From: a virus
Taxonomy: Duplodnaviria; Caudoviricetes
DNA length: 62,058 bases
Reading direction: 5' to 3' (one strand)
Virus record (IMG/VR): IMGVR_UViG_3300025127_000028
Coordinates: 1-62,058 of that record
A model generated the notes under the pieces. It searched no databases and was not told the origin of the DNA. It saw only the letters and a list, made by a program, of their open reading frames with translations. The position numbers and the translations under genes were made by a program. Shown here piece by piece: positions 1-62,058 of this stretch (positions within the stretch are counted from its first letter, which is position 1; each line of letters opens with the position of its first letter).

Positions 1-182
1 TGGAGTTTGACATATCACATCGTTACAAAGTGTTACGCGAAGTGATTGATGAGTCCAGCCAGAAAGTTTTGGTATTTGTACCATTCAAACATGCGATTGA
101 TATACTTACAGAAAAACTACGCAAGGATGGTATTACCACAGAGGTAATTCGTGGTGATGTATCTGCGCCCAACCGCACACAG
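1..182. repeat. Terminal direct repeat (assembly circularisation overlap), copy 1
   Basis: Identical to 61877-62058 except position 56 (C) vs 61932 (T), a synonymous Ser codon change. Confidence 0.97.
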
Positions 183-479
183 ATATTTAAAACTTTTCAA
201 GAAGCACCGAACCCACGGGTGCTTGTCATCCAGCCCCAATCTGCTGCACATGGTGTCACGTTAACAGCAGCGAATACTGTAGTTTGGTGGGGGCCAACCA
301 GTTCTCTAGAAACGTATGCACAGGCTAACGCTCGTGTTCATAGATCAGGGCAGAAACACAAATGCACCGTTGTTCAGCTTCACGGATCACCCGTAGAGAA
401 ACGTGTTTACACACTGTTAGATAACAGAATAGACGTACACACAAAAATGATCGACCTTTATAAAGAACTACTTGACTAA
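1..479 (+). CDS. C-terminal part of SF2/SNF2-like helicase (continues from 60817 across the join; about 512 aa in total)
   Basis: HELICc motifs KVLVF, AAHGVTL and QANARVHRSGQ; frame is continuous with the ORF starting at 60817. Confidence 0.92.
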   Translation, partial: EFDISHRYKVLREVIDESSQKVLVFVPFKHAIDILTEKLRKDGITTEVIRGDVSAPNRTQIFKTFQEAPNPRVLVIQPQSAAHGVTLTAANTVVWWGPTSSLETYAQANARVHRSGQKHKCTVVQLHGSPVEKRVYTLLDNRIDVHTKMIDLYKELLD

Positions 480-500
480 CACACATACCGTCACTACATT
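472..500 (+). promoter_or_regulatory. Sigma70-like promoter for the replication genes
   Basis: TTGACT-17 nt-TACATT, upstream of the AAGGAG RBS of the 531 gene. Confidence 0.6.
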
Positions 501-530
501 GTATGAAACAATACGTTTAAGGAGAACGGT

Positions 531-923
531 ATGGGCGACATAACCGCAGATAAGCTGACCAAGGCTTACATTAGAATCCGTGAAGAACGGGCGAAGCTGT
601 CGGCAGAATTTAAAGACAAGGATTCTGTTCTCTCTCGTCAATTAGAGAGAATTAAACAAGGACTACTCGACTACTGTAATGCACATAACGTCGAGAGTGT
701 AAGGACTTCCGAAGGATTGTTTTATAGATCTGTAAAGCAAAAGTTTTGGACTAATGATTGGGAGAAGATGCACGAGTTTATTAAAGAGCATCAAGTGCCT
801 GAGTTATTAGAGAAACGTTTGAACCAGACAAATCTTAAACAGTTCTTAGAAGAAAACCCTGAGTCAAAGCCAGAAGGCTTGAATATAGACTCTGAATACT
901 CAATAGCTGTGAGGAAGAAATAA
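531..923 (+). CDS. Conserved phage replication-module protein (130 aa)
   Basis: Strong RBS AAGGAG; coiled-coil N-terminus; lies between helicase and SSB. Confidence 0.75.
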   Translation: MGDITADKLTKAYIRIREERAKLSAEFKDKDSVLSRQLERIKQGLLDYCNAHNVESVRTSEGLFYRSVKQKFWTNDWEKMHEFIKEHQVPELLEKRLNQTNLKQFLEENPESKPEGLNIDSEYSIAVRKK

Positions 924-1213
924 TGGAACCAAAATATGTGCCTATTGAAGATGTAGCTAAACACTTTAGTGTTTCTGTATCGACAATCCGTGCTTGGGTT
1001 CGTCAGGATCAGATTCCACAGGATACTTACATTCGTGTTGGTAACACCTACAGATTCTGCATTCCTGATATATCAGAAGCACTAACAACGAAGAAGACTG
1101 AGACTGTAGAAGAGCCTGTTGCACAAATGTCCACACAGGAAGAAACAGTAGGGTCTAAGGTGGCAACGGATGAAGATGCTGACCTATTAGAACTACTTGA
1201 CGAAGATCAATAA
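923..1213 (+). CDS. Excisionase/MerR-like HTH DNA-binding protein with acidic tail
   Basis: IEDVAKHFSVSVSTIRAWVR...RVGNTYRF winged-HTH pattern; TAATG coupling. Confidence 0.8.
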   Translation: MEPKYVPIEDVAKHFSVSVSTIRAWVRQDQIPQDTYIRVGNTYRFCIPDISEALTTKKTETVEEPVAQMSTQEETVGSKVATDEDADLLELLDEDQ

Positions 1214-1230
1214 GACATCGGGAGAATGAC

Positions 1231-1908
1231 ATGTCTGAAATTGTAAACACAAAATACACTCTAGAAAACGTAGAGGCTATGTGGCCTCGTATTAATCGCA
1301 CCTATAAGTTTGATGCGAAAGAGAAAAAATCTGTACCATGTGATGCGTTTGATGATGGTGCAGCGTACACACTTCAGTTCCGTATGACTGAGGCACAGGC
1401 TAAAGAACTGTATAAGCGTATGAAAACTGCTTATGCTGCGAAACAGGCAGAAAATTCTGAATGGCCTGACAAGTTTCCAATGCCTTTTAAGAAAGATGAT
1501 GATGGGTCATTTACCCACAAAGCAAAACTAAAAGGTGCATATGGAGCGGAAGCTACTCGTAAACCTGCACAATATTCTGCATCTAATAAGAAACTAGACG
1601 ATGATTTCTTGCTGACCAACGGAAGTACAGTTAACATTGCTGTCGTATTTACTCCGTATAATGGGGCGATGGGTGCTGGAGTATCCTTACGCTTAGATGC
1701 GGTGCAGGTTATTGACCTTAAGCCTATGGAAGAACAATCACCGTTTGGTGCGGTAGAGGGTTTTGAAGATAGTCCAAAAGAAGACGACAACCCTTTTGAG
1801 GATGTAACAGTAGATGAACCAAAGAAGGCGGTAAAGAAAACTGCACCTGCTGCACCAGAAAAGGGTAGTGATGATCTAAGTTCTATCATAGACGATTGGG
1901 ACGACTAA
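1231..1908 (+). CDS. Single-stranded DNA-binding protein (T7 gp2.5-like)
   Basis: NGSTVNI..GVSLRLDAVQVIDL OB-fold signature; acidic tail ending DDWDD. Confidence 0.75.
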   Translation: MSEIVNTKYTLENVEAMWPRINRTYKFDAKEKKSVPCDAFDDGAAYTLQFRMTEAQAKELYKRMKTAYAAKQAENSEWPDKFPMPFKKDDDGSFTHKAKLKGAYGAEATRKPAQYSASNKKLDDDFLLTNGSTVNIAVVFTPYNGAMGAGVSLRLDAVQVIDLKPMEEQSPFGAVEGFEDSPKEDDNPFEDVTVDEPKKAVKKTAPAAPEKGSDDLSSIIDDWDD

Positions 1909-1910
1909 TA

Positions 1911-1988
1911 ACCAAAAATACTGCGGCTAGGCTATGGCTGAACTGGGTGTGTACCGACACCCTTGCCGCAGTGCCTCTCGGTTTTGGT
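1911..1988 (+). promoter_or_regulatory. Structured RNA leader of the primase-helicase gene
   Basis: Nested stems ACCAAAA/TTTTGGT, ACTGCGGC/GCCGCAGT and GGGTGT/ACACCC. Confidence 0.55.
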
Positions 1989-1998
1989 GTTAGTTATT

Positions 1999-4809
1999 AT
2001 GGAAACAAGAACTTTTTTAAGGGCAGCACTAGCAAACGAAGGACACTATTGTGTTTTTGCTTCTCGCGCCCATGATGATCGTAGAATACAAAAATTTTAT
2101 GAGTCGATAGATCAGGTAATAGACGCCGCACAAAATATGGATGCGGAAGGTTATGATGCGTACTACGCCCTCGCTACATTCAAAGAAGCAGGGTCACGCA
2201 AAGTAGATAATGTTAAATATTTAAACTCGTTATTTCTTGATCTAGACTGTGGCGCAAGCAAGGACTATGCGACTCAATCAGATGCTATTGGTGCGCTGAA
2301 GCATTTCTGTAAGAGATTGTCCTTACCTAAACCTGTTATGGTAAACTCTGGTCGCGGTGTGCATGTGTACTGGATGTTGAGCGAACCTGTGGGTCTAGAT
2401 GATTGGTTGCCAGTAGCAGAGCGATTGAAAAAACTGTGCGCTGACAACAATTTATTGGCTGATCCTGCGGTCACTGCAGATGCGGCTCGTGTGTTGCGTA
2501 TACCTACAACTCATAATCACAAGGATGACCCTCCTACAGCAGTAAACTTTTTCTTCGAGACTGCTATAAAGCCAGTGGATTTTGATGCGTTTTCTGAACT
2601 ATTAGGCAACAATCCTATACCTGTGCCGAAGCGTTATACTCCTGATGGCAACAATGCAGTCACGACTACACTCAACAGTAATATGGAAAGTACGTTTCGT
2701 GAGATACTACGCAAGACACAACAAGGACGTGGTTGTAAACAGTTACGAAACATAATGGTTAATCAAGAAGAGTGCATCGAACCCATGTGGAGAGCGGGGC
2801 TATCCATAGCTAAGTTCTGTACAGATGCCGATAAAGCTATACATGCAATATCAAAAAAGCATCCAGATTACACAGCAAGCGCTACACAAAAGAAGGTAGA
2901 CCTTATAAAAGGTCCGTACTTGTGCGCTAGATTTGATGAGTATGAGTCAGGTATATGCACCGAATGTCCACATTGGGGCAAGATAAAATCACCTATAACA
3001 TTAGGTAAACGTATACGCGAAGCCACGGACGAGGACAACATTGTTGAGGCTCCAGCCGAGAACCTCCCAAACAACCCCGTAAACCAGTATGTAATCCCTG
3101 CATATCCCCGTCCATACTTCCGTGGTGCAAACGGTGGGGTGTACATCAGGACTGTTAACAGCGATGGAGATCCTGACGAGAAAGTAATATACCATAACGA
3201 CTTATACGTTGTTAGACGACTGCGCGACGTGGAGCTGGGTGAAGCTGTTGTAATGCGATTACATTTGCCTAGAGATGGTGTGCGTGAGTTTACTTTGCCG
3301 CTAACTGCGGTTACTTCTAGAGAAGAGTTCCGAAAATATATGTCCATGCAAGGCGTGGCAGTAACAAAGATGGATGAAATTATGTCGTATACAACAACAT
3401 GGGTGAACGAGCTACAAGCTAACAGCACTGCGGATCAAGCACATAGACAGTTCGGTTGGACTAACGAAGACGGTGGTTCTTTTGTGCTTGGTAATCAGGA
3501 AATATTTAAAGATAAAGTCGAGTTCAATCCACCATCTAATCAGACAGCAGGGTTGTTTGCTTCTTTTGAGCCGCGAGGCACGATGGAGAAATGGAAAGAG
3601 ACCTTAGATTTTTATAATCGTGATGGGTTTGAACTACACCAGTTTGTAGTAGGCACGTCGTTTGGTTCTGCTCTTATGCAGTTCTCACCAATTAAATGTG
3701 CGGCCTTGCATATATACAGCAAGGACTCTGGTGTAGGTAAGACTACCGCCATGGAAGCAGGGGTTTCCGTGTGGGGTAAGCCCGAAGACCTGATTACCAC
3801 AGAGCGTGACACATATAACACCAAGATGAACAGAGGTGAGGTGTATCATAACTTACCGTTATATATGGACGAGTTGACCAACTCACATGGCAGGGAACTT
3901 AGTAACCTTGCATACCAACTTACTGGTGGTAGGCAGCGTGGTCGTATGGCTAGTGGTAGCAATACAGAGCGACATCGGGGTGAGGCTTGGAGTTTGTTAT
4001 CCGTTACCACAGGCAACACCAGTATTGTTGAGCGTATCAGTATTATAAAGGCTATGCCCAAAGCAGAAGCACAGCGCATTTTGGAGTGCCGTGTAAAACG
4101 TATGCACTTTGAAACAAAGGAAGAGACAGATAAATTTTCTGCTGCAATACAAGATAATTACGGACACGCAGGCATAGAATACGTGCAATACCTAATGAAT
4201 AATTTAGAGGACGCAAAGAAACTGTTAGCAGAAGTACAAGCACGGGTGGACGCTGAAGCCAACCTTACTGCTGAAAACAGGTTTTGGTCTGTGCTTATAG
4301 CAGCAACAGTAACAGGACTTATACTTGCAAAACGTGCAGGACTTGTGAACTATAATACTAAGAAAGTATTTAAATGGGGCGTAGAGCAGCTTAAAGAAAA
4401 CAAACGCCAAGTCGAGGACATGAGTGTAGGTGTAGAAGAAGTGCTTAACGATTATATACATGAACACTGGAGTAACGTACTGTGGATCAAGAGTACAGAT
4501 GATTTGCGCAAGCAAAACACAGACGCTGAGTCGGTTGTAATCCCAGAAGCACTACCTAGAGGTAAGCTGGTTGCTCGTTACGAAACAGATTTAAAACGTG
4601 CATATCTAGTGCCAAAGCCATTGAAGGCTTGGTGTGGTGAACAACAGATAAACTATAACTCGTTTGTATACGATCTTAAATCTAAGTTGGGGGCGCGTAA
4701 GTCTAAGATGCGTTTGAGTAAAGGTACGCACATGAACCTACCGCCAACTGATGTAATTATTGTCGATTGTTCAGTGGAGAGGATAGATGGAGAAACGATA
4801 CAAGCGTGA
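1999..4809 (+). CDS. Primase-helicase (RepB/AEP-type primase plus DUF927-type helicase)
   Basis: FLDLD and VNSGRGVHVYW primase motifs, Cys cluster, Walker A SGVGKTT, YMDE; likely start is ATG 1999 (METRTF). Confidence 0.85.
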   Translation: METRTFLRAALANEGHYCVFASRAHDDRRIQKFYESIDQVIDAAQNMDAEGYDAYYALATFKEAGSRKVDNVKYLNSLFLDLDCGASKDYATQSDAIGALKHFCKRLSLPKPVMVNSGRGVHVYWMLSEPVGLDDWLPVAERLKKLCADNNLLADPAVTADAARVLRIPTTHNHKDDPPTAVNFFFETAIKPVDFDAFSELLGNNPIPVPKRYTPDGNNAVTTTLNSNMESTFREILRKTQQGRGCKQLRNIMVNQEECIEPMWRAGLSIAKFCTDADKAIHAISKKHPDYTASATQKKVDLIKGPYLCARFDEYESGICTECPHWGKIKSPITLGKRIREATDEDNIVEAPAENLPNNPVNQYVIPAYPRPYFRGANGGVYIRTVNSDGDPDEKVIYHNDLYVVRRLRDVELGEAVVMRLHLPRDGVREFTLPLTAVTSREEFRKYMSMQGVAVTKMDEIMSYTTTWVNELQANSTADQAHRQFGWTNEDGGSFVLGNQEIFKDKVEFNPPSNQTAGLFASFEPRGTMEKWKETLDFYNRDGFELHQFVVGTSFGSALMQFSPIKCAALHIYSKDSGVGKTTAMEAGVSVWGKPEDLITTERDTYNTKMNRGEVYHNLPLYMDELTNSHGRELSNLAYQLTGGRQRGRMASGSNTERHRGEAWSLLSVTTGNTSIVERISIIKAMPKAEAQRILECRVKRMHFETKEETDKFSAAIQDNYGHAGIEYVQYLMNNLEDAKKLLAEVQARVDAEANLTAENRFWSVLIAATVTGLILAKRAGLVNYNTKKVFKWGVEQLKENKRQVEDMSVGVEEVLNDYIHEHWSNVLWIKSTDDLRKQNTDAESVVIPEALPRGKLVARYETDLKRAYLVPKPLKAWCGEQQINYNSFVYDLKSKLGARKSKMRLSKGTHMNLPPTDVIIVDCSVERIDGETIQA

Positions 4810-5014
4810 GTACGTAAGAATAAGTGACAGATGTTGGGGTAGCCTAGAGTTGCGTGATAAAGCACAAAGAGAACAAATGTTCGCGCCGGTTAAATCAAAT
4901 TTACCTAATGATGCATTTGCAGACGATGATCCAGAAGCTGACTATGATATACATAAGAAATATTACCCCCAACCTACGATGGTGTTAGGTCATGCAGGGA
5001 GTTCTGAAGACTGA
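4787..5014 (+). CDS. Hypothetical protein (75 aa)
   Basis: GGAGAGG RBS; overlaps the primase end. Confidence 0.5.
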   Translation: MEKRYKREYVRISDRCWGSLELRDKAQREQMFAPVKSNLPNDAFADDDPEADYDIHKKYYPQPTMVLGHAGSSED

Positions 5015-5216
5015 TGATCTTAACCCTGATGGAGTACGGGTTGTGGTAAATTGGGATAACATGGTGGTCAGCGCATCTATATTTGTTCCGTGCGTTGACA
5101 CTGACAAGGCTATAAAACAGGTAAAAAATATAGCATTAATAAAGGGTTGGGAGATAGTGACCCGTGTTACAATAGAGAATAATAAATTTGGCTTGCGGGT
5201 TTGGAGAATGACGTGA
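4992..5216 (+). CDS. Hypothetical protein (74 aa), possibly small DNA-binding
   Basis: SIFVP...GLRVWR pattern seen in small phage proteins; last ORF of the + arm. Confidence 0.65.
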   Translation: MQGVLKTDDLNPDGVRVVVNWDNMVVSASIFVPCVDTDKAIKQVKNIALIKGWEIVTRVTIENNKFGLRVWRMT

Positions 5217-5227
5217 TAACTTGTATA

Positions 5228-5292
5228 GGACAGTTTCCTTCGTTGACTGTCGTTCTCCCTTAACTAGCCCCTCGCTTCGGCGGGGGGATTCT
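5228..5292 (+). ncRNA. Candidate trans-acting anti-RBS small RNA
   Basis: Putative promoter TTGCGG (5193) and TGnTAACTT (5214-5222); hairpin GACAGT/ACTGTC; CU-rich seed; UUCG terminator hairpin. Confidence 0.5.
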
Positions 5293-5294
5293 TT
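5268..5294. terminator. Intrinsic terminator between the convergent arms
   Basis: CCCCTCGC-TTCG-GCGGGGGG followed by ATTCTTT. Confidence 0.75.
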
Positions 5295-8200
5295 AATCTG
5301 CGATGCCTAAATCCTGCCACAGCGTTATGGTGTCATCATACTCTGCTGCATCTTCCATAAGTTCATTTCGCATACGAGGATTGATTACGATGCCATGATG
5401 CATACGTGAAGTGGTGCGTTGGTGCGCTTTCATAGACTGCTTGAACGATTTATTTGTAATTGCTGTAGATGGGAACCTTTTGTTGTATTTAATTATTTCT
5501 TTCATAATAGCTTCCATTTCGGAAGTATCGCCTTGCCTTGCTGCTACATAATATCTTTTATATAGCTTGCTTTTTTGTTCGCCAGCGGCACGCTCTTTTC
5601 TTTTGATACGTGCATTCTCTTGTAATTGTTTGGTATATTCTGCGGGGGCAAAACCTAGCAACTGCCCGAATACATGCCCTGCTCCAATGTCTCCTACTAT
5701 GGGGTCGCCCCGTAACGTGTTAGCACCTTCTGTAGCAAACCTATAACTTTTTAAGACGTTACGTATAGCTGCTGGTGACATTGCTTCAATACCACGCTCT
5801 ACATTACCGTCTGCTATCATGCCTACACCACGCTCCATGTTTAGCGCGGTTCCCACCACAGGACCACCAACCATTTCAATGGCATCATAAAACAGACTTT
5901 GATCTTTTTGGACTAGGCGATCACGGAAGATAAGATCGGACAGACCCATACGACTTGCTACATCCACACCTAGTAAATAGTTACCAAGTCCACCATAGAA
6001 GCCCTCACCCAAAAACTTACGCATTGTAGTGTCAAAGTCATCTTCGTCTTCATCTCCGAATATAAGGTCTATGACGGAACCAATAGCCCCCATAAGTGGA
6101 ATACCTTGCGCTCCACCTATAATACCTGCCATGCCCACAGTCCCTGCTAACTGTTTACGAGCTACTAATTTATCTGCAGGAGAACCTTTGATTGCTTCCT
6201 TTGATAGTTTGGCAAGGTGATACGTCATGGATATACCAAAACGTTTAAACAAGAACATAACTTTACCAATACCCCTTTGCGCATATCTAGGTGCGCCAGT
6301 AGCGATGGCACCGCCGTTGGTAAGTTCTGTTACATAGATGGCTTTTTCTGCGGCTTCTGTTCTTGCGGCATCGTTTATAGTTTTGCCAGCTTTGCGCATT
6401 GCGCCTAATTCTAAATCATATGCAGTCATCAATGCTACTTGACGGTTCATACGCTCACCGTGGTGGAATATCCATCCAGATACAGCGCCTATCTTTCTCA
6501 TTGGACTATCTATTCTGTCCATGTCCAACATGTCATAAGTTATTGAACGGTTTAACTGCCCCATGCGCCCAGCTACTTCAGCTAGTACCTTATACTCCTT
6601 AACTTCTTTTGGTGTGTTGGGGTCGTCAAAATCATAATTGTCCAGTGATGGTGTAGCGGATGTAGTTTCTTTTATTTTACCATCAGGGCCAATCGTTTCT
6701 GAGGTGCGTTTAAAACCACTATTTTTAAACATGCGCATGGCTCTACCCGTGGCTTTCATAGTTTCAGAGTAACCATACTTACCGCCAAGGTAGGGCATAA
6801 CCACCATCGGTAGTTGTGAGAAGTTAACCACGGCAGAGGATATGTTTGCGCCAAGGGTCATAACAAACCCACCAGTTGTAAGTGCTTGCGCCCAGTTTTC
6901 TACGTTAGGGTTTTTAGCCCAGTCTGCACGTTGATCTAACTCATTAGCCAAAAGAACAGAAGTATCATCATTTTTTTCTACAGTCTTGACATGCTCTTTT
7001 ATTTCTTTCTGCACGGCAGATATTTTTTGTCCGTACTCCATTTGCACAAGCTGTCGTGATAGTGAGCTAGTTCTCTTGCGAAGCGCACCAATGGCATCTC
7101 GCTCAAACCCAAGCGTGCCTTTACGATTTCTAAATGACTGTGCAAATGACCGCTCTGGAAGAGAGTCAAGAAATAACCGCATTATCTGTTCTTTGACTTC
7201 GGCATCTACATTGTTTGTCTGTAATGTCTGAAGCACGTCGTTAACAAATGATGTAGGTGGCGCCTTATCGTAACTGACTTCTGATAGATTAGAGAACGAT
7301 TGAAAGTCTTTAGCCTCTGCATCAGGGTCTGCTTCCATAACCCTTTGCGCTTCTCTTCTATCTGTCTTACTTTCAAACGCTTCAACATAAAACTCCATGT
7401 TACCTGTGCGAGGGTCTCGCGCACTATAGGATAACCAGTACCCGCCACTACGAGTTAACGGGAAGTAAGGCTCAATAACACCGTTGTCGTAGAGAGCATT
7501 GTATACCTCTGCAAACACTTTTTTACGTGTAGGCTCATCAGAAATACCCTCGTCAATCTTGCTTTTAAGTATCCTACCCATCTCGTCATAGAGTTTTTTG
7601 TAGGTATTACGCATAGACTTGTAATGAGCTTGCCCTTCCTCACCAAGTGAGTTCCAATCGTCTTGCATGGCTTTCCATGCGTCTAACTTTTCTCCAGTGT
7701 AATCACTTTTGGGCTTTGAGGGATCAACCTGCTCTAATGTACTGTTGTAGATTACATTATTGAAAGCGTCTAATTTATCTTGATTCTTGCTGCCCCACGC
7801 AGACACTCGTTTGACCACTGGCTCAATCATACTGTTCATCTCAGTAACTTTGCCACTTGCCTCAAACGTCAGTTTTTCTAGTTTAGTTGCCATGGGTATG
7901 CGGGCTTTTGCAACATCGACTAAGGCATTGATTGGTAGCAACCCGAGCATAAAGTTCTTTGCCTTGTCAGGGAATCTATCTGCAAGAACTTCTTTTACAC
8001 GTTTTATGCCAGCAGCATCCCATGTGGGGGTATTCTTAACCATGTTATCAATGATTGCTTTAGCCTTATCTGGCACCATGGTTTGCATGTAAAGTCTGCC
8101 AGCACCACGAGATTCTGGCGCAGGTGCAAGCATGGCTTCAATTAGCTTATCTGCTTGGTTAAGTGCAGAGTCCACAGGCTTTGTCTGCATACCCATGGCA

Positions 8201-11200
8201 CGGCGTAAAACGTTAGCAACAGAATTAAAGAACCTTTGCAATGCGCTGATAGGTTCACCTTTTACGTTTATCTGCGCTAATTTTTGTTGGAACTCTGGGT
8301 TGCTGAATGTCTCCGCTACAAATTCATCTACGTTCTGTGACCCGTATGCAGTGTCTAATGAGTCTTTCACTTCATTAAATAATTTGGTGAGTTGTTTGGT
8401 CAACGGGTGTGACTTGTTAGCCAGTGTCTGTGATGTCGCAGCGTGTGTCATCTCATGCAGAATAGTATGTGGGTTGATACCAGTTTCTGCGTTGAGTGTT
8501 ATTGTGTTGGTCGCGGGGTCAAACATACCAGCCACAGGGTTACCAGATTCATCAGCAACGAACTGCCTTACTTGCACTTTTGTATCGCCAGCAACTTTAG
8601 CCAACGCCCCTGCAAGTTGTGATATACGCCCACTAGGAGATGTAGACTGTATCGCCCGGAGCGCTTCTACTAACTTACCTTGTCTTAACAAGTTACCAAT
8701 CACAGGATGTGTCGGTATGTCGAGACCTACTACAGCGTTCTCGCGTAAATAGTCAGGAAGCAAGTCTAAATCTTCTTGTGTAAACTCAAGAAACTCACTT
8801 TCAGCTTTAGCACGGCGTTCTTGTGCTATATCTTTTTTAATCAGTTTATCTCTTAGCTCTTGTTCTTTTGCTTTCTTACGCTCAGTCTCCACAAAATCTA
8901 CGCTACTATTCTGTCGTCTAATTGAATCTTCTAACGACTGTTGGTGCATTTCAACTAACTTATCTACAGCCGCGTTGGTTTCTGCACTTAAATTTTCTTT
9001 TACCCATTGCCTAGCACGAGTGGCTTCTTTTTTACCTGTATTTGCAAAATACTCCTTTTCGCCCTTACTCATATCCGGTGTGGATCTAAATACATCTTTC
9101 GCAAATACTGTTTCATGCGCTATAACTTCTAACGCATCGTTTGGGTTTTCTTGTTTACTAAAATAAGTTTTTGCGGCTCTAGCTTTTGTTACACTCGCCT
9201 TTTCCCCTGTCTGTTTATCTTTTACTTCAGTCTTTATTAACTCAAGTATTTTAGTGTCATCTGCTTCAGTAGTATTTACATCTAGTGATATAGATTCTGT
9301 GTCACCATCCTTATTTATAAATGTGGCCTTTGGCACTTCCTTAAACTTGCCAGTGTAAAATTTAACGTCCGCTGCTTCTGCTTCGGGAGAAGTCGGGTCT
9401 GCGGCTATTCTTTGTTTTCTTCGTATGTTGGACAGGCTTTTTATTTCTTCTGCAATTAATTTTTGTATTTCTTTTTTAGTTTTAGGTACTTTTTTAGGCA
9501 CAGCTTTCTTTATTGTCGGCTTTTTAGGTGCGGCTTTCTTTGCCTTTGGTTTTGGCTCTGGCTTTGCTTCTGGCTCTACCTGTGGCTGTACCTGTGGCTG
9601 TACCTGTGGCGCAGCTTTTGCCCTTACTGCTTCCTGTGGTCTCTCAATAGCTACCGCTGGTGCTTCAGCAATGGGTTCAACTGTAGGGATGGCAGTGGGT
9701 GTGACCGGCTCTAGTGGAGTTGCGCGGCCTGCTGTTCTTCTTGTAGGAGTTGCGGTTTCTACCTGTGGCGCAGTTTTTTCAGCTAATATATTAGGTAGAT
9801 TATCTTTTAAATTTTTAAAGTCTGGACTTTTCCCAATAACTTTGTTGTCGTTATTTGTGTCTACAGCTTCCCAATCTACACGCTTTCGCACCACTATGCT
9901 GGGTTGGTTTTCTACAACATATTCTGCGTTTTCTGGAGATATACCACCTCTCATATCTCCTGTTTTTGCTGCTTTGGTTTTTCTTAATTTAACAGGTTTC
10001 TCTGTATCTGGCGCAGCTTCTCTAGATGCGAATAAATCGAGCTGCTCATTTATCTTCTCCTTCGTCTCTGGAGATACTTGAGGGTTTGCCGCATGCTCTC
10101 TTAACTGCTGTTGTACTTCAGGCGTGGTAACATCTTTACCTTTAATGCGATTACGGAGAGGCGACGCAGGCTTGATAGCCAAACCATCCATGTCCTCTTC
10201 AGTTACGCTGCGAGTCTGGGCAGCAGTGAGCCTTTCAGGCACAAACGGTACTTCGGTGCGTGGTTTTCTCTCACCTTCTACTACTTGAAATTGTTTAGGT
10301 TTTGCTTCGGGTTCTTCCACTGGTGCAGGACGTTCCGCCCGTTGCACATCTATTGCGCGTTTGATAGTGTTAGTTTCTGACTCGTTAGGTTGTGTATTAG
10401 CGATACCTTGAGCTTCAAGCGCACGGGAAAAATTCTTAGTTAGTGTATCTTCTTGTTTTGTAGGAGTATTTTCAATTACGTCTTGTAATATTGCTGTGCG
10501 TCGTCGTTCTGTGGCTTGCTGTTGTTGTGTGTCTAACTGCCCTGCAATAGTTTCAACGTCGGAAGCCGCACGAGTTTCTTGTTCTTGCCTAAGTTCAGCT
10601 TCTGCTTTGGCATCTTCATCTAGCATAGCCTGTATTTGTGCAGTCTCATCAGCATCAACCATCTCTCGTAGCTGTGCGGACTCTGCTTCTTCAATCATAT
10701 CTGGTTGCACAGCTCTTGGCTGTGGAGTAGTGGGTACTCGTTGGTCAAAAAGATCTAGCTGTGTATCTTGCTCTGGCGCAGTTCCTAACTCGCTATCAGG
10801 GAACAACTCTCCTTGATCAGGTGCAACTACAGGAGCTGTGGGGGCCGTACCAAGGTCTTCACCTGCAAACAACTCACCTTGTGGATCAGGTTCAGCTTGA
10901 TCTGTTGGGGTAGGACTAACACCCCTACGTTTAGTAAGAGCATCAACAAACAGTTGTGTGATAGCTCCAGCACCTGCGCCATACCCTGCGTTTTCTGCTG
11001 TGCCTGCAAGAAGACTGACTTCTTCGTTATATCCAGACTCAACAAGATTCTGAAGTAAGTTTGCTGTAGCTTCTTGTGCGCCTTCAAGTCCACCTGTGGT
11101 AAGAGCATTACCTACACGCTCACTAATGGTCTCTACTTTATCCGGCCCAAGTTTTTCTAAAACCTTACCAACCACAGGTACATCAACAGCTTTGACAAAC

Positions 11201-11829
11201 CTAGTAATAGGTAAAATTTCAAGGATGCCAATAGGGGCAGCTTTTAGTGCGGCAGAAGATCGTTCTTCTTCAGTGGCTCCAGCAGCTCTAGCACGCTCAC
11301 TACCTTCACCAGCAGCGGCACTAACACCAAGCAACCCAGCAACACCTGTGGCAGCGGCAGTAGCGGCGGCGGCGGGCGCAGCATAGGCAGTAAGCGCAGC
11401 AGGCACAGCAATACCAGCAACAGACCCCAATGCCCTTGAAAGGTTATATGTTATAGAGTCTTCGTCTCCACCTTCAGGGCGTATAGCTTCTGCAGTGGCT
11501 TTAATTTTATCTCGTACTGTGTTTTCAGCTTCTTCATCAAGAAGTGCAGCAATACCAAGTGAGGCTGTTTCACCCACATCAATGGCACCAGCACCAAACC
11601 CTTTAGCAATATTTTCAAAAAACCCAGCGTCTTCTTCTTCTTTTTGATTATAGAGCGCATTTATTGAGGCAAGTTGTTTTTCTTCAAGATCTCTTTGGAG
11701 GGCAGCTGTTTCGTTTTCACGGAGTTTGTTTTGCACAATCGCCATGATAGCTTCAGGAGAAGCATCTGCGGGACCACGAACTCTATGCACGACTCCATCT
11801 GCATCTCTTACTTTATGTACAACACTCAT
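5293..11829 (-). CDS. Giant internal virion/ejection protein of large-polyvalent type with a zincin metallopeptidase domain (2178 aa)
   Basis: GMFDP..ILHEMTH..DEFVAE HExxH motif; Gly/Ala hydrophobic segments; last gene of the structural arm. Confidence 0.7.
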   Translation of the reverse strand: MSVVHKVRDADGVVHRVRGPADASPEAIMAIVQNKLRENETAALQRDLEEKQLASINALYNQKEEEDAGFFENIAKGFGAGAIDVGETASLGIAALLDEEAENTVRDKIKATAEAIRPEGGDEDSITYNLSRALGSVAGIAVPAALTAYAAPAAAATAAATGVAGLLGVSAAAGEGSERARAAGATEEERSSAALKAAPIGILEILPITRFVKAVDVPVVGKVLEKLGPDKVETISERVGNALTTGGLEGAQEATANLLQNLVESGYNEEVSLLAGTAENAGYGAGAGAITQLFVDALTKRRGVSPTPTDQAEPDPQGELFAGEDLGTAPTAPVVAPDQGELFPDSELGTAPEQDTQLDLFDQRVPTTPQPRAVQPDMIEEAESAQLREMVDADETAQIQAMLDEDAKAEAELRQEQETRAASDVETIAGQLDTQQQQATERRRTAILQDVIENTPTKQEDTLTKNFSRALEAQGIANTQPNESETNTIKRAIDVQRAERPAPVEEPEAKPKQFQVVEGERKPRTEVPFVPERLTAAQTRSVTEEDMDGLAIKPASPLRNRIKGKDVTTPEVQQQLREHAANPQVSPETKEKINEQLDLFASREAAPDTEKPVKLRKTKAAKTGDMRGGISPENAEYVVENQPSIVVRKRVDWEAVDTNNDNKVIGKSPDFKNLKDNLPNILAEKTAPQVETATPTRRTAGRATPLEPVTPTAIPTVEPIAEAPAVAIERPQEAVRAKAAPQVQPQVQPQVEPEAKPEPKPKAKKAAPKKPTIKKAVPKKVPKTKKEIQKLIAEEIKSLSNIRRKQRIAADPTSPEAEAADVKFYTGKFKEVPKATFINKDGDTESISLDVNTTEADDTKILELIKTEVKDKQTGEKASVTKARAAKTYFSKQENPNDALEVIAHETVFAKDVFRSTPDMSKGEKEYFANTGKKEATRARQWVKENLSAETNAAVDKLVEMHQQSLEDSIRRQNSSVDFVETERKKAKEQELRDKLIKKDIAQERRAKAESEFLEFTQEDLDLLPDYLRENAVVGLDIPTHPVIGNLLRQGKLVEALRAIQSTSPSGRISQLAGALAKVAGDTKVQVRQFVADESGNPVAGMFDPATNTITLNAETGINPHTILHEMTHAATSQTLANKSHPLTKQLTKLFNEVKDSLDTAYGSQNVDEFVAETFSNPEFQQKLAQINVKGEPISALQRFFNSVANVLRRAMGMQTKPVDSALNQADKLIEAMLAPAPESRGAGRLYMQTMVPDKAKAIIDNMVKNTPTWDAAGIKRVKEVLADRFPDKAKNFMLGLLPINALVDVAKARIPMATKLEKLTFEASGKVTEMNSMIEPVVKRVSAWGSKNQDKLDAFNNVIYNSTLEQVDPSKPKSDYTGEKLDAWKAMQDDWNSLGEEGQAHYKSMRNTYKKLYDEMGRILKSKIDEGISDEPTRKKVFAEVYNALYDNGVIEPYFPLTRSGGYWLSYSARDPRTGNMEFYVEAFESKTDRREAQRVMEADPDAEAKDFQSFSNLSEVSYDKAPPTSFVNDVLQTLQTNNVDAEVKEQIMRLFLDSLPERSFAQSFRNRKGTLGFERDAIGALRKRTSSLSRQLVQMEYGQKISAVQKEIKEHVKTVEKNDDTSVLLANELDQRADWAKNPNVENWAQALTTGGFVMTLGANISSAVVNFSQLPMVVMPYLGGKYGYSETMKATGRAMRMFKNSGFKRTSETIGPDGKIKETTSATPSLDNYDFDDPNTPKEVKEYKVLAEVAGRMGQLNRSITYDMLDMDRIDSPMRKIGAVSGWIFHHGERMNRQVALMTAYDLELGAMRKAGKTINDAARTEAAEKAIYVTELTNGGAIATGAPRYAQRGIGKVMFLFKRFGISMTYHLAKLSKEAIKGSPADKLVARKQLAGTVGMAGIIGGAQGIPLMGAIGSVIDLIFGDEDEDDFDTTMRKFLGEGFYGGLGNYLLGVDVASRMGLSDLIFRDRLVQKDQSLFYDAIEMVGGPVVGTALNMERGVGMIADGNVERGIEAMSPAAIRNVLKSYRFATEGANTLRGDPIVGDIGAGHVFGQLLGFAPAEYTKQLQENARIKRKERAAGEQKSKLYKRYYVAARQGDTSEMEAIMKEIIKYNKRFPSTAITNKSFKQSMKAHQRTTSRMHHGIVINPRMRNELMEDAAEYDDTITLWQDLGIAD
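9578..9610. repeat. 12-bp tandem repeat (about 3 copies) encoding PQVQ linker
   Basis: ACCTGTGGCTGT repeated. Confidence 0.85.
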
Positions 11830-13703
11830 TAGTCAGTGCCTTCGTAACTTAACCCACTGCTAGGATCTCCATATGTGCCTGCTATTCTGGCCTCAATATC
11901 TTTTGCTCTATCTGCTAGAGGTTTAAGAGATATAATAATAGCAGAGTTCATTTCTTCTCTAAGAGCCTGCACCACAGATTGATCTGTACCCATTGGAAGG
12001 TTTGCAATTCTGTCTTGATATATTTTTTCATATTTACTACGAACATCACCCATATACTTAGCCACTTTTGATAGAGTATCTTCTGCTTTACCACGATCAA
12101 GTTGCTCAATCTTAAGCATGTCAAGCTCTGCTTGGAGGTTCATCTTCCTATCAGAGGTTTCAGCTTCTAAGTTTGCTACTGCAACTTTAACTTCTTGACT
12201 AGCGTTATTTATGGCTGCGTCCAAAGTACGCCTTGCATCTCGATCTTCCGCTTCCATGTTTGCTGTTTCGGCTTGTAGTTTGCTTTTTGCATTATCACTA
12301 AGCATACCTACTTGAGTCCTATTAAACTGTGTCATAGAACTGACGCCAGATCGTACATTTTCGTTTGCAATTTTATATGCTTCTTGTGCGGAAGAGAACG
12401 CTTTTTCTCTAATTCTTTGTTGTTCGTCTTCAAAAGAACGTTCTATACCTTGGCGTCCGAGCAAACGATTACGTTCTGCTAGTTCCTGTTGCGCTCTAAC
12501 ATCGGCTAACCCTTGAGATCCTCCTGCAAAAGAACCCGCTTTAGCTGTACCACGTAAAAATGCGGATAGTTGTTCCTGCTGAAGTTTTTTGGGATCAAGC
12601 TGCCGTGCATCTAAAGCAGCTAGAGCATCTTGTCTTGCTTTTTCTGCAGCTACACGATCAGAACTCATTCCGAGTTTGTCCAACCCATATGCCAAAGCGT
12701 CATCACGCGCTGCTTTTGGATCTTGCTTCATCAGACCTTTTATACCTTTTAAAGTATCGTCGGTTGAGCTAGCGTCTGACATTTTTACGGCATATCCTGC
12801 AGGGTCAAGAAATTTAGTACGTGCTGCTGGCGCGTCTACTTGCCCTAGACCTGAATCTAAAGTATTTATCCCTGCTGCTACTGGCGGCTTTACTGGCGGG
12901 GGTTGCGCGGCTGGCGGCTCATCATCATATTCGTCTCCCATACCAAAAACTGCTTGTGGTGGTGTTTGTCCTCTACCCTGCAAAGCTCCCGTGCCAAGAA
13001 CATTACCTTGCATGCCTTGAGTTAGTACATTCATTTTGCCCCTGTCTTTATAATCACCCCCAACCATTCTTGTTGGACCAGATTTAAGTGCATCAAAACC
13101 TAATGCAGGATTCATAGCTTTAGGATCTCTAGCTATATCTCTAGCTGCGCGTACCTTTTGAGCTTTAGCAGCGTCATCGTCTAAAGTAGCAGGATCTTTA
13201 TATCCCGGTTTACCTAGTATAGCTTGTATCATTTGATATTTTGTTGACTCGTCTATATCAGTTCGCGCACGAATCTCGGCAATTTCGTCTGCTTGTGCTT
13301 GCCCACCCGTTCTAAACCCAACAATACCGCCCTGTGCCATACGTTGCATATTTGGTCTTGGTTGTGCAGCCAGACCCTGTGGTGATCCTGCACTAGCTAT
13401 ACGTTGCATGTTAGCTTGTTGCCTTGCTTGGTTGTTCTTCATTACACCGGCAACGCCTTTTACTATTTCATCTTTTCTTTGACCCACTGCTTTTTGTTCT
13501 AATTGTTGCGCAATAGTTCCGGGCTGTTGCTGCATTCTTAATTGCATATCTCGTGATATTTCATCTCTTTCTTTTGTTATTTGTTCAAGCGCAAGTAAAT
13601 CAGTAAGCTCTTTACTCATCCTACTGCGTTGTTGCAACGCCGCTGGATTGCTACGGTAGGCATCTTTTTTATCTTCAACTAATCGGTCAATACCATAAGA
13701 CAT
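11829..13703 (-). CDS. Putative internal virion protein (624 aa)
   Basis: Helical, Q/A-rich; MAQGGIVGF motif; ejection-protein cluster. Confidence 0.6.
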   Translation of the reverse strand: MSYGIDRLVEDKKDAYRSNPAALQQRSRMSKELTDLLALEQITKERDEISRDMQLRMQQQPGTIAQQLEQKAVGQRKDEIVKGVAGVMKNNQARQQANMQRIASAGSPQGLAAQPRPNMQRMAQGGIVGFRTGGQAQADEIAEIRARTDIDESTKYQMIQAILGKPGYKDPATLDDDAAKAQKVRAARDIARDPKAMNPALGFDALKSGPTRMVGGDYKDRGKMNVLTQGMQGNVLGTGALQGRGQTPPQAVFGMGDEYDDEPPAAQPPPVKPPVAAGINTLDSGLGQVDAPAARTKFLDPAGYAVKMSDASSTDDTLKGIKGLMKQDPKAARDDALAYGLDKLGMSSDRVAAEKARQDALAALDARQLDPKKLQQEQLSAFLRGTAKAGSFAGGSQGLADVRAQQELAERNRLLGRQGIERSFEDEQQRIREKAFSSAQEAYKIANENVRSGVSSMTQFNRTQVGMLSDNAKSKLQAETANMEAEDRDARRTLDAAINNASQEVKVAVANLEAETSDRKMNLQAELDMLKIEQLDRGKAEDTLSKVAKYMGDVRSKYEKIYQDRIANLPMGTDQSVVQALREEMNSAIIISLKPLADRAKDIEARIAGTYGDPSSGLSYEGTD

Positions 13704-13712
13704 AATTAACCC

Positions 13713-14600
13713 CTAACTTGGAAAGAGTGTATTATACAAGTCCATGATACCGCCACCCGCGCTTGTAATTTTGGATAGCGTGCTAGGCTCTGCATAAGTA
13801 TAAGACTGCGTTGCTAATGGTAAACCTTGCAACAATGATTGCATGTATTGCACTTGTTTATATGGAAAATCTCGCTCTTCTTTAAATTGTGCATAATCTG
13901 CGGCAACACCTTCAGACTCAATAGCCCGTTGTGCTGCACCTAAATCTGCCTGCTTAGTTAATGCTGCTAGACCATATGTATTTGCTGCATCTTGTGCTGT
14001 CTGTTGTCTACCTTGTTCTACGTTAAACTGTTGCTGTGCCTTATCAAACGCAGTGGAATACCCGGCACCTGTAATACCAGCAAGATTCTGTAGTAAATTA
14101 CGGCGATTCTCGGCGTCCATAATAGCTTGACGTGACCCACCAAATGCACCTGCTCGTGTTAACCTACCTGCATCTGCCGTGCGTTGGATATCTGATTGAC
14201 GACGTGCTTCATCAATTTGAGGTTGTAGCGCGGCTTGTATGTAGGGGTTCATAAACTTTTGCGCAGTGCCAGCATCAGTAAAGCTGCCCGGAGTAAACGC
14301 CCCCATTTGCCCCGTAGGCACATTCAACCCAGCTATGCCCTGAAATGCTGCTGTTTGCGGCGCAGATGCCCCCGCAGTAAGAGGTCCACCGTACCCTTGG
14401 TATCCCATAGAGCCAAGAGCCTGACCACGACCAAGCATCTCGGTAACGTAAGGGCCAACATAGTTAGAAAGCGCAGATTCTTGCCCAGTTATCTGCCCTA
14501 CAGTAGGGTCTGCAGCTACCGTGGAGGCTACCCCAAGTCCTGTTTGCGCAGCGGTTGAGGTGGGTGTTTGCACGCCTGCTGTGGTGTTTGCTGTTGACAT
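13713..14600 (-). CDS. Putative DNA-transfer/ejection protein (295 aa)
   Basis: FMNPY and AGAFGGSRQ motifs typical of phage internal proteins. Confidence 0.6.
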   Translation of the reverse strand: MSTANTTAGVQTPTSTAAQTGLGVASTVAADPTVGQITGQESALSNYVGPYVTEMLGRGQALGSMGYQGYGGPLTAGASAPQTAAFQGIAGLNVPTGQMGAFTPGSFTDAGTAQKFMNPYIQAALQPQIDEARRQSDIQRTADAGRLTRAGAFGGSRQAIMDAENRRNLLQNLAGITGAGYSTAFDKAQQQFNVEQGRQQTAQDAANTYGLAALTKQADLGAAQRAIESEGVAADYAQFKEERDFPYKQVQYMQSLLQGLPLATQSYTYAEPSTLSKITSAGGGIMDLYNTLFPS

Positions 14601-14611
14601 AACTTATCCTC

Positions 14612-15661
14612 CTATGCCGGTAGGAATTCTTCAGGGTCGATCTCCTTACCCTGTTTGGTACTACCTGTGCGTGCTTTACGTACTCTATCCATCATATCTT
14701 CCAATACTTTAGCACCTGCGTCCGAGTTGCCATTGCCAAGATGACTTACTACGTCTGCTGGTATTACAAACTCACCATCACTAAGTGCTGCTGGCTGCTC
14801 ACCGTCTATCATGGCAGGCTTCTCATCAGCCATACCATCAGTGGCGCCGTCTAGATATTTACCTTCTTTAAGTCCAGCAATACCACCTTCAGCAAATCCT
14901 ATATAACTTAAAGCCTTGCCACCAGCCTCTTTAAGTCTATCTATCTGTTCGCCTATGTCGCCAGTTATATTGCCTAGATCAAACCCTGAACCTTTACCTT
15001 CATTAACATACCCCAAAAACACATTACCTTGAAACATACCCATTTTACCGTTTGGCATTCTACGTGTTTTTATAGGTTTATTAGATTTAAAAGCCGCTTG
15101 TTGTATAGATGTATTCTCTGGAACATTTATTTTACGTCCAGCAGCGTATCCAACGATACCTCCAGAGGCTATTTGTTGTGTGGGTTGAGTAGCTTGAGCA
15201 GCTTGGGCAGCTTTTGCGGCGGCAGCGGCAGCGGCGGCATCTTCAGCGGCACGAATTGGAGCTAGTTGTTGTCCTTGCCTATTTTGTGCAGCTAGGTTTG
15301 CTCTATTCAAAGCTGCTAGTCCAGCAGCCTCTGCTGTAGGATCACCTCCGCTAAAACTAACATCGGTAAAGTATCTCTGCCCACCACTGCCCGGACGGCG
15401 ATCTGGGTCATATGTGTTGGGGACTTGCATACGAGTGGCTGTGTATGTAGGGATTTTACCTTGATACCCACTTGGCCCTCTACCTCCACCACCTCCACCA
15501 AAAAGATCGTATCCAAATATATCAGCAACTTGACCTGCGGCTCCAAGCGCTGCCGATCCTGCGCCGATCATCTTACCATAGTCGTAATCATACCCTACGA
15601 CATCTCCACTTTCATATTCTGGAGTTCTAAAAGGATCTAGAATACTATCAAAAATACTCAT
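14612..15661 (-). CDS. Putative virion protein (349 aa)
   Basis: C-terminal DG..D..PA.LSDGEFVIPADVV domain; AxGG motifs. Confidence 0.6.
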   Translation of the reverse strand: MSIFDSILDPFRTPEYESGDVVGYDYDYGKMIGAGSAALGAAGQVADIFGYDLFGGGGGGRGPSGYQGKIPTYTATRMQVPNTYDPDRRPGSGGQRYFTDVSFSGGDPTAEAAGLAALNRANLAAQNRQGQQLAPIRAAEDAAAAAAAAKAAQAAQATQPTQQIASGGIVGYAAGRKINVPENTSIQQAAFKSNKPIKTRRMPNGKMGMFQGNVFLGYVNEGKGSGFDLGNITGDIGEQIDRLKEAGGKALSYIGFAEGGIAGLKEGKYLDGATDGMADEKPAMIDGEQPAALSDGEFVIPADVVSHLGNGNSDAGAKVLEDMMDRVRKARTGSTKQGKEIDPEEFLPA

Positions 15662-18600
15662 TATTTGCCCCCAATGAGCCGTAATAGCTCTTCATTAGCA
15701 TCAACGACTCCACCCTGTGCATACGGAGACCTGTAGAATGCGTCCTGCCCAGAGTCTCTAAAAATACTTGCAAAGTCATAAGGATCGCCAATTTCAGCCA
15801 CAGGTTGCGATTTTACCTGCGTTATCCTACCTGCATCTTCCGCTATCATACTCTGCAAATCCCTAACATTACGTTTTTTAGCTTCATCTTCTACTTGTTG
15901 GGCTATTTGCATTTGCGCATCTATTTGTTGTTGTGTTTGAGCATCTAACTGCGCTTGCATTTGCGTTTGAGCATCCATTTGTGCCTGTGTTTGCGCATCT
16001 ATTTGTGCAAATATCCCTGTAGCAGGTTGAAAATTTGAATCTTGCGCAAAGGCAACGTCTTGGCCTTGTAGTGCATTATTTAACAGGTTCTGATCGTTTA
16101 TGTCAACAATACCATCGCCTGTAACGTCATATCCTAACTGTTCATCTGTAAATTTAAATGTACTAGGGTCGGTGAGAGCTTCTTGTTGTGCTATAAGGTC
16201 GGCAACAAAGTCTATATCTACGTCAGTAACCTCGGTTGCAGGTTTGCCAATAATCTCTGCTATAGACTGAATATTAACATCAAGTCCTGCAACATCAGTA
16301 GCAATATCTCCAACCTGATCACCAAGTGTATCAACACCCCCTAGTTTTTCGCTAAGTTGTCCAACATCATATCTTAACGCGTTATACTGCGCTGCGGGCA
16401 ATGCCTCTTTGAGTCGTGCATCTAGTTCTTCTTGGTTATATTGCCCAACCAGTGCGTCCACATCTTCTGGTCTTACATCAGGCAAACCAGCTTTTTTATA
16501 GGCTTCTTGAACTTCTGTGGCGTCCACCATAAAGGGATCAGCCGTTTCTATAACTTCTTTTAATGTATCTGTTTGCAACCCCTGTCTAACAAACTGATCA
16601 ACAAAATTATCTGGTAGTTTACTAACATCAAATCCTTCGCCTTCCAGTTCTGCTATTACTTCTTTTTCAGTAGTCAGTCTATCTTCAGCATAAGTTGTTA
16701 TAGCCTGTTGTTGTTCAGTTTCGTTTACCTGCGCTACAAAAGTATTAATTTCATCTTCTGTTGGGTTGTACCCAAGGTCATCAAGATACTGTTTGGCTTC
16801 TTCGTAGGTTGTAGCCTGCTCATCGAACACACCAGTCTGCAGATTCTGTGTTTCTTGCGCTTCATCTTTTTGTCCTACATAATCTGCGGCCTGTTGTTCT
16901 GTAAGTGTCACACCCTCTGCAGCGGCTGCATCAATTATTTCTTGAGAATCCAGATATCTAGGGTCTACAAAATTATCTACTAAGGCTGCTAAATCTGCAT
17001 CAGCGTTGGCACCGGTAAAGCCAGTAAGCTCGTCTTTTGTAAACTGATACGGTATGTTATTTTCTGTAACATAAGTTGCCGCTGCCTGTTCGGCCTCACC
17101 CGTGCTGGTATAATCTGTGTCAAATACTTGGTTTAAGATGTTTGACTGTACGGTGTTGTCGGATACGCCAAGATCGTTAAGCTGTTGTGTAACACCTGCT
17201 GCGTCTAACCCACCCTCATTCTGTACGACCTTACGCACTTCAGGATTAAACATAATCATTGCATTTGATACTACGTCACCTGTTGCGGCGCCTCCATATA
17301 TAGAACCTGCAACCGTACCGCCAGACAGTGCGCCAAGCACGGAGTTACTAACCACGTTGCCTACAACATCTCGTGTAGGATCTAACTGATACAGCTGTGA
17401 CTCTAGATAAGCTTGCGGCAGTCCTTCTTCTACAGCCTCTTGAGCGGTTTCTTTTGCTACGACATCAAAGGCTTCCGAGAAATTTTTACCACGTTTGCCG
17501 TTAAATATTGCCTTTTCAAAATCGTTGCCGCCTACACCCATAGTAGCAACAGTAGTAACTGCAGCGATTGTACCTGCAGTTATGGCCTTATCTAGTGCAT
17601 ATTCTTGTGCTTCTGCATCGGACATACCTGATTTAAGTGCTGTAGCATAAGCGTCATCATACGCACCGCCAGCCGTGCCACCAAAAGACTCTGATACATC
17701 CAGTACCCCCGCAGTTCCAATAGCGGCACGCTGACTCATCTTTTGTGCAAACTCTTCTCCAGCTTGCTTTAGCCCTGCTTTAACTACGTTAGCTGTACCA
17801 CCACTGGCTATTAGCACAGGAATTTCCTGTAGAAGTTCTTTTGCTATATACTCGGATGCAAAAGTGCCGGGATTAGCCATGGCTGCGCCACCGATAGCTT
17901 TAATTGTATTCCACGCTTTAGCAAACGTGGAGAGCGGCGTGCCGTCTGGGTTGGTAAGTAATTTACCATCTTTATCAAAATTAGCCTTACCGATAGTTTC
18001 TTGAATTTCCGCAGCGGCAGCTTTGTATTCTTCTGTTTTCATATCGCCAGCCATAGCGATAAGATTTTTTGCAGTTTTGCCTAGTGGAGTAGACTCTGGA
18101 TTAATGCCTGCAAGAAGCACCAGATTATTCATGCTATCAAGCAGCTCCCCGCCAGCATCAAGAACTACACCTGCAGTGTTTTTACCAAAATCGCTGCTAG
18201 CAATACTCTGTGCTGTTTCGGTGTTGGCTATGTAGGTAGCTACGTTCTTGGCAAACTCGTATTGCTGCATTAGGCCAGTTACACCTGCCTCTACTGCTTT
18301 ATCTACTGCGTCAGAACTAACGTTTGCAAGTGTATCTAAATATGAACCGGCGTTTGTTTCTTTTAAGGTTTGTAGTGGGGCATATATTGTTAATTCCGAC
18401 ATAGGTTTTCCATCTGAACCTATATTCAAATAGTTACCTTGCATATCTACTGTAGCTTCTCCCAGACCATCTGGATGAGCTACTTTTCTAACTAATGTGC
18501 CGTGTTTACTATCCCACTTAGGTATATTAAATTTAAGAGATACGTCCTCCCAATTCAGTAACCCTTCAGCATTAGTTGATACTCCTGCTTTACCAGTAAG

Positions 18601-20508
18601 AATGTCAAAATCGCTTACGTTATCGGGTTTGGTAATTGCCTGCACTTCATCTTTTTGTCCTTTTAGTGCAGCATTTGTAATTTTAATTTTTTCATCATTT
18701 GGTAGTTCATCATAACTAGATACTTCATACGCATCTAAAAGGTTTTGGAGTTGTTCTGGTGGCGTCACTTTAGGATTTTCAACTAAACTTTTACCAATGC
18801 TGTCTCTAAAAGTAGTGGCAATAGCGGCAGAACCATTTTCAATATCTTTTAACGACTGCAAGTTGCCTTCGCCATAAGCTAATGTTTGTTCTCGTAGAGA
18901 TTTAATTTGTGCAGGTGAAAGGTCTGTAATACTTAGCCCCAACACCTCAAGAGTGCCGTTCATAGAAGAGGCTAGTGCATTATCTAAAACTTGTTCGTAT
19001 TGAACAGCATTAACGGGCAAGTCGTTGTCCTTGCCTTCAGTAAGCCAGTGAAAACGCGCTTCATCGTCATCTAAATCACTTAAACCATTGACTTGTTTGT
19101 ACTCTTCAACATTAAACGAATCGTCAGTCATTGCTCGCACGTAGGCTTTCTGCGTAGCATTATCGACTTCGATCATTACATCGTCTAATTGGTCGGAACT
19201 AGATACAAGCTCATTCTTAAGATCTTGATATACTGCAGAATCAGCTTCAATGGCTGCAAATTGATCATCAATACTTTCTTTTAATGGGTCAGCAGCAGGT
19301 TTGAATACATCATTGTAGTATGTATCTACCTCTTTAGCGTAATCGTTAAACTGTTGCACCTTTGCGTTATATGAATCTACTAACCCGCTGTACGCGCTAC
19401 TATTTGGATCTGTGGCTTGTAAAGTTGCTCTAGCAGCATCTATTTCTGCTTTTAACTCATCTCGTGTATTTATTCTGTTTTGTAGCTCTCCAACATACCC
19501 ATTGTATGTTTGCACATCTTTACGGTACGCTTCATTTGCGGCATCAATCTTATTGGCTTGCGCTTCGGCCTTTTGATAATCACCAGTGACTTTATCAATA
19601 GTATTTTTTACGGTTTTATCAATAACCTTGTTAAGTTCTTGCGTCCCGTAGGCATTTATAGTTGCATATAAAGCATCAGATGCATCAGCTCCAGAGAATG
19701 TCGCATTGGCTACGTTTTGTACTGACGATGTAATTAAAGCAATCTGCCCATCTGTTAATGAGTCATCAGCATCTACAAAGCCTTTTACTGTTTCCGTAGT
19801 AACTTTACCTTTGATTACCGCATTCATAATAGTGGCACCAGTTACATCTTGCCCACTAAGAGCTGCGGTTAAAGTGTCTTCTACTATGTTTTTAACCACA
19901 GGATTTTGATCTAAGAAACTTTGTGTTTGCCCTACAGGTCCGGGGTCTCCAACGCCGCCGGGATCTCCTACTGCAGCTACAGTACTTCCACTTTTACCCC
20001 CAGATATTTGTTCATCAATATAACCAAGCCCTGCCTGCACACCCGCCTGCACACCACCCGTAACAAAGGCTTTGACAGGATCTTCTCCTCTTACTACCGC
20101 AGAAGCAGCACTTCCTGTTCCAGCACCAATAATTGACGCTGCGGTTGCACTGGCTCCCGCTGATGACGCGGCTTGCGCACCATATTTAGCTCCATACCCC
20201 GCTGCCTGCCCAGCCACATATGCTTTAGCGGAAGCCTCAAGAATGTCACCAAGATCTCCTCCTTGTATTGCTGTGTCTGCGCCCGACACCAAGGGTAACG
20301 CCCACCACTGACCAGACAGGGCGGCGGCAGTGTACGCAATAGCTCGTAGGGGGTCATCTAAAACAGCATCTACAACATCATTGACAGTATCAACAACTGG
20401 AACAACTATCTCGTCAAGAACCCAGTCACCTACATCACTGACAGTATCGCCAACCCACTTAACCGCTTTCTTAACGGCTTTTTTAGCTTTTTTCCACGGC
20501 TTACCCAT
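15661..20508 (-). CDS. Large acidic internal virion/ejection protein (1615 aa)
   Basis: Basic amphipathic N-terminus MGKPWKKAKK; Gly/Ala hydrophobic segments; EF-hand-like DVTGDGIVDIND; ends YAQGGVV. Confidence 0.6.
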   Translation of the reverse strand: MGKPWKKAKKAVKKAVKWVGDTVSDVGDWVLDEIVVPVVDTVNDVVDAVLDDPLRAIAYTAAALSGQWWALPLVSGADTAIQGGDLGDILEASAKAYVAGQAAGYGAKYGAQAASSAGASATAASIIGAGTGSAASAVVRGEDPVKAFVTGGVQAGVQAGLGYIDEQISGGKSGSTVAAVGDPGGVGDPGPVGQTQSFLDQNPVVKNIVEDTLTAALSGQDVTGATIMNAVIKGKVTTETVKGFVDADDSLTDGQIALITSSVQNVANATFSGADASDALYATINAYGTQELNKVIDKTVKNTIDKVTGDYQKAEAQANKIDAANEAYRKDVQTYNGYVGELQNRINTRDELKAEIDAARATLQATDPNSSAYSGLVDSYNAKVQQFNDYAKEVDTYYNDVFKPAADPLKESIDDQFAAIEADSAVYQDLKNELVSSSDQLDDVMIEVDNATQKAYVRAMTDDSFNVEEYKQVNGLSDLDDDEARFHWLTEGKDNDLPVNAVQYEQVLDNALASSMNGTLEVLGLSITDLSPAQIKSLREQTLAYGEGNLQSLKDIENGSAAIATTFRDSIGKSLVENPKVTPPEQLQNLLDAYEVSSYDELPNDEKIKITNAALKGQKDEVQAITKPDNVSDFDILTGKAGVSTNAEGLLNWEDVSLKFNIPKWDSKHGTLVRKVAHPDGLGEATVDMQGNYLNIGSDGKPMSELTIYAPLQTLKETNAGSYLDTLANVSSDAVDKAVEAGVTGLMQQYEFAKNVATYIANTETAQSIASSDFGKNTAGVVLDAGGELLDSMNNLVLLAGINPESTPLGKTAKNLIAMAGDMKTEEYKAAAAEIQETIGKANFDKDGKLLTNPDGTPLSTFAKAWNTIKAIGGAAMANPGTFASEYIAKELLQEIPVLIASGGTANVVKAGLKQAGEEFAQKMSQRAAIGTAGVLDVSESFGGTAGGAYDDAYATALKSGMSDAEAQEYALDKAITAGTIAAVTTVATMGVGGNDFEKAIFNGKRGKNFSEAFDVVAKETAQEAVEEGLPQAYLESQLYQLDPTRDVVGNVVSNSVLGALSGGTVAGSIYGGAATGDVVSNAMIMFNPEVRKVVQNEGGLDAAGVTQQLNDLGVSDNTVQSNILNQVFDTDYTSTGEAEQAAATYVTENNIPYQFTKDELTGFTGANADADLAALVDNFVDPRYLDSQEIIDAAAAEGVTLTEQQAADYVGQKDEAQETQNLQTGVFDEQATTYEEAKQYLDDLGYNPTEDEINTFVAQVNETEQQQAITTYAEDRLTTEKEVIAELEGEGFDVSKLPDNFVDQFVRQGLQTDTLKEVIETADPFMVDATEVQEAYKKAGLPDVRPEDVDALVGQYNQEELDARLKEALPAAQYNALRYDVGQLSEKLGGVDTLGDQVGDIATDVAGLDVNIQSIAEIIGKPATEVTDVDIDFVADLIAQQEALTDPSTFKFTDEQLGYDVTGDGIVDINDQNLLNNALQGQDVAFAQDSNFQPATGIFAQIDAQTQAQMDAQTQMQAQLDAQTQQQIDAQMQIAQQVEDEAKKRNVRDLQSMIAEDAGRITQVKSQPVAEIGDPYDFASIFRDSGQDAFYRSPYAQGGVVDANEELLRLIGGK

Positions 20509-20512
20509 AATG

Positions 20513-20974
20513 TTACCTTATAAGCTCTTCGCCAAGTTTTACATAAATTATGTACTCATCATCTTCTGTTACACCAATATACAATGCTGAATCTTCTGTT
20601 TTACGCAAACGTTTTTGCAGTATTTTCATAGCAGGTAATAACGTGTCATCTGCAAGGTCAGTGCTGTAATGTGTTACATTTTTTTCTTGTAGGTATTGTA
20701 GGTACTTAACAGAGTTATCAATAAAATTACGTCCAGTATCTATGTTAAATGCCCGACCTGCCATTTTATTCTTATTGTCTCCTTTCCCGCTATGAGCTAA
20801 AAACACTGTATTACCAATTTGTACAGTATCCGCGTTTTCCATAGCGCCCTCTGCTACAACAGATAACATTTGTGCCTGTATAGGTGGGTCATCCTCATCC
20901 TGTAATTGCTCTAGACTACGAATAATTATTTGAGGAATATCAAGTTCTTGTTGTTTACTATCTACTGTTTCCAT
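20513..20974 (-). CDS. Hypothetical protein (153 aa), possibly GNAT-like acyltransferase
   Basis: GAGG RBS; size, alpha/beta pattern and position just upstream of the ejection proteins (like T7 gp13); fold is inferred only. Confidence 0.45.
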   Translation of the reverse strand: METVDSKQQELDIPQIIIRSLEQLQDEDDPPIQAQMLSVVAEGAMENADTVQIGNTVFLAHSGKGDNKNKMAGRAFNIDTGRNFIDNSVKYLQYLQEKNVTHYSTDLADDTLLPAMKILQKRLRKTEDSALYIGVTEDDEYIIYVKLGEELIR

Positions 20975-20981
20975 ACTGCCC

Positions 20982-21260
20982 TCATGCTACTGCTGCTAAG
21001 ACGGCTTCTTCAGATTCAACATCTTTAGTTTTGTGCTTATTAATGTATGTTTGTAAGTCAGTTAAACTAGTCATTGGCATACCATCAATTTTTTCTTCTG
21101 ATATACCAAATACATCTGCAAGCAATGAACTAATAAGCATACAATCTAGACTATCTATATTTAACTCCTCCATTGTATCGTTAAGAGAAGTAGCCAATGC
21201 CTCTGGTTCTTTATATTTTGCCTCTGTTAACGTTATATTAAATATTTTTACAAAATCCAT
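20982..21260 (-). CDS. Acyl carrier protein-like protein
   Basis: 92 aa, acidic; ELNIDSLD with Ser37, then L.D.FGI, matching the phosphopantetheine attachment motif. Confidence 0.8.
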   Translation of the reverse strand: MDFVKIFNITLTEAKYKEPEALATSLNDTMEELNIDSLDCMLISSLLADVFGISEEKIDGMPMTSLTDLQTYINKHKTKDVESEEAVLAAVA

Positions 21261-21583
21261 TAACTAACCTCCAACAAACTTGCTACAACATGTAATCTGT
21301 TTGCAGTAGCTGCAGTAACTTTTATTATTTCACCAGTTTCTACTACAAGAGGAGCTGTCAATAGTTCTACTGTATTGTTTGCACTAACAGCTTTAGTTTT
21401 AAATATACTAAACACAGCATCGGAAGTGTTAGTGATTGTAATTGTTATAGTATCTGCATTGCCAGAATCTTCAGACACGAGTATGGATTTTATAATACCT
21501 GTAGTAAGTGCCGGTGCGGTGTATAACGTAGTCGCATTAGTTGTAGTAAGATCCACTTTTGCATTTTTATATACGTTTGCCAT
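21260..21583 (-). CDS. Small beta-rich virion protein (107 aa)
   Basis: MANVYKN..TTLYTAP pattern; TAATG coupling. Confidence 0.7.
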   Translation of the reverse strand: MANVYKNAKVDLTTTNATTLYTAPALTTGIIKSILVSEDSGNADTITITITNTSDAVFSIFKTKAVSANNTVELLTAPLVVETGEIIKVTAATANRLHVVASLLEVS

Positions 21584-21786
21584 TACCCTATAAACCACCC
21601 TACAGCGTCTGATTGATCAGATGTATTTGCATTCCTTATAGCTGTATCTAACTGACTAAAATATAAACGAAGAACGTTATTAAATTGTTCAAATTGTTGT
21701 CTATCATACTCTTCTGGTGCATACGGTAACGCTGGAGCGCGAAACGGAATATCATATCTTGTTGAATCAACTCCACGAGTAGGCAT
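21583..21786 (-). CDS. Small virion-module protein (67 aa)
   Basis: LP.AP.EY..LRLYF motif; translationally coupled at both ends. Confidence 0.7.
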   Translation of the reverse strand: MPTRGVDSTRYDIPFRAPALPYAPEEYDRQQFEQFNNVLRLYFSQLDTAIRNANTSDQSDAVGWFIG

Positions 21787-23642
21787 TAGCGCCTCCCATC
21801 AGGACGCATGTCCAGTCTTGGTGCGCCAAGCTGCCAAGTAACGCCCTCTGCAGAGGATTCTATCCGCATAGATAATTGTCTACCTCGCACTCTTACATTT
21901 ATTTGATCTGTAAATACCTCGACAGGAGAAGAAGCAGTGCGAGTAACTGTAGCGTTGTTTACCCCACCTACAGAAGGAGTAGAATGTATACCAGACCCAG
22001 AATTACGTAATGGTTTCAATGTCATGGTAACGACTGGACTAGTTGCTGTAGAACCATCAAAACTTACATCAGGTATTACTCTGTTTACGTGCATAAATTT
22101 GTGGCCGTCATCAAGATCAAATTCGGAAGATTCTATATATGCAGATATAGCAGCAGTGCTTGTGCCTTGATTGTCATCTATACCGCTCTCATGGTCCACC
22201 AAGTTGTTGTCGTAAGTTGCTGCTAACGGGCTATCACGTAGTCCAGAATCAAGCCAAGCAGTTCTAGCCAGAGTTCCATAATACCATATATCCTCTAAAT
22301 AATTGTATATTACGTATTTATCTATATTTGTTGCGCTCGTTGAACAATAGAACCACCAAGCTTCATGGAATGATTCATTTGTCCCTGCAAAAACTTGTGA
22401 ATATTGTTCTGTGTTAAAATCATTAAATACATACTTACGAACATCACATTTTAATGGTGCAGTTCGCCCATCATATTTATAAAATTTATCTTTACCCATC
22501 CAATAAGCAACACCATTAGCATAAGCCACAGCATTTTGAGATGATATGGATATATTTTCTCCAACAATAGATGCAGTCCACACGGCAGGGGCGCCTACAT
22601 ACTGTAATGAGTATAAAGAAGAGTCGGTCCATACAAGAACTTCCTGTCTAGACTGAGAAGCCGCTACTATTTTTGTACCTCTTGATAAACGTAAGCTACC
22701 AGCTTGGTTTGTGGCTGACGGTGTCCAATTTGTAGCATCTTCTTGATCAGACCACCTAAGTAATGTTGGATCTAATCCGCTGCTACCTATTTCGTTTGTA
22801 CCAAAACAAAATACAAATCTGCTTATATCAGACACTAATATTAAATTTTGCACCGTTGGAACGTCAGAAGCACCGCTACGACTGGACAATAAAACTGCGC
22901 GTGTCTCTACGCCATTTGTAGCATCCCAGTAATACACGCCACCACCTCTATGCCCGAGTATTAAATCCTCACCAAAGTTTGATTGTGACCAGAAACGTAT
23001 TTCTGTTGTAGATGACACACCAACACCCCAAGCACCTTGCCCCCACGATCCAGCACCCCAACCAGTTATAGGGATTGCAAAAGCATTACCTACATTTATC
23101 TGGTAAGCTGCAGATACTGAAGAACCTCCTCCAGTAGCACTAGAAGTAGCATTAGATGAAGCAGTTATGGTGTAAGTATTTGCAGCAGAAATAGCTGTTA
23201 AGCTAACAACAAACTCTCCATTTAAATCCAAGCCACCCACAGTAGATACGTTACTAAACGTAACATAGTCACCATTTTTATATCCACCGTTAGCATCTGT
23301 TACAGTCACAGTGGCAGAACCAGAAGTTGTAGTGAATGGGTTACTTAAAGTTACGGTGCTGCGTAAAGGTGTTACATCGTTATAGACCCCCACATTTTCT
23401 ATATAAAATTTAAGATGCGTGCCTATACCTATTAAATTTTGTTCTCCTAGAGTAACCCAGTTGTGTAGGGATCTAGCTACTCCAAGAAACGTAGCCGTTG
23501 ATATTTGTTGCCACCCACCTATTTTTTCTGGTAAACCCTGCCTAAATCTTATTTTGTCACCATCATAATAGCCACCCTCAGTAGAATAACGAGTTCCTTC
23601 ACGGTTTATACCAGCTTTTAAAGCTATTTTTTGCAGTGGCAT
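21786..23642 (-). CDS. Tail nozzle/packaged-DNA stabilisation protein (P22 gp10-like, beta-propeller)
   Basis: LRWSDQE..W repeats; C-terminal QINVRVRGRQ..DMRPDGRR. Confidence 0.7.
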   Translation of the reverse strand: MPLQKIALKAGINREGTRYSTEGGYYDGDKIRFRQGLPEKIGGWQQISTATFLGVARSLHNWVTLGEQNLIGIGTHLKFYIENVGVYNDVTPLRSTVTLSNPFTTTSGSATVTVTDANGGYKNGDYVTFSNVSTVGGLDLNGEFVVSLTAISAANTYTITASSNATSSATGGGSSVSAAYQINVGNAFAIPITGWGAGSWGQGAWGVGVSSTTEIRFWSQSNFGEDLILGHRGGGVYYWDATNGVETRAVLLSSRSGASDVPTVQNLILVSDISRFVFCFGTNEIGSSGLDPTLLRWSDQEDATNWTPSATNQAGSLRLSRGTKIVAASQSRQEVLVWTDSSLYSLQYVGAPAVWTASIVGENISISSQNAVAYANGVAYWMGKDKFYKYDGRTAPLKCDVRKYVFNDFNTEQYSQVFAGTNESFHEAWWFYCSTSATNIDKYVIYNYLEDIWYYGTLARTAWLDSGLRDSPLAATYDNNLVDHESGIDDNQGTSTAAISAYIESSEFDLDDGHKFMHVNRVIPDVSFDGSTATSPVVTMTLKPLRNSGSGIHSTPSVGGVNNATVTRTASSPVEVFTDQINVRVRGRQLSMRIESSAEGVTWQLGAPRLDMRPDGRR

Positions 23643-23645
23643 GGT

Positions 23646-24095
23646 TTAACCCTCCGATAGCGCTCTCATTCTATCAACTAATCTTCTAGCACGATTAGGC
23701 ACTTGAGTATACCATCTAGAATCAACCATCTCATCTGCGGCTTTGTTCCAGTCTCTAGCGTCCACACCAGCTTTCATACCCTTAAATTTGGAGAGACGCG
23801 GCCTTCCCATATTAAACATCATATTGCAAATAATATGCTGTGCCTCTTCAGGTAGGTCATCAAAGTCCTCGTAAAGAACTTTACACTCGTCAATCGTCAC
23901 CGCCATATCAAGCGCGAATAACTTTCGTACACGTTCTTGCTCAACAACCGTACCCACGGGTTTGCCGTGTTCTTCATCAGACTCAAGAATTAGGTGACCA
24001 ATTCCACAAGTTGGTAAATTTAGATGATCTAAATATATCTCGTATTTGCATCCTTCGTCTTCCGCGATCTCTTCGCGTAGTCTATCTTTATTCAT
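23646..24095 (-). CDS. Endolysin, T4-like lysozyme (GH24)
   Basis: EDEG..YLDHL..PTCGIGH catalytic E-D-T motif; MMFNMG; DSRWYTQVPNRA. Confidence 0.92.
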   Translation of the reverse strand: MNKDRLREEIAEDEGCKYEIYLDHLNLPTCGIGHLILESDEEHGKPVGTVVEQERVRKLFALDMAVTIDECKVLYEDFDDLPEEAQHIICNMMFNMGRPRLSKFKGMKAGVDARDWNKAADEMVDSRWYTQVPNRARRLVDRMRALSEG

Positions 24096-24408
24096 CTTTA
24101 GACTCCGAAAAATAATTAGCTACTGTCTCCATTAATTCTTTTTTAGTCTTGCGTCTGTCTAATTCTATGTCGTGTTCTCGCATTAGAGCTTCTAATTCCA
24201 GTTTAGACATATTTTTAAAATTAGGAGTGGTAGGTTTCTCAACAACTACCTTCTCTACTTGTTCAATGACTTCAACGCCCACTATTTCTTCAGCTTTTTC
24301 TTTGCTGTAAGTAGCTGTATCGTACCATCTTCCATCACTATGACATATTTTATAAACAGGGTTATTGTTTAAATCCATTCCTGCAGGGATCATTTTTAAA
24401 TCAGCCAT
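24088..24408 (-). CDS. Hypothetical protein with C-terminal Rho-N/HeH-like domain
   Basis: MSKLELEALMREHDIELDRRKTKKEL. Confidence 0.6.
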   Translation of the reverse strand: MADLKMIPAGMDLNNNPVYKICHSDGRWYDTATYSKEKAEEIVGVEVIEQVEKVVVEKPTTPNFKNMSKLELEALMREHDIELDRRKTKKELMETVANYFSESKDE

Positions 24409-24419
24409 TTATATCTCCT

Positions 24420-24797
24420 TTATTTTTTAAATCCTTTTATCCCTCGTATTCCGAAGGACGCTCCTATTGAGGCATACATTGCCCACTGAAACCACTCTGG
24501 GGTGCGAGAAAGAGCATCAAACCCACGCTCTACAAAAGGTTGCAAAGGCGGGATGAAGCACATCCCAATAATAACAATAAAAAGAATAGTCCATGCCTCA
24601 TCTTTCCATGAATTATCAGAGGCTTGCGCCATTATTTTTTCCCAACCAGCCTCGTGTGTAGCTGCTGTAACCATGACTTGAGCCTCTGCTTCAGCCCTAG
24701 CTTTTGCTACCGCACCTTTAGCTTTGGTCTGCTCAACTTTTGATTCCATCCACGACCCAGCTAAATTAGCTATTGGTCCTATAAGTGCCTGTATCAT
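24420..24797 (-). CDS. Putative holin (GTA 3TM-holin-like)
   Basis: SWKDE followed by hydrophobic helices; ASFGIR; near the lysozyme. Confidence 0.7.
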   Translation of the reverse strand: MIQALIGPIANLAGSWMESKVEQTKAKGAVAKARAEAEAQVMVTAATHEAGWEKIMAQASDNSWKDEAWTILFIVIIGMCFIPPLQPFVERGFDALSRTPEWFQWAMYASIGASFGIRGIKGFKK

Positions 24798-25012
24798 TCT
24801 ACTATCCTCACGATATAATTTGAGCCATCGTCATTTTTCTCAATCACAACTGTTTTATTTTCACACGCGTATCTAACCGCAGTAGATTTCTTATATAGGT
24901 TTCTCTCTATTTTTCGTTTGGTTTTGAGGCATTTGCTGATTTTTTCAAACGCTGTATGCTCTGCAATATCACCGCCCATATAGAGTATCAATGTGATTGT
25001 TTCAGTTACCAC
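24794..25012 (-). CDS. Hypothetical protein (72 aa)
   Basis: Overlap-coupled ORF; S.CL..KR...Y.C pattern. Confidence 0.6.
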   Translation of the reverse strand: MVTETITLILYMGGDIAEHTAFEKISKCLKTKRKIERNLYKKSTAVRYACENKTVVIEKNDDGSNYIVRIVE

Positions 25013-25406
25013 GTTGTCCGTTCCTCATTTTTTCTATCTGTTCTTCAATATTAGTTAATCGTTTCTCATAAAAATCTAATGTTAGTTTTTGTTGTTGGTC
25101 ATGTGGCGCACGACCTTCATCTATTTGCTCTTGTAGTTTAGCAAGCTGCTCAGACAAATGTTCGATCAGCATAAATTGCTCACTGTCTGCTGGCAAAGCA
25201 CCCATTTCTCCTCTAGGCCATTTAATTCTAAAATCTGTGTTTTGACCCAAATCTGCTTCCATCAATATAATTTTGTTTTCTATTGTATTTAATCTTTCTA
25301 TGATCCCAAAATATGCCCATGTGCCAATAGCGGCTCCAACTACCATCGCAATGAGATTGCGTATAGGCATGGATAGTTCAGTGTTTTCATTTAACTTGGT
25401 AGCCAT
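25002..25406 (-). CDS. Membrane-anchored coiled-coil protein (134 aa), lysis region
   Basis: One N-terminal TM helix, then coiled coil. Confidence 0.65.
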   Translation of the reverse strand: MATKLNENTELSMPIRNLIAMVVGAAIGTWAYFGIIERLNTIENKIILMEADLGQNTDFRIKWPRGEMGALPADSEQFMLIEHLSEQLAKLQEQIDEGRAPHDQQQKLTLDFYEKRLTNIEEQIEKMRNGQRGN

Positions 25407-25459
25407 CGTTTATCCAAACAAATACCCGCCAATAAAACTAAACATCCATAAAGTTATTA

Positions 25460-25780
25460 TTATTTCTTTGACATCCATGCACTCATTCCCATATACGCTC
25501 CAACTATACCCGCGCCGGATAAAAATATTAAATCGGTAACAGCTGAAAGCCCCGCTAACTTTTCTGCGCTACATAGTGGCGACGCTAAAAATACGGCATA
25601 CAACCCCATAAATATTAAAGTATAACGAGCCATCCGCAGCTGTGCTAAATCTTTTCTTAATTGTGTTTCAGTTTTCTTTATTTCTTTAACGTGACTAAGT
25701 TCTTCATCACTTACAATACCATCTCCATCCTCATCATATTCGGTATATACGCTACCTTCTTGCAATTTTTTTTGTGTCAT
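25460..25780 (-). CDS. EF-hand-like two-TM membrane protein (106 aa)
   Basis: YDEDGDGIVSDEE loop and two hydrophobic helices. Confidence 0.65.
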   Translation of the reverse strand: MTQKKLQEGSVYTEYDEDGDGIVSDEELSHVKEIKKTETQLRKDLAQLRMARYTLIFMGLYAVFLASPLCSAEKLAGLSAVTDLIFLSGAGIVGAYMGMSAWMSKK

Positions 25781-26286
25781 ATTACCACCTCAACACTACG
25801 CGCTATTGTCATAAACATGACAACAAAGAAAAACACAGCTACCAAGAGTACACCGAAGATAATTGCACACGCTTTAATTGTCTCTGCCATTTCTTGTTGC
25901 CTACGAGCCGCTTCAATTTGCGCTTTTTTAATCGCTTCTTTTTGCTCACGCAGTTTCTGATTATGATGATTGAGAATCTCCTGCCATGTGCTAGGTTGGT
26001 CTGCTGGCTTGGGCCAACGCATATTAATCATCGTAGCAATTTCTTGCATTTGCTCATTAAGTTTCTTAGCTTCAAGAACCGCATCAATCGAACTGCGAAT
26101 GTTGATGTCACCGACGCCAGCTTGTTTGTTACGTTCTTCATTGAGCTTTTTCTGCGCCGAGAATAACGTACCGATTTGGTCTGAAATATCTGCAACAGAT
26201 TGAACATCATTTATCCTAGCCTTTATAAACCCTATGGCATTCGATGCCGCCGTAACTGCAGCAATGGCTGTGGTTATAGGTTCCAT
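25777..26286 (-). CDS. Membrane protein with C-terminal TM (169 aa)
   Basis: MEPIT.. N-terminus, coiled coil, C-terminal hydrophobic helix. Confidence 0.65.
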   Translation of the reverse strand: MEPITTAIAAVTAASNAIGFIKARINDVQSVADISDQIGTLFSAQKKLNEERNKQAGVGDINIRSSIDAVLEAKKLNEQMQEIATMINMRWPKPADQPSTWQEILNHHNQKLREQKEAIKKAQIEAARRQQEMAETIKACAIIFGVLLVAVFFFVVMFMTIARSVEVVI

Positions 26287-26849
26287 TAGATTGCATCGGG
26301 CCAGTCATTAATCGGAGCATTACCCGTTGGCTTACCATCACTGTCAACAGGAACATCGTATAAGGCCATAAACGCAGCAAGATCACTTGCATTAGTTATA
26401 GCTGTTTCTATGTTATTACTGGCTGTACGAACAGCCGCTCTGTAAGTTGTAACAGTTGATGGAACAGAGTAAGACTCAACTTCCGTTGCTTTAATAACTT
26501 GCCAATCGTATGGCGCAAGCTGACCAGCCGCTTGAGCTTTCGCTGTTTCAATAGCTAGGGTTTTTAAGCCTTTAGTTACAAGCTGCTTACCATCAATGTC
26601 GAGGATTGCTTTGCCGTCTTCATCGACTGCATTCACATCTGTCAGTGATCGAGGTATTAACTCTCCATCAGCATCACGCCCCCAATAAAAGCGGTTGTCA
26701 TGTGCCGCCACTTCGTCTTCCCAAGTAAGACCAATCGCAGCTTTCTCATCTGCGCTTAGATTGTTCCAAACAGCAGGATACTGTGTGCCGTTGTTATCGA
26801 CCCACGCCTTGCCAACTCGTATGATTCGACCTGAGTATTTCCACGGCAT
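26286..26849 (-). CDS. Tail fibre assembly/chaperone-like protein
   Basis: L.PYDW..YRAAVR..WP C-terminal motif; directly after the fibre gene. Confidence 0.6.
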   Translation of the reverse strand: MPWKYSGRIIRVGKAWVDNNGTQYPAVWNNLSADEKAAIGLTWEDEVAAHDNRFYWGRDADGELIPRSLTDVNAVDEDGKAILDIDGKQLVTKGLKTLAIETAKAQAAGQLAPYDWQVIKATEVESYSVPSTVTTYRAAVRTASNNIETAITNASDLAAFMALYDVPVDSDGKPTGNAPINDWPDAI

Positions 26850-26860
26850 TTTATATTCTC

Positions 26861-29800
26861 CTATCGGGCATTACTAAATTTAACAGGTTGGTCAGCAAAG
26901 GCTAAGTAGATAAAAGTTTTGCCTGATGCGTTATAACCACCAGATGTATTTCTATGTTTTACACCGTTCGACAAGAAATCCATAAATGTGCTTGATACAT
27001 CTGCACCATTAGAACTAGCTCTAAGCCTTTGTGTTACTACATTATCAGTGTCACGTGTGCTATCCCATATTTCCCAATGCTCACCTGCGTCAGTTATGTT
27101 TTTTATCATAATCCAAGCTGGCCTGAATCCTGTGTGAATAAATGGCCCGTCCGAATTTCCGTTTCCAACGTAGGAGCCAACTTTTGAGTAGCCTTCGACT
27201 GAGTGAAAACAATATGCTATATGGTCTTTTCCTGATTGATTACTAGCAACACTCGTACCCACAGAAAATACACTTGATGTTGGAGCCGTGTCGTTCCACG
27301 CAGAATTATCATCTGCTGCCGCGTTTGTAGACTCTAAGTGTATATAGTCTGTTTCAGCATCACTAGCAATTCCAGCATGATAAACAAGCCAAAGTCCAGC
27401 ACCATTTTCTCTGTTTTTAACAATTAACATTTCCGGCGCAGAATTTAATCCATGAGCGATAGTGGCATTAGAGCCAGACCCCTCGTAACTAACAATACTG
27501 AAACCAGCCGTTGTGTTTACCCGACCAGAGCTATCAATCGTGCCAACGCTTGTTGCTGAAGCATCGTTGCTGAACGCTGTAGCAGCCAGCCAATGCCACA
27601 TCACATATGTTCTACTAAAAGCATCATTTGTTGTAGATATACCACCTAATAAAGTTATATCATTAGTGCTTTGAGAAACTACGACTGTTGAATCTGTTTC
27701 CGCATCAGTAGTGTTAGATTCTAATTTTCGACCAAATTTTGCACTGCTTGAAGAGTGCAATCTTACAGAGTCAAATAAATTGTGGTCAATTCCCGCAGTT
27801 GTTCTTTCTTTAAACCATAAAAAATCTGCTTGAAAATTTGTGGTTATTGTTTGATTAGAAGCTGAACCAGCGTAAGTAATTGTATCAAAATGCTCAGTGC
27901 CATCAATAATGTCTACATCGGGCAAGTTCTGAGAACAAAGAGCAAGGAACCCACTTGGAGGTGCGTACTGAAATGATCCGTGACCGTTGCCATCAGCGTT
28001 ACTGTTAGCCGTAGCTTTTGCACCAGAAAAAGAACTGTCCTGTCCAAAATTAATTCTTACATCCCCTGATGTGCCAGTATACATTCCAATAAAGGGAACT
28101 ACCCCACCGCCAGTTTGAGTAACCCAATCTGCGTCAAATGTTGCTTGTGGATTTGAACCAGCGGCAGGATTACCACTATTAATATAAGTCCCATTAACTG
28201 AAATAAATGCTTTGCCATTATCAGCATCAATAGCAAACCCAAGAACAGTCTCTGAGGTTTGGGCTGATACCCCAGTCGCATCAGTCGATGTCCAAGCTGG
28301 TGTTCTAAAACTTGTGGCGTTAGTGATGTACAAAAATTTATCACTGGAACCTGTTGCACCAGAGTTGGCAAAACTATCTTTTACTCGTGCTAACCCTGCT
28401 TCTGGATTACTACCAGCAGTGTAGTATACTTCATAATACCATTTTCCAGAGGACATCGCCATATTACCAATAGCGGCTCTGTCATTAGATGTCTGTGTAA
28501 ATTTAGTATTTCCTTCTGACAGTACGACGGCTGCGGGTGAATTTAGTGGGTTAAAAGTAGCAAAATTATTCGTGGGAACATCAGGCACACTATCCCGATA
28601 GTCTAGGTTCACAGGTGCAAAGTGATTGCCGTTGCTTGTTACATCTTTAAAAAACGCAGCGTCCCGTGTATCGGCAAACGCCATGTATAATACAGTTGTG
28701 CCATTATCTGAATAGTAACCATTATCGTTAAAGGTGTTACCGCTGAACACCATGTTTGCGTTGGTAGTTTCTGTGCCATTAGCAATATTTGGAGAAACAG
28801 ATTGCAGTCCAGTATTGGCTGGCTGGCGAGTGTTATCAAAAAGCCCCCAAGAACTAGAGTTAGTTCGTTTTAGCAAAACAAAAGCTGGCTCAAACCCTAC
28901 ATCAATGGCTTGTGAACCACCATTTCCTGTGAAGCTGCCAAATTTAGAATAGCCAGATACTTCTGACCAAACATATGCCACATAATCGTCTCCACTAGCA
29001 TTTACATCATTAACTGTTGCTACTGTAAAAACAGTTGATGTTGGCTCTGTATCATTAAAAACATTTGAATTGGTCTGTTCACCTACATTAGAGTTTAATC
29101 GAACATATTTAGTCGCACCAAGTGAAGTATGATAAACATTAAACCAAGTTGCAGTGCTTCTATTTTTTATTATCATCCATTTTGGTGTCGCACCTAAACC
29201 ATGTGCAACAGTTCCTATAGAACCTGTGCCTGTGTAAGTAAGCACACTAAAACCTTTGGATGTATTTGCCGACAACTTAGTTGCTGGTATTGTACCAGCC
29301 AATGCTGACCCAAGATTGCTGCCATCTATTTTAACGGAACCCGCTGTTGGGGTTGCCCCTGCACCAGCACTGTTTGTGGCTGTTGGTTCTCCACCAGCTT
29401 CCCAGCACCATGCAACATGCGGTTCGCCATCTCTGTTAATGTCATTACCACCGCCCATCGTCCAACCATCAGCATCGTGGCTCTGCACACCATAAGTTCC
29501 ACTATCTTGGCCCGGATCAGTTGAGGATGTTTCCAACCATTCTTGATCGCCTCTAGCGTAATCAAAAAATACAAAGTTGGTAGATGCGTTTGTTCGATTG
29601 CCAATCCATATAAGAGCTGGCTCAAAACCCAGACCAGATATGCTTTGACCATCTGCCCCAGAGCCGTTGTTTCCTCTGTATGTAACAGCATTAAACCCCT
29701 CAGAAACAACGTCATCTTTGAAGGTCAGGTGAAAACCGTTGGTTCCAAATGTCAGGCCGCTGGTATCTTTTGGCGTCCAGATGCCATTCTTAGTCTCGCC

Positions 29801-30394
29801 AAAGCTGGCGGGTGTCAGGGCTGTTCCGTCAATCAGGTTTACCTCTGCTATATAACCATCAAAATATTGAGAATCAGTATGGGCGGGTGCGCCTAAACGA
29901 TGCAATACCGCTCCATTAATTTGACCATCGTGATTTTGTGTAGGGTTTGTATCAGTGGAAAAACTAGTTTCTTCAACACCATTAACATATAATCTTAGTC
30001 TATCTCCAGCAGTGCCGGATGTGGTATCTTGTACATAAAGTATATGATACCACGCATTTACATCCCTAAAAACACGATTAGTAACAAGTCGTCCAGTAAT
30101 ACTGTCAGACCCATCGGTAAGAAATATGACATCTAATCGGTCACTATTATCAAACCTAATTGTATGGCTATCATTACCGCCATCACCTTCAGCAGTAAAT
30201 AGATTTTGATAAGAACCTAAAGTACAGCGTTTTACCCACGCACTCCAAGTCAAGGTTTTTCGATTACTATCAGAAGCAGGGGTTCTTTTTAGGTACTGAG
30301 CATCGTCATCATTAAACTTTATCGACTGATCAAGCAGTAGCCTGTAAAAGCCTGTGCTTACTTCACCTGCGCCTTGTCCTTTAATTAAAGACAT
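26861..30394 (-). CDS. Tail fibre/receptor-binding protein with LamG (ConA-like) and SPRY-like domains and internal repeats (1177 aa)
   Basis: TWSAWVKR, WYHI, SGKWYYEV; repeated GFS..YTG.G..HGL..P and GYSK.G. Confidence 0.75.
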   Translation of the reverse strand: MSLIKGQGAGEVSTGFYRLLLDQSIKFNDDDAQYLKRTPASDSNRKTLTWSAWVKRCTLGSYQNLFTAEGDGGNDSHTIRFDNSDRLDVIFLTDGSDSITGRLVTNRVFRDVNAWYHILYVQDTTSGTAGDRLRLYVNGVEETSFSTDTNPTQNHDGQINGAVLHRLGAPAHTDSQYFDGYIAEVNLIDGTALTPASFGETKNGIWTPKDTSGLTFGTNGFHLTFKDDVVSEGFNAVTYRGNNGSGADGQSISGLGFEPALIWIGNRTNASTNFVFFDYARGDQEWLETSSTDPGQDSGTYGVQSHDADGWTMGGGNDINRDGEPHVAWCWEAGGEPTATNSAGAGATPTAGSVKIDGSNLGSALAGTIPATKLSANTSKGFSVLTYTGTGSIGTVAHGLGATPKWMIIKNRSTATWFNVYHTSLGATKYVRLNSNVGEQTNSNVFNDTEPTSTVFTVATVNDVNASGDDYVAYVWSEVSGYSKFGSFTGNGGSQAIDVGFEPAFVLLKRTNSSSWGLFDNTRQPANTGLQSVSPNIANGTETTNANMVFSGNTFNDNGYYSDNGTTVLYMAFADTRDAAFFKDVTSNGNHFAPVNLDYRDSVPDVPTNNFATFNPLNSPAAVVLSEGNTKFTQTSNDRAAIGNMAMSSGKWYYEVYYTAGSNPEAGLARVKDSFANSGATGSSDKFLYITNATSFRTPAWTSTDATGVSAQTSETVLGFAIDADNGKAFISVNGTYINSGNPAAGSNPQATFDADWVTQTGGGVVPFIGMYTGTSGDVRINFGQDSSFSGAKATANSNADGNGHGSFQYAPPSGFLALCSQNLPDVDIIDGTEHFDTITYAGSASNQTITTNFQADFLWFKERTTAGIDHNLFDSVRLHSSSSAKFGRKLESNTTDAETDSTVVVSQSTNDITLLGGISTTNDAFSRTYVMWHWLAATAFSNDASATSVGTIDSSGRVNTTAGFSIVSYEGSGSNATIAHGLNSAPEMLIVKNRENGAGLWLVYHAGIASDAETDYIHLESTNAAADDNSAWNDTAPTSSVFSVGTSVASNQSGKDHIAYCFHSVEGYSKVGSYVGNGNSDGPFIHTGFRPAWIMIKNITDAGEHWEIWDSTRDTDNVVTQRLRASSNGADVSSTFMDFLSNGVKHRNTSGGYNASGKTFIYLAFADQPVKFSNAR

Positions 30395-30403
30395 ATGTAA
30401 TCC

Positions 30404-32827
30404 TTATGTCAAAGCTGCCGAAGCAGATACTAAGATAGTGTTGTTACCAGATGCTGCGCTGCAGTAGTAAGCCAGATGATATGTTCCACTAGCAGATATG
30501 GTAGTCAATACATCTGCGTTTATCGCTACATCAGCGTGGGCCGATATTGTATGGTTGCTACCGTTAATAAACATGATGTTACCACTTTGCCCTGCTGCTG
30601 CATTAGTAAAGGTCAAGGTAAGGTTCCCGGCAGTGGTACATTTAAAGTCGTTGCCTACCGCCAAGTCAAAGCTGCCATCGTTGTCAGTGGTTACATGACC
30701 AACTGCTCTTCCGCTAACTCCCACATCATCATTCATAGTAAATATGGTTGTGCCTGTTGCGATTGAGGCTACGGTCGCATCTGCATCGTTTTTAATCGTA
30801 ACGTCTGTGCTAGAGCCTTGCCCCGTTAGGATAAGTCCTTCAGCAGAAGTGTAGCCTATAGCAGCGTTATCCCCTGCAGCAGTATCTGCACTAGGTTCAA
30901 ACGTGGTTGCAGCCATCATTAAGTTACAAGTCAGGCTTGTATCAGCAGCGTGTGTAAGTGTTACATCACTATCCGCACCAAACTTTAGTACGGCACTATC
31001 TGACAACAACATGACATCATCACCAAACACCGCATCCTTAACAACAGACAAGCCACCATCAGTTTGTAGAGAACCATCAGTTGTGCTTGTTGCCTCAGTC
31101 GTATCGTCTGTCTTTAAGATACCCCCAACGGTGGTTGCTCCTGATATGTCTACTGCACCGTTGATATCAATCAGGGTTGAGTTCAACTCGATTTCATCGT
31201 CAGCGTTTATATCCAAATCACCATCAGCCGGAGAACCAATGTTAATTGCAGAGTCGCGGAACTGAACTACGCTTGCTGCATTGAGTAACAAACCAGTGTC
31301 CGCAACGTGAGTCAGGGTCACATCCTGATCGTTACCAAACTGTATTGTACCACCGTCTGCAAGAAACAGGTCACTGAACTCTGCAGATGCAGTTCCAAGA
31401 GTTGCCCCATCTGCACTGGCAGGAACAATAGACGTACCTACAGTCGCTGTATTTAGGACAGGACTAGTAAGCGTCTTGTTTGTTAGTGTGTCTGTTGATA
31501 TAAGGGAAACAAGAGTGGAGCTACTTCCTGCTGGGAGTAACATAGTGTTTGTTACAGCGGCGGAGTGAGGTTGTGATGCTAGTGTTTGTCCGTGACTGTT
31601 GCTCTCACAATTAAATACTATTCTACCGGAGTTGGTGTTGCCTCGTACTACGACTGTGCCTGTGCCGTTAGGAGCCAGATCAATCGTGGCATTGGATGTG
31701 GTAACAATATCGTTACCATTCATATCGAGATTACCACCAAGCTGCGGAGTGCTATCCTCAACTACGTTAGCTATAGCGCCTGAAGTTGCAAGACCGGCAA
31801 CTATAGTGCTTCTTGCAATCTTTTTTAGTCCGCCACCTGAAGTATCTACTGCAAGAAACACGTCGTCATTTGCTACTGTAGATATCTCTGATAAATCACC
31901 GACAGCTTTTTCTTCATAGCTAGTGCCATCTGCAATAAGTAATTTACTGGCTGTATTATCAGGCATACGTAACTGTCCGCCCAAAGTTACGTTACCTGTA
32001 AGTGTGGATGTGCCTGAAACGTCTAAGTTACCGTTCAAATCAACAGTTGTAGTGGTTATCTCAACTTCAGTGTCTGCATCAATATCAAGCTGCCCATCAG
32101 CGCTAGAATTTATGAATATAGCTGAATCTCTAAATAATATTTTTTTATCAGTAGCAACCAGCATGTCTTCTGCAAGGCCGTCAATGTAAGCCGAGCCATC
32201 AATGTATATGTCTTTCCACTCTTTAGAAGCGCTACCTAGATCATACGCGCCGTCATCGTCTGGAATAATATTGGAATCTACTTCACCACCAAAAACAATA
32301 TTATCAGTGTTTGCATCACCAAGAGTTATTGTGCCGCCGTTGAACGTGGTTGTTCCTGTTACTGTGGCATTACCAGCTACAGTCAGATTGCCACCTATAT
32401 CAAAATTACCTGCAACGCGGTTAACGGCTTCAACTACATTTGTGCCATCGCAATATACAAAACAAGTTTCTCCAGCTGTAATAGCGACACCAGTTCCTGA
32501 TGATGTCTTAACAGTTACAGTCTGTGCTGTGCCATTTTTTACTATGAATGTTTTACTAAGAGTTGGCACAATTACCGTAGCTGCGCCAGACAACGATGTG
32601 CTTGTGTCCGTAAGGTTCAGTATAGCGTTTCTTGATTCCGCTGTTGTACCATTAGCTGTAGATAATGTGGCTGAGTTAGTACTCCAAGTATTAATAGTTG
32701 CGGTGCCAGCTATGGCTTCCTCTACCATCTTGGTAATGTTATCGTTTACAACATTACCCCAACTACCACTCAACTCACCCTGAGTGGGTAATGCTATCTT
32801 TAATAGGGTGCTGTATTGTGTTGCCAT
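30404..32827 (-). CDS. Tail fibre protein (807 aa)
   Basis: T/G/D-rich beta repeats; GELSGSWG N-terminus; TPQLGGNLD; duplicated FRDSAI..ADG.LDI.AD. Confidence 0.7.
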   Translation of the reverse strand: MATQYSTLLKIALPTQGELSGSWGNVVNDNITKMVEEAIAGTATINTWSTNSATLSTANGTTAESRNAILNLTDTSTSLSGAATVIVPTLSKTFIVKNGTAQTVTVKTSSGTGVAITAGETCFVYCDGTNVVEAVNRVAGNFDIGGNLTVAGNATVTGTTTFNGGTITLGDANTDNIVFGGEVDSNIIPDDDGAYDLGSASKEWKDIYIDGSAYIDGLAEDMLVATDKKILFRDSAIFINSSADGQLDIDADTEVEITTTTVDLNGNLDVSGTSTLTGNVTLGGQLRMPDNTASKLLIADGTSYEEKAVGDLSEISTVANDDVFLAVDTSGGGLKKIARSTIVAGLATSGAIANVVEDSTPQLGGNLDMNGNDIVTTSNATIDLAPNGTGTVVVRGNTNSGRIVFNCESNSHGQTLASQPHSAAVTNTMLLPAGSSSTLVSLISTDTLTNKTLTSPVLNTATVGTSIVPASADGATLGTASAEFSDLFLADGGTIQFGNDQDVTLTHVADTGLLLNAASVVQFRDSAINIGSPADGDLDINADDEIELNSTLIDINGAVDISGATTVGGILKTDDTTEATSTTDGSLQTDGGLSVVKDAVFGDDVMLLSDSAVLKFGADSDVTLTHAADTSLTCNLMMAATTFEPSADTAAGDNAAIGYTSAEGLILTGQGSSTDVTIKNDADATVASIATGTTIFTMNDDVGVSGRAVGHVTTDNDGSFDLAVGNDFKCTTAGNLTLTFTNAAAGQSGNIMFINGSNHTISAHADVAINADVLTTISASGTYHLAYYCSAASGNNTILVSASAALT

Positions 32828-32840
32828 CTGTGAGTCCTCA

Positions 32841-33272
32841 CTAATCTATACGAATTAAAGCATTTGTTTTATCTGCTGTTGGAAATTGAATAACAAAATC
32901 TGCAGAACTTGTCTGCTTATCTTCTCCAAAATCAATCACCGCTATCGCGGGGTTACCTGTCGCAGACTTGTAAATCAACGCTCCTCTAGCAGTAATAGAA
33001 GAAGAACTCCAAGTCGTATCAGCAAAGTCCAAGAACACTGTGGTTCCTGACGCTGCGGGATTGGCAGCTATAGTAAGTGTATTACCTCCTGCTGTGTATC
33101 CAGTTCCACTGACCTCATTAGTAGTTGTATACGCAGTGGTAGTAGCATCTAGAGTAGCACTGGATGTATATAAAGCAATCTTAAATGTTTGTGAAGTATT
33201 GCTACTAAAATCCATCTCTCCATCTAAAAGAGCTATTTTAAACGACGTACATAATGTTTGAGTTAAAGCCAT
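32841..33272 (-). CDS. Virion structural protein (143 aa)
   Basis: FKIALYTSSA..NEVSGTGYTAGG motif. Confidence 0.7.
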   Translation of the reverse strand: MALTQTLCTSFKIALLDGEMDFSSNTSQTFKIALYTSSATLDATTTAYTTTNEVSGTGYTAGGNTLTIAANPAASGTTVFLDFADTTWSSSSITARGALIYKSATGNPAIAVIDFGEDKQTSSADFVIQFPTADKTNALIRID

Positions 33273-33281
33273 AACATATCC

Positions 33282-33926
33282 TTAAGCTACCGGCGTACGA
33301 GCTTGCCCAGAACGGTAGTAATCTTGTCGTAATTTACCATCTCCAGTGCGTTGTAGTAATCCAATAGCTTGTAAGTATCGTTTTTCATACATAGCAACCA
33401 TATCAGGCTCACCTTTCATAAACCGAATAGCTTCCATAAGTGTGCCGTTAAGAAGTGCAGTATCAAAGTTATCTCCTAAATATGTACCGCCAGCTGTCAC
33501 TATGGATGTAGGATACTTAGCGTATATATGTTCAATCTCATAATTTTGATCTGGGGTTGGAGCTAACATTAGCTTTACGATAGATCCTCCAGTGCTATGG
33601 TATGCGTAGAACTTAGGTAGTCCATACTTTGCGCTGGTGTTTACAGGGTAAGCGTCACGTAGGAAATTAACGTCTTTATTTAACAAATAGTGGGTAGTGC
33701 TACTACTAATCACAGCTAGGCTGTAGGTATATAAATACCCGTCTGGAGTAGTATACAACTTGTTAGTGGCAGTTAAAGGCCCGCTATCTACATTACGCAT
33801 GGCTGGTAGTTCAACAGAGTTAAATATTAACTGTTCTGCCTGCTGTGCAAATAACTCGTGTTGACCCGACGTAAACGTCTGTTCACAGATATCCTCAACA
33901 TTTGCCTTTAAATTAGTGTAGTTCAT
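33282..33926 (-). CDS. Putative head-tail adaptor (214 aa)
   Basis: G.PKFYA..APTPD..Y motif. Confidence 0.6.
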   Translation of the reverse strand: MNYTNLKANVEDICEQTFTSGQHELFAQQAEQLIFNSVELPAMRNVDSGPLTATNKLYTTPDGYLYTYSLAVISSSTTHYLLNKDVNFLRDAYPVNTSAKYGLPKFYAYHSTGGSIVKLMLAPTPDQNYEIEHIYAKYPTSIVTAGGTYLGDNFDTALLNGTLMEAIRFMKGEPDMVAMYEKRYLQAIGLLQRTGDGKLRQDYYRSGQARTPVA

Positions 33927-33929
33927 AAC

Positions 33930-34151
33930 TTACCCCATAGGACCGCGAGCCATAAGTCCCTTAGTTGCTGCACCTGTACCGCGTATTTTGATGCCGCCTT
34001 TGGCTGCACCTTTGGATTTTACAGAGCCGCCATTGCTGTACTTTTTAGCTAGTGTTGGACTCATCTTTTCTTGCACCGCTTCTGGTAGCATAGAAAAACC
34101 TTTTTTGCTTGGTGGTGTTTTCACTTGCTTACCCATGTTTGATCTGTTCAT
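33930..34151 (-). CDS. Small basic protein (73 aa)
   Basis: GGAGAG RBS; YSNGG and RGTGAATKG motifs. Confidence 0.65.
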   Translation of the reverse strand: MNRSNMGKQVKTPPSKKGFSMLPEAVQEKMSPTLAKKYSNGGSVKSKGAAKGGIKIRGTGAATKGLMARGPMG

Positions 34152-34160
34152 TTTACTCTC

Positions 34161-34487
34161 CTACGAAGTTGTTACTGTGACTGAACCTACAGATGCGGTC
34201 ATTACGAACTGTAATTTATTATCTAACGACCCTGAATATCTAAACGCTCTGCTTTCCTTGTACCCCACAAAATCTGGTCTAGGATCTCTTATTGCTTGTG
34301 GATCATCAACTGGGTGCATACCTAATTGGTTTTGTGGATGATCGTGATCAAAACACTCAAAACATGCCTTTATGTTAGTATCATTACCTCTTCTTATTAT
34401 ATTACGCAACTCACGTAGTTTATAACGAAATCCGCATATATCACATTCAGCTATTGCTCGTTTTGTTGATGCAAACCTATTTGACAT
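34161..34487 (-). CDS. Zn-finger-like protein (108 aa)
   Basis: CDICG..CFEC..DHPQ..DPRPD. Confidence 0.7.
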   Translation of the reverse strand: MSNRFASTKRAIAECDICGFRYKLRELRNIIRRGNDTNIKACFECFDHDHPQNQLGMHPVDDPQAIRDPRPDFVGYKESRAFRYSGSLDNKLQFVMTASVGSVTVTTS

Positions 34488-34489
34488 AA

Positions 34490-35170
34490 TTAAATCCTAG
34501 CAATCCTTGGCACATATCGTTCAGAAGTTTTTTCTCTATCTTCACCTGCAGCTAAATTGTACTGCTCATCATACGCGACCTTTAGCATTTGAGTTCTATC
34601 TGCAAGTTCTGGCACTTTCATAGAGATGTGATATGCCAGCCCTGCTACCAGACACGGTAGGAAACGATATACAACATCTGCTGTCTCTACTCCGTTACCA
34701 GCGTCTTCTATTCTTCTCATTCTAAAATACACAAACGTATAACTAGTGTCGGGAACGGGCCATAGATTTATTCTAGGTGTAGCTAACCGCTCTACAAATA
34801 CCTGTATTGGCCTGCCAGATGTTAACTTGTTAGGGATGGATGCGTAAGTGCTAACACCAATACGACTTATAGTAAGATCAGATTGAGTTGCGGAATTACC
34901 TGCGTTAGTACGGATTACATGGTCAAGAAGGTCTACAGTATCCGCAGGTAGACTATATTGCGCTGTGCCTTCAGTAATAGAGATCGTACCGCTATCAATA
35001 GTCCACATGTTGATGCCACGATTCTGCCACTCGATAGTCATCAAATTCATGGATCTACGGGCAGTACGAAGGTCGTAGCCTGACCGCATCTCACGTCCAG
35101 CACGCTCCCACGCTTCTTCAGCGATTTCAGTGAAATCCATATCAAATGCGGTAGTGCCTGACGTAGCCAT
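34490..35170 (-). CDS. Putative head-tail connector/tail tubular protein (226 aa)
   Basis: MATSGT, ARRSMNL..W.NRG and LWPVPD motifs. Confidence 0.65.
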   Translation of the reverse strand: MATSGTTAFDMDFTEIAEEAWERAGREMRSGYDLRTARRSMNLMTIEWQNRGINMWTIDSGTISITEGTAQYSLPADTVDLLDHVIRTNAGNSATQSDLTISRIGVSTYASIPNKLTSGRPIQVFVERLATPRINLWPVPDTSYTFVYFRMRRIEDAGNGVETADVVYRFLPCLVAGLAYHISMKVPELADRTQMLKVAYDEQYNLAAGEDREKTSERYVPRIARI

Positions 35171-35452
35171 TTATTTCTTCCTCTTCCGGCGAGCTGCTTC
35201 TACTCTCCTTGGCTTTCCTGCTGGTTGCCCAAGTCTTTTCTTTTGGTTAATACGTTTTCTTTTCTCAGAGGCCGACATTTCTCCTGAAGTTTTAGGGGTT
35301 TTGGAAGAAACACGTTTGGAAGGACGGCAATAAGGAGTTCCGCGTTTTTCACCCTTTTGTCTGCCACATGCCTTGCCAGTGCGTACATCTTTCCAATCCT
35401 CTTTAAACCAGCGTTTTAACGCCAATCCTTTTTTGGTTTTACGTACAGCCAT
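35171..35452 (-). CDS. Small basic protein (93 aa)
   Basis: LKRWFKEDW..CGR..PYCRP; K/R-rich. Confidence 0.75.
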   Translation of the reverse strand: MAVRKTKKGLALKRWFKEDWKDVRTGKACGRQKGEKRGTPYCRPSKRVSSKTPKTSGEMSASEKRKRINQKKRLGQPAGKPRRVEAARRKRKK

Positions 35453-35458
35453 GATGCC

Positions 35459-35722
35459 TCACACATACTTCGTAACTTTACGACGGTTAACTATACCACA
35501 ACCTCTAGCTATATTGCCGTTACTAGCAGGTCTCTTTCTCTTACGTCTAGCAAGACCCCCACCATTAAGCTGTACAACACCTCCAGCGGCTTTCTTTTTA
35601 CTTTTGTTACCGTAATTAGCAGCACCAACCTTTCGGCATTTAGCAATGGCTCCTGAAGCATACGCTGATGGAAAAACTTTATAACGAGCCTTAACCTTAT
35701 GATAACAAGCGTCTTTAGGCAT
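35459..35722 (-). CDS. Small basic protein (87 aa)
   Basis: DACYHKVKARYKVFPSAYASGA. Confidence 0.75.
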   Translation of the reverse strand: MPKDACYHKVKARYKVFPSAYASGAIAKCRKVGAANYGNKSKKKAAGGVVQLNGGGLARRKRKRPASNGNIARGCGIVNRRKVTKYV

Positions 35723-36014
35723 TTTTTCTAGCCCTCCTTATGCTTTCTTTTCCTCGTCGAAAAATATTTGCAACTTCGGTTTTACCCATAACCTTGGCTC
35801 TTTGCTCACCCACTGTAAGTATCTGTATTTTTCTAGCAAAAGGTTTATTTACCTTCTTTACCTTTGCTACTGTAGCTCTAGCATCAGAAGGAGTGGCGAA
35901 CTTTATACCTACAGTATCTTTAGGATTCTCGTCAGTATAAAGTCTACGACCACTACCTTTTGGCTTTTTTCCAGTACCAACTTTTGGGTCTTTACGTTTT
36001 GTCACTATCTTCAC
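35715..36014 (-). CDS. Small basic protein (99 aa)
   Basis: GTGKKPKGSGRRLYTDENPKDTV. Confidence 0.75.
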   Translation of the reverse strand: MKIVTKRKDPKVGTGKKPKGSGRRLYTDENPKDTVGIKFATPSDARATVAKVKKVNKPFARKIQILTVGEQRAKVMGKTEVANIFRRGKESIRRARKNA

Positions 36015-36418
36015 GAACCCTTCATAGTAACCATTTTACCGGAACGAAAACCTCTAACTGCTATACCGTTACCACGAAGTTTACCGCCTCTGGACATACC
36101 TTTTTTCTTCATGGCTCCACCCATGGCGTAGCCCTTTTTCATCATGCCACCTCTGGCCATACCTTTTTTAGCCATACCACCTTTGGCCATGCCTTTTTTC
36201 TTCATCATACCACCAGCAGCCATGCCTTTTTTCTTCATAGCTCCGCCCATCTTATAACCTTTTTTCTTCATCATACCGCCAGCTTTTTTACCATTCTTCT
36301 TCATCATACCTTTAACTGGACCGACAGGAATATCTAAAACGCCTCCTTTCTCTTTTGGCTTTTTACCTTTCATAAGGTCTTTAAGGGCTGCTAGTCTTTT
36401 ATCTTTCATACTACTCAT
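36011..36418 (-). CDS. Lys/Met/Gly-rich tandem-repeat basic protein (about 132-135 aa)
   Basis: About seven KKKG[MY]xxGGxM units; start at 36418 or 36409. Confidence 0.75.
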   Translation of the reverse strand: MSSMKDKRLAALKDLMKGKKPKEKGGVLDIPVGPVKGMMKKNGKKAGGMMKKKGYKMGGAMKKKGMAAGGMMKKKGMAKGGMAKKGMARGGMMKKGYAMGGAMKKKGMSRGGKLRGNGIAVRGFRSGKMVTMKGS

Positions 36419-37094
36419 CAGATTCGTCCTTATACAAATTGTTGAACACTCGGTTAGTATCCCACACATAATCCACATCTTCTTTTGAATTGTAGATATG
36501 TTGGTTTGGTTTGAAGTCTGGAGCGCCTTCGCCCGTCTCAAACCACGCAGGATGCGTAACCCGCACCCGATTATTAGGTAACGCTACCATATTACCTGTA
36601 AACTCGCCAGCATCTAACAATTCAAGCACATGGCTTTGTTTGTGTTGTGCTGGATCATCTGCGACCTCGCTGTCTGTGTAATCTACAGTAAAGTAATATT
36701 TAGCAGGGTAGAACTCACCGTCTACTTTTGCCATCCAAGGCGCTGGTGATGCTCTTTCAATCTTATATACGGAATGATAATGGGACATACAGTCCCAAGG
36801 TTGCGCTATATAAGGCGGTAACTCTGTGGGCCATTCTTCGTATGGCACATCAGCTACAAGGGCTGTGAGCGGCATCCTAGCCCACATAGCACCACCATGC
36901 ACGTTAGGCTCATCGGTATCATCCGACTCACACCCTGTGAAGATAACTTGAAAACTAAGAGTGCGGTTAGGCATGGTAGTTACAGCAACGACCATGGCAT
37001 GAAGGAAATCGCCATGATACTCCATTAAGTTCTTAGTATATTCTCTACGAACCCAAGCTTTGAAGTATGGTATATTGGACTGTAAATATGGCAT
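36411..37094 (-). CDS. Conserved phage hypothetical protein (227 aa)
   Basis: Long ORF coupled to its neighbours; HGGAMWARMP, QPWDC and ALPNNR motifs. Confidence 0.8.
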   Translation of the reverse strand: MPYLQSNIPYFKAWVRREYTKNLMEYHGDFLHAMVVAVTTMPNRTLSFQVIFTGCESDDTDEPNVHGGAMWARMPLTALVADVPYEEWPTELPPYIAQPWDCMSHYHSVYKIERASPAPWMAKVDGEFYPAKYYFTVDYTDSEVADDPAQHKQSHVLELLDAGEFTGNMVALPNNRVRVTHPAWFETGEGAPDFKPNQHIYNSKEDVDYVWDTNRVFNNLYKDESDE

Positions 37095-37385
37095 CTAGCA
37101 TTTCCATCTTTTCCTTGCTTGCCGTAATCTAGAATTAGGATCTTTAGCAGCCTTCGGAAATTTTTTCATTTGCCCCGCACTACGAGCGCAATATGACTTG
37201 CGCCGTTTTGCGGCTTTGCTACCAGCTTTTACTTTACCAGTAACTGCGGTTTTTAACTTGCTGCCGGGATTGTCTCTACGATATTTGGCAACACCTTTTT
37301 TAGTCATGCCAGCACCAGACTTAGTGGGGCGCTTATGTCCTCCACCAATAGTGTGGCCTTTCATTGTGCCTTTACGCCTAGCCAT
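37095..37385 (-). CDS. Small basic protein (96 aa)
   Basis: RRKSYCARS..KDPNSRL..RWKC. Confidence 0.75.
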   Translation of the reverse strand: MARRKGTMKGHTIGGGHKRPTKSGAGMTKKGVAKYRRDNPGSKLKTAVTGKVKAGSKAAKRRKSYCARSAGQMKKFPKAAKDPNSRLRQARKRWKC

Positions 37386-37983
37386 GGAAGAACGTCATCA
37401 TATCTATGGTAGCTATCGTATATTTAACTGACATACCGTCTTCAAACAGAACACCATCAGCAGGTATTGTTCTATCTAAAGTGGTGTTGTCCGTTCCGAT
37501 AGTACGAGATTTAAATAACGCAGAACCGTCTTCTGGAGTGTTATTAAAGAACTCTACAGTTCCTGCAGTGCCACCAGATACTATGGAGAAACCTTTTAGA
37601 CGAACTCTGTTGCCACCATTAATGGCTTCTGCGCAAAGGTCGCCCGACCCTACTTTTATGTTAGCAGCATACTGTGCTGAACACTCTACGGCAGATACTG
37701 TAAGAAATAGTTTAGTTCCTGCAACGGTAGCTGCACTACCAGTAGAAGTTATGACTTCTGTCATGGCGTTACCAAAAACATCTGTACCTGTAATTGTACA
37801 AGTTTTTGCATTATCACCTGTGCCAGTAGTGGTTACAGTAACGTTTCTAGCACCTCCACCGGCAAAGGTAGTGTTTGCCATTGTAGCACTAGTGTTTGGC
37901 CTTGCAGCGGTTACTAAGCGATCATCATCTGACGCATTCTCATCGCTAATAAACTTAGCTTTTATGTCTGAGCTATGACCCAT
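37378..37983 (-). CDS. Virion structural protein (about 201 aa)
   Basis: AAGGAG RBS before MGHSS; T/G-rich; IP.DGVLF..G. Confidence 0.7.
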   Translation of the reverse strand: MGHSSDIKAKFISDENASDDDRLVTAARPNTSATMANTTFAGGGARNVTVTTTGTGDNAKTCTITGTDVFGNAMTEVITSTGSAATVAGTKLFLTVSAVECSAQYAANIKVGSGDLCAEAINGGNRVRLKGFSIVSGGTAGTVEFFNNTPEDGSALFKSRTIGTDNTTLDRTIPADGVLFEDGMSVKYTIATIDMMTFFHG

Positions 37984-37997
37984 ATCAATCTCCTTCA

Positions 37998-38024
37998 AGA
38001 AAGGAGAGGGGTATCCCCCTCTCT
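37998..38024 (-). terminator. Hairpin/terminator after the 244-aa gene
   Basis: Minus strand GAGAGGGG-GATA-CCCCTCTC then CTTTCTT. Confidence 0.5.
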
Positions 38025-38031
38025 GTTAATA

Positions 38032-38766
38032 TTAGCCATTAGCATAGTCAAAAGCTGCACCGTGGATTTTAATCAATATTTTTCCTGCGGTATAAGCTGC
38101 CTCTGTTGCATCTCCTGATGTCAGATATAGATACTTTTTGCTCAGAGCTGCTAGTGTAGCCCCACCATCTGCTTCCGCATAGAACCCAAGTGTCAAATCT
38201 CCATTGTTTAGAAGAACAGTCCCACTTGTAACGGCTGCATTTTCAGCAGTTGTACCTGTTGCAGAACAAACAAGATTGATATCTGGATCACCGCCAGTTG
38301 GAACCTCAAGACAAGCAAACTCTATTAGGTATGGTATACCGTTCACTGCGCTTGTGAGTTCTGCAATATACGCATTTGCTGCACCGCCATCAGTACCAAT
38401 AACGTCATCGGCTGAACCACCAGATGCTAGACCGCCATGCAGATCAATAAGAATCGTAGTAACGATGTCTCCACCAATCTTGTTGATGAACGTGTTAATC
38501 GCTGCATCAGCAATACCAGAACCATGTGCGTTGGGGGTAACATTGAAGATTGTAGCTGCAGTGCCTAAACTAGCATTGTTTGCGCCAGTGGTTGTTCCTG
38601 CTGCAACAATATTGTCTCTACCAGATGTAGCGACTTTTTGAACTTCAAGAACGCCATCGCTACTAGCGTTTAATTGTTCTGTAAAAGTTCCCAAAGTGGA
38701 GCTTTTAGTTACAACTTTAAAGCCATTTTCGGAGCGCACTGCACCGTTAAAAGTAGTATTAGCCAT
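38032..38766 (-). CDS. Capsid-associated structural protein (244 aa)
   Basis: MANTTFNGAVRSENGF N-terminus; directly downstream of the capsid gene. Confidence 0.7.
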   Translation of the reverse strand: MANTTFNGAVRSENGFKVVTKSSTLGTFTEQLNASSDGVLEVQKVATSGRDNIVAAGTTTGANNASLGTAATIFNVTPNAHGSGIADAAINTFINKIGGDIVTTILIDLHGGLASGGSADDVIGTDGGAANAYIAELTSAVNGIPYLIEFACLEVPTGGDPDINLVCSATGTTAENAAVTSGTVLLNNGDLTLGFYAEADGGATLAALSKKYLYLTSGDATEAAYTAGKILIKIHGAAFDYANG

Positions 38767-38818
38767 GTCTATCTCCTGTCGTGGCTAGTGTCAGCCACAG
38801 TATGCGGCTGTCAGGAAT
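38760..38818 (-). ncRNA. Structured RNA downstream of the capsid gene (possible Mu-gpT-DE motif)
   Basis: TCCTG/CAGGA outer stem and CAGCCGCA/TGTGGCTG inner stem; location fits the described Mu-gpT-DE context. Confidence 0.45.
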
Positions 38819-38823
38819 AAGGT

Positions 38824-38864
38824 ATAGTATATGAAAAAGAAGGGAGTGGCAAGCCACCCCCCTC
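38824..38864 (-). terminator. Intrinsic terminator after the capsid gene, overlapping a sigma70-like promoter
   Basis: GAGGGGGGTGGC-TT-GCCACTCCCTTC-TTTTT; TTGCCA-17-TACTAT. Confidence 0.7.
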
Positions 38865-38872
38865 TAATATGC

Positions 38873-39781
38873 TTATGCTCCGGGTGAACCGAAGATGCCC
38901 AACGGATCGGACACACCGAATGAGTAACGCTCACGGGCTTTGTACCGACTGTTGCCAGTATCAAAATCAGCATCCATAGAGGTAGCCATTGGGCTACGTG
39001 TGAAATGCTTCAGACCGTTAGGAACGTCAGTCAGAAGGAAGAACGCATCAGTATCTGTTAGATAATGATTGATTGTGTAACCTTCTGGGACAGAACCATT
39101 ATTGCGAAGTGCATTCAGGTCATTGTCGGCTGTACCCACACGTCCTTCAGTCTCCAGCAAACGAGTTGCCACAAACTGTAGGTTCGGTGGGATGACCAGT
39201 TTACGAGGCTTTGCTGCGATCAACAGGCCACGCTCATCAGTCCAACCTGCAATCTGAATAACGGCGGCTTCAAGTGAAGTCTCGTTAAGGTCAGCTGCGG
39301 TTGCAGGCTCATTAGAGTTAGTACCACCATTAACAAGTGGATGGTCAGTAGCACAAAGCTCCTTACCGTCACCGTATGTAGTGCTACTAGAAAAGGCATT
39401 ATTAAGAATAGTCGCTGCCTTAACTTGTTTTGTGTACGCCATAGCACGAGCGAGAGCTTTAGTGTAACGAGCAGACAGAGAATCGTAGAGGTTGTCCTCG
39501 ATTGCTTCTTCCGTGATGCTGAAACCCATTGCAACGGTCTCGTGTGAATAGCGTGCGGTGAATGCCTCTTGTGCATTGTCATACTCGATGGCAGAGCCTT
39601 CGTTTTTGACTGGTGCTGCTGAGAAGCCAGATAGTTTTGTCTCCTCTTCAAAAGAGCGATCAGAAGTCTCTGTTTCAAAGATCTCTGCGTGTTCTTCACC
39701 ATATTTTGCGTACTCCAATCCGAACAAAGCGTTCAGGCCGGGAAGGAGTTCTTTAAGTAGTTGTGCGCGTGAAATAGCCAT
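38873..39781 (-). CDS. Major capsid protein (Mu gpT-like, HK97 fold)
   Basis: MAISRAQLLKELLPGLNALFGLEY..KARERYSFG signature. Confidence 0.9.
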   Translation of the reverse strand: MAISRAQLLKELLPGLNALFGLEYAKYGEEHAEIFETETSDRSFEEETKLSGFSAAPVKNEGSAIEYDNAQEAFTARYSHETVAMGFSITEEAIEDNLYDSLSARYTKALARAMAYTKQVKAATILNNAFSSSTTYGDGKELCATDHPLVNGGTNSNEPATAADLNETSLEAAVIQIAGWTDERGLLIAAKPRKLVIPPNLQFVATRLLETEGRVGTADNDLNALRNNGSVPEGYTINHYLTDTDAFFLLTDVPNGLKHFTRSPMATSMDADFDTGNSRYKARERYSFGVSDPLGIFGSPGA

Positions 39782-39794
39782 TGTCTACCCCTCC

Positions 39795-40427
39795 TTATAC
39801 GCCAGCGGTTTGTTGATAACGTTGATAACCTTGGGTAAGTTTAACAATAAACTCAACAAAATTACCATCGCTGTTCTTAGTATCAGGGACAACATCAACA
39901 ACAGTAATCGGCAAGATTGTCGCTACGTTGTTAATGAAAACACCCATACGGCTGTTACCTGACGCTGTTACACCAGTGTTAAGCACAAGCTCCGCATTAC
40001 AGGAGATTGAGTTAGCGCGGCTAACAAATGCAGGGAGTAGTCCACCAGTTGCGCCATCAGCAGACGCGCTAGTGCAGTTTACTACCTTAAACAGTACGTT
40101 TGGATCGTCACATACATACGCTTCAATATCAGAAGCTACAATACTTCCGGGATAGCTCTGACGAAAGGTTAGTTGATTTGTGTTTGGGTCTGTATAACTA
40201 CAACCCATAAACACGCCAATAACACCAGCTACTACAGAAGTGTCATTCTGTAATGTGGTGATAATGATAGTACCATCGTTCTTGTACTGCACCACATCTC
40301 CATAAAAGAGAGCCGTGCCGTAGTTTGAAGCAATGGGGATCTTACGTGTTGCGCCCGAATAATTATGGCCCCCAATCATTCCGATTGGACGAAGACCATA
40401 TGGGGCATCAATGGTAGGATATGCCAT
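39795..40427 (-). CDS. Capsid decoration/cement protein (210 aa)
   Basis: APYGLRP..FYGD.V..GVFMGCSYTDP..DDPN; just upstream of the capsid gene. Confidence 0.65.
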   Translation of the reverse strand: MAYPTIDAPYGLRPIGMIGGHNYSGATRKIPIASNYGTALFYGDVVQYKNDGTIIITTLQNDTSVVAGVIGVFMGCSYTDPNTNQLTFRQSYPGSIVASDIEAYVCDDPNVLFKVVNCTSASADGATGGLLPAFVSRANSISCNAELVLNTGVTASGNSRMGVFINNVATILPITVVDVVPDTKNSDGNFVEFIVKLTQGYQRYQQTAGV

Positions 40428-40458
40428 CTATTTATCTCCAGATAACAAAGGTTTAATG

Positions 40459-40908
40459 TTACCCCCCAGATCCAAAAGTAACTTTTGACTTCCGCTCATG
40501 GAAAAGCGGCATCCGGGGATCGTTTTCTCTCATAAGGTTGTTATCAACTGAGTCAATCTGACCCCGCGTCTGTTGTTCGTAATACGCGGTGCGCTCATCA
40601 ATCAGTTCTTGTGGAGCTTTACAAAGAATTAGACCTCCGATTACGACATTATCTTTGAATTTTTCATTCTCAATAGTGACCATTGTAATCTCTGGATGAT
40701 CTGTAGCTTTTACAGGCTCCCAACCTTCACGAAATTTAGAGGAAACATTGGTGGCGTCAGTTTGCCCCTGCGTGGCGACTCTAATCCAACGAAATGCGTA
40801 ACCCGGCTCAGGATTCGGTGAGGGCAGTGTCTCTGGTCTTTGCCAAGCTCTAGTACGGGTCGTTTTTTCATGGGTGGTCTCTTCACGTTTAATACGATTT
40901 TCAGCCAT
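40459..40908 (-). CDS. Conserved head-module protein (149 aa)
   Basis: FRWIR..REGWEPV..GGLILCK. Confidence 0.75.
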   Translation of the reverse strand: MAENRIKREETTHEKTTRTRAWQRPETLPSPNPEPGYAFRWIRVATQGQTDATNVSSKFREGWEPVKATDHPEITMVTIENEKFKDNVVIGGLILCKAPQELIDERTAYYEQQTRGQIDSVDNNLMRENDPRMPLFHERKSKVTFGSGG

Positions 40909-41918
40909 TAGTTCTTCCTCATTTCTTCTGCAACCTTTTGGGCGTATAGTTCTAAGGGTACTCCGAGTCGTTTAGCTATAGACACTTGTGTTTGCGTTAG
41001 CGTTACTTTCTTTGGCGCTGCGCTCCGCGTTGCGGGTGCAACCACATTTGCCTGTTTCTTAGGCTTCTCGACTTCTATTTCAGCATCCTCGAAACTATCG
41101 GGGAATACTTGGCGCATACGAGAATCAATTTTCTCGTAGTATTCGTCGCTTCCGATGGCAACGCCATCTTTCTGAAGCTTTGCGTGCAACCCCATTGCTA
41201 GAGCGGTCATTTCATCGTCTGACCCGAACCATGAATTAGCTGCTGCCCATTCATTAGCCCGTGTATCTACCGGTGGAGCGGTTTCTGTTGGTAAGTTAAC
41301 AGGAGTTTCTTCCTCCTGTAAAGCGGGAAGTTTTAAATTATTTAACCTATCGGCCTTAATCTTGGCAGATGTTAGGCTTTCTTGTGCTTCAACAACTGCC
41401 TCTGCGTCTCCAGACTCATACGCTACCTTATATTTAGCTTTGGCCTGTTCTAGCTCGCCTGTAGCAGATCGTTTAGCTTGCTCAAGCATAGTTGATTGAT
41501 TCTTACCAACCGTGCCTTTTAATTCTTTGTTTTCATCCACCAGCTTTTTAGCAAACGCTTCTAACTCTTGTCTTTCGCGGAGAGCTGTTTCTTTTGCTCG
41601 CCTCTCGTCGTGATAGCCTTTACTAAAATGCTTTATCCTATTCTTTACCTTATCAGAGTATTCTTCAAGTTCTTCATCAGTGATATCAGCTGGTGGCTCA
41701 GAGACTTTACGCCCTCTATCAGCTTTTGGCGTATCATCAACAACTTCAATCTCAAGTCCGTGATTAGGAGTGTCACTTTTACTCTCAGGTTTTGGAGCAG
41801 GCTCTGCAGATTTTTTACCAGATAAGTCAATTTCAACAGCACTGGAACTCTCCACTTCTATGTCTGGTTTATTTTCCTTCTCATCAGGAAACTCATACTC
41901 TACTTTCTGAAACGCCAT
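40908..41918 (-). CDS. Putative scaffolding protein
   Basis: Acidic coiled coil; N.WFG; C-terminal LTQTQVSIAKRLGVPLELYA. Confidence 0.7.
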   Translation of the reverse strand: MAFQKVEYEFPDEKENKPDIEVESSSAVEIDLSGKKSAEPAPKPESKSDTPNHGLEIEVVDDTPKADRGRKVSEPPADITDEELEEYSDKVKNRIKHFSKGYHDERRAKETALRERQELEAFAKKLVDENKELKGTVGKNQSTMLEQAKRSATGELEQAKAKYKVAYESGDAEAVVEAQESLTSAKIKADRLNNLKLPALQEEETPVNLPTETAPPVDTRANEWAAANSWFGSDDEMTALAMGLHAKLQKDGVAIGSDEYYEKIDSRMRQVFPDSFEDAEIEVEKPKKQANVVAPATRSAAPKKVTLTQTQVSIAKRLGVPLELYAQKVAEEMRKN

Positions 41919-41927
41919 CATGGACTC

Positions 41928-42311
41928 CTATACTTTGCAAATTCCACGAGGGTCAGGAATAACTGCCTCAACAGAATCGTCATTCATTAAACGGAACTCT
42001 TTGCCGTTTACCTTAAAACGAGTGCCGGTGTTCATACGAAACATTACATAGTCACCAACTTTACACCATGCGCCTGTGGGGAATCTATCTTTATCGGCAT
42101 AGGCAGCTTCGCCCATATCAATAACCACACCCATAATCGACATGATATATTCTTTGCGTTTCTCATCATCAGTTTTAAGTAAACTACTACCTTCATAAGT
42201 ATCACTTACGTCGGGCAATGCTACCAACAAACGATACCCACAAGGTTTAGGTAATTGTGCGTCCCAATCTTCATCAGGAGTGATTTTTTCAATTGCTTCA
42301 GCCATCGTCAT
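41928..42311 (-). CDS. groES: Co-chaperonin GroES-like protein
   Basis: P.GYRLLV..GVVIDMG..WCKVGDYV..RLMNDDSVEAV. Confidence 0.85.
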   Translation of the reverse strand: MTMAEAIEKITPDEDWDAQLPKPCGYRLLVALPDVSDTYEGSSLLKTDDEKRKEYIMSIMGVVIDMGEAAYADKDRFPTGAWCKVGDYVMFRMNTGTRFKVNGKEFRLMNDDSVEAVIPDPRGICKV

Positions 42312-42495
42312 CTTCCATATAATTGCGCGAGAGGTCTTCTATATAATTCTTGCAGGCATCTAGACCCCGTATCATACCTGTTATTTCCTTATACTGGGCA
42401 AAGTCTTTTGCTCCGCCCCCTCCAAGAAACTGTAATGCAGAGGATTTATCCTCGTCTAATTTATCAATCAGCACGTCAAAGACGGTTTTAGCCAT
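42298..42495 (-). CDS. Hypothetical protein (65 aa)
   Basis: DFAQYK..GMIRGL; typical small gene between portal and GroES. Confidence 0.7.
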   Translation of the reverse strand: MAKTVFDVLIDKLDEDKSSALQFLGGGGAKDFAQYKEITGMIRGLDACKNYIEDLSRNYMEDDDG

Positions 42496-42497
42496 AA

Positions 42498-44954
42498 TTA
42501 ATCTTTCTTAGTTGTAGCTAGTTTAGCTATTTCCAGTTCTGTTTTAGTTCTGCTAGCTTGTTTATCTGCCCGCATTTTTACGCCAGCTTTTTTAGCGTCT
42601 ATACCAACTTCTAACGTTTCAAGTTCAAGTCGTTGTTCTTCAAGTTTTGCATCAGCAATATCTTTTACAAGTTTGCGTTTCTGCTCTTCTTGTTTGATCT
42701 GTATATCAGCAGCGTCTTTCTGTGCCTTACGTTGTTCTTCTGCCTGTCTGATCTGCAGTTCAGCTTGTTTCATTTGAATGATAGGATCTTGTTGCTGCTG
42801 CTGTGCCTGTTTCTGTGCGGCTGCTTGCTGATTTGCCTGTGTAAGTTGCTTACCAGCTTCTGAAACAACCCGTGCAAGCTGCACTTCGATATCTTCTGGA
42901 AGCTCCTCGTTTGGTGCTGGTAGTGGCGCACCAAGTTTTTCTTCGATATCCTTGCGGTACTTAAACCCAAGATGCTCTGCAATATGGGCTTGCAGGGATG
43001 CCATTATCTGTTGTGCTTGTGGGTTCTGCCCGATCATACCCATGACCGATGGGTCTTGCATAAACGCCATGTGGGCGCCGATGTGTGCCTCGTGATCTTG
43101 ATAGATAAACGCCTTCATAGGCTTACCAATAAGTGCGTTCATGTTTTCACTGACAGGATCTGCGGGCTTCATATCGTCCTTTATAGGAACAAGTTTGTCT
43201 GCGTTCTTTACTCCAAGAACTTCAATCATCTGTCTGTGTAGCTGTGGCAGGTCGTAAATCTGCGGTGCCTGAGATGACATTTGCAGGACAGCCTGATACT
43301 GAACAACCCGCTGTGCCATGGTAGAACTATTAGGATCACTAACGGGGATAACATCCACCATCATGTAATCAGCTTGTCGAGCAGATACTTCTCCTCTAAC
43401 AGGCTGATACGAATACTCGGCTGGCGCGTATTCTGCCATCAAAGCCTTAAGAAGCTTGAACTCCTGCTTCATAGCATAGTGAACACGGGCTTGTACTGCA
43501 GCCATCGGCTTTAGTGTACGCTCCAAAAGCGCCAGCGTTGTGCCTACTGGAGCATTAGCTGACATATCAGATATGTTCATATCGCTAATAGCGCCCAGTC
43601 TGCGGCCTTCGTTAGTGATTTTATCTAGCAATGCTAGAAGCGTCTGAGATGGTTCCTTGTACGGCAGAGGCATAATGTTGTCACGAATACTACCTGACGG
43701 CACATCCACATCTTTAAACTCTCCCGGCTCAATAGGAACGTCATCCCCCTTGATACGCAGCCCACGGGACTTCAGTCCGCCGGGCAAATTAGCGAGCGTA
43801 CCGGCATCGACAAGTTGGCGTATCAAGGAGGTTCCTGCTCGTGCATACCCACCAATAATGTGGACAAGCCCAAGACCATAAAAGCCAAACCCCGGTACAT
43901 ATGGATAATGTACAAAGTGCTGGCGTTTCAGTTTGAGCGGATCTTCAGGGTTCCAGTTACGTCTGATCGCAAGGACTTCTCCTGATCCACGCTCTATAGT
44001 TACTACATAAGGTTTAGCGATCTCTTCTTCAGAATCGTCAAACCCTTCAACCACAAGGTCAGCATGTACTTCGTACAATGCATACCGATCATCGTCAGTT
44101 AGAGAATACCCACCTTCTTCAGCCTTACGTATCTCAATATCAGAATGATAAGGCTCTGGCTCGTTAAGGTCTATGTCACGATAGAACCCAGCCACCTGTA
44201 ATTTTTTAAGTTCGTTCTTTGTCTTACGCATAACATGCGTGACACGTTCCGCAGTCTCAATGTGTGCTGCGCTATATGGCACAATACAGTCTTCCGCAGG
44301 TATAAACAACGCAACCTGACGCCCTACATTAGGGTCGTGGTATACTTTCTTGAACGCTGAACCACCTAACCCCAAGCTATATAATAACCTCTCATGCTCT
44401 GGGCGATACTCAACCATATTCTCGGTAAGCTCGTAGTTCATATCTGCTTTTACACGAGCTGCAGCTTCAGTCTTCTCTTTAGTCTCTTCACCTAGAATCT
44501 TTGTTTTTACCGGTCCAAGGGCGGGGAATGTCTCACTCATAGTCTCGGCTTGGAATCTGATTGCGGCTTCTGCCAGCACTGTAGAATACACACCACATGC
44601 GCCTTCCCAAGGATCTGTGCGCTCTTCATACTTAAACCCTAGAACATCCAGACCGTCTACAAACGTATCTGCCCATTCTTTACGACTATCAATATCGGAA
44701 TCTATTAGTCCTATTAGCTCGTCAGCTAATAAAGCACGCTGACTATCATCCATGGCTTCTGCCAGATTACCGTCGAATGACATATCGCCCGATTCCTGAC
44801 CGGGAATAATAGTTATCTCTACACTACCATCATCTAGTGTAACCATTTCTGGATCGACAATCTCAATCTCCAGATCTGGCTGTGGCATCTCACCTTCTGG
44901 TAGTCCTTCATCCACACCTGTTGGAGCTTGGTATAATCCCTTTTCAACTGCCAT
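42498..44954 (-). CDS. Portal protein (818 aa)
   Basis: Follows TerL; SRKEW, GSAFKKVY and PGFGFYGLG; Q-rich C-terminal coiled coil. Confidence 0.88.
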   Translation of the reverse strand: MAVEKGLYQAPTGVDEGLPEGEMPQPDLEIEIVDPEMVTLDDGSVEITIIPGQESGDMSFDGNLAEAMDDSQRALLADELIGLIDSDIDSRKEWADTFVDGLDVLGFKYEERTDPWEGACGVYSTVLAEAAIRFQAETMSETFPALGPVKTKILGEETKEKTEAAARVKADMNYELTENMVEYRPEHERLLYSLGLGGSAFKKVYHDPNVGRQVALFIPAEDCIVPYSAAHIETAERVTHVMRKTKNELKKLQVAGFYRDIDLNEPEPYHSDIEIRKAEEGGYSLTDDDRYALYEVHADLVVEGFDDSEEEIAKPYVVTIERGSGEVLAIRRNWNPEDPLKLKRQHFVHYPYVPGFGFYGLGLVHIIGGYARAGTSLIRQLVDAGTLANLPGGLKSRGLRIKGDDVPIEPGEFKDVDVPSGSIRDNIMPLPYKEPSQTLLALLDKITNEGRRLGAISDMNISDMSANAPVGTTLALLERTLKPMAAVQARVHYAMKQEFKLLKALMAEYAPAEYSYQPVRGEVSARQADYMMVDVIPVSDPNSSTMAQRVVQYQAVLQMSSQAPQIYDLPQLHRQMIEVLGVKNADKLVPIKDDMKPADPVSENMNALIGKPMKAFIYQDHEAHIGAHMAFMQDPSVMGMIGQNPQAQQIMASLQAHIAEHLGFKYRKDIEEKLGAPLPAPNEELPEDIEVQLARVVSEAGKQLTQANQQAAAQKQAQQQQQDPIIQMKQAELQIRQAEEQRKAQKDAADIQIKQEEQKRKLVKDIADAKLEEQRLELETLEVGIDAKKAGVKMRADKQASRTKTELEIAKLATTKKD

Positions 44955-44965
44955 AATATTAACCC

Positions 44966-46522
44966 CTAATAGTATCCGCCACTACGTCGTTTAAAGTACC
45001 GTTGTTCTTCAGGTTCATCACTAGGTAGACGTATAAAGCCCCCCTGACGGAATCTCATAAGGGCCATAACTGTCGAATCAACTAAGTCATCATGGCTCAT
45101 AAACGGGAATCCTGCAATCTCTTCTATAACTTCTTCTGCCCAACGGGTCTCTGGAACCCAACATAAGCCCGATGCTACAATATCAGATACGGAATTTAGA
45201 CGGGCCAACTTATCTCCTGAACCTCTATGTGGGGTATACTCCTGTACAGGCAAACCTGACCTGCGCATTTCTTGGTATAGGGCCGTACCAGAACTTTTTT
45301 TCTCAACGATAAACGCGTCTGGCTCCCAATCTTCGTATTCTTCCATGGCAAGCTGTTTAAGCTCTGGGAACTCCATACGCTTTTTTATGCTGTTTAGCAA
45401 TATAATATTATAATTGTTCTCTTCTTCATTCAAAAACACACCCCATGTCGTCAATGCTGTGTAATCAGCACGGTTGTGTGCTTCTGCTGCCGCATCCAAA
45501 GACATGATAACATACTCACAATCGGGCGGACGTTCTTGTTTCCATATACCCCACCAGTCACGTTTGATAAGAGCGGCCTCTTCTGCGGTAGGTTGTTGCT
45601 GGTATTGCGCATTCCATTGAAACGCAGGCATAGATGCCTTGGTGCGTAGTAGCGCGTTAAGGTCAAAAAACTCAGGCCATAACGGTTTCTGTTCTGACTT
45701 CTTGGTTTTCTTATTTATTATATCGAGTATGGCTGGAAACTCTACCACATCATATTGATCAGCTCGATCATTCTGCCCCATGTCTCTGACAACCCGCCCT
45801 GTCAGATCATCCATGTGCCATCTGGTTTGTATGATAGCCACACGACCTCCCGGCATTAATCGTGTACGCGCTCCGAAGGTGAACCACTCATATGCTTTTT
45901 CAAAGACTTCAAAGTTTCCGTTAATGACATCTTGTTCGGAATGGGGATCGTCAACGAGCAAGAGGTCAGCACCGCGACCAGCAATAGAGGAACCAATACC
46001 GCACGCATAATACTCACCTCCTGCATTAGTATTCCAGCGACCAGCAGACTTGGAATCTATTGCTAGTTTCACTGTAGGGAATATAGAGCTATACTCTTCA
46101 GTAGATATAAGATTACGTACCTTACGTCCAAAGTCCACCGCCAGATCGGTGGTGTGTGACACCATCATAACCTTCTTATTAGGGTTCCTACCCAGAAACC
46201 AAGCCGGAAAGAATATGGAAACAAGCTGCGATTTACCGTGTCTGGGGGGTATGTTGACACAAATACGGTCTTTTTTACCCTCTGCGATGTCCATAAGCAT
46301 GTTTGCAAGCATTCTATGGTGTTTTCCGACGATATAATCAGGCTGCATACGCTTACAGAACTCAATCAGGTCGTCATAAGCCGCTTTATTGGTCTTTCTG
46401 GTGCTTAATTCGTCAACAAGACGGTCGATCTCTACAATTTCGTCCTCAGTGTACTGATCCAAGTTGCCCAACATCTGTTGAACTTCTTCTTCAGTGAAAT
46501 CTACCGCCAATTCAGATGTCAC
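44966..46522 (-). CDS. terL: Terminase large subunit
   Basis: PPRHGKS Walker A, LLVDDP Walker B, QTRWH, nuclease HDDLVDS. Confidence 0.95.
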   Translation of the reverse strand: MTSELAVDFTEEEVQQMLGNLDQYTEDEIVEIDRLVDELSTRKTNKAAYDDLIEFCKRMQPDYIVGKHHRMLANMLMDIAEGKKDRICVNIPPRHGKSQLVSIFFPAWFLGRNPNKKVMMVSHTTDLAVDFGRKVRNLISTEEYSSIFPTVKLAIDSKSAGRWNTNAGGEYYACGIGSSIAGRGADLLLVDDPHSEQDVINGNFEVFEKAYEWFTFGARTRLMPGGRVAIIQTRWHMDDLTGRVVRDMGQNDRADQYDVVEFPAILDIINKKTKKSEQKPLWPEFFDLNALLRTKASMPAFQWNAQYQQQPTAEEAALIKRDWWGIWKQERPPDCEYVIMSLDAAAEAHNRADYTALTTWGVFLNEEENNYNIILLNSIKKRMEFPELKQLAMEEYEDWEPDAFIVEKKSSGTALYQEMRRSGLPVQEYTPHRGSGDKLARLNSVSDIVASGLCWVPETRWAEEVIEEIAGFPFMSHDDLVDSTVMALMRFRQGGFIRLPSDEPEEQRYFKRRSGGYY

Positions 46523-46749
46523 GACATCTCACCTTTAGGTTTTTTAAGATCTTCGGGTAGTTTAGCAAGCTCACAACTGGTTATAAGCTTGTAATTTTTG
46601 TTTCTTTCTCTCCATACCCAGTTTTTAGCCATGGAATCACATTCTTTTTGAGTCATAAGCACATCTAGAACAACATTATTGCCTACATATACCCATTCTT
46701 CTTCTGCGGTGAACCCCCATACACTTACAACAAGTAAAAAAACCTTCAT
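46519..46749 (-). CDS. Hypothetical protein (76 aa)
   Basis: Coupled ORF with hydrophobic N-terminus and two Cys. Confidence 0.55.
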   Translation of the reverse strand: MKVFLLVVSVWGFTAEEEWVYVGNNVVLDVLMTQKECDSMAKNWVWRERNKNYKLITSCELAKLPEDLKKPKGEMS

Positions 46750-47342
46750 TTTTCATTCTCCAGTCCTAACTCAGCGTCAACATCCAGAGATTCACCATCA
46801 ATAACGATGGCATCTTGTATTTTTTCCTCTGGTGTACTGAGTTTTTGTAGTTTCTCCCGTAATTTAGCTCGTAAATCGTCGGTGGATTGATGCGTTATGG
46901 TCACTTCGGACTTCTCTGCAAACAATCCAACGTCAGATATCTTACCCAACAGCTCTAATGCGCGCATACGTACACGAGGATCTGGGTTTTCTGTCTCTAA
47001 CAGTAACTTGTTAGTCACAAGGTGGCGTATATGTAATGAACTTTTGACTACTGACTGCCCAAACTCCTGAAGAATATTGTTTGTAAGTATCAGAGAGGCG
47101 GGTGTCAGCGTTGCTATCTTTTTATCAGTAACCTTTTTGGAGGTAGCTTCAGGATCATCTGCATATGCTGTGACTAATTTAGCTGCGATATCCTTGTCTT
47201 CCTTGGTAGGTTCTACATCTAACCCATGGTCAGCAAGTTCCTTGGCAGTTTCACTAGCTGCATCTGTGCGTTGGCTTAGATCTACGAATGGGGACTCGTC
47301 AGGAATCGCCACGCCTAGTTCAGGTTCTACCAATATACTCAT
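46746..47342 (-). CDS. Probable terminase small subunit (198 aa)
   Basis: First gene of the arm; RALELLGK..VGLF.E motif. Confidence 0.6.
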   Translation of the reverse strand: MSILVEPELGVAIPDESPFVDLSQRTDAASETAKELADHGLDVEPTKEDKDIAAKLVTAYADDPEATSKKVTDKKIATLTPASLILTNNILQEFGQSVVKSSLHIRHLVTNKLLLETENPDPRVRMRALELLGKISDVGLFAEKSEVTITHQSTDDLRAKLREKLQKLSTPEEKIQDAIVIDGESLDVDAELGLENEK

Positions 47343-47443
47343 ATCTTTTCGCAGGTTATTAACCGTAACGGGTGAGGGGGATTGCCGATTCAGACTATCT
47401 TTTGTTGACAGCGCAAGACGCCTGATCCCCTCACCCTTATCAA

Positions 47444-47472
47444 TCTATACACAATAATTATTTTTTATGCAA
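47444..47472 (-). promoter_or_regulatory. Sigma70-like promoter for the morphogenesis arm
   Basis: Minus strand TTGCAT-17-TATAGA with TG upstream of the -10. Confidence 0.55.
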
Positions 47473-47798
47473 GTAGGTTGGGACTCCTACCGGGGGGTGT
47501 TCCTGTGTGAGAGGGGGTGGGGGGTCCAAACTGAGAAAATACCGATTAGTTCGTGGAAATTAGTAATATATAGATGTGTATGTAACTAACAACACATAAC
47601 GGGTCATAGGGGGCGGGTGGGTCAACGATATGCCAGATTTAGCCATTACCTGCCATAGAACTAAATGTTAGTGTATACACTAACAAATAATAACACGTTT
47701 ACAATCTATCTATATCAAAACACGTTAGGATGTGCCATATTACAACCATCGAAGGGACATACCGTTCCTTCACTAGCGACATAAGAAAGGAATTCATT

Positions 47799-48323
47799 AT
47801 GTCTAATTTCGTAAACGCTAAGTTGGCTAGCGCAATCGCCAACGCAGTCTCAGCGACCACCAAGTCGCTACGTGCAACTCAAACAGCCATTGACTTGTTC
47901 GTGGCCGATGGTTGGAAGTCTACTGACTTGATCTCGCCGAAAGGCAAAGACAGCAAGTCTACTGCCAGCGAAGAAAAGTTCGCCGAACTCAACGCGGCAA
48001 TCGTTGCTGGCTTTACGGCCACCACTCAAAAGCTTTTGGAGACTAACACCAAAACGCTAACTGAGACCGGCAAGGCTAACAAGCGATACTGGCAACAGCA
48101 GATTGGCGCTAGACGCAACGACTTCAAGACTGCTCTATCCAAGCGTGAAGATGCGAAGAACGGCGGCGCTAATACCAAGCGGTCTGATGCGCAACGTATC
48201 GCCGACAATCTCAACGACTGCTCTAAGGTTATTGAGAATTCGGAAGGCATCAACGGCGTTGATCTGATCAAACTGGCCGAGGCGATCAAGACTGCCAAGT
48301 CTGTCTTACACGCTAAGTTCTAA
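47799..48323 (+). CDS. First early protein, hypothetical (174 aa)
   Basis: AGAAAGGA RBS before ATG 47799; followed by a terminator. Confidence 0.8.
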   Translation: MSNFVNAKLASAIANAVSATTKSLRATQTAIDLFVADGWKSTDLISPKGKDSKSTASEEKFAELNAAIVAGFTATTQKLLETNTKTLTETGKANKRYWQQQIGARRNDFKTALSKREDAKNGGANTKRSDAQRIADNLNDCSKVIENSEGINGVDLIKLAEAIKTAKSVLHAKF

Positions 48324-48330
48324 TCATACT

Positions 48331-48361
48331 AGGCAGGGATTTATTCCCTGCCTTTTCTTTT
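48331..48361 (+). terminator. Intrinsic terminator
   Basis: AGGCAGGGA-TTTAT-TCCCTGCCT then TTTCTTTT. Confidence 0.85.
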
Positions 48362-48378
48362 ACGAAAGGTAACAAGTT

Positions 48379-48558
48379 ATGACTGGTTTATATTTGAATG
48401 GTGAGCCGATGATCTGGATGTCGGTTACTGAAGATGAGTTTGGGGATCTGCGTTTTGTGGCATCGCCTGAGTTTAACGATTACTTAACTACAGTTTCGGT
48501 TGCGCATCAACATATGGTTGACCGCACTATACCGGCTGACTATTGGGAGAAAAGATAA
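48379..48558 (+). CDS. Small early protein (59 aa; not in the ORF track)
   Basis: GAAAGG RBS; MTGLYLNGEP..YWEKR; TAATG coupling to the next gene. Confidence 0.65.
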   Translation: MTGLYLNGEPMIWMSVTEDEFGDLRFVASPEFNDYLTTVSVAHQHMVDRTIPADYWEKR

Positions 48559-48734
48559 TGAAAGTTTGGGGATATATCATTGTGGTGTTTGGTATGCTGT
48601 TCTTTTTGGCTGGTGTATCAATAGAAGAAAACATACGCAGCCCATGGCCTTGGATATGGGTTGCTATTCACGTCATTTGGATAATGGTTTCGATGGCTGT
48701 TATGGGCATCGGATATCTAATGACAAGACGTTAA
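48558..48734 (+). CDS. Small two-TM early membrane protein (58 aa)
   Basis: GGGAG RBS; two hydrophobic helices. Confidence 0.65.
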   Translation: MKVWGYIIVVFGMLFFLAGVSIEENIRSPWPWIWVAIHVIWIMVSMAVMGIGYLMTRR

Positions 48735-48738
48735 GATC

Positions 48739-48768
48739 AGGCAGGGATTTATTTCCCTGCCTTTTTTT
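48739..48768 (+). terminator. Intrinsic terminator, near-duplicate of 48331
   Basis: AGGCAGGGA-TTTATT-TCCCTGCCT then a T run. Confidence 0.85.
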
Positions 48769-48881
48769 GTGCCTACGAAACCAGTTCTCGGAGTAGCGTT
48801 GAGCCATCACACGCATGATTACACGTTTATGTTAGTGACACACTAACACGTTGATACCAGTTCTCGGAGCCGCGTTGAGCC

Positions 48882-49240
48882 TAATGTTCTAATGTTCTTT
48901 ATAATGTTCCGTAATGTTCGTTTTTTTAGACCGCTTTGAGAACATTATGTTTTCGTGTCGGTTTGTGACAACGCATGATAAGCAATAGAGTTTCTTCCCT
49001 ATCAGCTTTTATCTATTCTTCTATTTTTATATAGTTTTATTTTTTAGTAGTGTAATGTTCGTTTTTTCAAATAATGCTTAGTCTTGTTAGTGACTCACTA
49101 ACACGTCAACACGAATGTTCTCATCTCTGAGAGGGCGCCGACGCGGATGTCCAAAACCCTCAAAAAACGAACAATAGAACATTCCTGTTTTTCCAATGCG
49201 TTACACGCCCCCACCACAGAACATTACAGAACATTACAGT
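48882..49240. other. Putative replication origin (iterons plus AT-rich tract)
   Basis: AATGTTC/GAACATT repeats in both orientations around a T-rich tract at about 49005-49050. Confidence 0.5.
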
Positions 49241-49282
49241 ACACTACACAGATACACACAATACAACACGTTTCCACATCAT

Positions 49283-49311
49283 TTGACATTGCTGATAATA
49301 TTTGCTATAAT
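49283..49311 (+). promoter_or_regulatory. Consensus sigma70 early promoter
   Basis: TTGACA-17-TATAAT with extended -10 TG. Confidence 0.9.
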
Positions 49312-49367
49312 ATAAGGACAGTCAGAGTTTGACTGTTTTACAACCTGTTGTCATGAAAGGACACATT

Positions 49368-49433
49368 ATGCAAAACGTAACCACAAACCAAAATGTTAGT
49401 GACACACTAACCACAGTTTACGGAATTCCGTAA
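49368..49433 (+). CDS. Possible 21-aa leader peptide
   Basis: GAAAGGA RBS; MQNVTTNQNVSDTLTTVYGIP. Confidence 0.4.
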   Translation: MQNVTTNQNVSDTLTTVYGIP

Positions 49434-49705
49434 AGAAAGAGAGAGACCAATGAAGAACTACGCACACATAAAAGACCCCAAGCAGCAGCGCATCGCCATG
49501 TTGCTTGACCACCTCAAGCATCTGGATGACCTCGGCTGGACACAGCCGTCACACTCATATGCAGAGGACATTGCTACAGCTGTAGCAGAGACCATCAAAG
49601 AACTGACCGCTCTCGGTCATGTTCACACAACACACTAAAACTTGTCACACAGGAGAACGACATGACACAGATTACCTCAACCGAAACTTTACGGAATTCC
49701 GTAAA
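49417..49705. repeat. Perfect 18-bp palindrome TTTACGGAATTCCGTAAA, 2 copies
   Basis: 49417-49434 and 49688-49705. Confidence 0.92.
49450..49638 (+). CDS. Hypothetical early protein (62 aa)
   Basis: Purine-rich RBS; downstream of the strong promoter. Confidence 0.65.
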   Translation: MKNYAHIKDPKQQRIAMLLDHLKHLDDLGWTQPSHSYAEDIATAVAETIKELTALGHVHTTH

Positions 49706-50582
49706 CCCTGCACCATCTACACCAAGCATTGGATCATCTGCCATGCTATGTGAGTTATCCATCTCAACATGGACAGGACGCAAGAAAGATCGCAAAGCAT
49801 CAGAAGATGTTACCGATGCAAACTTTGCGGCATCCGGTGTTGCCTCTGTACACAAGAAGCTACTCGCTGATTGCCAAGAACTTGTTGCAGTACAGAAGTT
49901 CACAGCTAACAGCCGCAACATGCACTACGCTATGACAATGCCGTGGTCTGACACAGGCTTGCGTCTTTTGCCAACGGCTCAATACTTCAAGTATCATCAA
50001 GCAATGACTGACATACAGAACGAGTATGACAGGCTTGTTAACACGTTTCTACAAGGTTACGAATGGGAGATCACCCAAGCATCCGCAAAGCTAGGTGACT
50101 TGTTCAATCGTGACGAGTATCCATCAATCGACAGCTTACGCAACAAGTTTGGGTTCCGCTTGTCGTATATTCCACTGCCTGACGCTGGTGATTTTCGTAT
50201 CGACATTGGCAATGAAGCAACGGAACAAGTCAAGGATCACTACCAATCCTACTACTCGACACAGCTAAACAACGCAATGAATGACGTGTGGCAACGCACC
50301 CACAAGGCGTTATCTGCTATGTCCGAGCGACTCGACTACACACCATCCGAGGACAAGAAAGTATTCCGCGACACGCTCGTGACCAACGTCCTTGACATGG
50401 TAGAACTTCTTAACGTGTGTAACGTATCGGGCGACAGCCAGATGAACGCGGCACGTATGAAACTTGAAGATGCACTACGCGGTGTCAATGCTGATGCACT
50501 GCGCGAGGATGCTCACCTGCGGTCAGAGACTAAGCGTACCGTGGATGAGGTCATCAAATCACTACCATCAATCGGCATGTAA
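49662..50582 (+). CDS. DUF3150-like protein (306 aa)
   Basis: LSISTWTGRKKD..MPWSDTGLRLLP; helical; upstream of the AAA/VWA pair (family assignment from memory). Confidence 0.55.
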   Translation: MTQITSTETLRNSVNPAPSTPSIGSSAMLCELSISTWTGRKKDRKASEDVTDANFAASGVASVHKKLLADCQELVAVQKFTANSRNMHYAMTMPWSDTGLRLLPTAQYFKYHQAMTDIQNEYDRLVNTFLQGYEWEITQASAKLGDLFNRDEYPSIDSLRNKFGFRLSYIPLPDAGDFRIDIGNEATEQVKDHYQSYYSTQLNNAMNDVWQRTHKALSAMSERLDYTPSEDKKVFRDTLVTNVLDMVELLNVCNVSGDSQMNAARMKLEDALRGVNADALREDAHLRSETKRTVDEVIKSLPSIGM

Positions 50583-50628
50583 CTTGTTAGTGACACACTA
50601 ACACAACTTAGAAAGAATGGAGTTTATT

Positions 50629-51723
50629 ATGAACACAGCAACAGCAATGTATGCACTGGGTCTTGACCAAGTAGCCAATGCTATTCTCAAGACAGGACAC
50701 AAACGCACCATGCTCATCCAAGGTGACATGGGTACTGGCAAGTCATCACTACTACCTGTGATCGGCAAAGAGAAGCCCGACCACATCTTGTGCTACTTCG
50801 ATTGCACGACCAAGGACTTGGGTGACATCACCATACCCAACATTGCCAAGATGGATGATGGCACAGGCTATGTGACGTATCTCACTAATGAAGAATTGGG
50901 TGCGCACAACCACACGCCTGTCGTCCTGATGATTGACGAGTTCGGCAAGTCCAACCCAGCAGTCAAGAACGCACTGTTACGTCTTATACTGGAGCGCAAG
51001 ATCGGTAGCTACACACTGCACCCTGACAGCATTATCTTTGCCACGACTAACAAAGGCTCTGAGGGTGTCGGTGACTTGCTACCACCACACGCACGTAATC
51101 GCATGACTGTAGTACAAACACGCAAACCCACTAACATGGAATGGATTGAATGGGGGATTAACAATGACATCGACCACACGTTACTTGGCTGGGCAAAAGA
51201 CAACCCGCAAATTTTCTACTCGTTTGAGGACATCAAAGACCCAGACGACAATCCATACATCTTCCATCCCAAGCAGAACAGAGCCGCGTTTGTTACACCA
51301 CGCTCGTTGGAGGCGGCAAGCGACATACTCAAAGTACGAGATGGATTAGATGACCAGACCACAACAGCTATGCTCATGGGTACTATCGGTGAGCGTGGCG
51401 CGATGGACTTGATGGCGTTTGTCAAGCTGGCTGACCAGCTACCGAGTGCCGAGTCTATCAAACAGGAACCCAAGACTGCCAAGATACCGACCAGTGCCGC
51501 AGGTGTGTGTATGATTGTGTATCGCACACTAGCATCTTTGGAGAGAGACTGGATTGATCCATGGATGGATTACCTTGTTCGCCTCGACAAAGAAGCACAG
51601 GGTATGTTTGCCAACGGAGTGCGCGCACCCAAGTATGCCAAGCAGTCACTTGTTATGACAAACAAGAAGTTCACACAATGGGCGATGGACAACAACTACA
51701 TGTTCGCGGCTGACAAGAAATAG
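50629..51723 (+). CDS. MoxR-like AAA+ ATPase
   Basis: GDMGTGKS Walker A, LMIDE Walker B, ATTN sensor, NR finger, TPRS. Confidence 0.88.
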   Translation: MNTATAMYALGLDQVANAILKTGHKRTMLIQGDMGTGKSSLLPVIGKEKPDHILCYFDCTTKDLGDITIPNIAKMDDGTGYVTYLTNEELGAHNHTPVVLMIDEFGKSNPAVKNALLRLILERKIGSYTLHPDSIIFATTNKGSEGVGDLLPPHARNRMTVVQTRKPTNMEWIEWGINNDIDHTLLGWAKDNPQIFYSFEDIKDPDDNPYIFHPKQNRAAFVTPRSLEAASDILKVRDGLDDQTTTAMLMGTIGERGAMDLMAFVKLADQLPSAESIKQEPKTAKIPTSAAGVCMIVYRTLASLERDWIDPWMDYLVRLDKEAQGMFANGVRAPKYAKQSLVMTNKKFTQWAMDNNYMFAADKK

Positions 51724-51784
51724 TTAGTGACTCACTAACATCTTATGGGGTGGGGCATGTGCCTCACCCAGAAAGGACAGACCA

Positions 51785-53011
51785 ATGCTTGCTATTGGAA
51801 AACAACTGACTACCGAGCAACGGCTCAACAAATGTGTCATCGACATCATGGGTCACCCCAAGTATGTCGCACTCGCTGGCATACTGATGATCGGTGAGAA
51901 GCGTATCTGCGACAGCACACAGACAGCGTATACCAACGGACGTGACGAGGTGTATGGGCGTGGGTTCGCGGATCAGTGCAACGATCCAGAGTTCCGCTAT
52001 CTCATACTGCATGAGTGCTATCACAAGCTGTATCAACATCTCAAGACTTGGAAGCACCTATGGGATGAGAACCCACAGCTTGCCAACATGGCGATGGACT
52101 TCGTTATCAACCTCAAGATTTCTGATGACAACAAGGACGGCTTCGCAACCATGACAGGCCCACTCACAGTAGGTTGTTATGATGAGAAGTATCGTGGTAT
52201 GGACACAGCCCAAGTATTCAATCTGCTCAAGCAAGACACAACGCCACAAGATGGTTCTAGTGCCGGGGACGGTAGCGGTAATGGTACGCAGGGTAACGCG
52301 TCACCACAAGGCTTCGACGAGCATGACTTCGAGGGCGCACAAGAACTATCTCCAGCCGAGCAACAGGAGCTAGCGCGAGACATTGACGAGGCAGTGCGTC
52401 AGGGTGCGTTGATCGCTGGCAAGATGGGGTCAGGTGGTGACCGTGACTTGCAGGACTTGCTTCAACCACAAGTCGATTGGCGTGAGGTCATGCGTGACTT
52501 CATCACCACCACATGCACAGGCAATGACTATTCAACATGGAAGCGACCCAACAGGCGTTACATTGGCATGGGTCACTATCTGCCGAGTGGTATCTCCGAG
52601 CGTGTTGACGAGTTGGTGATTGCCACTGACATGTCAGGGTCTATCGGTGACAGGGAAGTTAGTGTTGCACTAACAGAAATCAAATCAATCGCTGACACCA
52701 TACACCCAGAAGCAGTACGCCTATTGTATTGGGATACGAAAGTATGTCAGGACGAGAAGTACGACATGCACGAACTCGATACGATGGTGACATCAACCAG
52801 ACCCAAGGGTGGCGGTGGCACTTACGTTGAGTGTGTGCCAGCGTACATGACCGACAAGAACATCACACCACAAGCTGTTATCGTGATTACCGATGGCTAC
52901 GTTGGGTCGTGGGGTCAGTGGTCATGCCCAGTGTTGTGGGTCATCATCGACAACAAAAGTGCAAAGCCCGACTGTGGCATTACAGTCCACGTAAAATCAG
53001 GAGATATGTAA
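51785..53011 (+). CDS. DUF2201-type HExxH metallopeptidase plus VWA domain protein
   Basis: TAYTNG, ILHECYH, MIDAS DMSGS, GGGGT, ITDGY. Confidence 0.85.
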   Translation: MLAIGKQLTTEQRLNKCVIDIMGHPKYVALAGILMIGEKRICDSTQTAYTNGRDEVYGRGFADQCNDPEFRYLILHECYHKLYQHLKTWKHLWDENPQLANMAMDFVINLKISDDNKDGFATMTGPLTVGCYDEKYRGMDTAQVFNLLKQDTTPQDGSSAGDGSGNGTQGNASPQGFDEHDFEGAQELSPAEQQELARDIDEAVRQGALIAGKMGSGGDRDLQDLLQPQVDWREVMRDFITTTCTGNDYSTWKRPNRRYIGMGHYLPSGISERVDELVIATDMSGSIGDREVSVALTEIKSIADTIHPEAVRLLYWDTKVCQDEKYDMHELDTMVTSTRPKGGGGTYVECVPAYMTDKNITPQAVIVITDGYVGSWGQWSCPVLWVIIDNKSAKPDCGITVHVKSGDM

Positions 53012-53012
53012 G

Positions 53013-53489
53013 ATGGGATACCGTAGCGATGTAGTCATTGCAGTAGCAATGGGCAGTAAAGAAGATATGGATGAACTCATGTCTGTGTATGCACTCAACA
53101 TGTATGTGCAGAAAGAAGACCTCATACCATCATGGGAGATCGGTGAGTATGAGGACGCATGGGTTGCCATGTACACAGTAGAACAAGTTAAGTGGTATGA
53201 GGACTATGATGATGTCAAAGGGTTTGAAGCACTGCCCAAACTTGCTGAGACATTCTGGGCTGAACGCAACATGCCATACGCGTACAGATTTATACGTATT
53301 GGAGAGGAGGACAACGACATACAGATCTCATGCAACGAGAGTGACTGTGGTGGTCAGGATGACGTGCAGGGTAGCCGCTTGGCTGACACGCTTGCTGACG
53401 CACTATACATATCAAGACAGATCAACAACGAAGTAGAGTTTGCTAACGACAATGTTAGTGACTCACTAACACAGAAGGGAACAGACTAA
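53013..53489 (+). CDS. Acidic hypothetical protein (158 aa)
   Basis: MGYRSDV..KWY..FIRIGEE.ND motif. Confidence 0.75.
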   Translation: MGYRSDVVIAVAMGSKEDMDELMSVYALNMYVQKEDLIPSWEIGEYEDAWVAMYTVEQVKWYEDYDDVKGFEALPKLAETFWAERNMPYAYRFIRIGEEDNDIQISCNESDCGGQDDVQGSRLADTLADALYISRQINNEVEFANDNVSDSLTQKGTD

Positions 53490-54469
53490 TGGCTATGTCA
53501 TACGAAAGAATATCATCATTCGCAGAGGTAGAGGCTATCTACAATAACACCAAACCTATGCGTGGTAGAAACAAGGGTAAGGATGTACGCCCGATCGCTG
53601 ACAGGTCGCGTGACCATGAGCGTGTAAAGAAGATATCATCCAACTGCTATCTGTTGATGAACGGTGGCTACTATGATGACGTGTTCAAGTGGTATTTCTA
53701 CCATGGAAGTGGAAGAAACGCTCCTAATCCGACACAAGCAGAAATGGTGGCACTAGCACCGATCTGTTGGAAGCGTCACAAGGATGGCACTGAGACTATC
53801 ACCATACGCAACGGCATTGGCAACGGTGCGCATGTGAGTCACTACTCGTTTCTTGAGAGGATGTTACCACGCACCATGAGGTTCATCATACAGAACGGCA
53901 AGCAGTACGTGTCTGCAAACAGTGGGCAACATTACCTACCCAAATGTATGTATGTGCCGCGTCATGTGTATGAAGTTGATGCAATTCGCAGTCGTTGGAA
54001 CTCATGGATGCGAGTAACGGATGATGGTTCGTCACTGACATTCTTCCGTGATGGTGACAGGTTCACGTTGGCTAGTAGCGAGCGCGATGCACCCAAGCCG
54101 CCACGTATCTTGGTCAACAAGAAGCAGAAGGCCAAGTACAAGGATGCCATGACAGGTTACCTTGAGTGGATCAGTGCCATGGCTCCGATGTTGCAGGTCG
54201 ATGATTGGCAGTATCGCAGTGGTATGGCTAGGCAGATACGTGAGTTTCACAACGAGAGTGGATACTACCACAAGATACCGCCCAAGCTAATGCGTGACAT
54301 TGTTATGAAACAGAACCATCCGCTACGTCTAGCCATGGCTGTTGACTTTGTGTCAAATTATGGTACGATACGTGACATTCAGTCACAAGCTGATGTAAAA
54401 CAAGTTAGGACAGAGTTCAATCGGTGGATCAACAAGCACTGTGGTTTCACCAAGACAGTGAAAGGATAA
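53489..54469 (+). CDS. Hypothetical protein (326 aa)
   Basis: Long coupled ORF. Confidence 0.75.
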   Translation: MAMSYERISSFAEVEAIYNNTKPMRGRNKGKDVRPIADRSRDHERVKKISSNCYLLMNGGYYDDVFKWYFYHGSGRNAPNPTQAEMVALAPICWKRHKDGTETITIRNGIGNGAHVSHYSFLERMLPRTMRFIIQNGKQYVSANSGQHYLPKCMYVPRHVYEVDAIRSRWNSWMRVTDDGSSLTFFRDGDRFTLASSERDAPKPPRILVNKKQKAKYKDAMTGYLEWISAMAPMLQVDDWQYRSGMARQIREFHNESGYYHKIPPKLMRDIVMKQNHPLRLAMAVDFVSNYGTIRDIQSQADVKQVRTEFNRWINKHCGFTKTVKG

Positions 54470-54473
54470 GAAG

Positions 54474-55334
54474 ATGGGTTTAGATTTCAATGATGTAATG
54501 GTTGCTGACTTAGAAAAGACAGATGAAACTGGGATGCCTAGCAACCTATGTTTGTTCAAGACAAAGGTGAGCGAGGCGTTCCGTGGTGTGTCGTTTGCAA
54601 AGATGGGGGGTAATCGGCTTTGGGTGTATTACCCTGACGAGCCGTACCCCATGGGGTATATCGGGTATGGTGACTTTCGCACTGAGGTTGTTGGTGACGA
54701 TCAGTACATGGTGGGTTCGCGCACCATAACCAACGACAAGTATGGCAGTTACCAAGACCAGCACAACATGAAGATGACTGTCAATTTGGAGACGGCCATA
54801 CGCAACGCTAAACGTTTTCTCCGTAACTTCTCACCACAAGAGATGGCAAGGTCTAAGTTGAACACGGTGTGTAATCAGTCACAGGACAGTCTGGGCAACG
54901 CTAGCACAGAGTATCGTAACAAGATGCGTGAGTTGTTTGACCATGAGAGCAGTCGGTCTAACAAGATGCTGACCGAGTTGCGTAACCTTGTGGACACAGG
55001 CCATGAGTTTGTCGATGCGGCGTTTGGCTCTGAACTACATGCCATGTTTGAGTTACTGGACAACCAGAAAGAACTAAAGGACAAGCCCATACACATGTAC
55101 TTTGTCCGTGTGTTTGAGAAGTTCGGCAAGCAGACATTCGATGTGGGTACGGTAGATAACGTGCAGAAGGGGCGTTGGCATGCTGAACTGAGCAATGAGT
55201 TCAAGAGGTACACTGACGACTTACCAGAAGAAATCATGGGCAAGCTATCGGTGCTGACCATGGTGGAAAATGACAGCTACGTTGACGATGTGGGTTACCG
55301 CGCCGCAGAGGGGATGTTCTATGTCGTTAGATAA
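54474..55334 (+). CDS. Hypothetical protein (286 aa)
   Basis: GAAAGGA RBS; C-terminal DDLPEEIMGKLSVL. Confidence 0.75.
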   Translation: MGLDFNDVMVADLEKTDETGMPSNLCLFKTKVSEAFRGVSFAKMGGNRLWVYYPDEPYPMGYIGYGDFRTEVVGDDQYMVGSRTITNDKYGSYQDQHNMKMTVNLETAIRNAKRFLRNFSPQEMARSKLNTVCNQSQDSLGNASTEYRNKMRELFDHESSRSNKMLTELRNLVDTGHEFVDAAFGSELHAMFELLDNQKELKDKPIHMYFVRVFEKFGKQTFDVGTVDNVQKGRWHAELSNEFKRYTDDLPEEIMGKLSVLTMVENDSYVDDVGYRAAEGMFYVVR

Positions 55335-55788
55335 TGACACGTTATACCGTGTTTCGTTAGACCCTATCAAGAATACCGTCCAAATATCATGTATTGGTAT
55401 GGATAGGGTTGACAACTCATTGGATGACACTTACCTTAGTGTAGATGACTTACCACAGTGGGTGCAGGAGAGGATCGCGTTGTTGATGATGACCGATCCT
55501 ACCCCACCCACAGTAGATGTAGAAGGTGTTGGACGCAGAATAGATCAGTACACCTTCTGGATATGTGACAAGAAAGGTTGGGAGATGAACTTTTGTATTG
55601 CTCGTTATAACAACGGTCAGGATGATTATGACTGGTCTTTGAGCAAATACGGTTATCCTGATGGTGCATACCACCAGATGAATCCCAATAAGCCGCTTGT
55701 AGAGGTTAGAAGAAAAAGACTGCGTAGGCAAAGGGTAAGAGATTTGCAAGCAATGATGCATAAACATGTTAGTGACTCACTAACATAA
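55321..55788 (+). CDS. Hypothetical protein (155 aa)
   Basis: GAGGGG RBS before ATG 55321; DDLPQWVQERIALL resembles the C-terminus of the preceding gene. Confidence 0.7.
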   Translation: MSLDNDTLYRVSLDPIKNTVQISCIGMDRVDNSLDDTYLSVDDLPQWVQERIALLMMTDPTPPTVDVEGVGRRIDQYTFWICDKKGWEMNFCIARYNNGQDDYDWSLSKYGYPDGAYHQMNPNKPLVEVRRKRLRRQRVRDLQAMMHKHVSDSLT

Positions 55789-55850
55789 ATGAAGACGAGG
55801 GGTGGATCAAACCACCTCTCGTTGATGCCAGTTCCAACGGAGATAAACAC

Positions 55851-56153
55851 ATGGCTATGACGCCCGAAGCGAAAGTAAAGAAGAAAGTGGTAGCGGTACT
55901 CAAAAACTTGGGTGCGTATTACTTCTATCCAGTTACGGGTGGTTATGGTCACAGTGGTGTACCAGACATAGTAGGATGTTATCAGGGAATGTTCTTTGGC
56001 ATTGAGTGTAAGGCTGGCAAGAATAAACCCACACCATTACAGCAGTTAGCACTGGATAATATTTCCAAGCAGGGTGGCCTCGCATTAGTGATCAACGAGG
56101 CAAACATCGGTGAGGTAGTTGAGAGCCTCAACCAGATACCGTTTGGACGGTAA
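55851..56153 (+). CDS. VRR-NUC domain nuclease
   Basis: TPEAKVK..GVPDI..GIECKAG..PTPLQ. Confidence 0.88.
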   Translation: MAMTPEAKVKKKVVAVLKNLGAYYFYPVTGGYGHSGVPDIVGCYQGMFFGIECKAGKNKPTPLQQLALDNISKQGGLALVINEANIGEVVESLNQIPFGR

Positions 56154-56262
56154 GCAGTGAGTGCCGTAATTAACCACTGCAATGAGGGCGGTCGAACGTT
56201 ATCCTTTCTATAGACTGTGACCTCAAGGGGGGAGGGTTAGCCTCCTCTATCTTCCCCCCGAC
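56154..56262 (+). ncRNA. Candidate structured RNA with anti-SD loop
   Basis: Three successive hairpins; loop GTTATCCTTTCTA. Confidence 0.35.
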
Positions 56263-56282
56263 TTTAACTAGATAACGAGAGA

Positions 56283-57092
56283 ATGATGGCAAGTATATCA
56301 AAAAGACGCAAAGAGGTTCTGGCAGAGTACGGTGTTCTCACTGAGAGGGAAGTAGTCGCTCGTCAAGAGAAGGCGAAAAAGCAGCATCTAAGAAATATTA
56401 ATAGGAATGAGAGGAAGAGAGTCGCTAGTCAAGAGAAGGCAAGGAAGCGGTGTCTAAGAGAGATTAATAAGTTTGACTCGGACAACACAGGGCTACCTGT
56501 CCACTCGCCAATACGATATAAAAAAGATTGGGAAGAACAAAAAATTGCTAGGGCTTTAAGAGATAAGCCAAAGTTAAATCTGACTGACGAAGATCGTAAG
56601 GCACGTAAAAAAGCTAGCGAAGATAAAAAGCAAAAAGAGATGAAGCTAAGTTGTCTGGGGATGTTATCAGCCGCTGGAGCAAAGAAGTTTACACGCGATG
56701 CACCGTCACTCGTTGAGTATGGTGACAGCTGGGCGTATTTTAACGGACTAGAGGGCGGCATTGAGGAGAACCACCACAACAAAGTTTCACCTTTTGATTA
56801 TGTACACACTAACTTGATAGAGGAAAACCCTGTTACTGGCGCATTAGTCTGGCATGGTCAGGTATGTTCTATATGCACAGAGCCGCCCAAAGATTTGGGT
56901 GAGGTAATGCTGGCACAGTATGGGCTGACAGAATTTATATGTGTCGATTGTGGTAAGTTCATGGAGCATAAAGGCACAGGCATGAGGGGGTACATATCAG
57001 GTGCTGCGAACGATAGTTTACGTCATAAGGCAAAGAAACCCACAACAATTTACAAGCACCACTTAGCAAAAGAGGATGAAGAAGATGAATGA
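56283..57092 (+). CDS. Hypothetical basic protein with C-terminal Zn ribbon (269 aa)
   Basis: CSIC..CVDC; K/R-rich N-terminus. Confidence 0.65.
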   Translation: MMASISKRRKEVLAEYGVLTEREVVARQEKAKKQHLRNINRNERKRVASQEKARKRCLREINKFDSDNTGLPVHSPIRYKKDWEEQKIARALRDKPKLNLTDEDRKARKKASEDKKQKEMKLSCLGMLSAAGAKKFTRDAPSLVEYGDSWAYFNGLEGGIEENHHNKVSPFDYVHTNLIEENPVTGALVWHGQVCSICTEPPKDLGEVMLAQYGLTEFICVDCGKFMEHKGTGMRGYISGAANDSLRHKAKKPTTIYKHHLAKEDEEDE

Positions 57093-57315
57093 GAATAAAA
57101 TAATGACTGATAACAAGTTAATTATTGATGGCAACGAGTATCTGTACGAGGAATTGAAAGATGATCAGAAGTATGCCGTGACGCAGATTAAAAACTTAAA
57201 CTCAAAGATTAATAATGCAGAGTTTGAGATAAACCAACTAAAAGCGGCAGTGCAGCATTTTCATCTGGCATTGTCTTTATCAATGAAACAGGAAGGAGAG
57301 GTTGGAGATGATTGA
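57085..57315 (+). CDS. Small coiled-coil protein
   Basis: IIDGNEY..L.D motif followed by coiled coil; start uncertain. Confidence 0.65.
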   Translation: MNENKIMTDNKLIIDGNEYLYEELKDDQKYAVTQIKNLNSKINNAEFEINQLKAAVQHFHLALSLSMKQEGEVGDD

Positions 57316-57505
57316 GTATGGGGATGGTAGCTTTCAAAGAGCCATAGACAATAACCAATGCCCCAGATGCATGACCGCAGTAGACTATAGTGCAGGGGTT
57401 GCTACGTGTTTCGTATGCAACTTAAAAATATCTGGTGAGGGTATACAAAAACAAAAAGACCCGAACCAGTTGGAATTACCTTTTAACGAAAACAATGGAG
57501 AATAA
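57308..57505 (+). CDS. Small Zn-ribbon protein
   Basis: CPRC..CFVC; ends DPNQLELPF. Confidence 0.65.
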   Translation: MIEYGDGSFQRAIDNNQCPRCMTAVDYSAGVATCFVCNLKISGEGIQKQKDPNQLELPFNENNGE

Positions 57506-57506
57506 G

Positions 57507-58058
57507 ATGGCACGAAGGAAGATAAAGAAAAAAGAAAAGATAATACGCTACATACTTAAAAACAGGACTGCTTCTGTAAAGCAGATAGCAGAAGCAACAG
57601 GTTCGTCAACAAAGTACGTGTACAATCTTAAGGCACAATCAGGCACACCAAAAGAAGTTATAGAGAAAGAACTTAACGTTCAGCCTGTAGTCACCGAGAC
57701 TTTCAAAGATTACTCAGGTAACGAGTATCACACCTACGCATTGAAAGAAGTTAAAGAAACCACCGATGATCGCGTGCGTTCACAAACTTTACGTGAAGCA
57801 GAGAGCCTTGTGTGTGGTGAAAGAGAAGAAGAGCATGGTGAGTTTTGGAAGAACGCATACCTTACTTCTAAAATGTGGCATGGCTACACAGGTTATGACA
57901 TACAGCCAGAACAAGTGCCTGTCATGCTTGCACTACTTAAAGTAGCCAGATCAGTCGGGGCAAGACAGCAAGAGTCCAGCGGCAAAGACAACTTCCGTGA
58001 TGCTTGTGGGTATCTGGCACTAGCCGCAGAGTTGGACTCGTGGGAGCCAGAAGACTGA
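57507..58058 (+). CDS. HTH plus DUF6378-like (MazG-superfamily-like) protein
   Basis: SVKQIAEATGSSTKYVY HTH; R.E.HG..MLALLKVAR..DNFRDACGY. Confidence 0.7.
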   Translation: MARRKIKKKEKIIRYILKNRTASVKQIAEATGSSTKYVYNLKAQSGTPKEVIEKELNVQPVVTETFKDYSGNEYHTYALKEVKETTDDRVRSQTLREAESLVCGEREEEHGEFWKNAYLTSKMWHGYTGYDIQPEQVPVMLALLKVARSVGARQQESSGKDNFRDACGYLALAAELDSWEPED

Positions 58059-59884
58059 TGGATTTGATTACCCTCGATTTTGAAACATACTACGACAGGG
58101 AGTTTTCTCTGTCGAAGTTAACCACCGAAGCCTACATCCGTGACCCTCGTTTTGAGGTGATCGGTGTGGGCGTAAAGGTAAACAACAAGGAAACGGAGTG
58201 GGCAAGTGGATCACACGAACAAATTAAGACGTATCTGCAATCATTCGATTGGTCGAATTCTATGTTACTGTGTCATAACACCATGTTCGATGGCGCTATT
58301 CTTAATTGGCGGTATAATATTCGCCCTCGCGTGTATACCGATACTATGTGTATTGCCCGTGCTATACATGGGGTTGAAACTAGTGCAAGTCTCAGGGCGG
58401 TTAGTGAAAAGTATAATATTGGTGCAAAGGGAACGGAGGTCGTACAGGCACTCGGCAAGAGGCGAGAAGACTTTACGCAAGGTGAACTAAGTAATTACGG
58501 TGATTATTGCGTCAATGACGTTAACCTCACCTATAAACTATTCACAATCATGGCAAAAGGTTTCCCACGTCGGGAACTAAAACTGATTGATTTGACGTTG
58601 CGTATGTTTATTCAGCCAGTGTTAGAATTAGATCTGGGCCTTCTAGAACAACATCTCACAGAAACACGTGACCGTAAGGATGAGTTGTTGGAGAGTGCCG
58701 GAGTGGCCAAAGAAGATTTGATGAGCAATCCCAAGTTTGCGGAACTGCTCAAGTCGCTTGGCGTTGAGCCACCCATGAAGATCAGCCCTACAACTGAAAA
58801 AGAAACATTTGCATTTGCCAAGTCGGACGAAGAGTTCAAGGCACTGGCAGACCATGAGAACCCACAGGTGCAAGCGTTGGTTGCGGCAAGGCTCGGCACA
58901 AAATCTACATTGGAAGAGACACGGACACAGCGGTTCATTGATATTGCGAAACGTGGCACACTACCTGTGCCTGTTAGATACTATGCCGCGCATACTGGTA
59001 GGTGGGGCGGTGATGATAAGATTAACCTACAGAACCTGCCTAGCCGTGGAGTAAATGGTAAGAAGTTAAAGCGTAGCATTATTGCCCCTGAAGGATATAC
59101 GCTGGTGGACGCAGACTCGGCACAGATCGAAGCGCGAGTGCTGGCTTGGCTTGCAGAGCAGGACGATCTCACGCACGCGTTCAGGGCTGGTGAGGATGTG
59201 TATGTAAAGATGGCATCACGTATATATGGTGTGCAAGAGTCCGATGTGACTAAAGACCAACGGTTCGTTGGTAAGACCACAATCCTCGGTGCTGGCTACG
59301 GCATGGGCGCACTCAAGTTTCAAGCGCAACTCAAGAACTTTGGGTTCGATATGGACATCGCAGAAGCAAGGCGTGTCATTAATATCTACCGCGAAGCTAA
59401 TTGGAAAATAAACAAGTTATGGCGTGACGCCCAACAAGCCCTCGTGGCCCTGTCCAGAAATGATAACGCGCCATTGGGTTGCGGCAACGTGCTAGAGGTA
59501 TGCCCACATGATAGTGCCATACGACTGCCATCTGGTTTGTTGTTGCGCTATGACGATCTTGGGTTTGATATCACTGACAGAGGCACGGAGTTTCACTACA
59601 AAGTCAGGCGTGGTCGTAACCGTATCTATGGCGGTAAGGTTATAGAGAACGTATGCCAAGCCATTGCTCGTTGCATCATTGGTGAGCAAATGCTACAAAT
59701 AGCTAAGAAACATCGCGTAGTGTTAACAGTGCATGACTCTGTTGTGTGTTGTGTTCGTGACGAAGAGGTGGGTGAAGCACAGGCGTACATTGAAAAGTGT
59801 ATGCGTTGGATACCCGATTGGGCAGAAGGTCTGCCTATCAACTGCGAGTCTGGCACTGGCAAGTCTTATGGGGATTGTGAATGA
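58058..59884 (+). CDS. polA: DNA polymerase, family A, with 3'-5' exonuclease
   Basis: LDFET, HNTMFD, TGR, NLQNLP, DSAQIEAR, KTTILGAGYG, VHDS. Confidence 0.95.
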   Translation: MDLITLDFETYYDREFSLSKLTTEAYIRDPRFEVIGVGVKVNNKETEWASGSHEQIKTYLQSFDWSNSMLLCHNTMFDGAILNWRYNIRPRVYTDTMCIARAIHGVETSASLRAVSEKYNIGAKGTEVVQALGKRREDFTQGELSNYGDYCVNDVNLTYKLFTIMAKGFPRRELKLIDLTLRMFIQPVLELDLGLLEQHLTETRDRKDELLESAGVAKEDLMSNPKFAELLKSLGVEPPMKISPTTEKETFAFAKSDEEFKALADHENPQVQALVAARLGTKSTLEETRTQRFIDIAKRGTLPVPVRYYAAHTGRWGGDDKINLQNLPSRGVNGKKLKRSIIAPEGYTLVDADSAQIEARVLAWLAEQDDLTHAFRAGEDVYVKMASRIYGVQESDVTKDQRFVGKTTILGAGYGMGALKFQAQLKNFGFDMDIAEARRVINIYREANWKINKLWRDAQQALVALSRNDNAPLGCGNVLEVCPHDSAIRLPSGLLLRYDDLGFDITDRGTEFHYKVRRGRNRIYGGKVIENVCQAIARCIIGEQMLQIAKKHRVVLTVHDSVVCCVRDEEVGEAQAYIEKCMRWIPDWAEGLPINCESGTGKSYGDCE

Positions 59885-60546
59885 GTATAAAGCCGTGGTC
59901 ATTCAGTAGGATTAAGGCGTTTGAGCAATGCCCCAAGAAGTTCTACCATCTCAAGATTGCCAAGGATTACACTGAGCCTGAGACTGATGCCATGTCATAC
60001 GGCACAGCATTTCACCTTGCGGCAGAAGAATATGTACGTGATGGCACGTCTATCCCTGATAATTTCAAGTTTGCTCAACCCGCTCTCGACGGTCTTAAAG
60101 CCAAGCGTGGTAACAAGTTATGTGAAATAAAGATGGGTCTGGATGAGAACCTTGAGCCATGTGGCTTTTTTGATAAGAAAGTTTGGTGGCGTGGCATCGC
60201 AGATTTGGTTATCCTAGATGAAGATACTGCTTGGGTGGTGGACTACAAGACCAGTAAGTCAGCCAAGTATGCGGATAAAGGTCAGTTAGAATTGATGGCG
60301 TTAGCCACATTCAAACATTACCCCGAAGTCAACACTGTACGTGCAGGGTTATTGTTTGTAATATCTAGAGACCTTGTAAAGGACACTTATACCAGAGACA
60401 TGATGCCAGTTCTTTGGGCTAAGTGGTTGGCTAACTATAAACGCATGGAAACAGCACATGAGAAAAACGTATGGAACGCCCATCCAAGTGGGCTATGCAA
60501 GCGACATTGTGTTGTTTTGGAGTGTGTTCACAACGGGAGCAACTAG
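59881..60546 (+). CDS. PD-(D/E)XK (Cas4/RecB-like) exonuclease
   Basis: WSFS..CP, GTAFH, GIADL..VDYKT, QL, CKRHC..C. Confidence 0.88.
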   Translation: MSIKPWSFSRIKAFEQCPKKFYHLKIAKDYTEPETDAMSYGTAFHLAAEEYVRDGTSIPDNFKFAQPALDGLKAKRGNKLCEIKMGLDENLEPCGFFDKKVWWRGIADLVILDEDTAWVVDYKTSKSAKYADKGQLELMALATFKHYPEVNTVRAGLLFVISRDLVKDTYTRDMMPVLWAKWLANYKRMETAHEKNVWNAHPSGLCKRHCVVLECVHNGSN

Positions 60547-60792
60547 ATGCCCTACACCAAAAAACCAAGACCATATAAAAAAGAGTATAAAAAACAAAAA
60601 GAGCGTGGGGAGCATCCCGACAGAATGGAACGCCAACGTGCAAGACGTGCATATGATAAGAAAGGCATTAAGCGCAAAGGCAAAGATGTAAGCCACAATA
60701 AAGCATTAAGTAAAGGCGGTAGTAATAAAGACGGTACAAAGCTGGAAAGCCCAAAGAAAAACCGCAGCCGCAATTATAAAAAGAAAAGTTAG
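60547..60792 (+). CDS. Small HNH-like protein (81 aa)
   Basis: KDVSH.KALSKGGSN..NRSRN. Confidence 0.65.
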   Translation: MPYTKKPRPYKKEYKKQKERGEHPDRMERQRARRAYDKKGIKRKGKDVSHNKALSKGGSNKDGTKLESPKKNRSRNYKKKS

Positions 60793-60816
60793 TGACTCAC
60801 TAACAAGGAGAACGCA

Positions 60817-62058
60817 GTGGAAATTATTGAAAATGGTAGAGCCTTGTTGTTACGGTTACGGAACCCACAACAGGTAACGGAAGTCATACCCAAGAGTAAA
60901 GCTTTATCCGATAACAAGGTTTTGGTTAAATGGGGTGTTGATGAAACACAAGTGCTTAAGAACTTAAATATTCAAGCACCTTCACCCATAGAAAAACAAT
61001 ATCAATGGACAGGTACGCATAGTCCATTTGCACACCAGAAAACTACCTCTGCCTTTCTTACACTAAATAGAAAAGCATTCTGCTTCAACGAGCAAGGCAC
61101 AGGCAAAACCGCCAGCGCTATATGGGCATCAGATTTTTTACTTAATAAACAAGTAATTAAACGAGTGCTAGTTATCTGCCCGCTCTCGATCATGGATAGT
61201 GCATGGCGTGATGACTTGTTTACATTTGCACCGCATAGAACTGTAGATGTGGCTTATGGTAGTGGTAAGAAACGTAAAGAGATAATCGAACAAGGTGCTG
61301 AGTACGTAATCATAAACTACGATGGTGTGGCTATAGTTAAAGACGAGATAGCAAACGGTGGGTTTGATTTAATTATTGTTGATGAAGCCACACACTACAA
61401 GAATGCGCAGACAAACCGTTGGAAGACACTCAACAAGATTATGACCCCTGATACGTGGTTGTGGATGATGACTGGCACTCCAGCAGCACAAAGCCCTATG
61501 GATGCTTATGGTCTGGCAAAGCTGGTCAACCCGACATCTGTGCCACGTTTTGCTAGTTCTTTCCGCGATCAGATTATGATTAAGATATCCAACTTCAAGT
61601 GGATACCCAAAGAGACAGCAACTGACACTGTGTTCCGCGCACTGCAACCAGCCATACGTTTTACCAAGGACGAGTGCCTTGACCTACCCGATATGGTGTA
61701 TGTAAAGCGTGAGGTTGAACTAACCAGACAACAAAAGAAATACTACGAAGAACTACGTAAGAAGCTGGTTATGCAGATCACAGGTGAACAGATCACTGCT
61801 GTAAATGCCGCCGTAGTTATGAGTAAGCTACTGCAAATATCGGCAGGGGCTGTGTATACAGACGAAAGTGATGTGCTGGAGTTTGACATATCACATCGTT
61901 ACAAAGTGTTACGCGAAGTGATTGATGAGTCTAGCCAGAAAGTTTTGGTATTTGTACCATTCAAACATGCGATTGATATACTTACAGAAAAACTACGCAA
62001 GGATGGTATTACCACAGAGGTAATTCGTGGTGATGTATCTGCGCCCAACCGCACACAG
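60817..62058 (+). CDS. SF2/SNF2-like helicase, N-terminal part (continues at position 1)
   Basis: AAGGAG RBS and GTG start; NEQGTGKT, VICP, IVDEATHYKN, MTGTP. Confidence 0.92.
   Translation, partial: MEIIENGRALLLRLRNPQQVTEVIPKSKALSDNKVLVKWGVDETQVLKNLNIQAPSPIEKQYQWTGTHSPFAHQKTTSAFLTLNRKAFCFNEQGTGKTASAIWASDFLLNKQVIKRVLVICPLSIMDSAWRDDLFTFAPHRTVDVAYGSGKKRKEIIEQGAEYVIINYDGVAIVKDEIANGGFDLIIVDEATHYKNAQTNRWKTLNKIMTPDTWLWMMTGTPAAQSPMDAYGLAKLVNPTSVPRFASSFRDQIMIKISNFKWIPKETATDTVFRALQPAIRFTKDECLDLPDMVYVKREVELTRQQKKYYEELRKKLVMQITGEQITAVNAAVVMSKLLQISAGAVYTDESDVLEFDISHRYKVLREVIDESSQKVLVFVPFKHAIDILTEKLRKDGITTEVIRGDVSAPNRTQ
61877..62058. repeat. Terminal direct repeat, copy 2
   Basis: Matches 1-182 with one mismatch. 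Confidence 0.97.

Follow-up and report, generated by a model that had tools for sequence, protein, structure and literature searches.

The locus

The DNA analysed here (hereafter the window) is the whole of a 62,058-nucleotide stretch, IMG/VR virus record IMGVR_UViG_3300025127_000028, and is a complete 62-kb record of an uncultured marine phage. The element with which we are concerned closes the early/replication arm of this phage, at a point where two convergent gene arms are separated by a gap of 76 bases (5217-5292, from the ORF boundaries). The ORF that ends the early/replication arm (4992..5216, + strand) encodes 74 amino acids that belong to no family, has homologues at 86 of 100 relatives' loci and terminates in the codons W-R-M-T-stop. 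The gene that faces it (5293..11829, - strand) encodes 2178 amino acids with a DarB-like C-terminal part, and its stop codon adjoins the terminator of the element; the strand opposite the element holds only the 3' end of this gene's region and the end of the ORF.

A promoter-like element had been placed within the gap when the sequence alone was read. Both of its strings, TTGCGG and TGnTAACTT, are present (the latter as TGATAACTT at 5214-5222), but they lie inside the end and stop codon of ORF 4992-5216. The first is a weak -35-like hexamer (5193-5198, + strand), located 18 nt 5' of the -10 hexamer (offsets -21 to -16); since it falls inside Leu-Arg codons, its separate conservation is not assessable. 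The second belongs to an extended -10 motif, Y-R-T-G-n-T-A-n-n-n-T (CGTGATAACTT, 5212..5222, + strand), that overlaps the stop codon TGA (5214-5216). In the window itself, the -10 hexamer (TAACTT) and the U-tail are weak and the -35 is poor. Among the elements of 52 distinct relatives, retrieved with a pattern in which TGATA was fixed and the other positions were not, Y at -2 and R at -1 are invariant (52/52), a YR that, like the AGR codon discussed below, is also compatible with a cis helix. T occupies +8 in 48/52, positions +5 to +7 and +9 to +14 are unconstrained, and 41-47 of the 52 have GACAG at the fixed offset +15 to +19, counted from the T of the stop codon, with a variable sequence in the intervening 10 nt. 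In the relatives that have no element, the ORF ends in TAA or TAG and there is no TGATA. A consensus promoter, TTGACA-17-TGnTATAAT, is found at 49283-49311 (12/12 against the scan's sigma-70 consensus, with TG before the -10), and thus a host-type promoter motif does occur on the element's arm. The predicted transcription start (5228..5229, + strand) would lie 6-7 nt 3' of the -10 hexamer, at the foot of a hairpin.

Structure of the predicted RNA

The 5' hairpin (5229..5251, + strand) has a GACAGU/ACUGUC stem with arms at 5229-5234 and 5246-5251. This stem had been recognised correctly in the sequence-only reading, whose loop, TTCCTTCG, gives way to the 11-nt TTCCTTCGTTG. The seed, UGUCGUUCUCCC (DNA TGTCGTTCTCCC), is located as had been described at 5248..5259 (+ strand), where it partly overlaps the 3' arm of the hairpin; it is accessible, being unpaired in the predicted folds, and the predicted RNA is single-stranded from 5252 to 5267. 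An intrinsic terminator follows (5268..5296, + strand), with an 8-bp stem, a UUCG loop and then AUUCUUUAA; the terminator scan recovered the UUCG structure already noticed by eye as CCCCTCGC-TTCG-GCGGGGGG at 5268-5287. The fold of the predicted 69-nt RNA has a z score of -2.96, and only 2 of 200 shuffled sequences were equally stable.

The same architecture recurs in the relatives. The hairpin lies 5' of the seed in 20 of 23 folded representatives and is retained through A-U (L005) and G-U changes (L037/L025, L068), and the terminator stems vary among clades yet always pair and end in an uninterrupted U run. The terminator hairpin with its U run was obtained in 22 of the 23; the remaining one (G010) was folded short, and its terminator is visible in the sequence. 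The hairpin changes pair only in a + strand RNA and the U runs follow the terminator only on the + strand, which assigns the element to that strand. The 11-mer TGTCGTTCTCC occurs in 21 of 27 distinct relatives (counted by eye in the first alignment) and also in G004, a genome in which the C-terminal part of the primase is 49% identical. When RNAalifold was applied to a MAFFT alignment of 24 elements, the hairpins were not recovered and only a CUCC/GGGG pairing with almost no covariation was returned. We attribute this to misalignment of the variable loops, and the evidence for the hairpins was therefore taken from single-sequence folds and from a reading of the alignment. A second anti-SD seed in the loop (CCUCC/CACCUCC) is common, but it is absent in the window, L157, L185, L164 and G004 and, as it is not universal, was not counted in the core module.

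The module thus defined consists of a stop-overlapping TGATA, exactly 10 nt of free sequence, the 5' hairpin, a single-stranded ...GUUCUCC... and the intrinsic terminator. By eye, among the ORF ends of 71 distinct relatives, about 46 carry it whole, about 22 have none of it and 3 are cut by contig ends; in the approximately 22 relatives without the element, the two gene arms abut. Pseudomonas phage Rollin, the closest phage in culture, has a primase that is 30% identical; its arms overlap by 4 nt, with no gap and no element.

A blastn search of positions 4700-5800 against 50,697 phage records gave no match. Rfam 15 returned for 4500-6000, at E values up to 10, three matches at the level of chance and no others (14.4-15.9 bits, where the gathering scores are 41-80), and for the whole window at gathering scores only Mu-gpT-DE at 38764-38816 and none for the element. 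Among the papers listed by searches of main texts, none was found to describe such an RNA. In two metatranscriptome runs from one sample (X19 and X24), there are contigs 90-99% alike to the window over most of 1-10000, including 5013-6275. Two of these RNA-library contigs (5043-6275 and 5013-5441) span the whole gap, but contigs are uninformative on ends, strand and level, and since these would fit read-through, convergent transcripts or carried-over DNA equally well, they were used neither for nor against a small RNA.

Complementarity to start sites of the same arm

The seed had been proposed to pair with the RBS and start codon of several of the phage's own genes, and the strings concerned are indeed present at 1220-1231, 49651-49662, 521-531 and 60807-60814. 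Three of the predicted targets, all on the + strand, have extensive complementarity: the start region of a gp2.5-like SSB gene (1219..1236; 12 contiguous bp including 1 G-U, -25.3 kcal/mol), that of a DUF3150-like gene (49651..49667; 11 contiguous Watson-Crick bp, -20.6 kcal/mol) and that of a Mu Gam-like gene of 130 aa (516..538; 11 contiguous bp including 2 G-U). The fourth, GGAGAACG (60807..60814, + strand), is a weak candidate with just 8 nt of complementarity; it lies 5' of a GTG-started ORF that the sequence-only reading called a helicase and that has at least 414 codons and runs past the record's end. The predicted targets share the strand of the element and are situated 4-18 kb away from it; all of them precede the element, with which the arm ends, and its predicted pairing with each target is a single continuous stretch. 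In the relatives, exonuclease-, endonuclease- and HNH-like genes are also among the predicted targets. Many relatives, some with as little as 65-72% protein identity, share the sequence tgtcaYacaGGAGAACGACATG at the DUF3150 start, and so does G004. RBSs of the GGAGAA type number 7 on the element's arm versus 3 on the other in the window's genome (G000), 10 versus 0 in G001 and 10 versus 2 in G004.

A plain count of matches to the 12-mer in the window was not above chance: with up to 2 mismatches there were 5 (the element itself included) against 3.04 +/- 1.58 expected, and 16 of 100 shuffles reached 5. A flank-shuffle test was used instead, in which the UCUCC core was held fixed, its flanks were shuffled in 400 controls and the mean duplex energy of the three best start sites was compared. 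In the window, the same-arm start sites gave -19.9 kcal/mol versus -15.7 +/- 1.3 for the controls, of which only 2 in 400 were as good; for the late-arm start sites, 374 of the 400 controls were as good or better. The same-arm result was similar in G001, G004 and G005 (0 controls as good in each) and in G008 and G010 (1 in each), and the corresponding late-arm counts were 94, 161, 118, 166 and 28. An excess over flank-shuffled controls at same-arm sites is hence seen in 6 of 9 whole genomes, with no such excess at late-arm sites, while G006, G007 and G009 show none at same-arm sites (112, 204 and 249 of the 400 controls as good). Complementarity beyond the SD core, which had been proposed from the window by itself, exceeds that of the controls by this measure, and only for the early (same-arm) genes; the late-gene RBSs do not match equally well.

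Co-variation of seed and target

Seed and start sites differ across lineages and yet stay complementary, as an antisense function had been expected to require. For example, the seed of L024 makes 15 contiguous bp with its SSB site, reaching the AUG; that of G010 makes 17 bp (15 Watson-Crick, 2 G-U, -26.6 kcal/mol) and that of G008 16 bp (3 G-U). The seed of G005, CAUGUUCUCC, makes 10-11 bp with the SSB site and 12-13 bp with that of the Gam-like gene, and shorter pairs of variants are seen in G007 (UUUCUCC versus GGAGAAA) and G009 (CUCUCC versus GGAGAG). All 6 of the non-Watson-Crick positions in the SSB duplexes of G000, G010 and G008 are G·U in the sense orientation.

When the seeds were permuted among 18 representatives, the summed energy of the seeds with their own SSB sites was -297.7 against -246.1 +/- 11.5 (0 of 20000 permutations as good), and with the Gam-like sites -259.9 against -236.1 +/- 9.1 (116 of 20000). 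The anchored ungapped runs beyond GGAG measured 4.54 versus 3.81 +/- 0.27 for SSB (21 of 5000 permutations) and 3.38 versus 2.89 +/- 0.2 for the Gam-like gene (41 of 5000). On a FastTree phylogeny of the primase, from which the energies of L040, L042, L043 and L045 were left out since the seed rule took the loop ATCTCC in these, the independent positive lineages number about three to four, so that all of these permutation p-values overstate independence.

The correspondence is not universal. In the clade comprising G001, L038-L069 and L056-L060, the seed is identical but the SSB and Gam-like sites pair only 1-2 nt beyond GGAG. In L003 the seed has changed and the DUF3150 start site has not, whereas in L005 the seed is kept and the DUF3150 gene has a different N-terminal cassette without the site.

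Interpretation and alternatives

Judged from sequence comparison, the gap is probably the gene for a trans-acting antisense sRNA of about 65 nt that would block translation of the SSB, DUF3150-like, Gam-like and other early genes. A conserved module, complementarity to targets and lineage-specific co-variation support this reading in part; in the large clade that keeps the seed, neither the SSB site nor the Gam-like site is conserved as a target. The mechanism could be as follows. Host RNA polymerase, to go by the conservation of the motif, would start at the TG-extended -10, where the early arm's final ORF has its overlapping stop codon, and produce a + strand RNA from about 5228/5229 to about 5296. 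This is predicted to fold, in a manner that is conserved, with the hairpin at its 5' end, the intrinsic terminator at its 3' end and between them a CU-rich single strand, which comprises GUUCUCCC and also the hairpin's 3' arm. The computed complementarity and co-variation suggest that the CU-rich stretch would bind same-arm mRNAs from the SD through the spacer to the start codon; as the RNA accumulates, such pairing might prevent 30S binding and lower the translation, and perhaps the stability, of the target messages. In a read-through mRNA the seed may be sequestered by GGAGAAUGACG at 5203-5213, in which case only the short RNA would be active. A collective shut-down of early translation, and targets among host messages, would be further possibilities.

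That sequestering partner is also the basis of the first alternative, a structure that acts in cis in the 3' untranslated region of the polycistronic early mRNA, in which a stem between the seed and GGAGAAUGACG ahead of the terminator protects the 3' end or aids termination, and the seed is complementary to other start sites only because its partner is an RBS-like coding stretch. The possibility of a cis pairing had been raised as a caveat at the outset: GGAGAATGAC is present at 5203-5212, and the pairing does appear in the read-through fold. The partner (5203..5213, + strand) is at the end of the ORF, within the same final W-R-M-T-stop codons as the promoter-like motif and 5' of the predicted sRNA start, and pairs with 5248-5258. 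The minimum-energy fold of 5190-5300, at -37.6 kcal/mol (z = -2.41; equalled by 3 of 200 shuffles), forms this same helix of 11 bp, the RNA-library contigs are continuous through the gap, R-Y-R is retained in the last sense codon and pairs with the seed's UGU, and AGR, which yields GGAG, is the Arg codon in 40 of 46 element-bearing but only 2 of 22 element-less distinct relatives. The helix lacks two-sided changes, however, since its 3' arm is nearly invariant and its 5' arm variable; 6 element-bearing sequences have CGN and have lost the GGAG, and most clades lack the helix beyond 7 bp. The trans duplex is the stronger in 13 of 17 representatives, for example in G010 (cis -12.0 versus trans -26.6) and G006 (-6.9 versus -16.7). 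Furthermore, a cis structure leaves unexplained both the fixed TGnTAnnnT motif with its fixed spacing and the complementarity of the flanks to start sites kilobases away. We consider it unlikely.

The anti-start-site stretch could instead work inside the long early transcript, as a 3'-UTR or a processed 3' fragment with no promoter of its own, its partners being start sites on that transcript or on sister transcripts, in the manner of the 3'UTR-derived sRNAs that RNase E releases. Such an origin would suit the position of the element, at the far end of the arm on which every predicted target lies, the weakness of the -10 and -35 in the window, and the RNA-library contigs, which are unbroken across 5013-5441. 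A TG-extended -10 that keeps an exact spacing to the hairpin, and that is present only where the element occurs, argues for a start of its own, and this makes a purely processed RNA quite improbable in our estimation. Otherwise, the predictions of this alternative and of the independently transcribed sRNA overlap.

It is also conceivable that the RNA acts mainly on host mRNAs and matches phage start sites only secondarily. Clades without complementary SSB or Gam-like sites have an invariant seed, which a fixed host target could explain, and there is the precedent of lambda PreS, which is described as acting on host dnaN (bioRxiv 10.1101/2024.10.31.621285). Nonetheless, the flank complementarity to the phage's own same-arm sites is significant in 6 of 9 genomes, including G001 of that very seed-invariant clade, and seeds change along with phage start sites; host messages as the principal targets thus seem distinctly improbable.

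Very improbable, finally, are a DNA-level site (an operator or a recombination/replication signal, inverted relative to the start regions), for which GACAG...CTGTC is an inverted repeat but one with 5 to 16 nt between its arms, and with seed/target differences and hairpin changes that are G·U-compatible on one strand only, and a translated mini-ORF of 16 codons (GTG 5213-TAA 5263) coupled to the upstream stop, for which an RTGA start-stop overlap after GGAGAA-N4 is found in almost all element-bearing relatives but whose frame and length shift between close relatives. The mini-ORF was rejected because its frame is not kept: the window reads ACT GTC GTT CTC, and L005 reads TGT CGT TCT CCT and continues through the terminator.

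Relation to known systems

To our knowledge, phage sRNAs that regulate their own lytic programme are barely documented, and most of those characterised act in lysogeny or on host genes. The sar RNA of P22 and the OOP RNA of lambda are short, terminator-ended cis-antisense RNAs that lower the expression of phage mRNAs, sar by covering the ant RBS. The element resembles them as a short, terminator-ended phage RNA predicted to pair with phage mRNA; they are transcribed opposite their target and fully complementary to it, while its predicted targets are on the same strand, 4-18 kb off, with partial pairing of 10-17 bp. T4 RegA and the autogenous control by gp32 provide start-site translational repression of several early genes, notably that of the phage SSB. 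The analogy with the element is functional and implies no homology, as the T4 repressors are proteins and the one proposed here is an RNA. Bacterial sRNAs with C/U-rich anti-SD seeds include the Hfq-type sRNAs of enterobacteria and RsaE/RoxS of the Firmicutes. With these the element shares a 5' hairpin, a single-stranded anti-SD-core seed, a Rho-independent terminator and multiple (here predicted) targets, but it is phage-encoded and predicted to act against the phage's own genes.

The c4 antisense RNA acts in lysogenic immunity, where its single target operon is icd-ant; it is cut out of the transcript that also holds its target, from a part upstream of it, and pairs through two short segments. 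The element, in contrast, lies at the 3' end of its arm, downstream of all its predicted targets, with an apparent promoter of its own and one continuous pairing stretch; it has no sequence or Rfam relation to c4, and several of its predicted targets are among the replication and recombination genes. The c4 RNA, an sRNA of P1 and P7, pairs around the RBS of a phage message and blocks its translation, its target is not encoded opposite, and the complementary stretches are thought to lie in exposed loops (PMC12197685). The two have in common a phage-made RNA, a phage RBS that is covered (in our case by prediction) and a target that is not on the opposite strand. Lambda PreS (LPR1) is a phage trans-acting sRNA tied to DNA replication that is described as acting on host genes, with dnaN activated by exposure of its RBS (bioRxiv 10.1101/2024.10.31.621285). 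The element differs in that its predicted targets are phage genes and its predicted pairing covers the RBS.

Implications

A broader proposal, which we regard as possible but rather doubtful, is that the RNA and the shared address of SD plus spacer form a private translational code of the lineage. One RNA of about 65 nt would evolve in step with the start sites of the SSB gene and of genes for recombination and replication, and would switch these genes off together, as an RNA counterpart of T4 RegA; it would have persisted across primases less than 50% identical, and the clades that lost it would have fused their gene arms. If the sRNA reading is correct, there would be a whole family of such RNAs across dozens of marine phage contigs, and their combination of a stop-overlapping promoter, hairpin, anti-SD stretch and terminator at a convergent junction would be a signature with which uncultured phages could be searched. 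The natural variants of seed and target would constitute ready compensatory pairs for the study of the rules of RNA-RNA recognition. It would mean that such phages can control early-gene translation, and the dosage of SSB especially, through an RNA instead of a protein of the RegA or gp32 kind.

Genome Organization and the Convergent Junction

The genome examined here is a complete IMG/VR virus record of 62,058 bases with two gene arms. The replication and recombination arm runs on the + strand from 47799 through 62058 and 1 to 5216, and it carries the genes of a Mu Gam-like protein (531), an HTH protein (923), a gp2.5-like SSB (1231), a primase/helicase (about 2000-4809) and a DUF3150-like protein (49662). 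The structural arm occupies the - strand from 47842 to 5293. It includes a protein of 2178 aa (5293-11829) whose C-terminal part is DarB-like, the last 700 residues resembling antirestriction families of that type (PHROG 10089, E 2.8e-85); this protein is likely to be injected and to counter host defence. The final + strand ORF (4992-5216; 74 aa, no family) stops at TGA 5214-5216, and 5293 marks the end of the gene for the 2178-aa protein. This leaves a gap at 5217-5292 between the convergent arms, and it is at this junction that the element lies. Among cultured phages the nearest is Pseudomonas phage Rollin, with a primase of just 30% identity and arms that meet without a gap.

Other noncoding features were also observed. 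Between the divergent arms lies a noncoding G-rich stretch with GGGGGG runs (47478-47530, +), and two near-identical intrinsic terminators (AGGCAGGGA...TCCCTGCCT then a T-run; 48331-48353 and 48739-48762, +) follow short early ORFs 400 nt apart. An Rfam Mu-gpT-DE RNA (38764-38816, -; 74.6 bits against a gathering score of 49) ends 2 nt inside a 244-aa gene (ATG at 38766) and therefore spans that gene's 5' leader. Downstream of the SSB stop and ahead of the primase is a nested hairpin (1922-1977, +; ACTGCGGC...GGGTGT-GTACCG-ACACCC...GCCGCAGT) that many relatives share. It contains the TTG listed as a start at 1963, and the true primase start is probably ATG 2000 (METR..., as in the relative G005).

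Anatomy and Conservation of the Module

The module consists of a TGATA overlapping the ORF's stop codon, a 5' hairpin, a ...UCUCC... seed and an intrinsic terminator. All the strings listed by the sequence-only reading were found where it had placed them, and a terminator scan agrees with its terminator (5268-5287, +); the hairpin loop was misreported, the actual loop being 11 nt. The promoter-like motif and GGAGAATGAC lie inside the ORF's last codons.

Among 52 distinct elements of relatives, collected with a search pattern that fixed only TGG[AC]G and TGATA, the base preceding TG is R and the one before it Y in all 52 (T in 35), the closing T of TAnnnT is kept in 48, and GACAG starts exactly 15 nt past the T of TGA in 41-47, while three bases within the hexamer and the six following vary freely. 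Judged by sequence, these features are those of a TG-extended -10 promoter whose predicted start lies 6-7 nt downstream at the hairpin foot (5228/5229). A host-type promoter motif occurs elsewhere on the + arm, since a TG-extended sigma-70 promoter (TTGACA-17-TGnTATAAT; 49283-49311, +), upstream of a small ORF at 49450 and the DUF3150-like gene or operon, matches the consensus at 12/12 positions. When 23 representatives were folded, a hairpin preceded the seed in 20, ...UCUCC... was unpaired, and a terminal GC hairpin was followed by a U-run; the window's predicted 69-nt RNA has a fold z of -2.96. The element is assigned to the + strand because the hairpin variants of L037/L025 and L068 stay paired only via G-U and because U-runs follow the terminator on that strand only. 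Some relatives (in the set L038-L045, L049, L059, L069 and G001) have an additional GC hairpin between seed and terminator, and many of this set have a hairpin loop CACCUCC, absent from the window, which we take to be identical to the 16S rRNA 3' end and which is possibly a second anti-SD site.

Relatives came from a primase search (best 80 of 270 confirmed loci) and a second search with the primase of a distant relative as query (20 loci). A blastn search with 5150-5320 matched 36/80 loci. Of the 27 distinct relatives aligned, 21 contain the 11-mer TGTCGTTCTCC, two (L003, L065) have variants of it and four lack it; the 11-mer also occurs in G004, a genome with a primase that is 49% identical in its C-terminal part. 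The ORF end was located in 86 loci (71 distinct sequences): about 46 have the whole module, about 22 have no part of it, the ORF stopping at TAA/TAG with the convergent gene directly after, and three are cut off by contig ends. Groups without the element are nested within element-bearing groups on a primase FastTree, and the simplest reading would be ancient presence followed by at least two losses, on a midpoint-rooted tree that does not prove direction. An IMG/VR scan for the hairpin arm and seed gave 65 matches, 40 in the same junction context and 25 elsewhere; the latter could be chance, since a rough estimate (17-base pattern, 12-step gap, assumed collection size) yields tens of matches.

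Predicted Pairing with Early Start Sites

When the 14-nt seed was compared with the start regions of the 72 called genes, the best were all on the + arm: SSB (-20.6 kcal/mol, 11 contiguous bp), the DUF3150-like gene (-18.8, 11 bp) and the Gam-like gene (-13.4, 11 bp with 2 G-U), against -13.3 and 7 bp for the best late gene. Lengthening the seed flanks brings the SSB duplex to -25.3, with contiguous pairing over 12 bp between -12 and +5. We then kept UCUCC and shuffled its flanks in 400 controls, scoring the top-three mean: 2/400 matched the real value at early start sites and 374/400 at late ones, so that late-gene RBSs do not match the seed equally well. Near-matches to the 12-mer seed are not above chance (5 versus 3.04 +/- 1.58; 16/100 shuffles reach 5), and this plain count by itself proves nothing. 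The SSB (1210-1240) and DUF3150 (49641-49668) start regions (+) could each form a short stem that includes the AUG, with the SD in the loop (AGACAU...AUGUCU and UGUCA...UGACA); the arms are kept in relatives, but neither region folds more stably than its shuffles (z -0.15 and -1.19).

The seed might alternatively act in cis, pairing with 5203-5213 in read-through RNA. The minimum-energy fold of that RNA does contain this helix, and the AGR Arg codon that creates its GGAG tracks the element (40/46 element-bearing versus 2/22 element-less); but the helix is not conserved past 7 bp, and in 13/17 representatives the trans duplex is the stronger of the two.

Trans pairing was also assessed by the flank-shuffle test in eight additional whole or partial genomes (400 controls each). 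On the same arm, controls did as well in 0 (G001, G004, G005) or 1 (G008, G010) of 400, and on the late arm in 94, 161, 118, 166 and 28, respectively; G006, G007 and G009 gave 112, 204 and 249 on the same arm and 340, 279 and 255 on the late arm. Late-arm start sites had no excess complementarity in any genome tested. RBSs of GGAGAA type are concentrated on the element's arm. Predicted targets vary by genome and are always early-arm genes: DUF3150, a 296-aa protein, an endonuclease-like and a nucleotide-kinase-like protein in G004; an HNH-endonuclease-like protein in G001; and an exonuclease, a 511-codon ORF (the position of the putative helicase of the sequence-only reading), SSB and the Gam-like protein in G005.

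Covariation of Seed and Target

The seeds of relatives group into classes, and in several lineages an altered seed accompanies a correspondingly altered start site: ACAUGUCGUUCUCCC versus GGGAGAACGAUAUGU in L024 (15 contiguous bp), UCGUGCUAUUCUCCAAA versus UUUGGAGAAUGGCAUGA in G010 (17 bp, -26.6 kcal/mol), a 16-bp match in G008, CAUGUUCUCC versus GGAGAACAUG (SSB) and AUCAUGUUCUCC versus GGAGAACAUGAU (Gam-like) in G005, UUUCUCC versus GGAGAAA in G007 and CUCUCC versus GGAGAG in G009. Four differences between the window and G010 seeds face the SSB site: wobble pairing makes two of them neutral, a third is two-sided (U-A to C-G), and the fourth converts the window's C·U mismatch to a G-U pair in G010. 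The G-to-A seed change of L003 lies opposite a U in its SSB site. A shared DNA site is disfavoured relative to RNA-RNA pairing, because the non-Watson-Crick positions of the window, G010 and G008 SSB duplexes are all G·U in the sense orientation (6/6).

Permuting seeds among representatives, rows that share descent, gave for SSB (18) an observed -297.7 versus -246.1 +/- 11.5 (0/20000 as good) and for the Gam-like gene (17) -259.9 versus -236.1 +/- 9.1 (116/20000). Anchored ungapped runs past GGAG gave 4.54 versus 3.81 +/- 0.27 for SSB (21/5000) and 3.38 versus 2.89 +/- 0.2 for the Gam-like gene (41/5000). The strong SSB pairings represent about three separate lineages on the primase tree: the window's clade, the G008/G010 clade and G005.

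Comparison lends the small RNA interpretation partial support, favouring pairing with the phage's own early start sites, but some clades and genomes show no such complementarity or excess. The clade of G001, L038-L069 and L056-L060 has an identical seed, yet its SSB and Gam-like sites pair just 1-2 nt past GGAG. Relatives keep the DUF3150 start site tgtcaYacaGGAGAACGACATG to a striking degree, even where protein identity falls to 65-72%, and G004 has it too; it is unchanged in L003, where the seed has changed. Six relatives have another DUF3150 N-terminal cassette that lacks this site, and one of them shares a contig with L005, which retains the seed. The two alternative cassettes have their own start regions, GGAGAACGACATGACAC... 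or AAAGGACACATTATGCAAAAC... (L082, L083, L085, L090, L092 and L094 versus window 49640-49720); the rest of the gene is 92-99% identical in 4/6 (L092 82%, L094 72%), which suggests recombination at its 5' end.

Proposed Mechanism and Relation to Known Systems

The comparison shows a conserved module with a predicted RNA architecture, complementarity that exceeds controls, and covariation of seed and target; from these we infer a mechanism, along with its transcription, binding and repression steps, their timing and any chaperone. In it, host polymerase would initiate at the extended -10 promoter and a ~65-nt RNA would stop at the intrinsic terminator. Its exposed GUUCUCCC and the hairpin 3' arm would pair with the SD-to-start-codon region of early messages, among them those for SSB and the DUF3150-like and Gam-like proteins, and so block initiation. 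When a long transcript reads through instead, 5203-5213 would sequester the seed.

The sar and OOP RNAs are cis-antisense, unlike the element. T4 RegA and gp32 resemble it in function, but are proteins. Lambda PreS is reported to target host genes (bioRxiv 10.1101/2024.10.31.621285). The closest working analogue is the c4 RNA of P1/P7, which, according to the review PMC12197685, blocks the RBS of a phage message and is not encoded opposite its target; the two differ in position, promoter, target number and biological setting, and neither sequence nor Rfam relates them. A full-text literature search found no description of the element's RNA. On the comparative sequence evidence, we lean toward the view that the element represents a new family of candidate phage sRNAs, which would pair with the phage's own early start sites.

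Follow-up and report, generated by a model that had tools for sequence, protein, structure and literature searches.

At the head of the ejection-protein operon of a podovirus, a genuine, phage-specific acyl carrier protein (ACP) is encoded beside a protein that, according to a high-confidence structural model, has a GNAT (acyl-CoA N-acyltransferase) fold. The reading that we favor tentatively is that the GNAT-fold protein is an acyltransferase supplied with acyl-ACP, with the ejection apparatus as its target. The source is an uncultured marine, short-tailed phage, and the stretch analyzed (the window) spans its entire virus record of 62,058 bases (CheckV 100%).

The genes for the ACP, the 153-aa GNAT-fold protein and a 1615-aa giant protein all lie on the minus strand, within a virion module (Table 1). 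A lysozyme gene and the gene for a 618-aa tail/virion protein are located upstream, and further large internal-protein genes follow downstream of the 1615-aa gene. Phage DSL-LC04, Pelagibacter phage HTVC023P, and Roseobacter and LUZ24-like Pseudomonas phages carry homologues of the 618-aa protein, whose annotations read stabilization, tail or virion structural protein; all related loci carry a gene of homologous size at its place, and the tail genes end with it, ahead of the ejection module. ORFs of 61–81 aa and 106–114 aa occupy the places of the 67-aa and 112-aa genes in most related loci, and the 67-aa product matched no Pfam or PHROG family. The initial annotation had described the ACP-like gene as translationally coupled within the tail operon. 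The genes are tightly packed: the 112-aa gene stop and the ACP start have one base in common within TAATG (21258–21262), 7 nt separate the ACP stop from the 153-aa gene start, with a GAGG spanning the stop, and 4 nt separate the 153-aa gene stop from the 1615-aa gene start. Base 15661 is likewise common to the stop of the giant gene and the start of the next. The four genes that follow likely encode further internal or ejected proteins; the 2178-aa product contains an LPD39 domain (E 9.8e-13) and matches phrog_10089, "DarB-like antirestriction", at its C-terminus (E 2.8e-85), and no Pfam or PHROG family was assigned to the 349-, 295- and 624-aa products.

Table 1 Genes at the head of the ejection operon in the window
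Feature	Position	Strand	Basis
618-aa tail/virion structural protein ("stabilization protein" type)	21786..23642	-	phrog_3287, E 2e-69
67-aa conserved small gene, function not assigned	21583..21786	-	Conserved position
112-aa conserved small gene	21260..21598	-	phrog_1276, E 1.1e-8
Acyl carrier protein, 92 aa	20982..21260	-	Profile, invariant Ser37, AF2 fold
153-aa GNAT-fold protein	20513..20974	-	AF2 and VIA; position and fold as IVP-A
1615-aa giant internal/ejection-type protein	15661..20508	-	Position, conserved N-terminal region
Four more tightly packed operon genes (349, 295, 624, 2178 aa)	5293..15661	-	ORF map

The ACP-like gene noticed earlier from its DSL motif encodes a real ACP. Its motif reads I-D-S-L-D, in which Ser37 is the predicted attachment serine, and D36, S37, L38 and D39 are invariant in 13/13 ACP relatives. 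As a single sequence it scored below the gathering threshold of Pfam PP-binding (PF00550; 14.5 versus 20.8 bits, E 0.042), and one relative, P0001, had no Pfam match. A profile built from 13 sequences matched 105 PDB entries at E ≤ 10; the 60 matches listed are acyl carrier proteins alone (best E 2.7e-5), and the profile alignment places the DSL serine on the attachment serine of E. coli ACP. The AF2 model (pLDDT 90.9) comprises helices at residues 3–14, 37–51, 55–58 and 66–76, with helix II beginning at Ser37. All 50 rows of its structural search (VIA) are acyl or peptidyl carrier proteins, at Z 8.2–6.2 and rmsd of about 2.5–3 over 70–83 aligned residues. The window's ACP is under purifying selection, with dN/dS of 0.065–0.107 in its ketosynthase-less lineage. 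The genome encodes no phosphopantetheinyl transferase, and the search for a ketosynthase in the window gave 0 matches to PF02801 and none in a Pfam scan of 54 ORFs. A working phage ACP must therefore be loaded by host enzymes, consistent with the loading route first proposed.

For the 153-aa product, in which the initial annotation had seen an alpha/beta protein and putative acyltransferase, an AF2 model (pLDDT 94, pTM 0.87) predicts the GNAT fold with high confidence. Its elements (H13–24, H32–43, E48–53, E56–62, E70–77, H81–97, E102–107, H113–123, E130–135, E141–146) run in the GNAT order alpha-alpha-beta-beta-beta-alpha-beta-alpha-beta-beta. In a VIA search of the whole PDB, the best 50 rows are all GNAT-type by title (Z 10.5–8.8), counting Ebony, TofI and FemA, which we take to be of this type; matches aligned over 112–133 residues, and 109 chains reached Z ≥ 8. 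The Foldseek ranking against the PDB was weak, its best E of 4.8e-4 belonging to RNase E chains and GNATs scoring TM 0.45–0.56. At the sequence level, 0/103 family members matched an acetyltransferase family at E ≤ 0.1, and none the HlyC family, among the 25 of 42 Pfam families listed; the family profile retrieved no GNAT from the PDB, where alpha-amylase at E 0.22 was the sole match. The family comprises 295 representatives, and the 150 listed are all stand-alone proteins of about 150 aa. A tblastn search with two members against 50,697 phage records matched only the uncultured MW202545.1, and found no cultured phage carrying the family.

N55 is invariant across the wide family (103 sequences), in which S6, L11, G54, T56, F58, N77, D79, N83 and N87 are conserved in at least 90%; these wide-family residues are also kept in a distant, mostly ACP-bearing GNAT subfamily. 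H102 reaches at least 90% in the near family, not in the wide family. Residues N77–N87 map to where strand 4 ends and helix 3 begins, presumably the pantetheine/pyrophosphate site of GNATs. The intervening loop reads N77-I-D-T-G-R-N83 (family-wide N-x-D-T-x-x-N-F-x-x-N), and the classical GNAT motif A, Q/R-x-x-G-x-G/A, is absent from it. The loop is polar, conserved and correctly placed, but its sequence is not the classical motif.

Podoviruses have an internal virion protein A (IVP-A, the T7 gp13 class), to which the 153-aa protein corresponds in position and fold. T7 (gp13, PF11090), P22 and epsilon15 have a small gene that follows the last tail gene and precedes the first ejection protein, and the same arrangement is seen here: 618-aa tail protein, small genes, 153-aa gene and giant protein come in this order in the window, as they do in 79 related loci with a downstream ORF. 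An acetyltransferase-like fold is common to both, predicted by our GNAT model for the 153-aa protein and reported for T7 IVP-A in the passages of Hardies et al. (2016; PMC4819975) drawn on here, where T7 IVP-A and the same-position gene of phiRIO-1-like phages match acetyltransferases by HHpred. The same passages describe IVP-A as a nonstructural assembly protein that is required for morphogenesis and does not remain part of the virion, which fits an enzyme active during assembly. Homology to T7 gp13 was not recovered by hhalign (probability 0.3%, whether the comparison was with gp13 by itself or with an alignment of 22 gp13 sequences); PF11039 (P22 gp14) had 0 matches in the genome at E ≤ 10, and PF11090 was not among the Pfam matches listed. 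The gene after IVP-A encodes the small IVP-B in T7, whereas here it encodes the 1615-aa protein, whose N-terminus did not match T7 gp14. No description of an ACP or a ketosynthase beside IVP-A was found in the literature searched. The ACP beside the GNAT gene hints that this IVP-A-like class of assembly proteins, long a puzzle, transfers a fatty acyl group.

Comparison across relatives identified the 153-aa gene as a core gene, always immediately before the first, giant ejection protein. It lies directly upstream of the giant protein in all loci examined, with spacings that range from −16 to +7 nt across 79 loci and giant homologues of up to 2269 aa. The ACP, which had been placed at the center of a lipidation system, is accessory rather than part of the core, because 62/81 evaluable close relatives possess the GNAT and giant protein without any phage ACP; the main job of the GNAT-fold protein is therefore independent of a phage-encoded carrier. 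Where an ACP is present, the proposed synteny proved tight: surveyed from the ACP side, the GNAT gene follows directly after ACP or ACP plus ketosynthase in 51/51 loci extending far enough. The usual order in these relatives places a Cys-His-His ketosynthase between ACP and GNAT. Surveyed from the ketosynthase side, 75/80 loci have the ACP upstream and the GNAT downstream; the contig stops short in the other 5. The 80 loci of the distant GNAT subfamily comprise 64 with ACP-ketosynthase-GNAT, 4 with ketosynthase-GNAT at the contig start, 1 with ACP-GNAT and 11 with GNAT alone. The relatives' ketosynthase matches Pfam Ketoacyl-synt_C (E 1e-15), has C132, H272 and H305 invariant in 10/10 sequences, and is trimmed to about 370 aa relative to FabF/FabB.

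The window is a ketosynthase-less case of the ACP-GNAT arrangement. The ketosynthase is absent, with ACP and GNAT still adjacent, in three separate ACP lineages: the window clade, the pair L094/L107, and L244 of the distant subfamily. The L094/L107 ACPs are 81–84% identical to ketosynthase-linked ACPs and 30% identical to that of the window, and at least two changes are needed on the tree. The adjacency also occurs with two upstream architectures, 618+67+112 aa in the window and 645+207/224 aa in L003/L004. On the GNAT tree, 2 changes explain the observed states, so much of the adjacency may reflect common descent rather than repeated selection.

These patterns bear on the main competing explanation, in which the 153-aa protein has no catalytic role despite its GNAT fold and acts in the manner of IVP-A, as an assembly factor or chaperone of the giant protein. 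On this view the ACP (with the ketosynthase in relatives) is an unrelated accessory that manipulates host fatty-acid metabolism, and its location reflects nothing more than one insertion at an operon junction, passed on by descent. The lack of an ACP in most evaluable close relatives (62/81) and the sufficiency of 2 state changes on the GNAT tree both agree with it, as do the missing canonical CoA motif, the missing sequence-level GNAT match and the description of IVP-A as a nonstructural assembly protein in the passages of PMC4819975 used here. In addition, a 2026 preprint (10.64898/2026.03.01.708874) predicts binding of a phage ACP to host FabZ and suggests that host lipid metabolism is modulated. 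A single inherited insertion sits poorly, however, with an ACP that is never found away from the GNAT gene (51/51 and 75/75 evaluable loci), that has stayed beside it each time the ketosynthase is absent, in three lineages, and whose adjacency outlasts a swap of the upstream genes. The tight coupling leaves no space for a promoter or terminator of its own, and the family-wide conserved polar residues cluster at the canonical cofactor site. We regard this explanation as a serious one that is nevertheless somewhat unlikely.

The giant protein would be the most likely target of the proposed acylation. It begins MGKPWKKAKKAVKKAVKWVGD, followed by an acidic amphipathic stretch and then a hydrophobic Gly/Ala-rich segment, and belongs to no Pfam or PHROG family. 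Its N-terminal region is conserved, with the acidic amphipathic stretch, a DDP motif and a hydrophobic "ATGNAWAxPLI" segment, and P37, V38, D52, P53, G141, D143 and A147 are invariant among 25 aligned N-termini. The extreme N-terminus is variable: its sequence changes, and its length differs by as much as about 50 residues. The initial annotation had compared Gly2 and a basic patch with the membrane anchor of N-myristoylated viral entry proteins, and neither proved general; a Gly2 that is not conserved is one of the outcomes that the annotation had named as refuting its proposal. Residue 2 is G in 23, A in 20, S in 19, P in 6 and F in 5 of 79 close loci, with others in the remainder; Gly occurs in 25/79 and Ser in 50/79 loci of the distant subfamily, and Gly in 1/15 close loci with both ACP and ketosynthase. 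The basic patch is restricted to the window's own sub-lineage. Judged from these alignments, a putative acylation site is not a conserved Gly2, and the invariant or nearly invariant columns within the first 250 residues include no lysine.

The same N-termini inform another possibility, that the protein is an ordinary acetyl-CoA-dependent protein N-acetyltransferase (RimI/RimJ-like) modifying the N-terminus or lysines of ejection proteins, with the ACP not serving as donor. Many top structural neighbors are N-terminal acetyltransferases (RimI, Ard1, Naa60, Naa80, NatC, NatD), most relatives have the GNAT without a phage ACP, and a small residue (G/A/S/T/P) occupies position 2 of the giant protein in 74/79 close and 77/79 distant loci, as in a processed N-terminus. 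A small residue 2 is common anyway, however, occurring in 37/60 ORFs of the window phage, and the extreme N-terminus to be modified differs greatly in length. The classical acetyl-CoA motif is absent, and the constant adjacency of ACP and ketosynthase to the GNAT gene would be left unexplained; we therefore consider simple acetylation improbable.

An acyl-ACP-fed acyltransferase would operate as follows. Host AcpS would convert the phage ACP into its holo form, and host fatty-acid enzymes would load an acyl chain onto it; in many relatives, the phage ketosynthase encoded between ACP and GNAT would create or extend this chain. During virion assembly, the GNAT-fold protein would take the acyl group off the carrier and attach it to an amine of an ejection-apparatus component, most likely the giant protein encoded next door. 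Relatives without a phage ACP would draw on host acyl-ACP or an acyl-CoA as donor. Catalysis by the GNAT-fold protein, its donor, its target and the biological effect are what we infer from fold, gene order and linkage. The literature searched contained no report of an acylated phage ejection protein. Taken as a whole, the lipidation interpretation offered earlier is partly supported.

Instead of an acylated virion protein, the product could be a small molecule or a modified component of the host envelope, for instance an N-acyl amino acid or an acyl-homoserine-lactone (AHL)-like compound made from 3-oxoacyl-ACP. An ACP together with an intact Cys-His-His ketosynthase would give 3-oxoacyl-ACP, the donor type of AHL synthases, and acyl-ACP-using GNAT-fold proteins are among the structural neighbors (the AHL synthase TofI at Z 9.2, FemA at Z 9.1). 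Against such a pathway, the GNAT gene is a core gene at the ejection-operon head in every locus examined, where IVP-A sits in other podoviruses according to the passages of PMC4819975 drawn on here, and the Pfam scan found no other biosynthetic or export genes in the genome, making this outcome distinctly improbable. Least probable is the reverse direction, in which the GNAT would load the ACP, like the GNAT-like loading domain of curacin synthase from malonyl-CoA, for use of the carrier-bound product elsewhere: polyketide synthases do contain GNAT-ACP loading pairs, the best ACP structural neighbor is a curacin-pathway donor ACP (Z 8.2) and another is SbzI-SbzG, a GNAT-carrier protein complex, but most relatives with the GNAT have no phage ACP to load, no downstream enzyme is encoded for a loaded carrier, and the structural rows lie within <1 Z unit, so the curacin ACP is not singled out.

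Returning to acylation of the ejection apparatus, a broader proposal can be framed, with greater reserve than the local one and itself on the doubtful side: podovirus IVP-A-class GNATs might be acyl-ACP-dependent acyltransferases that lipidate the first ejection protein during assembly, in the manner of HlyC, for host-envelope entry, with some phages supplying the carrier, and often a ketosynthase, for a particular acyl chain. If true, this would be the first phage system for lipidating virion proteins, and would provide a biochemical function for T7 gp13-type proteins.

Three known systems provide points of comparison. The phage ACP profile matches AcpP-type ACPs of bacterial type II FAS (E. 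coli ACP at E 7.5e-5); the phage protein is very divergent and, in the alignment, has fewer acidic residues in helix II than E. coli ACP, and unlike type II FAS the phage encodes neither further FAS genes nor a phosphopantetheinyl transferase. In rhizobia, NodF, a dedicated ACP, and NodE, a KAS-II-type ketosynthase, build a special acyl chain that the N-acyltransferase NodA transfers to an amine, a scheme corresponding to the ACP-ketosynthase-GNAT order in phage relatives, although the window itself has no ketosynthase. The acceptor of NodA is a chito-oligosaccharide, unlike the protein acceptor proposed here, and NodA is not known to be a GNAT. The working model for the phage operon is the HlyC/RTX system, in which the gene for a small acyltransferase immediately precedes that of a very large protein that inserts into membranes. 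HlyC uses host acyl-ACP to activate pro-HlyA, an RTX toxin, and acylation is needed for the membrane activity of RTX toxins. HlyC depends exclusively on the host ACP, whereas this phage brings its own, and acylation is known for the toxin and, by analogy, proposed for the phage giant protein.

The window is a complete virus record (62,058 bases; CheckV 100%) from an uncultured podovirus-like phage, whose minus strand carries terminase, portal, capsid, SU10-type adaptor, tail-fibre and lysozyme genes and whose plus strand carries those for replication. Late-operon genes are packed with one-base overlaps or gaps of 4-7 nt, and the initial annotation's account of the sequence was right on all points checked. 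No ketosynthase (KS), phosphopantetheinyl transferase or other lipid gene was detected in this genome by Pfam and profile scans.

Features of the late operon and other genes of the window discussed in the text
Feature	Window position	Strand	Remark
618-aa tail/virion protein	21786-23642	minus	phrog_3287; first in the listed late-operon order
67-aa gene, then 112-aa gene	between 618-aa gene and ACP	minus	ORF order
92-aa ACP-like gene	20982-21260	minus	late operon
153-aa gene	20513-20974	minus	late operon
1615-aa gene	15661-20508	minus	late operon
Genes of 349, 295, 624 and 2178 aa	after 1615-aa gene	minus	late operon
2178-aa protein	5293-11829	minus	end of the ejection operon
SU10-type adaptor paralogue	33282-33926	minus	E 1e-13
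SU10-type adaptor paralogue	34490-35170	minus	E 1.1e-12; near the former
127-aa Cpn10/GroES-like gene	41928-42311	minus	E 1.3e-6; between portal and head genes
408-aa protein	51785-53011	plus	DUF2201_N metallopeptidase-like and VWA-like domains
Helicase C-terminal domain	3-479	plus	off left end
SNF2/ResIII N-terminal part	60817-62058	plus	off right end

Several genes outside the main argument were also recorded. The 2178-aa protein, a possible ejected anti-restriction protein, has an LPD39 'large polyvalent protein' domain (E 9.8e-13), and over its C-terminal 700 residues it has a match to phrog_10089 'DarB-like antirestriction' (E 2.8e-85). PHROGs names the family of the 408-aa protein 'HNH endonuclease', at odds with its Pfam domains. 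The two helicase parts probably belong to a single gene split where the record was linearised; a search of the window ends for terminal direct repeats of 10-399 bases gave none, and a few bases may be missing there because the frames of the two parts differ.

The ACP-like gene encodes a true acyl carrier protein (ACP). Its single sequence falls below the Pfam PP-binding cut-off (E 0.042), and its close homologues are 11 proteins, all metagenomic. A profile built from 13 family members, some of them distant and taken from related loci, picked out nothing but acyl carrier proteins in the 60 PDB rows listed (best E 2.7e-5), with the DSLD motif aligned on the attachment serine and D36-S37-L38-D39 invariant (13/13). 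In the AF2 model (pLDDT 90.9), Ser37 is the first residue of helix II, and searching the whole PDB with the model gave an acyl or peptidyl carrier protein for each of the 50 best structural neighbours (Z 8.2-6.2). With a pI of 4.2, the protein is acidic. A reading as a tail-assembly chaperone (Pfam Phage_TAC_7, E 0.005, 17.3 bits versus 25) was rejected because both the family profile and the fold indicate carrier proteins only.

The 153-aa protein has no Pfam or PHROG family. Its own family comprises 40 close proteins and 295 representatives at E<=0.001, and each of the 150 representatives listed is either a fragment or a stand-alone protein of about 150 residues. AF2 on a 27-sequence alignment (pLDDT 94, pTM 0.87) predicted the order helix, helix, three strands, helix, strand, helix, two strands, which is that of GNATs except that a clear first strand is lacking. 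Foldseek against the PDB was unclear, ranking RNase E chains first (E about 5e-4, TM 0.36) and giving GNATs TM 0.45-0.56, and the fold was settled by an alignment-based search of 48,161 PDB representatives. This search returned 109 chains at Z>=8, and every one of the best 50 rows shown was a GNAT-type transferase (Z 10.5-8.8, 112-133 residues aligned), among them N-terminal acetyltransferases, FemA and TofI, an AHL synthase that uses acyl-ACP. Foldseek against the BFVD viral library placed unnamed phage proteins on top (best TM 0.85) and an 'Internal virion protein A' entry at rank 21 (TM 0.43), a match too weak for use, while an ESM Atlas look-up yielded unnamed viral clusters only. No sequence-level tie to GNATs was found with family members among the Pfam families listed or with the profile against the PDB, and the classical GNAT motif A is not present. 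Across 103 diverse members, conservation is foremost at N55, followed by S6, L11, G54, T56, F58, N77, D79, N83 and N87; in the model N77-N87 span the junction of strand 4 with helix 3, the part of the fold that holds the cofactor in GNATs. The predicted GNAT fold, left undemonstrated in the initial annotation, is thus well supported by AF2 combined with the alignment-based whole-PDB search (Foldseek alone being weak), and catalysis by the protein is only suggested.

Gene neighbourhoods were compared across 80 IMG/VR loci with a close homologue of the GNAT gene, GenBank MW202545.1 and the window, one locus (L008) being too short for an assignment. In all 79 loci where an ORF follows the GNAT gene, that ORF starts -16 to +7 nt downstream and encodes a large protein (up to 2269 aa) whose N-terminal region is conserved. 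Of the 81 loci that could be assigned, 19 encode an ACP. Fifteen of these 19 have ACP, a 366-372-aa KS and GNAT in that order, and four (the window, the near-identical L002, L003 and L004) pass from ACP to GNAT without KS; neither ACP nor KS occurs in the other 62. The relatives' KS proteins contain Pfam ketoacyl-synthase domains with invariant Cys, His and His. The GNAT tree places the ACP+KS loci on one side of a branch (support 97) and nests the ACP-only group (support 80) within a 67-row clade otherwise without ACP; the ACP/KS states need just 2 changes. At the freshwater locus MW202545.1, the protein after GNAT (12443-14362) has just 639 aa, starts MGGVV and contains a long cysteine-rich stretch with many C-x-x-C-like spacings, unlike the marine giants.

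The same arrangement was seen from the other genes. Among 59 IMG/VR loci with an ACP relative, several on contigs common to the GNAT-side set, 46 read ACP-KS-GNAT and 5 ACP-GNAT; since the remaining 8 run off the contig (6 inside KS, 2 right after ACP), GNAT comes next in 51/51 evaluable loci, and the adjacency first noticed in the window holds in relatives. For KS, the best 80 of 405 relatives have ACP before and GNAT after in 75 cases, the other 5 ending too early. A distant GNAT branch with about 25% identity to the window protein (80 loci) gave 64 ACP-KS-GNAT, 3 of them assigned from the locus listing, 4 KS-GNAT at the contig start, 11 GNAT only and 1 ACP-GNAT (L244). Synteny from all sides therefore indicates a widespread cassette, of which ACP-KS-GNAT may be the older state.

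KS-less ACP-GNAT pairs occur in three places: the window clade, the related loci L094/L107, and L244. The L094/L107 ACPs share 81-84% identity with KS-linked ACPs and 30% with the window ACP. At least 2 changes are required on the ACP tree, though its starred branches force only 1. KS is thus dispensable while ACP is kept. Within the window clade, ACP dN/dS runs from 0.065 (L003 vs L004) to 0.107, the latter comparisons being saturated at synonymous sites, and the ACP-GNAT pair occurs behind two different upstream gene sets. Because of the invariable adjacency, the retention after KS loss, the coupling and the selection, a functional link between ACP and GNAT is likely but unproven; common descent could be the source of much of the adjacency.

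The identities of the ACP, the modelled GNAT fold, the position of internal virion protein A (IVP-A) and the giant ejection-type protein are firm. We tentatively favour a model in which the GNAT is an acyltransferase fed by acyl-ACP, its target and chemistry being hypothetical. A phage ACP is dispensed with in most close relatives. A predicted GNAT-ACP complex, run with no control pairs, scored 0.14 versus a mark of 0.32, which speaks neither for nor against binding. A chaperone GNAT plus an unrelated accessory ACP, a pairing to be set beside the 51/51 adjacency, is the main rival and somewhat less likely. It is improbable that the protein is a plain acetyl-CoA N-acetyltransferase. The cassette might make a small-molecule product, an option to which we give little credence. 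Reversed loading is highly improbable.

The initial annotation had also proposed Gly2 and a basic patch as a myristoylation-like anchor of the giant protein. Residue 2 is G in 23, A in 20, S in 19, P in 6 and F in 5 of 79 close loci, with others besides, and S in 50, G in 25, A in 2, K in 1 and M in 1 of 79 distant ones; Gly2 is thus not conserved, and it occurs in 1/15 close ACP+KS loci. The patch KKAKKAVKK is confined to the window sub-lineage, length differences of about 50 residues occur at the extreme N-terminus, and a small second residue is common in the window phage (37/60 ORFs). Given the variable Gly2, the restricted patch and the frequency of small second residues, such anchoring is not supported; acylation at the N-terminus or a lysine in general is possible. 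In three ACP+KS loci (L073, L076, L079) the giant protein is extended at its N-terminus by some 50 residues, which consist of repeating acidic 'V-x-E/D-V-V' units and precede the conserved WVGD region.

Searches of phage records found no cultured phage with the 153-aa family, only the uncultured MW202545.1, and none with the cassette KS, other KS matches resembling FabB on bacterial-type records. The cultured Phage DSL-LC04 (L280) and Pelagibacter phage HTVC023P (L281) have the 618-aa tail protein in common with the window; GNAT, ACP and KS profiles had no match in their fetched regions. In both, 2OG-Fe(II) oxygenase genes lie among those for the tail. Neither a phage ACP-ketosynthase-GNAT cassette nor the acylation of ejection proteins turned up in full-text literature searches, which covered main texts. 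A term search of an N4 ejection-protein paper (PMC13434306) gave no occurrence of acetyltransferase, acyl, GNAT or myristoyl, and one of an ejection-protein review (PMC8954989) gave none of acetyltransferase or acyl.

Hardies et al. 2016 (PMC4819975) place the T7 ejection operon, IVP-A to IVP-D, immediately behind tubular tail B. According to the available sections of that paper, T7 IVP-A and a same-position small nonstructural gene of phiRIO-1-like phages have acetyltransferase matches by HHpred, P22 and epsilon15 have IVP-A homologues at the same position, and the T7 gp13-class gene heading podovirus ejection operons is required for infectious particles and nonstructural, with no activity assigned to its protein there. 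The 153-aa gene is a counterpart of the IVP-A class by position and fold, not by detectable sequence kinship: hhalign comparison with T7 gp13 was negative, with a probability of 0.3% whether gp13 was entered singly or as a 22-sequence alignment. PF11039 (DUF2824) had no match in the window genome, and comparison of the giant protein's first 250 residues with T7 gp14 was negative (probability 0.07%).

With an ACP never found away from GNAT and kept when KS is lost, the gp13-class puzzle becomes a concrete test: does the GNAT move an acyl group from the carrier to the ejection protein? If not, the ACP would be another phage gene aimed at host lipid metabolism, unusually placed; binding of host FabZ by a phage ACP is predicted in a preprint (10.64898/2026.03.01.708874). 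If so, phage DNA-ejection proteins would be membrane-active proteins that acylation arms, as RTX toxins are.
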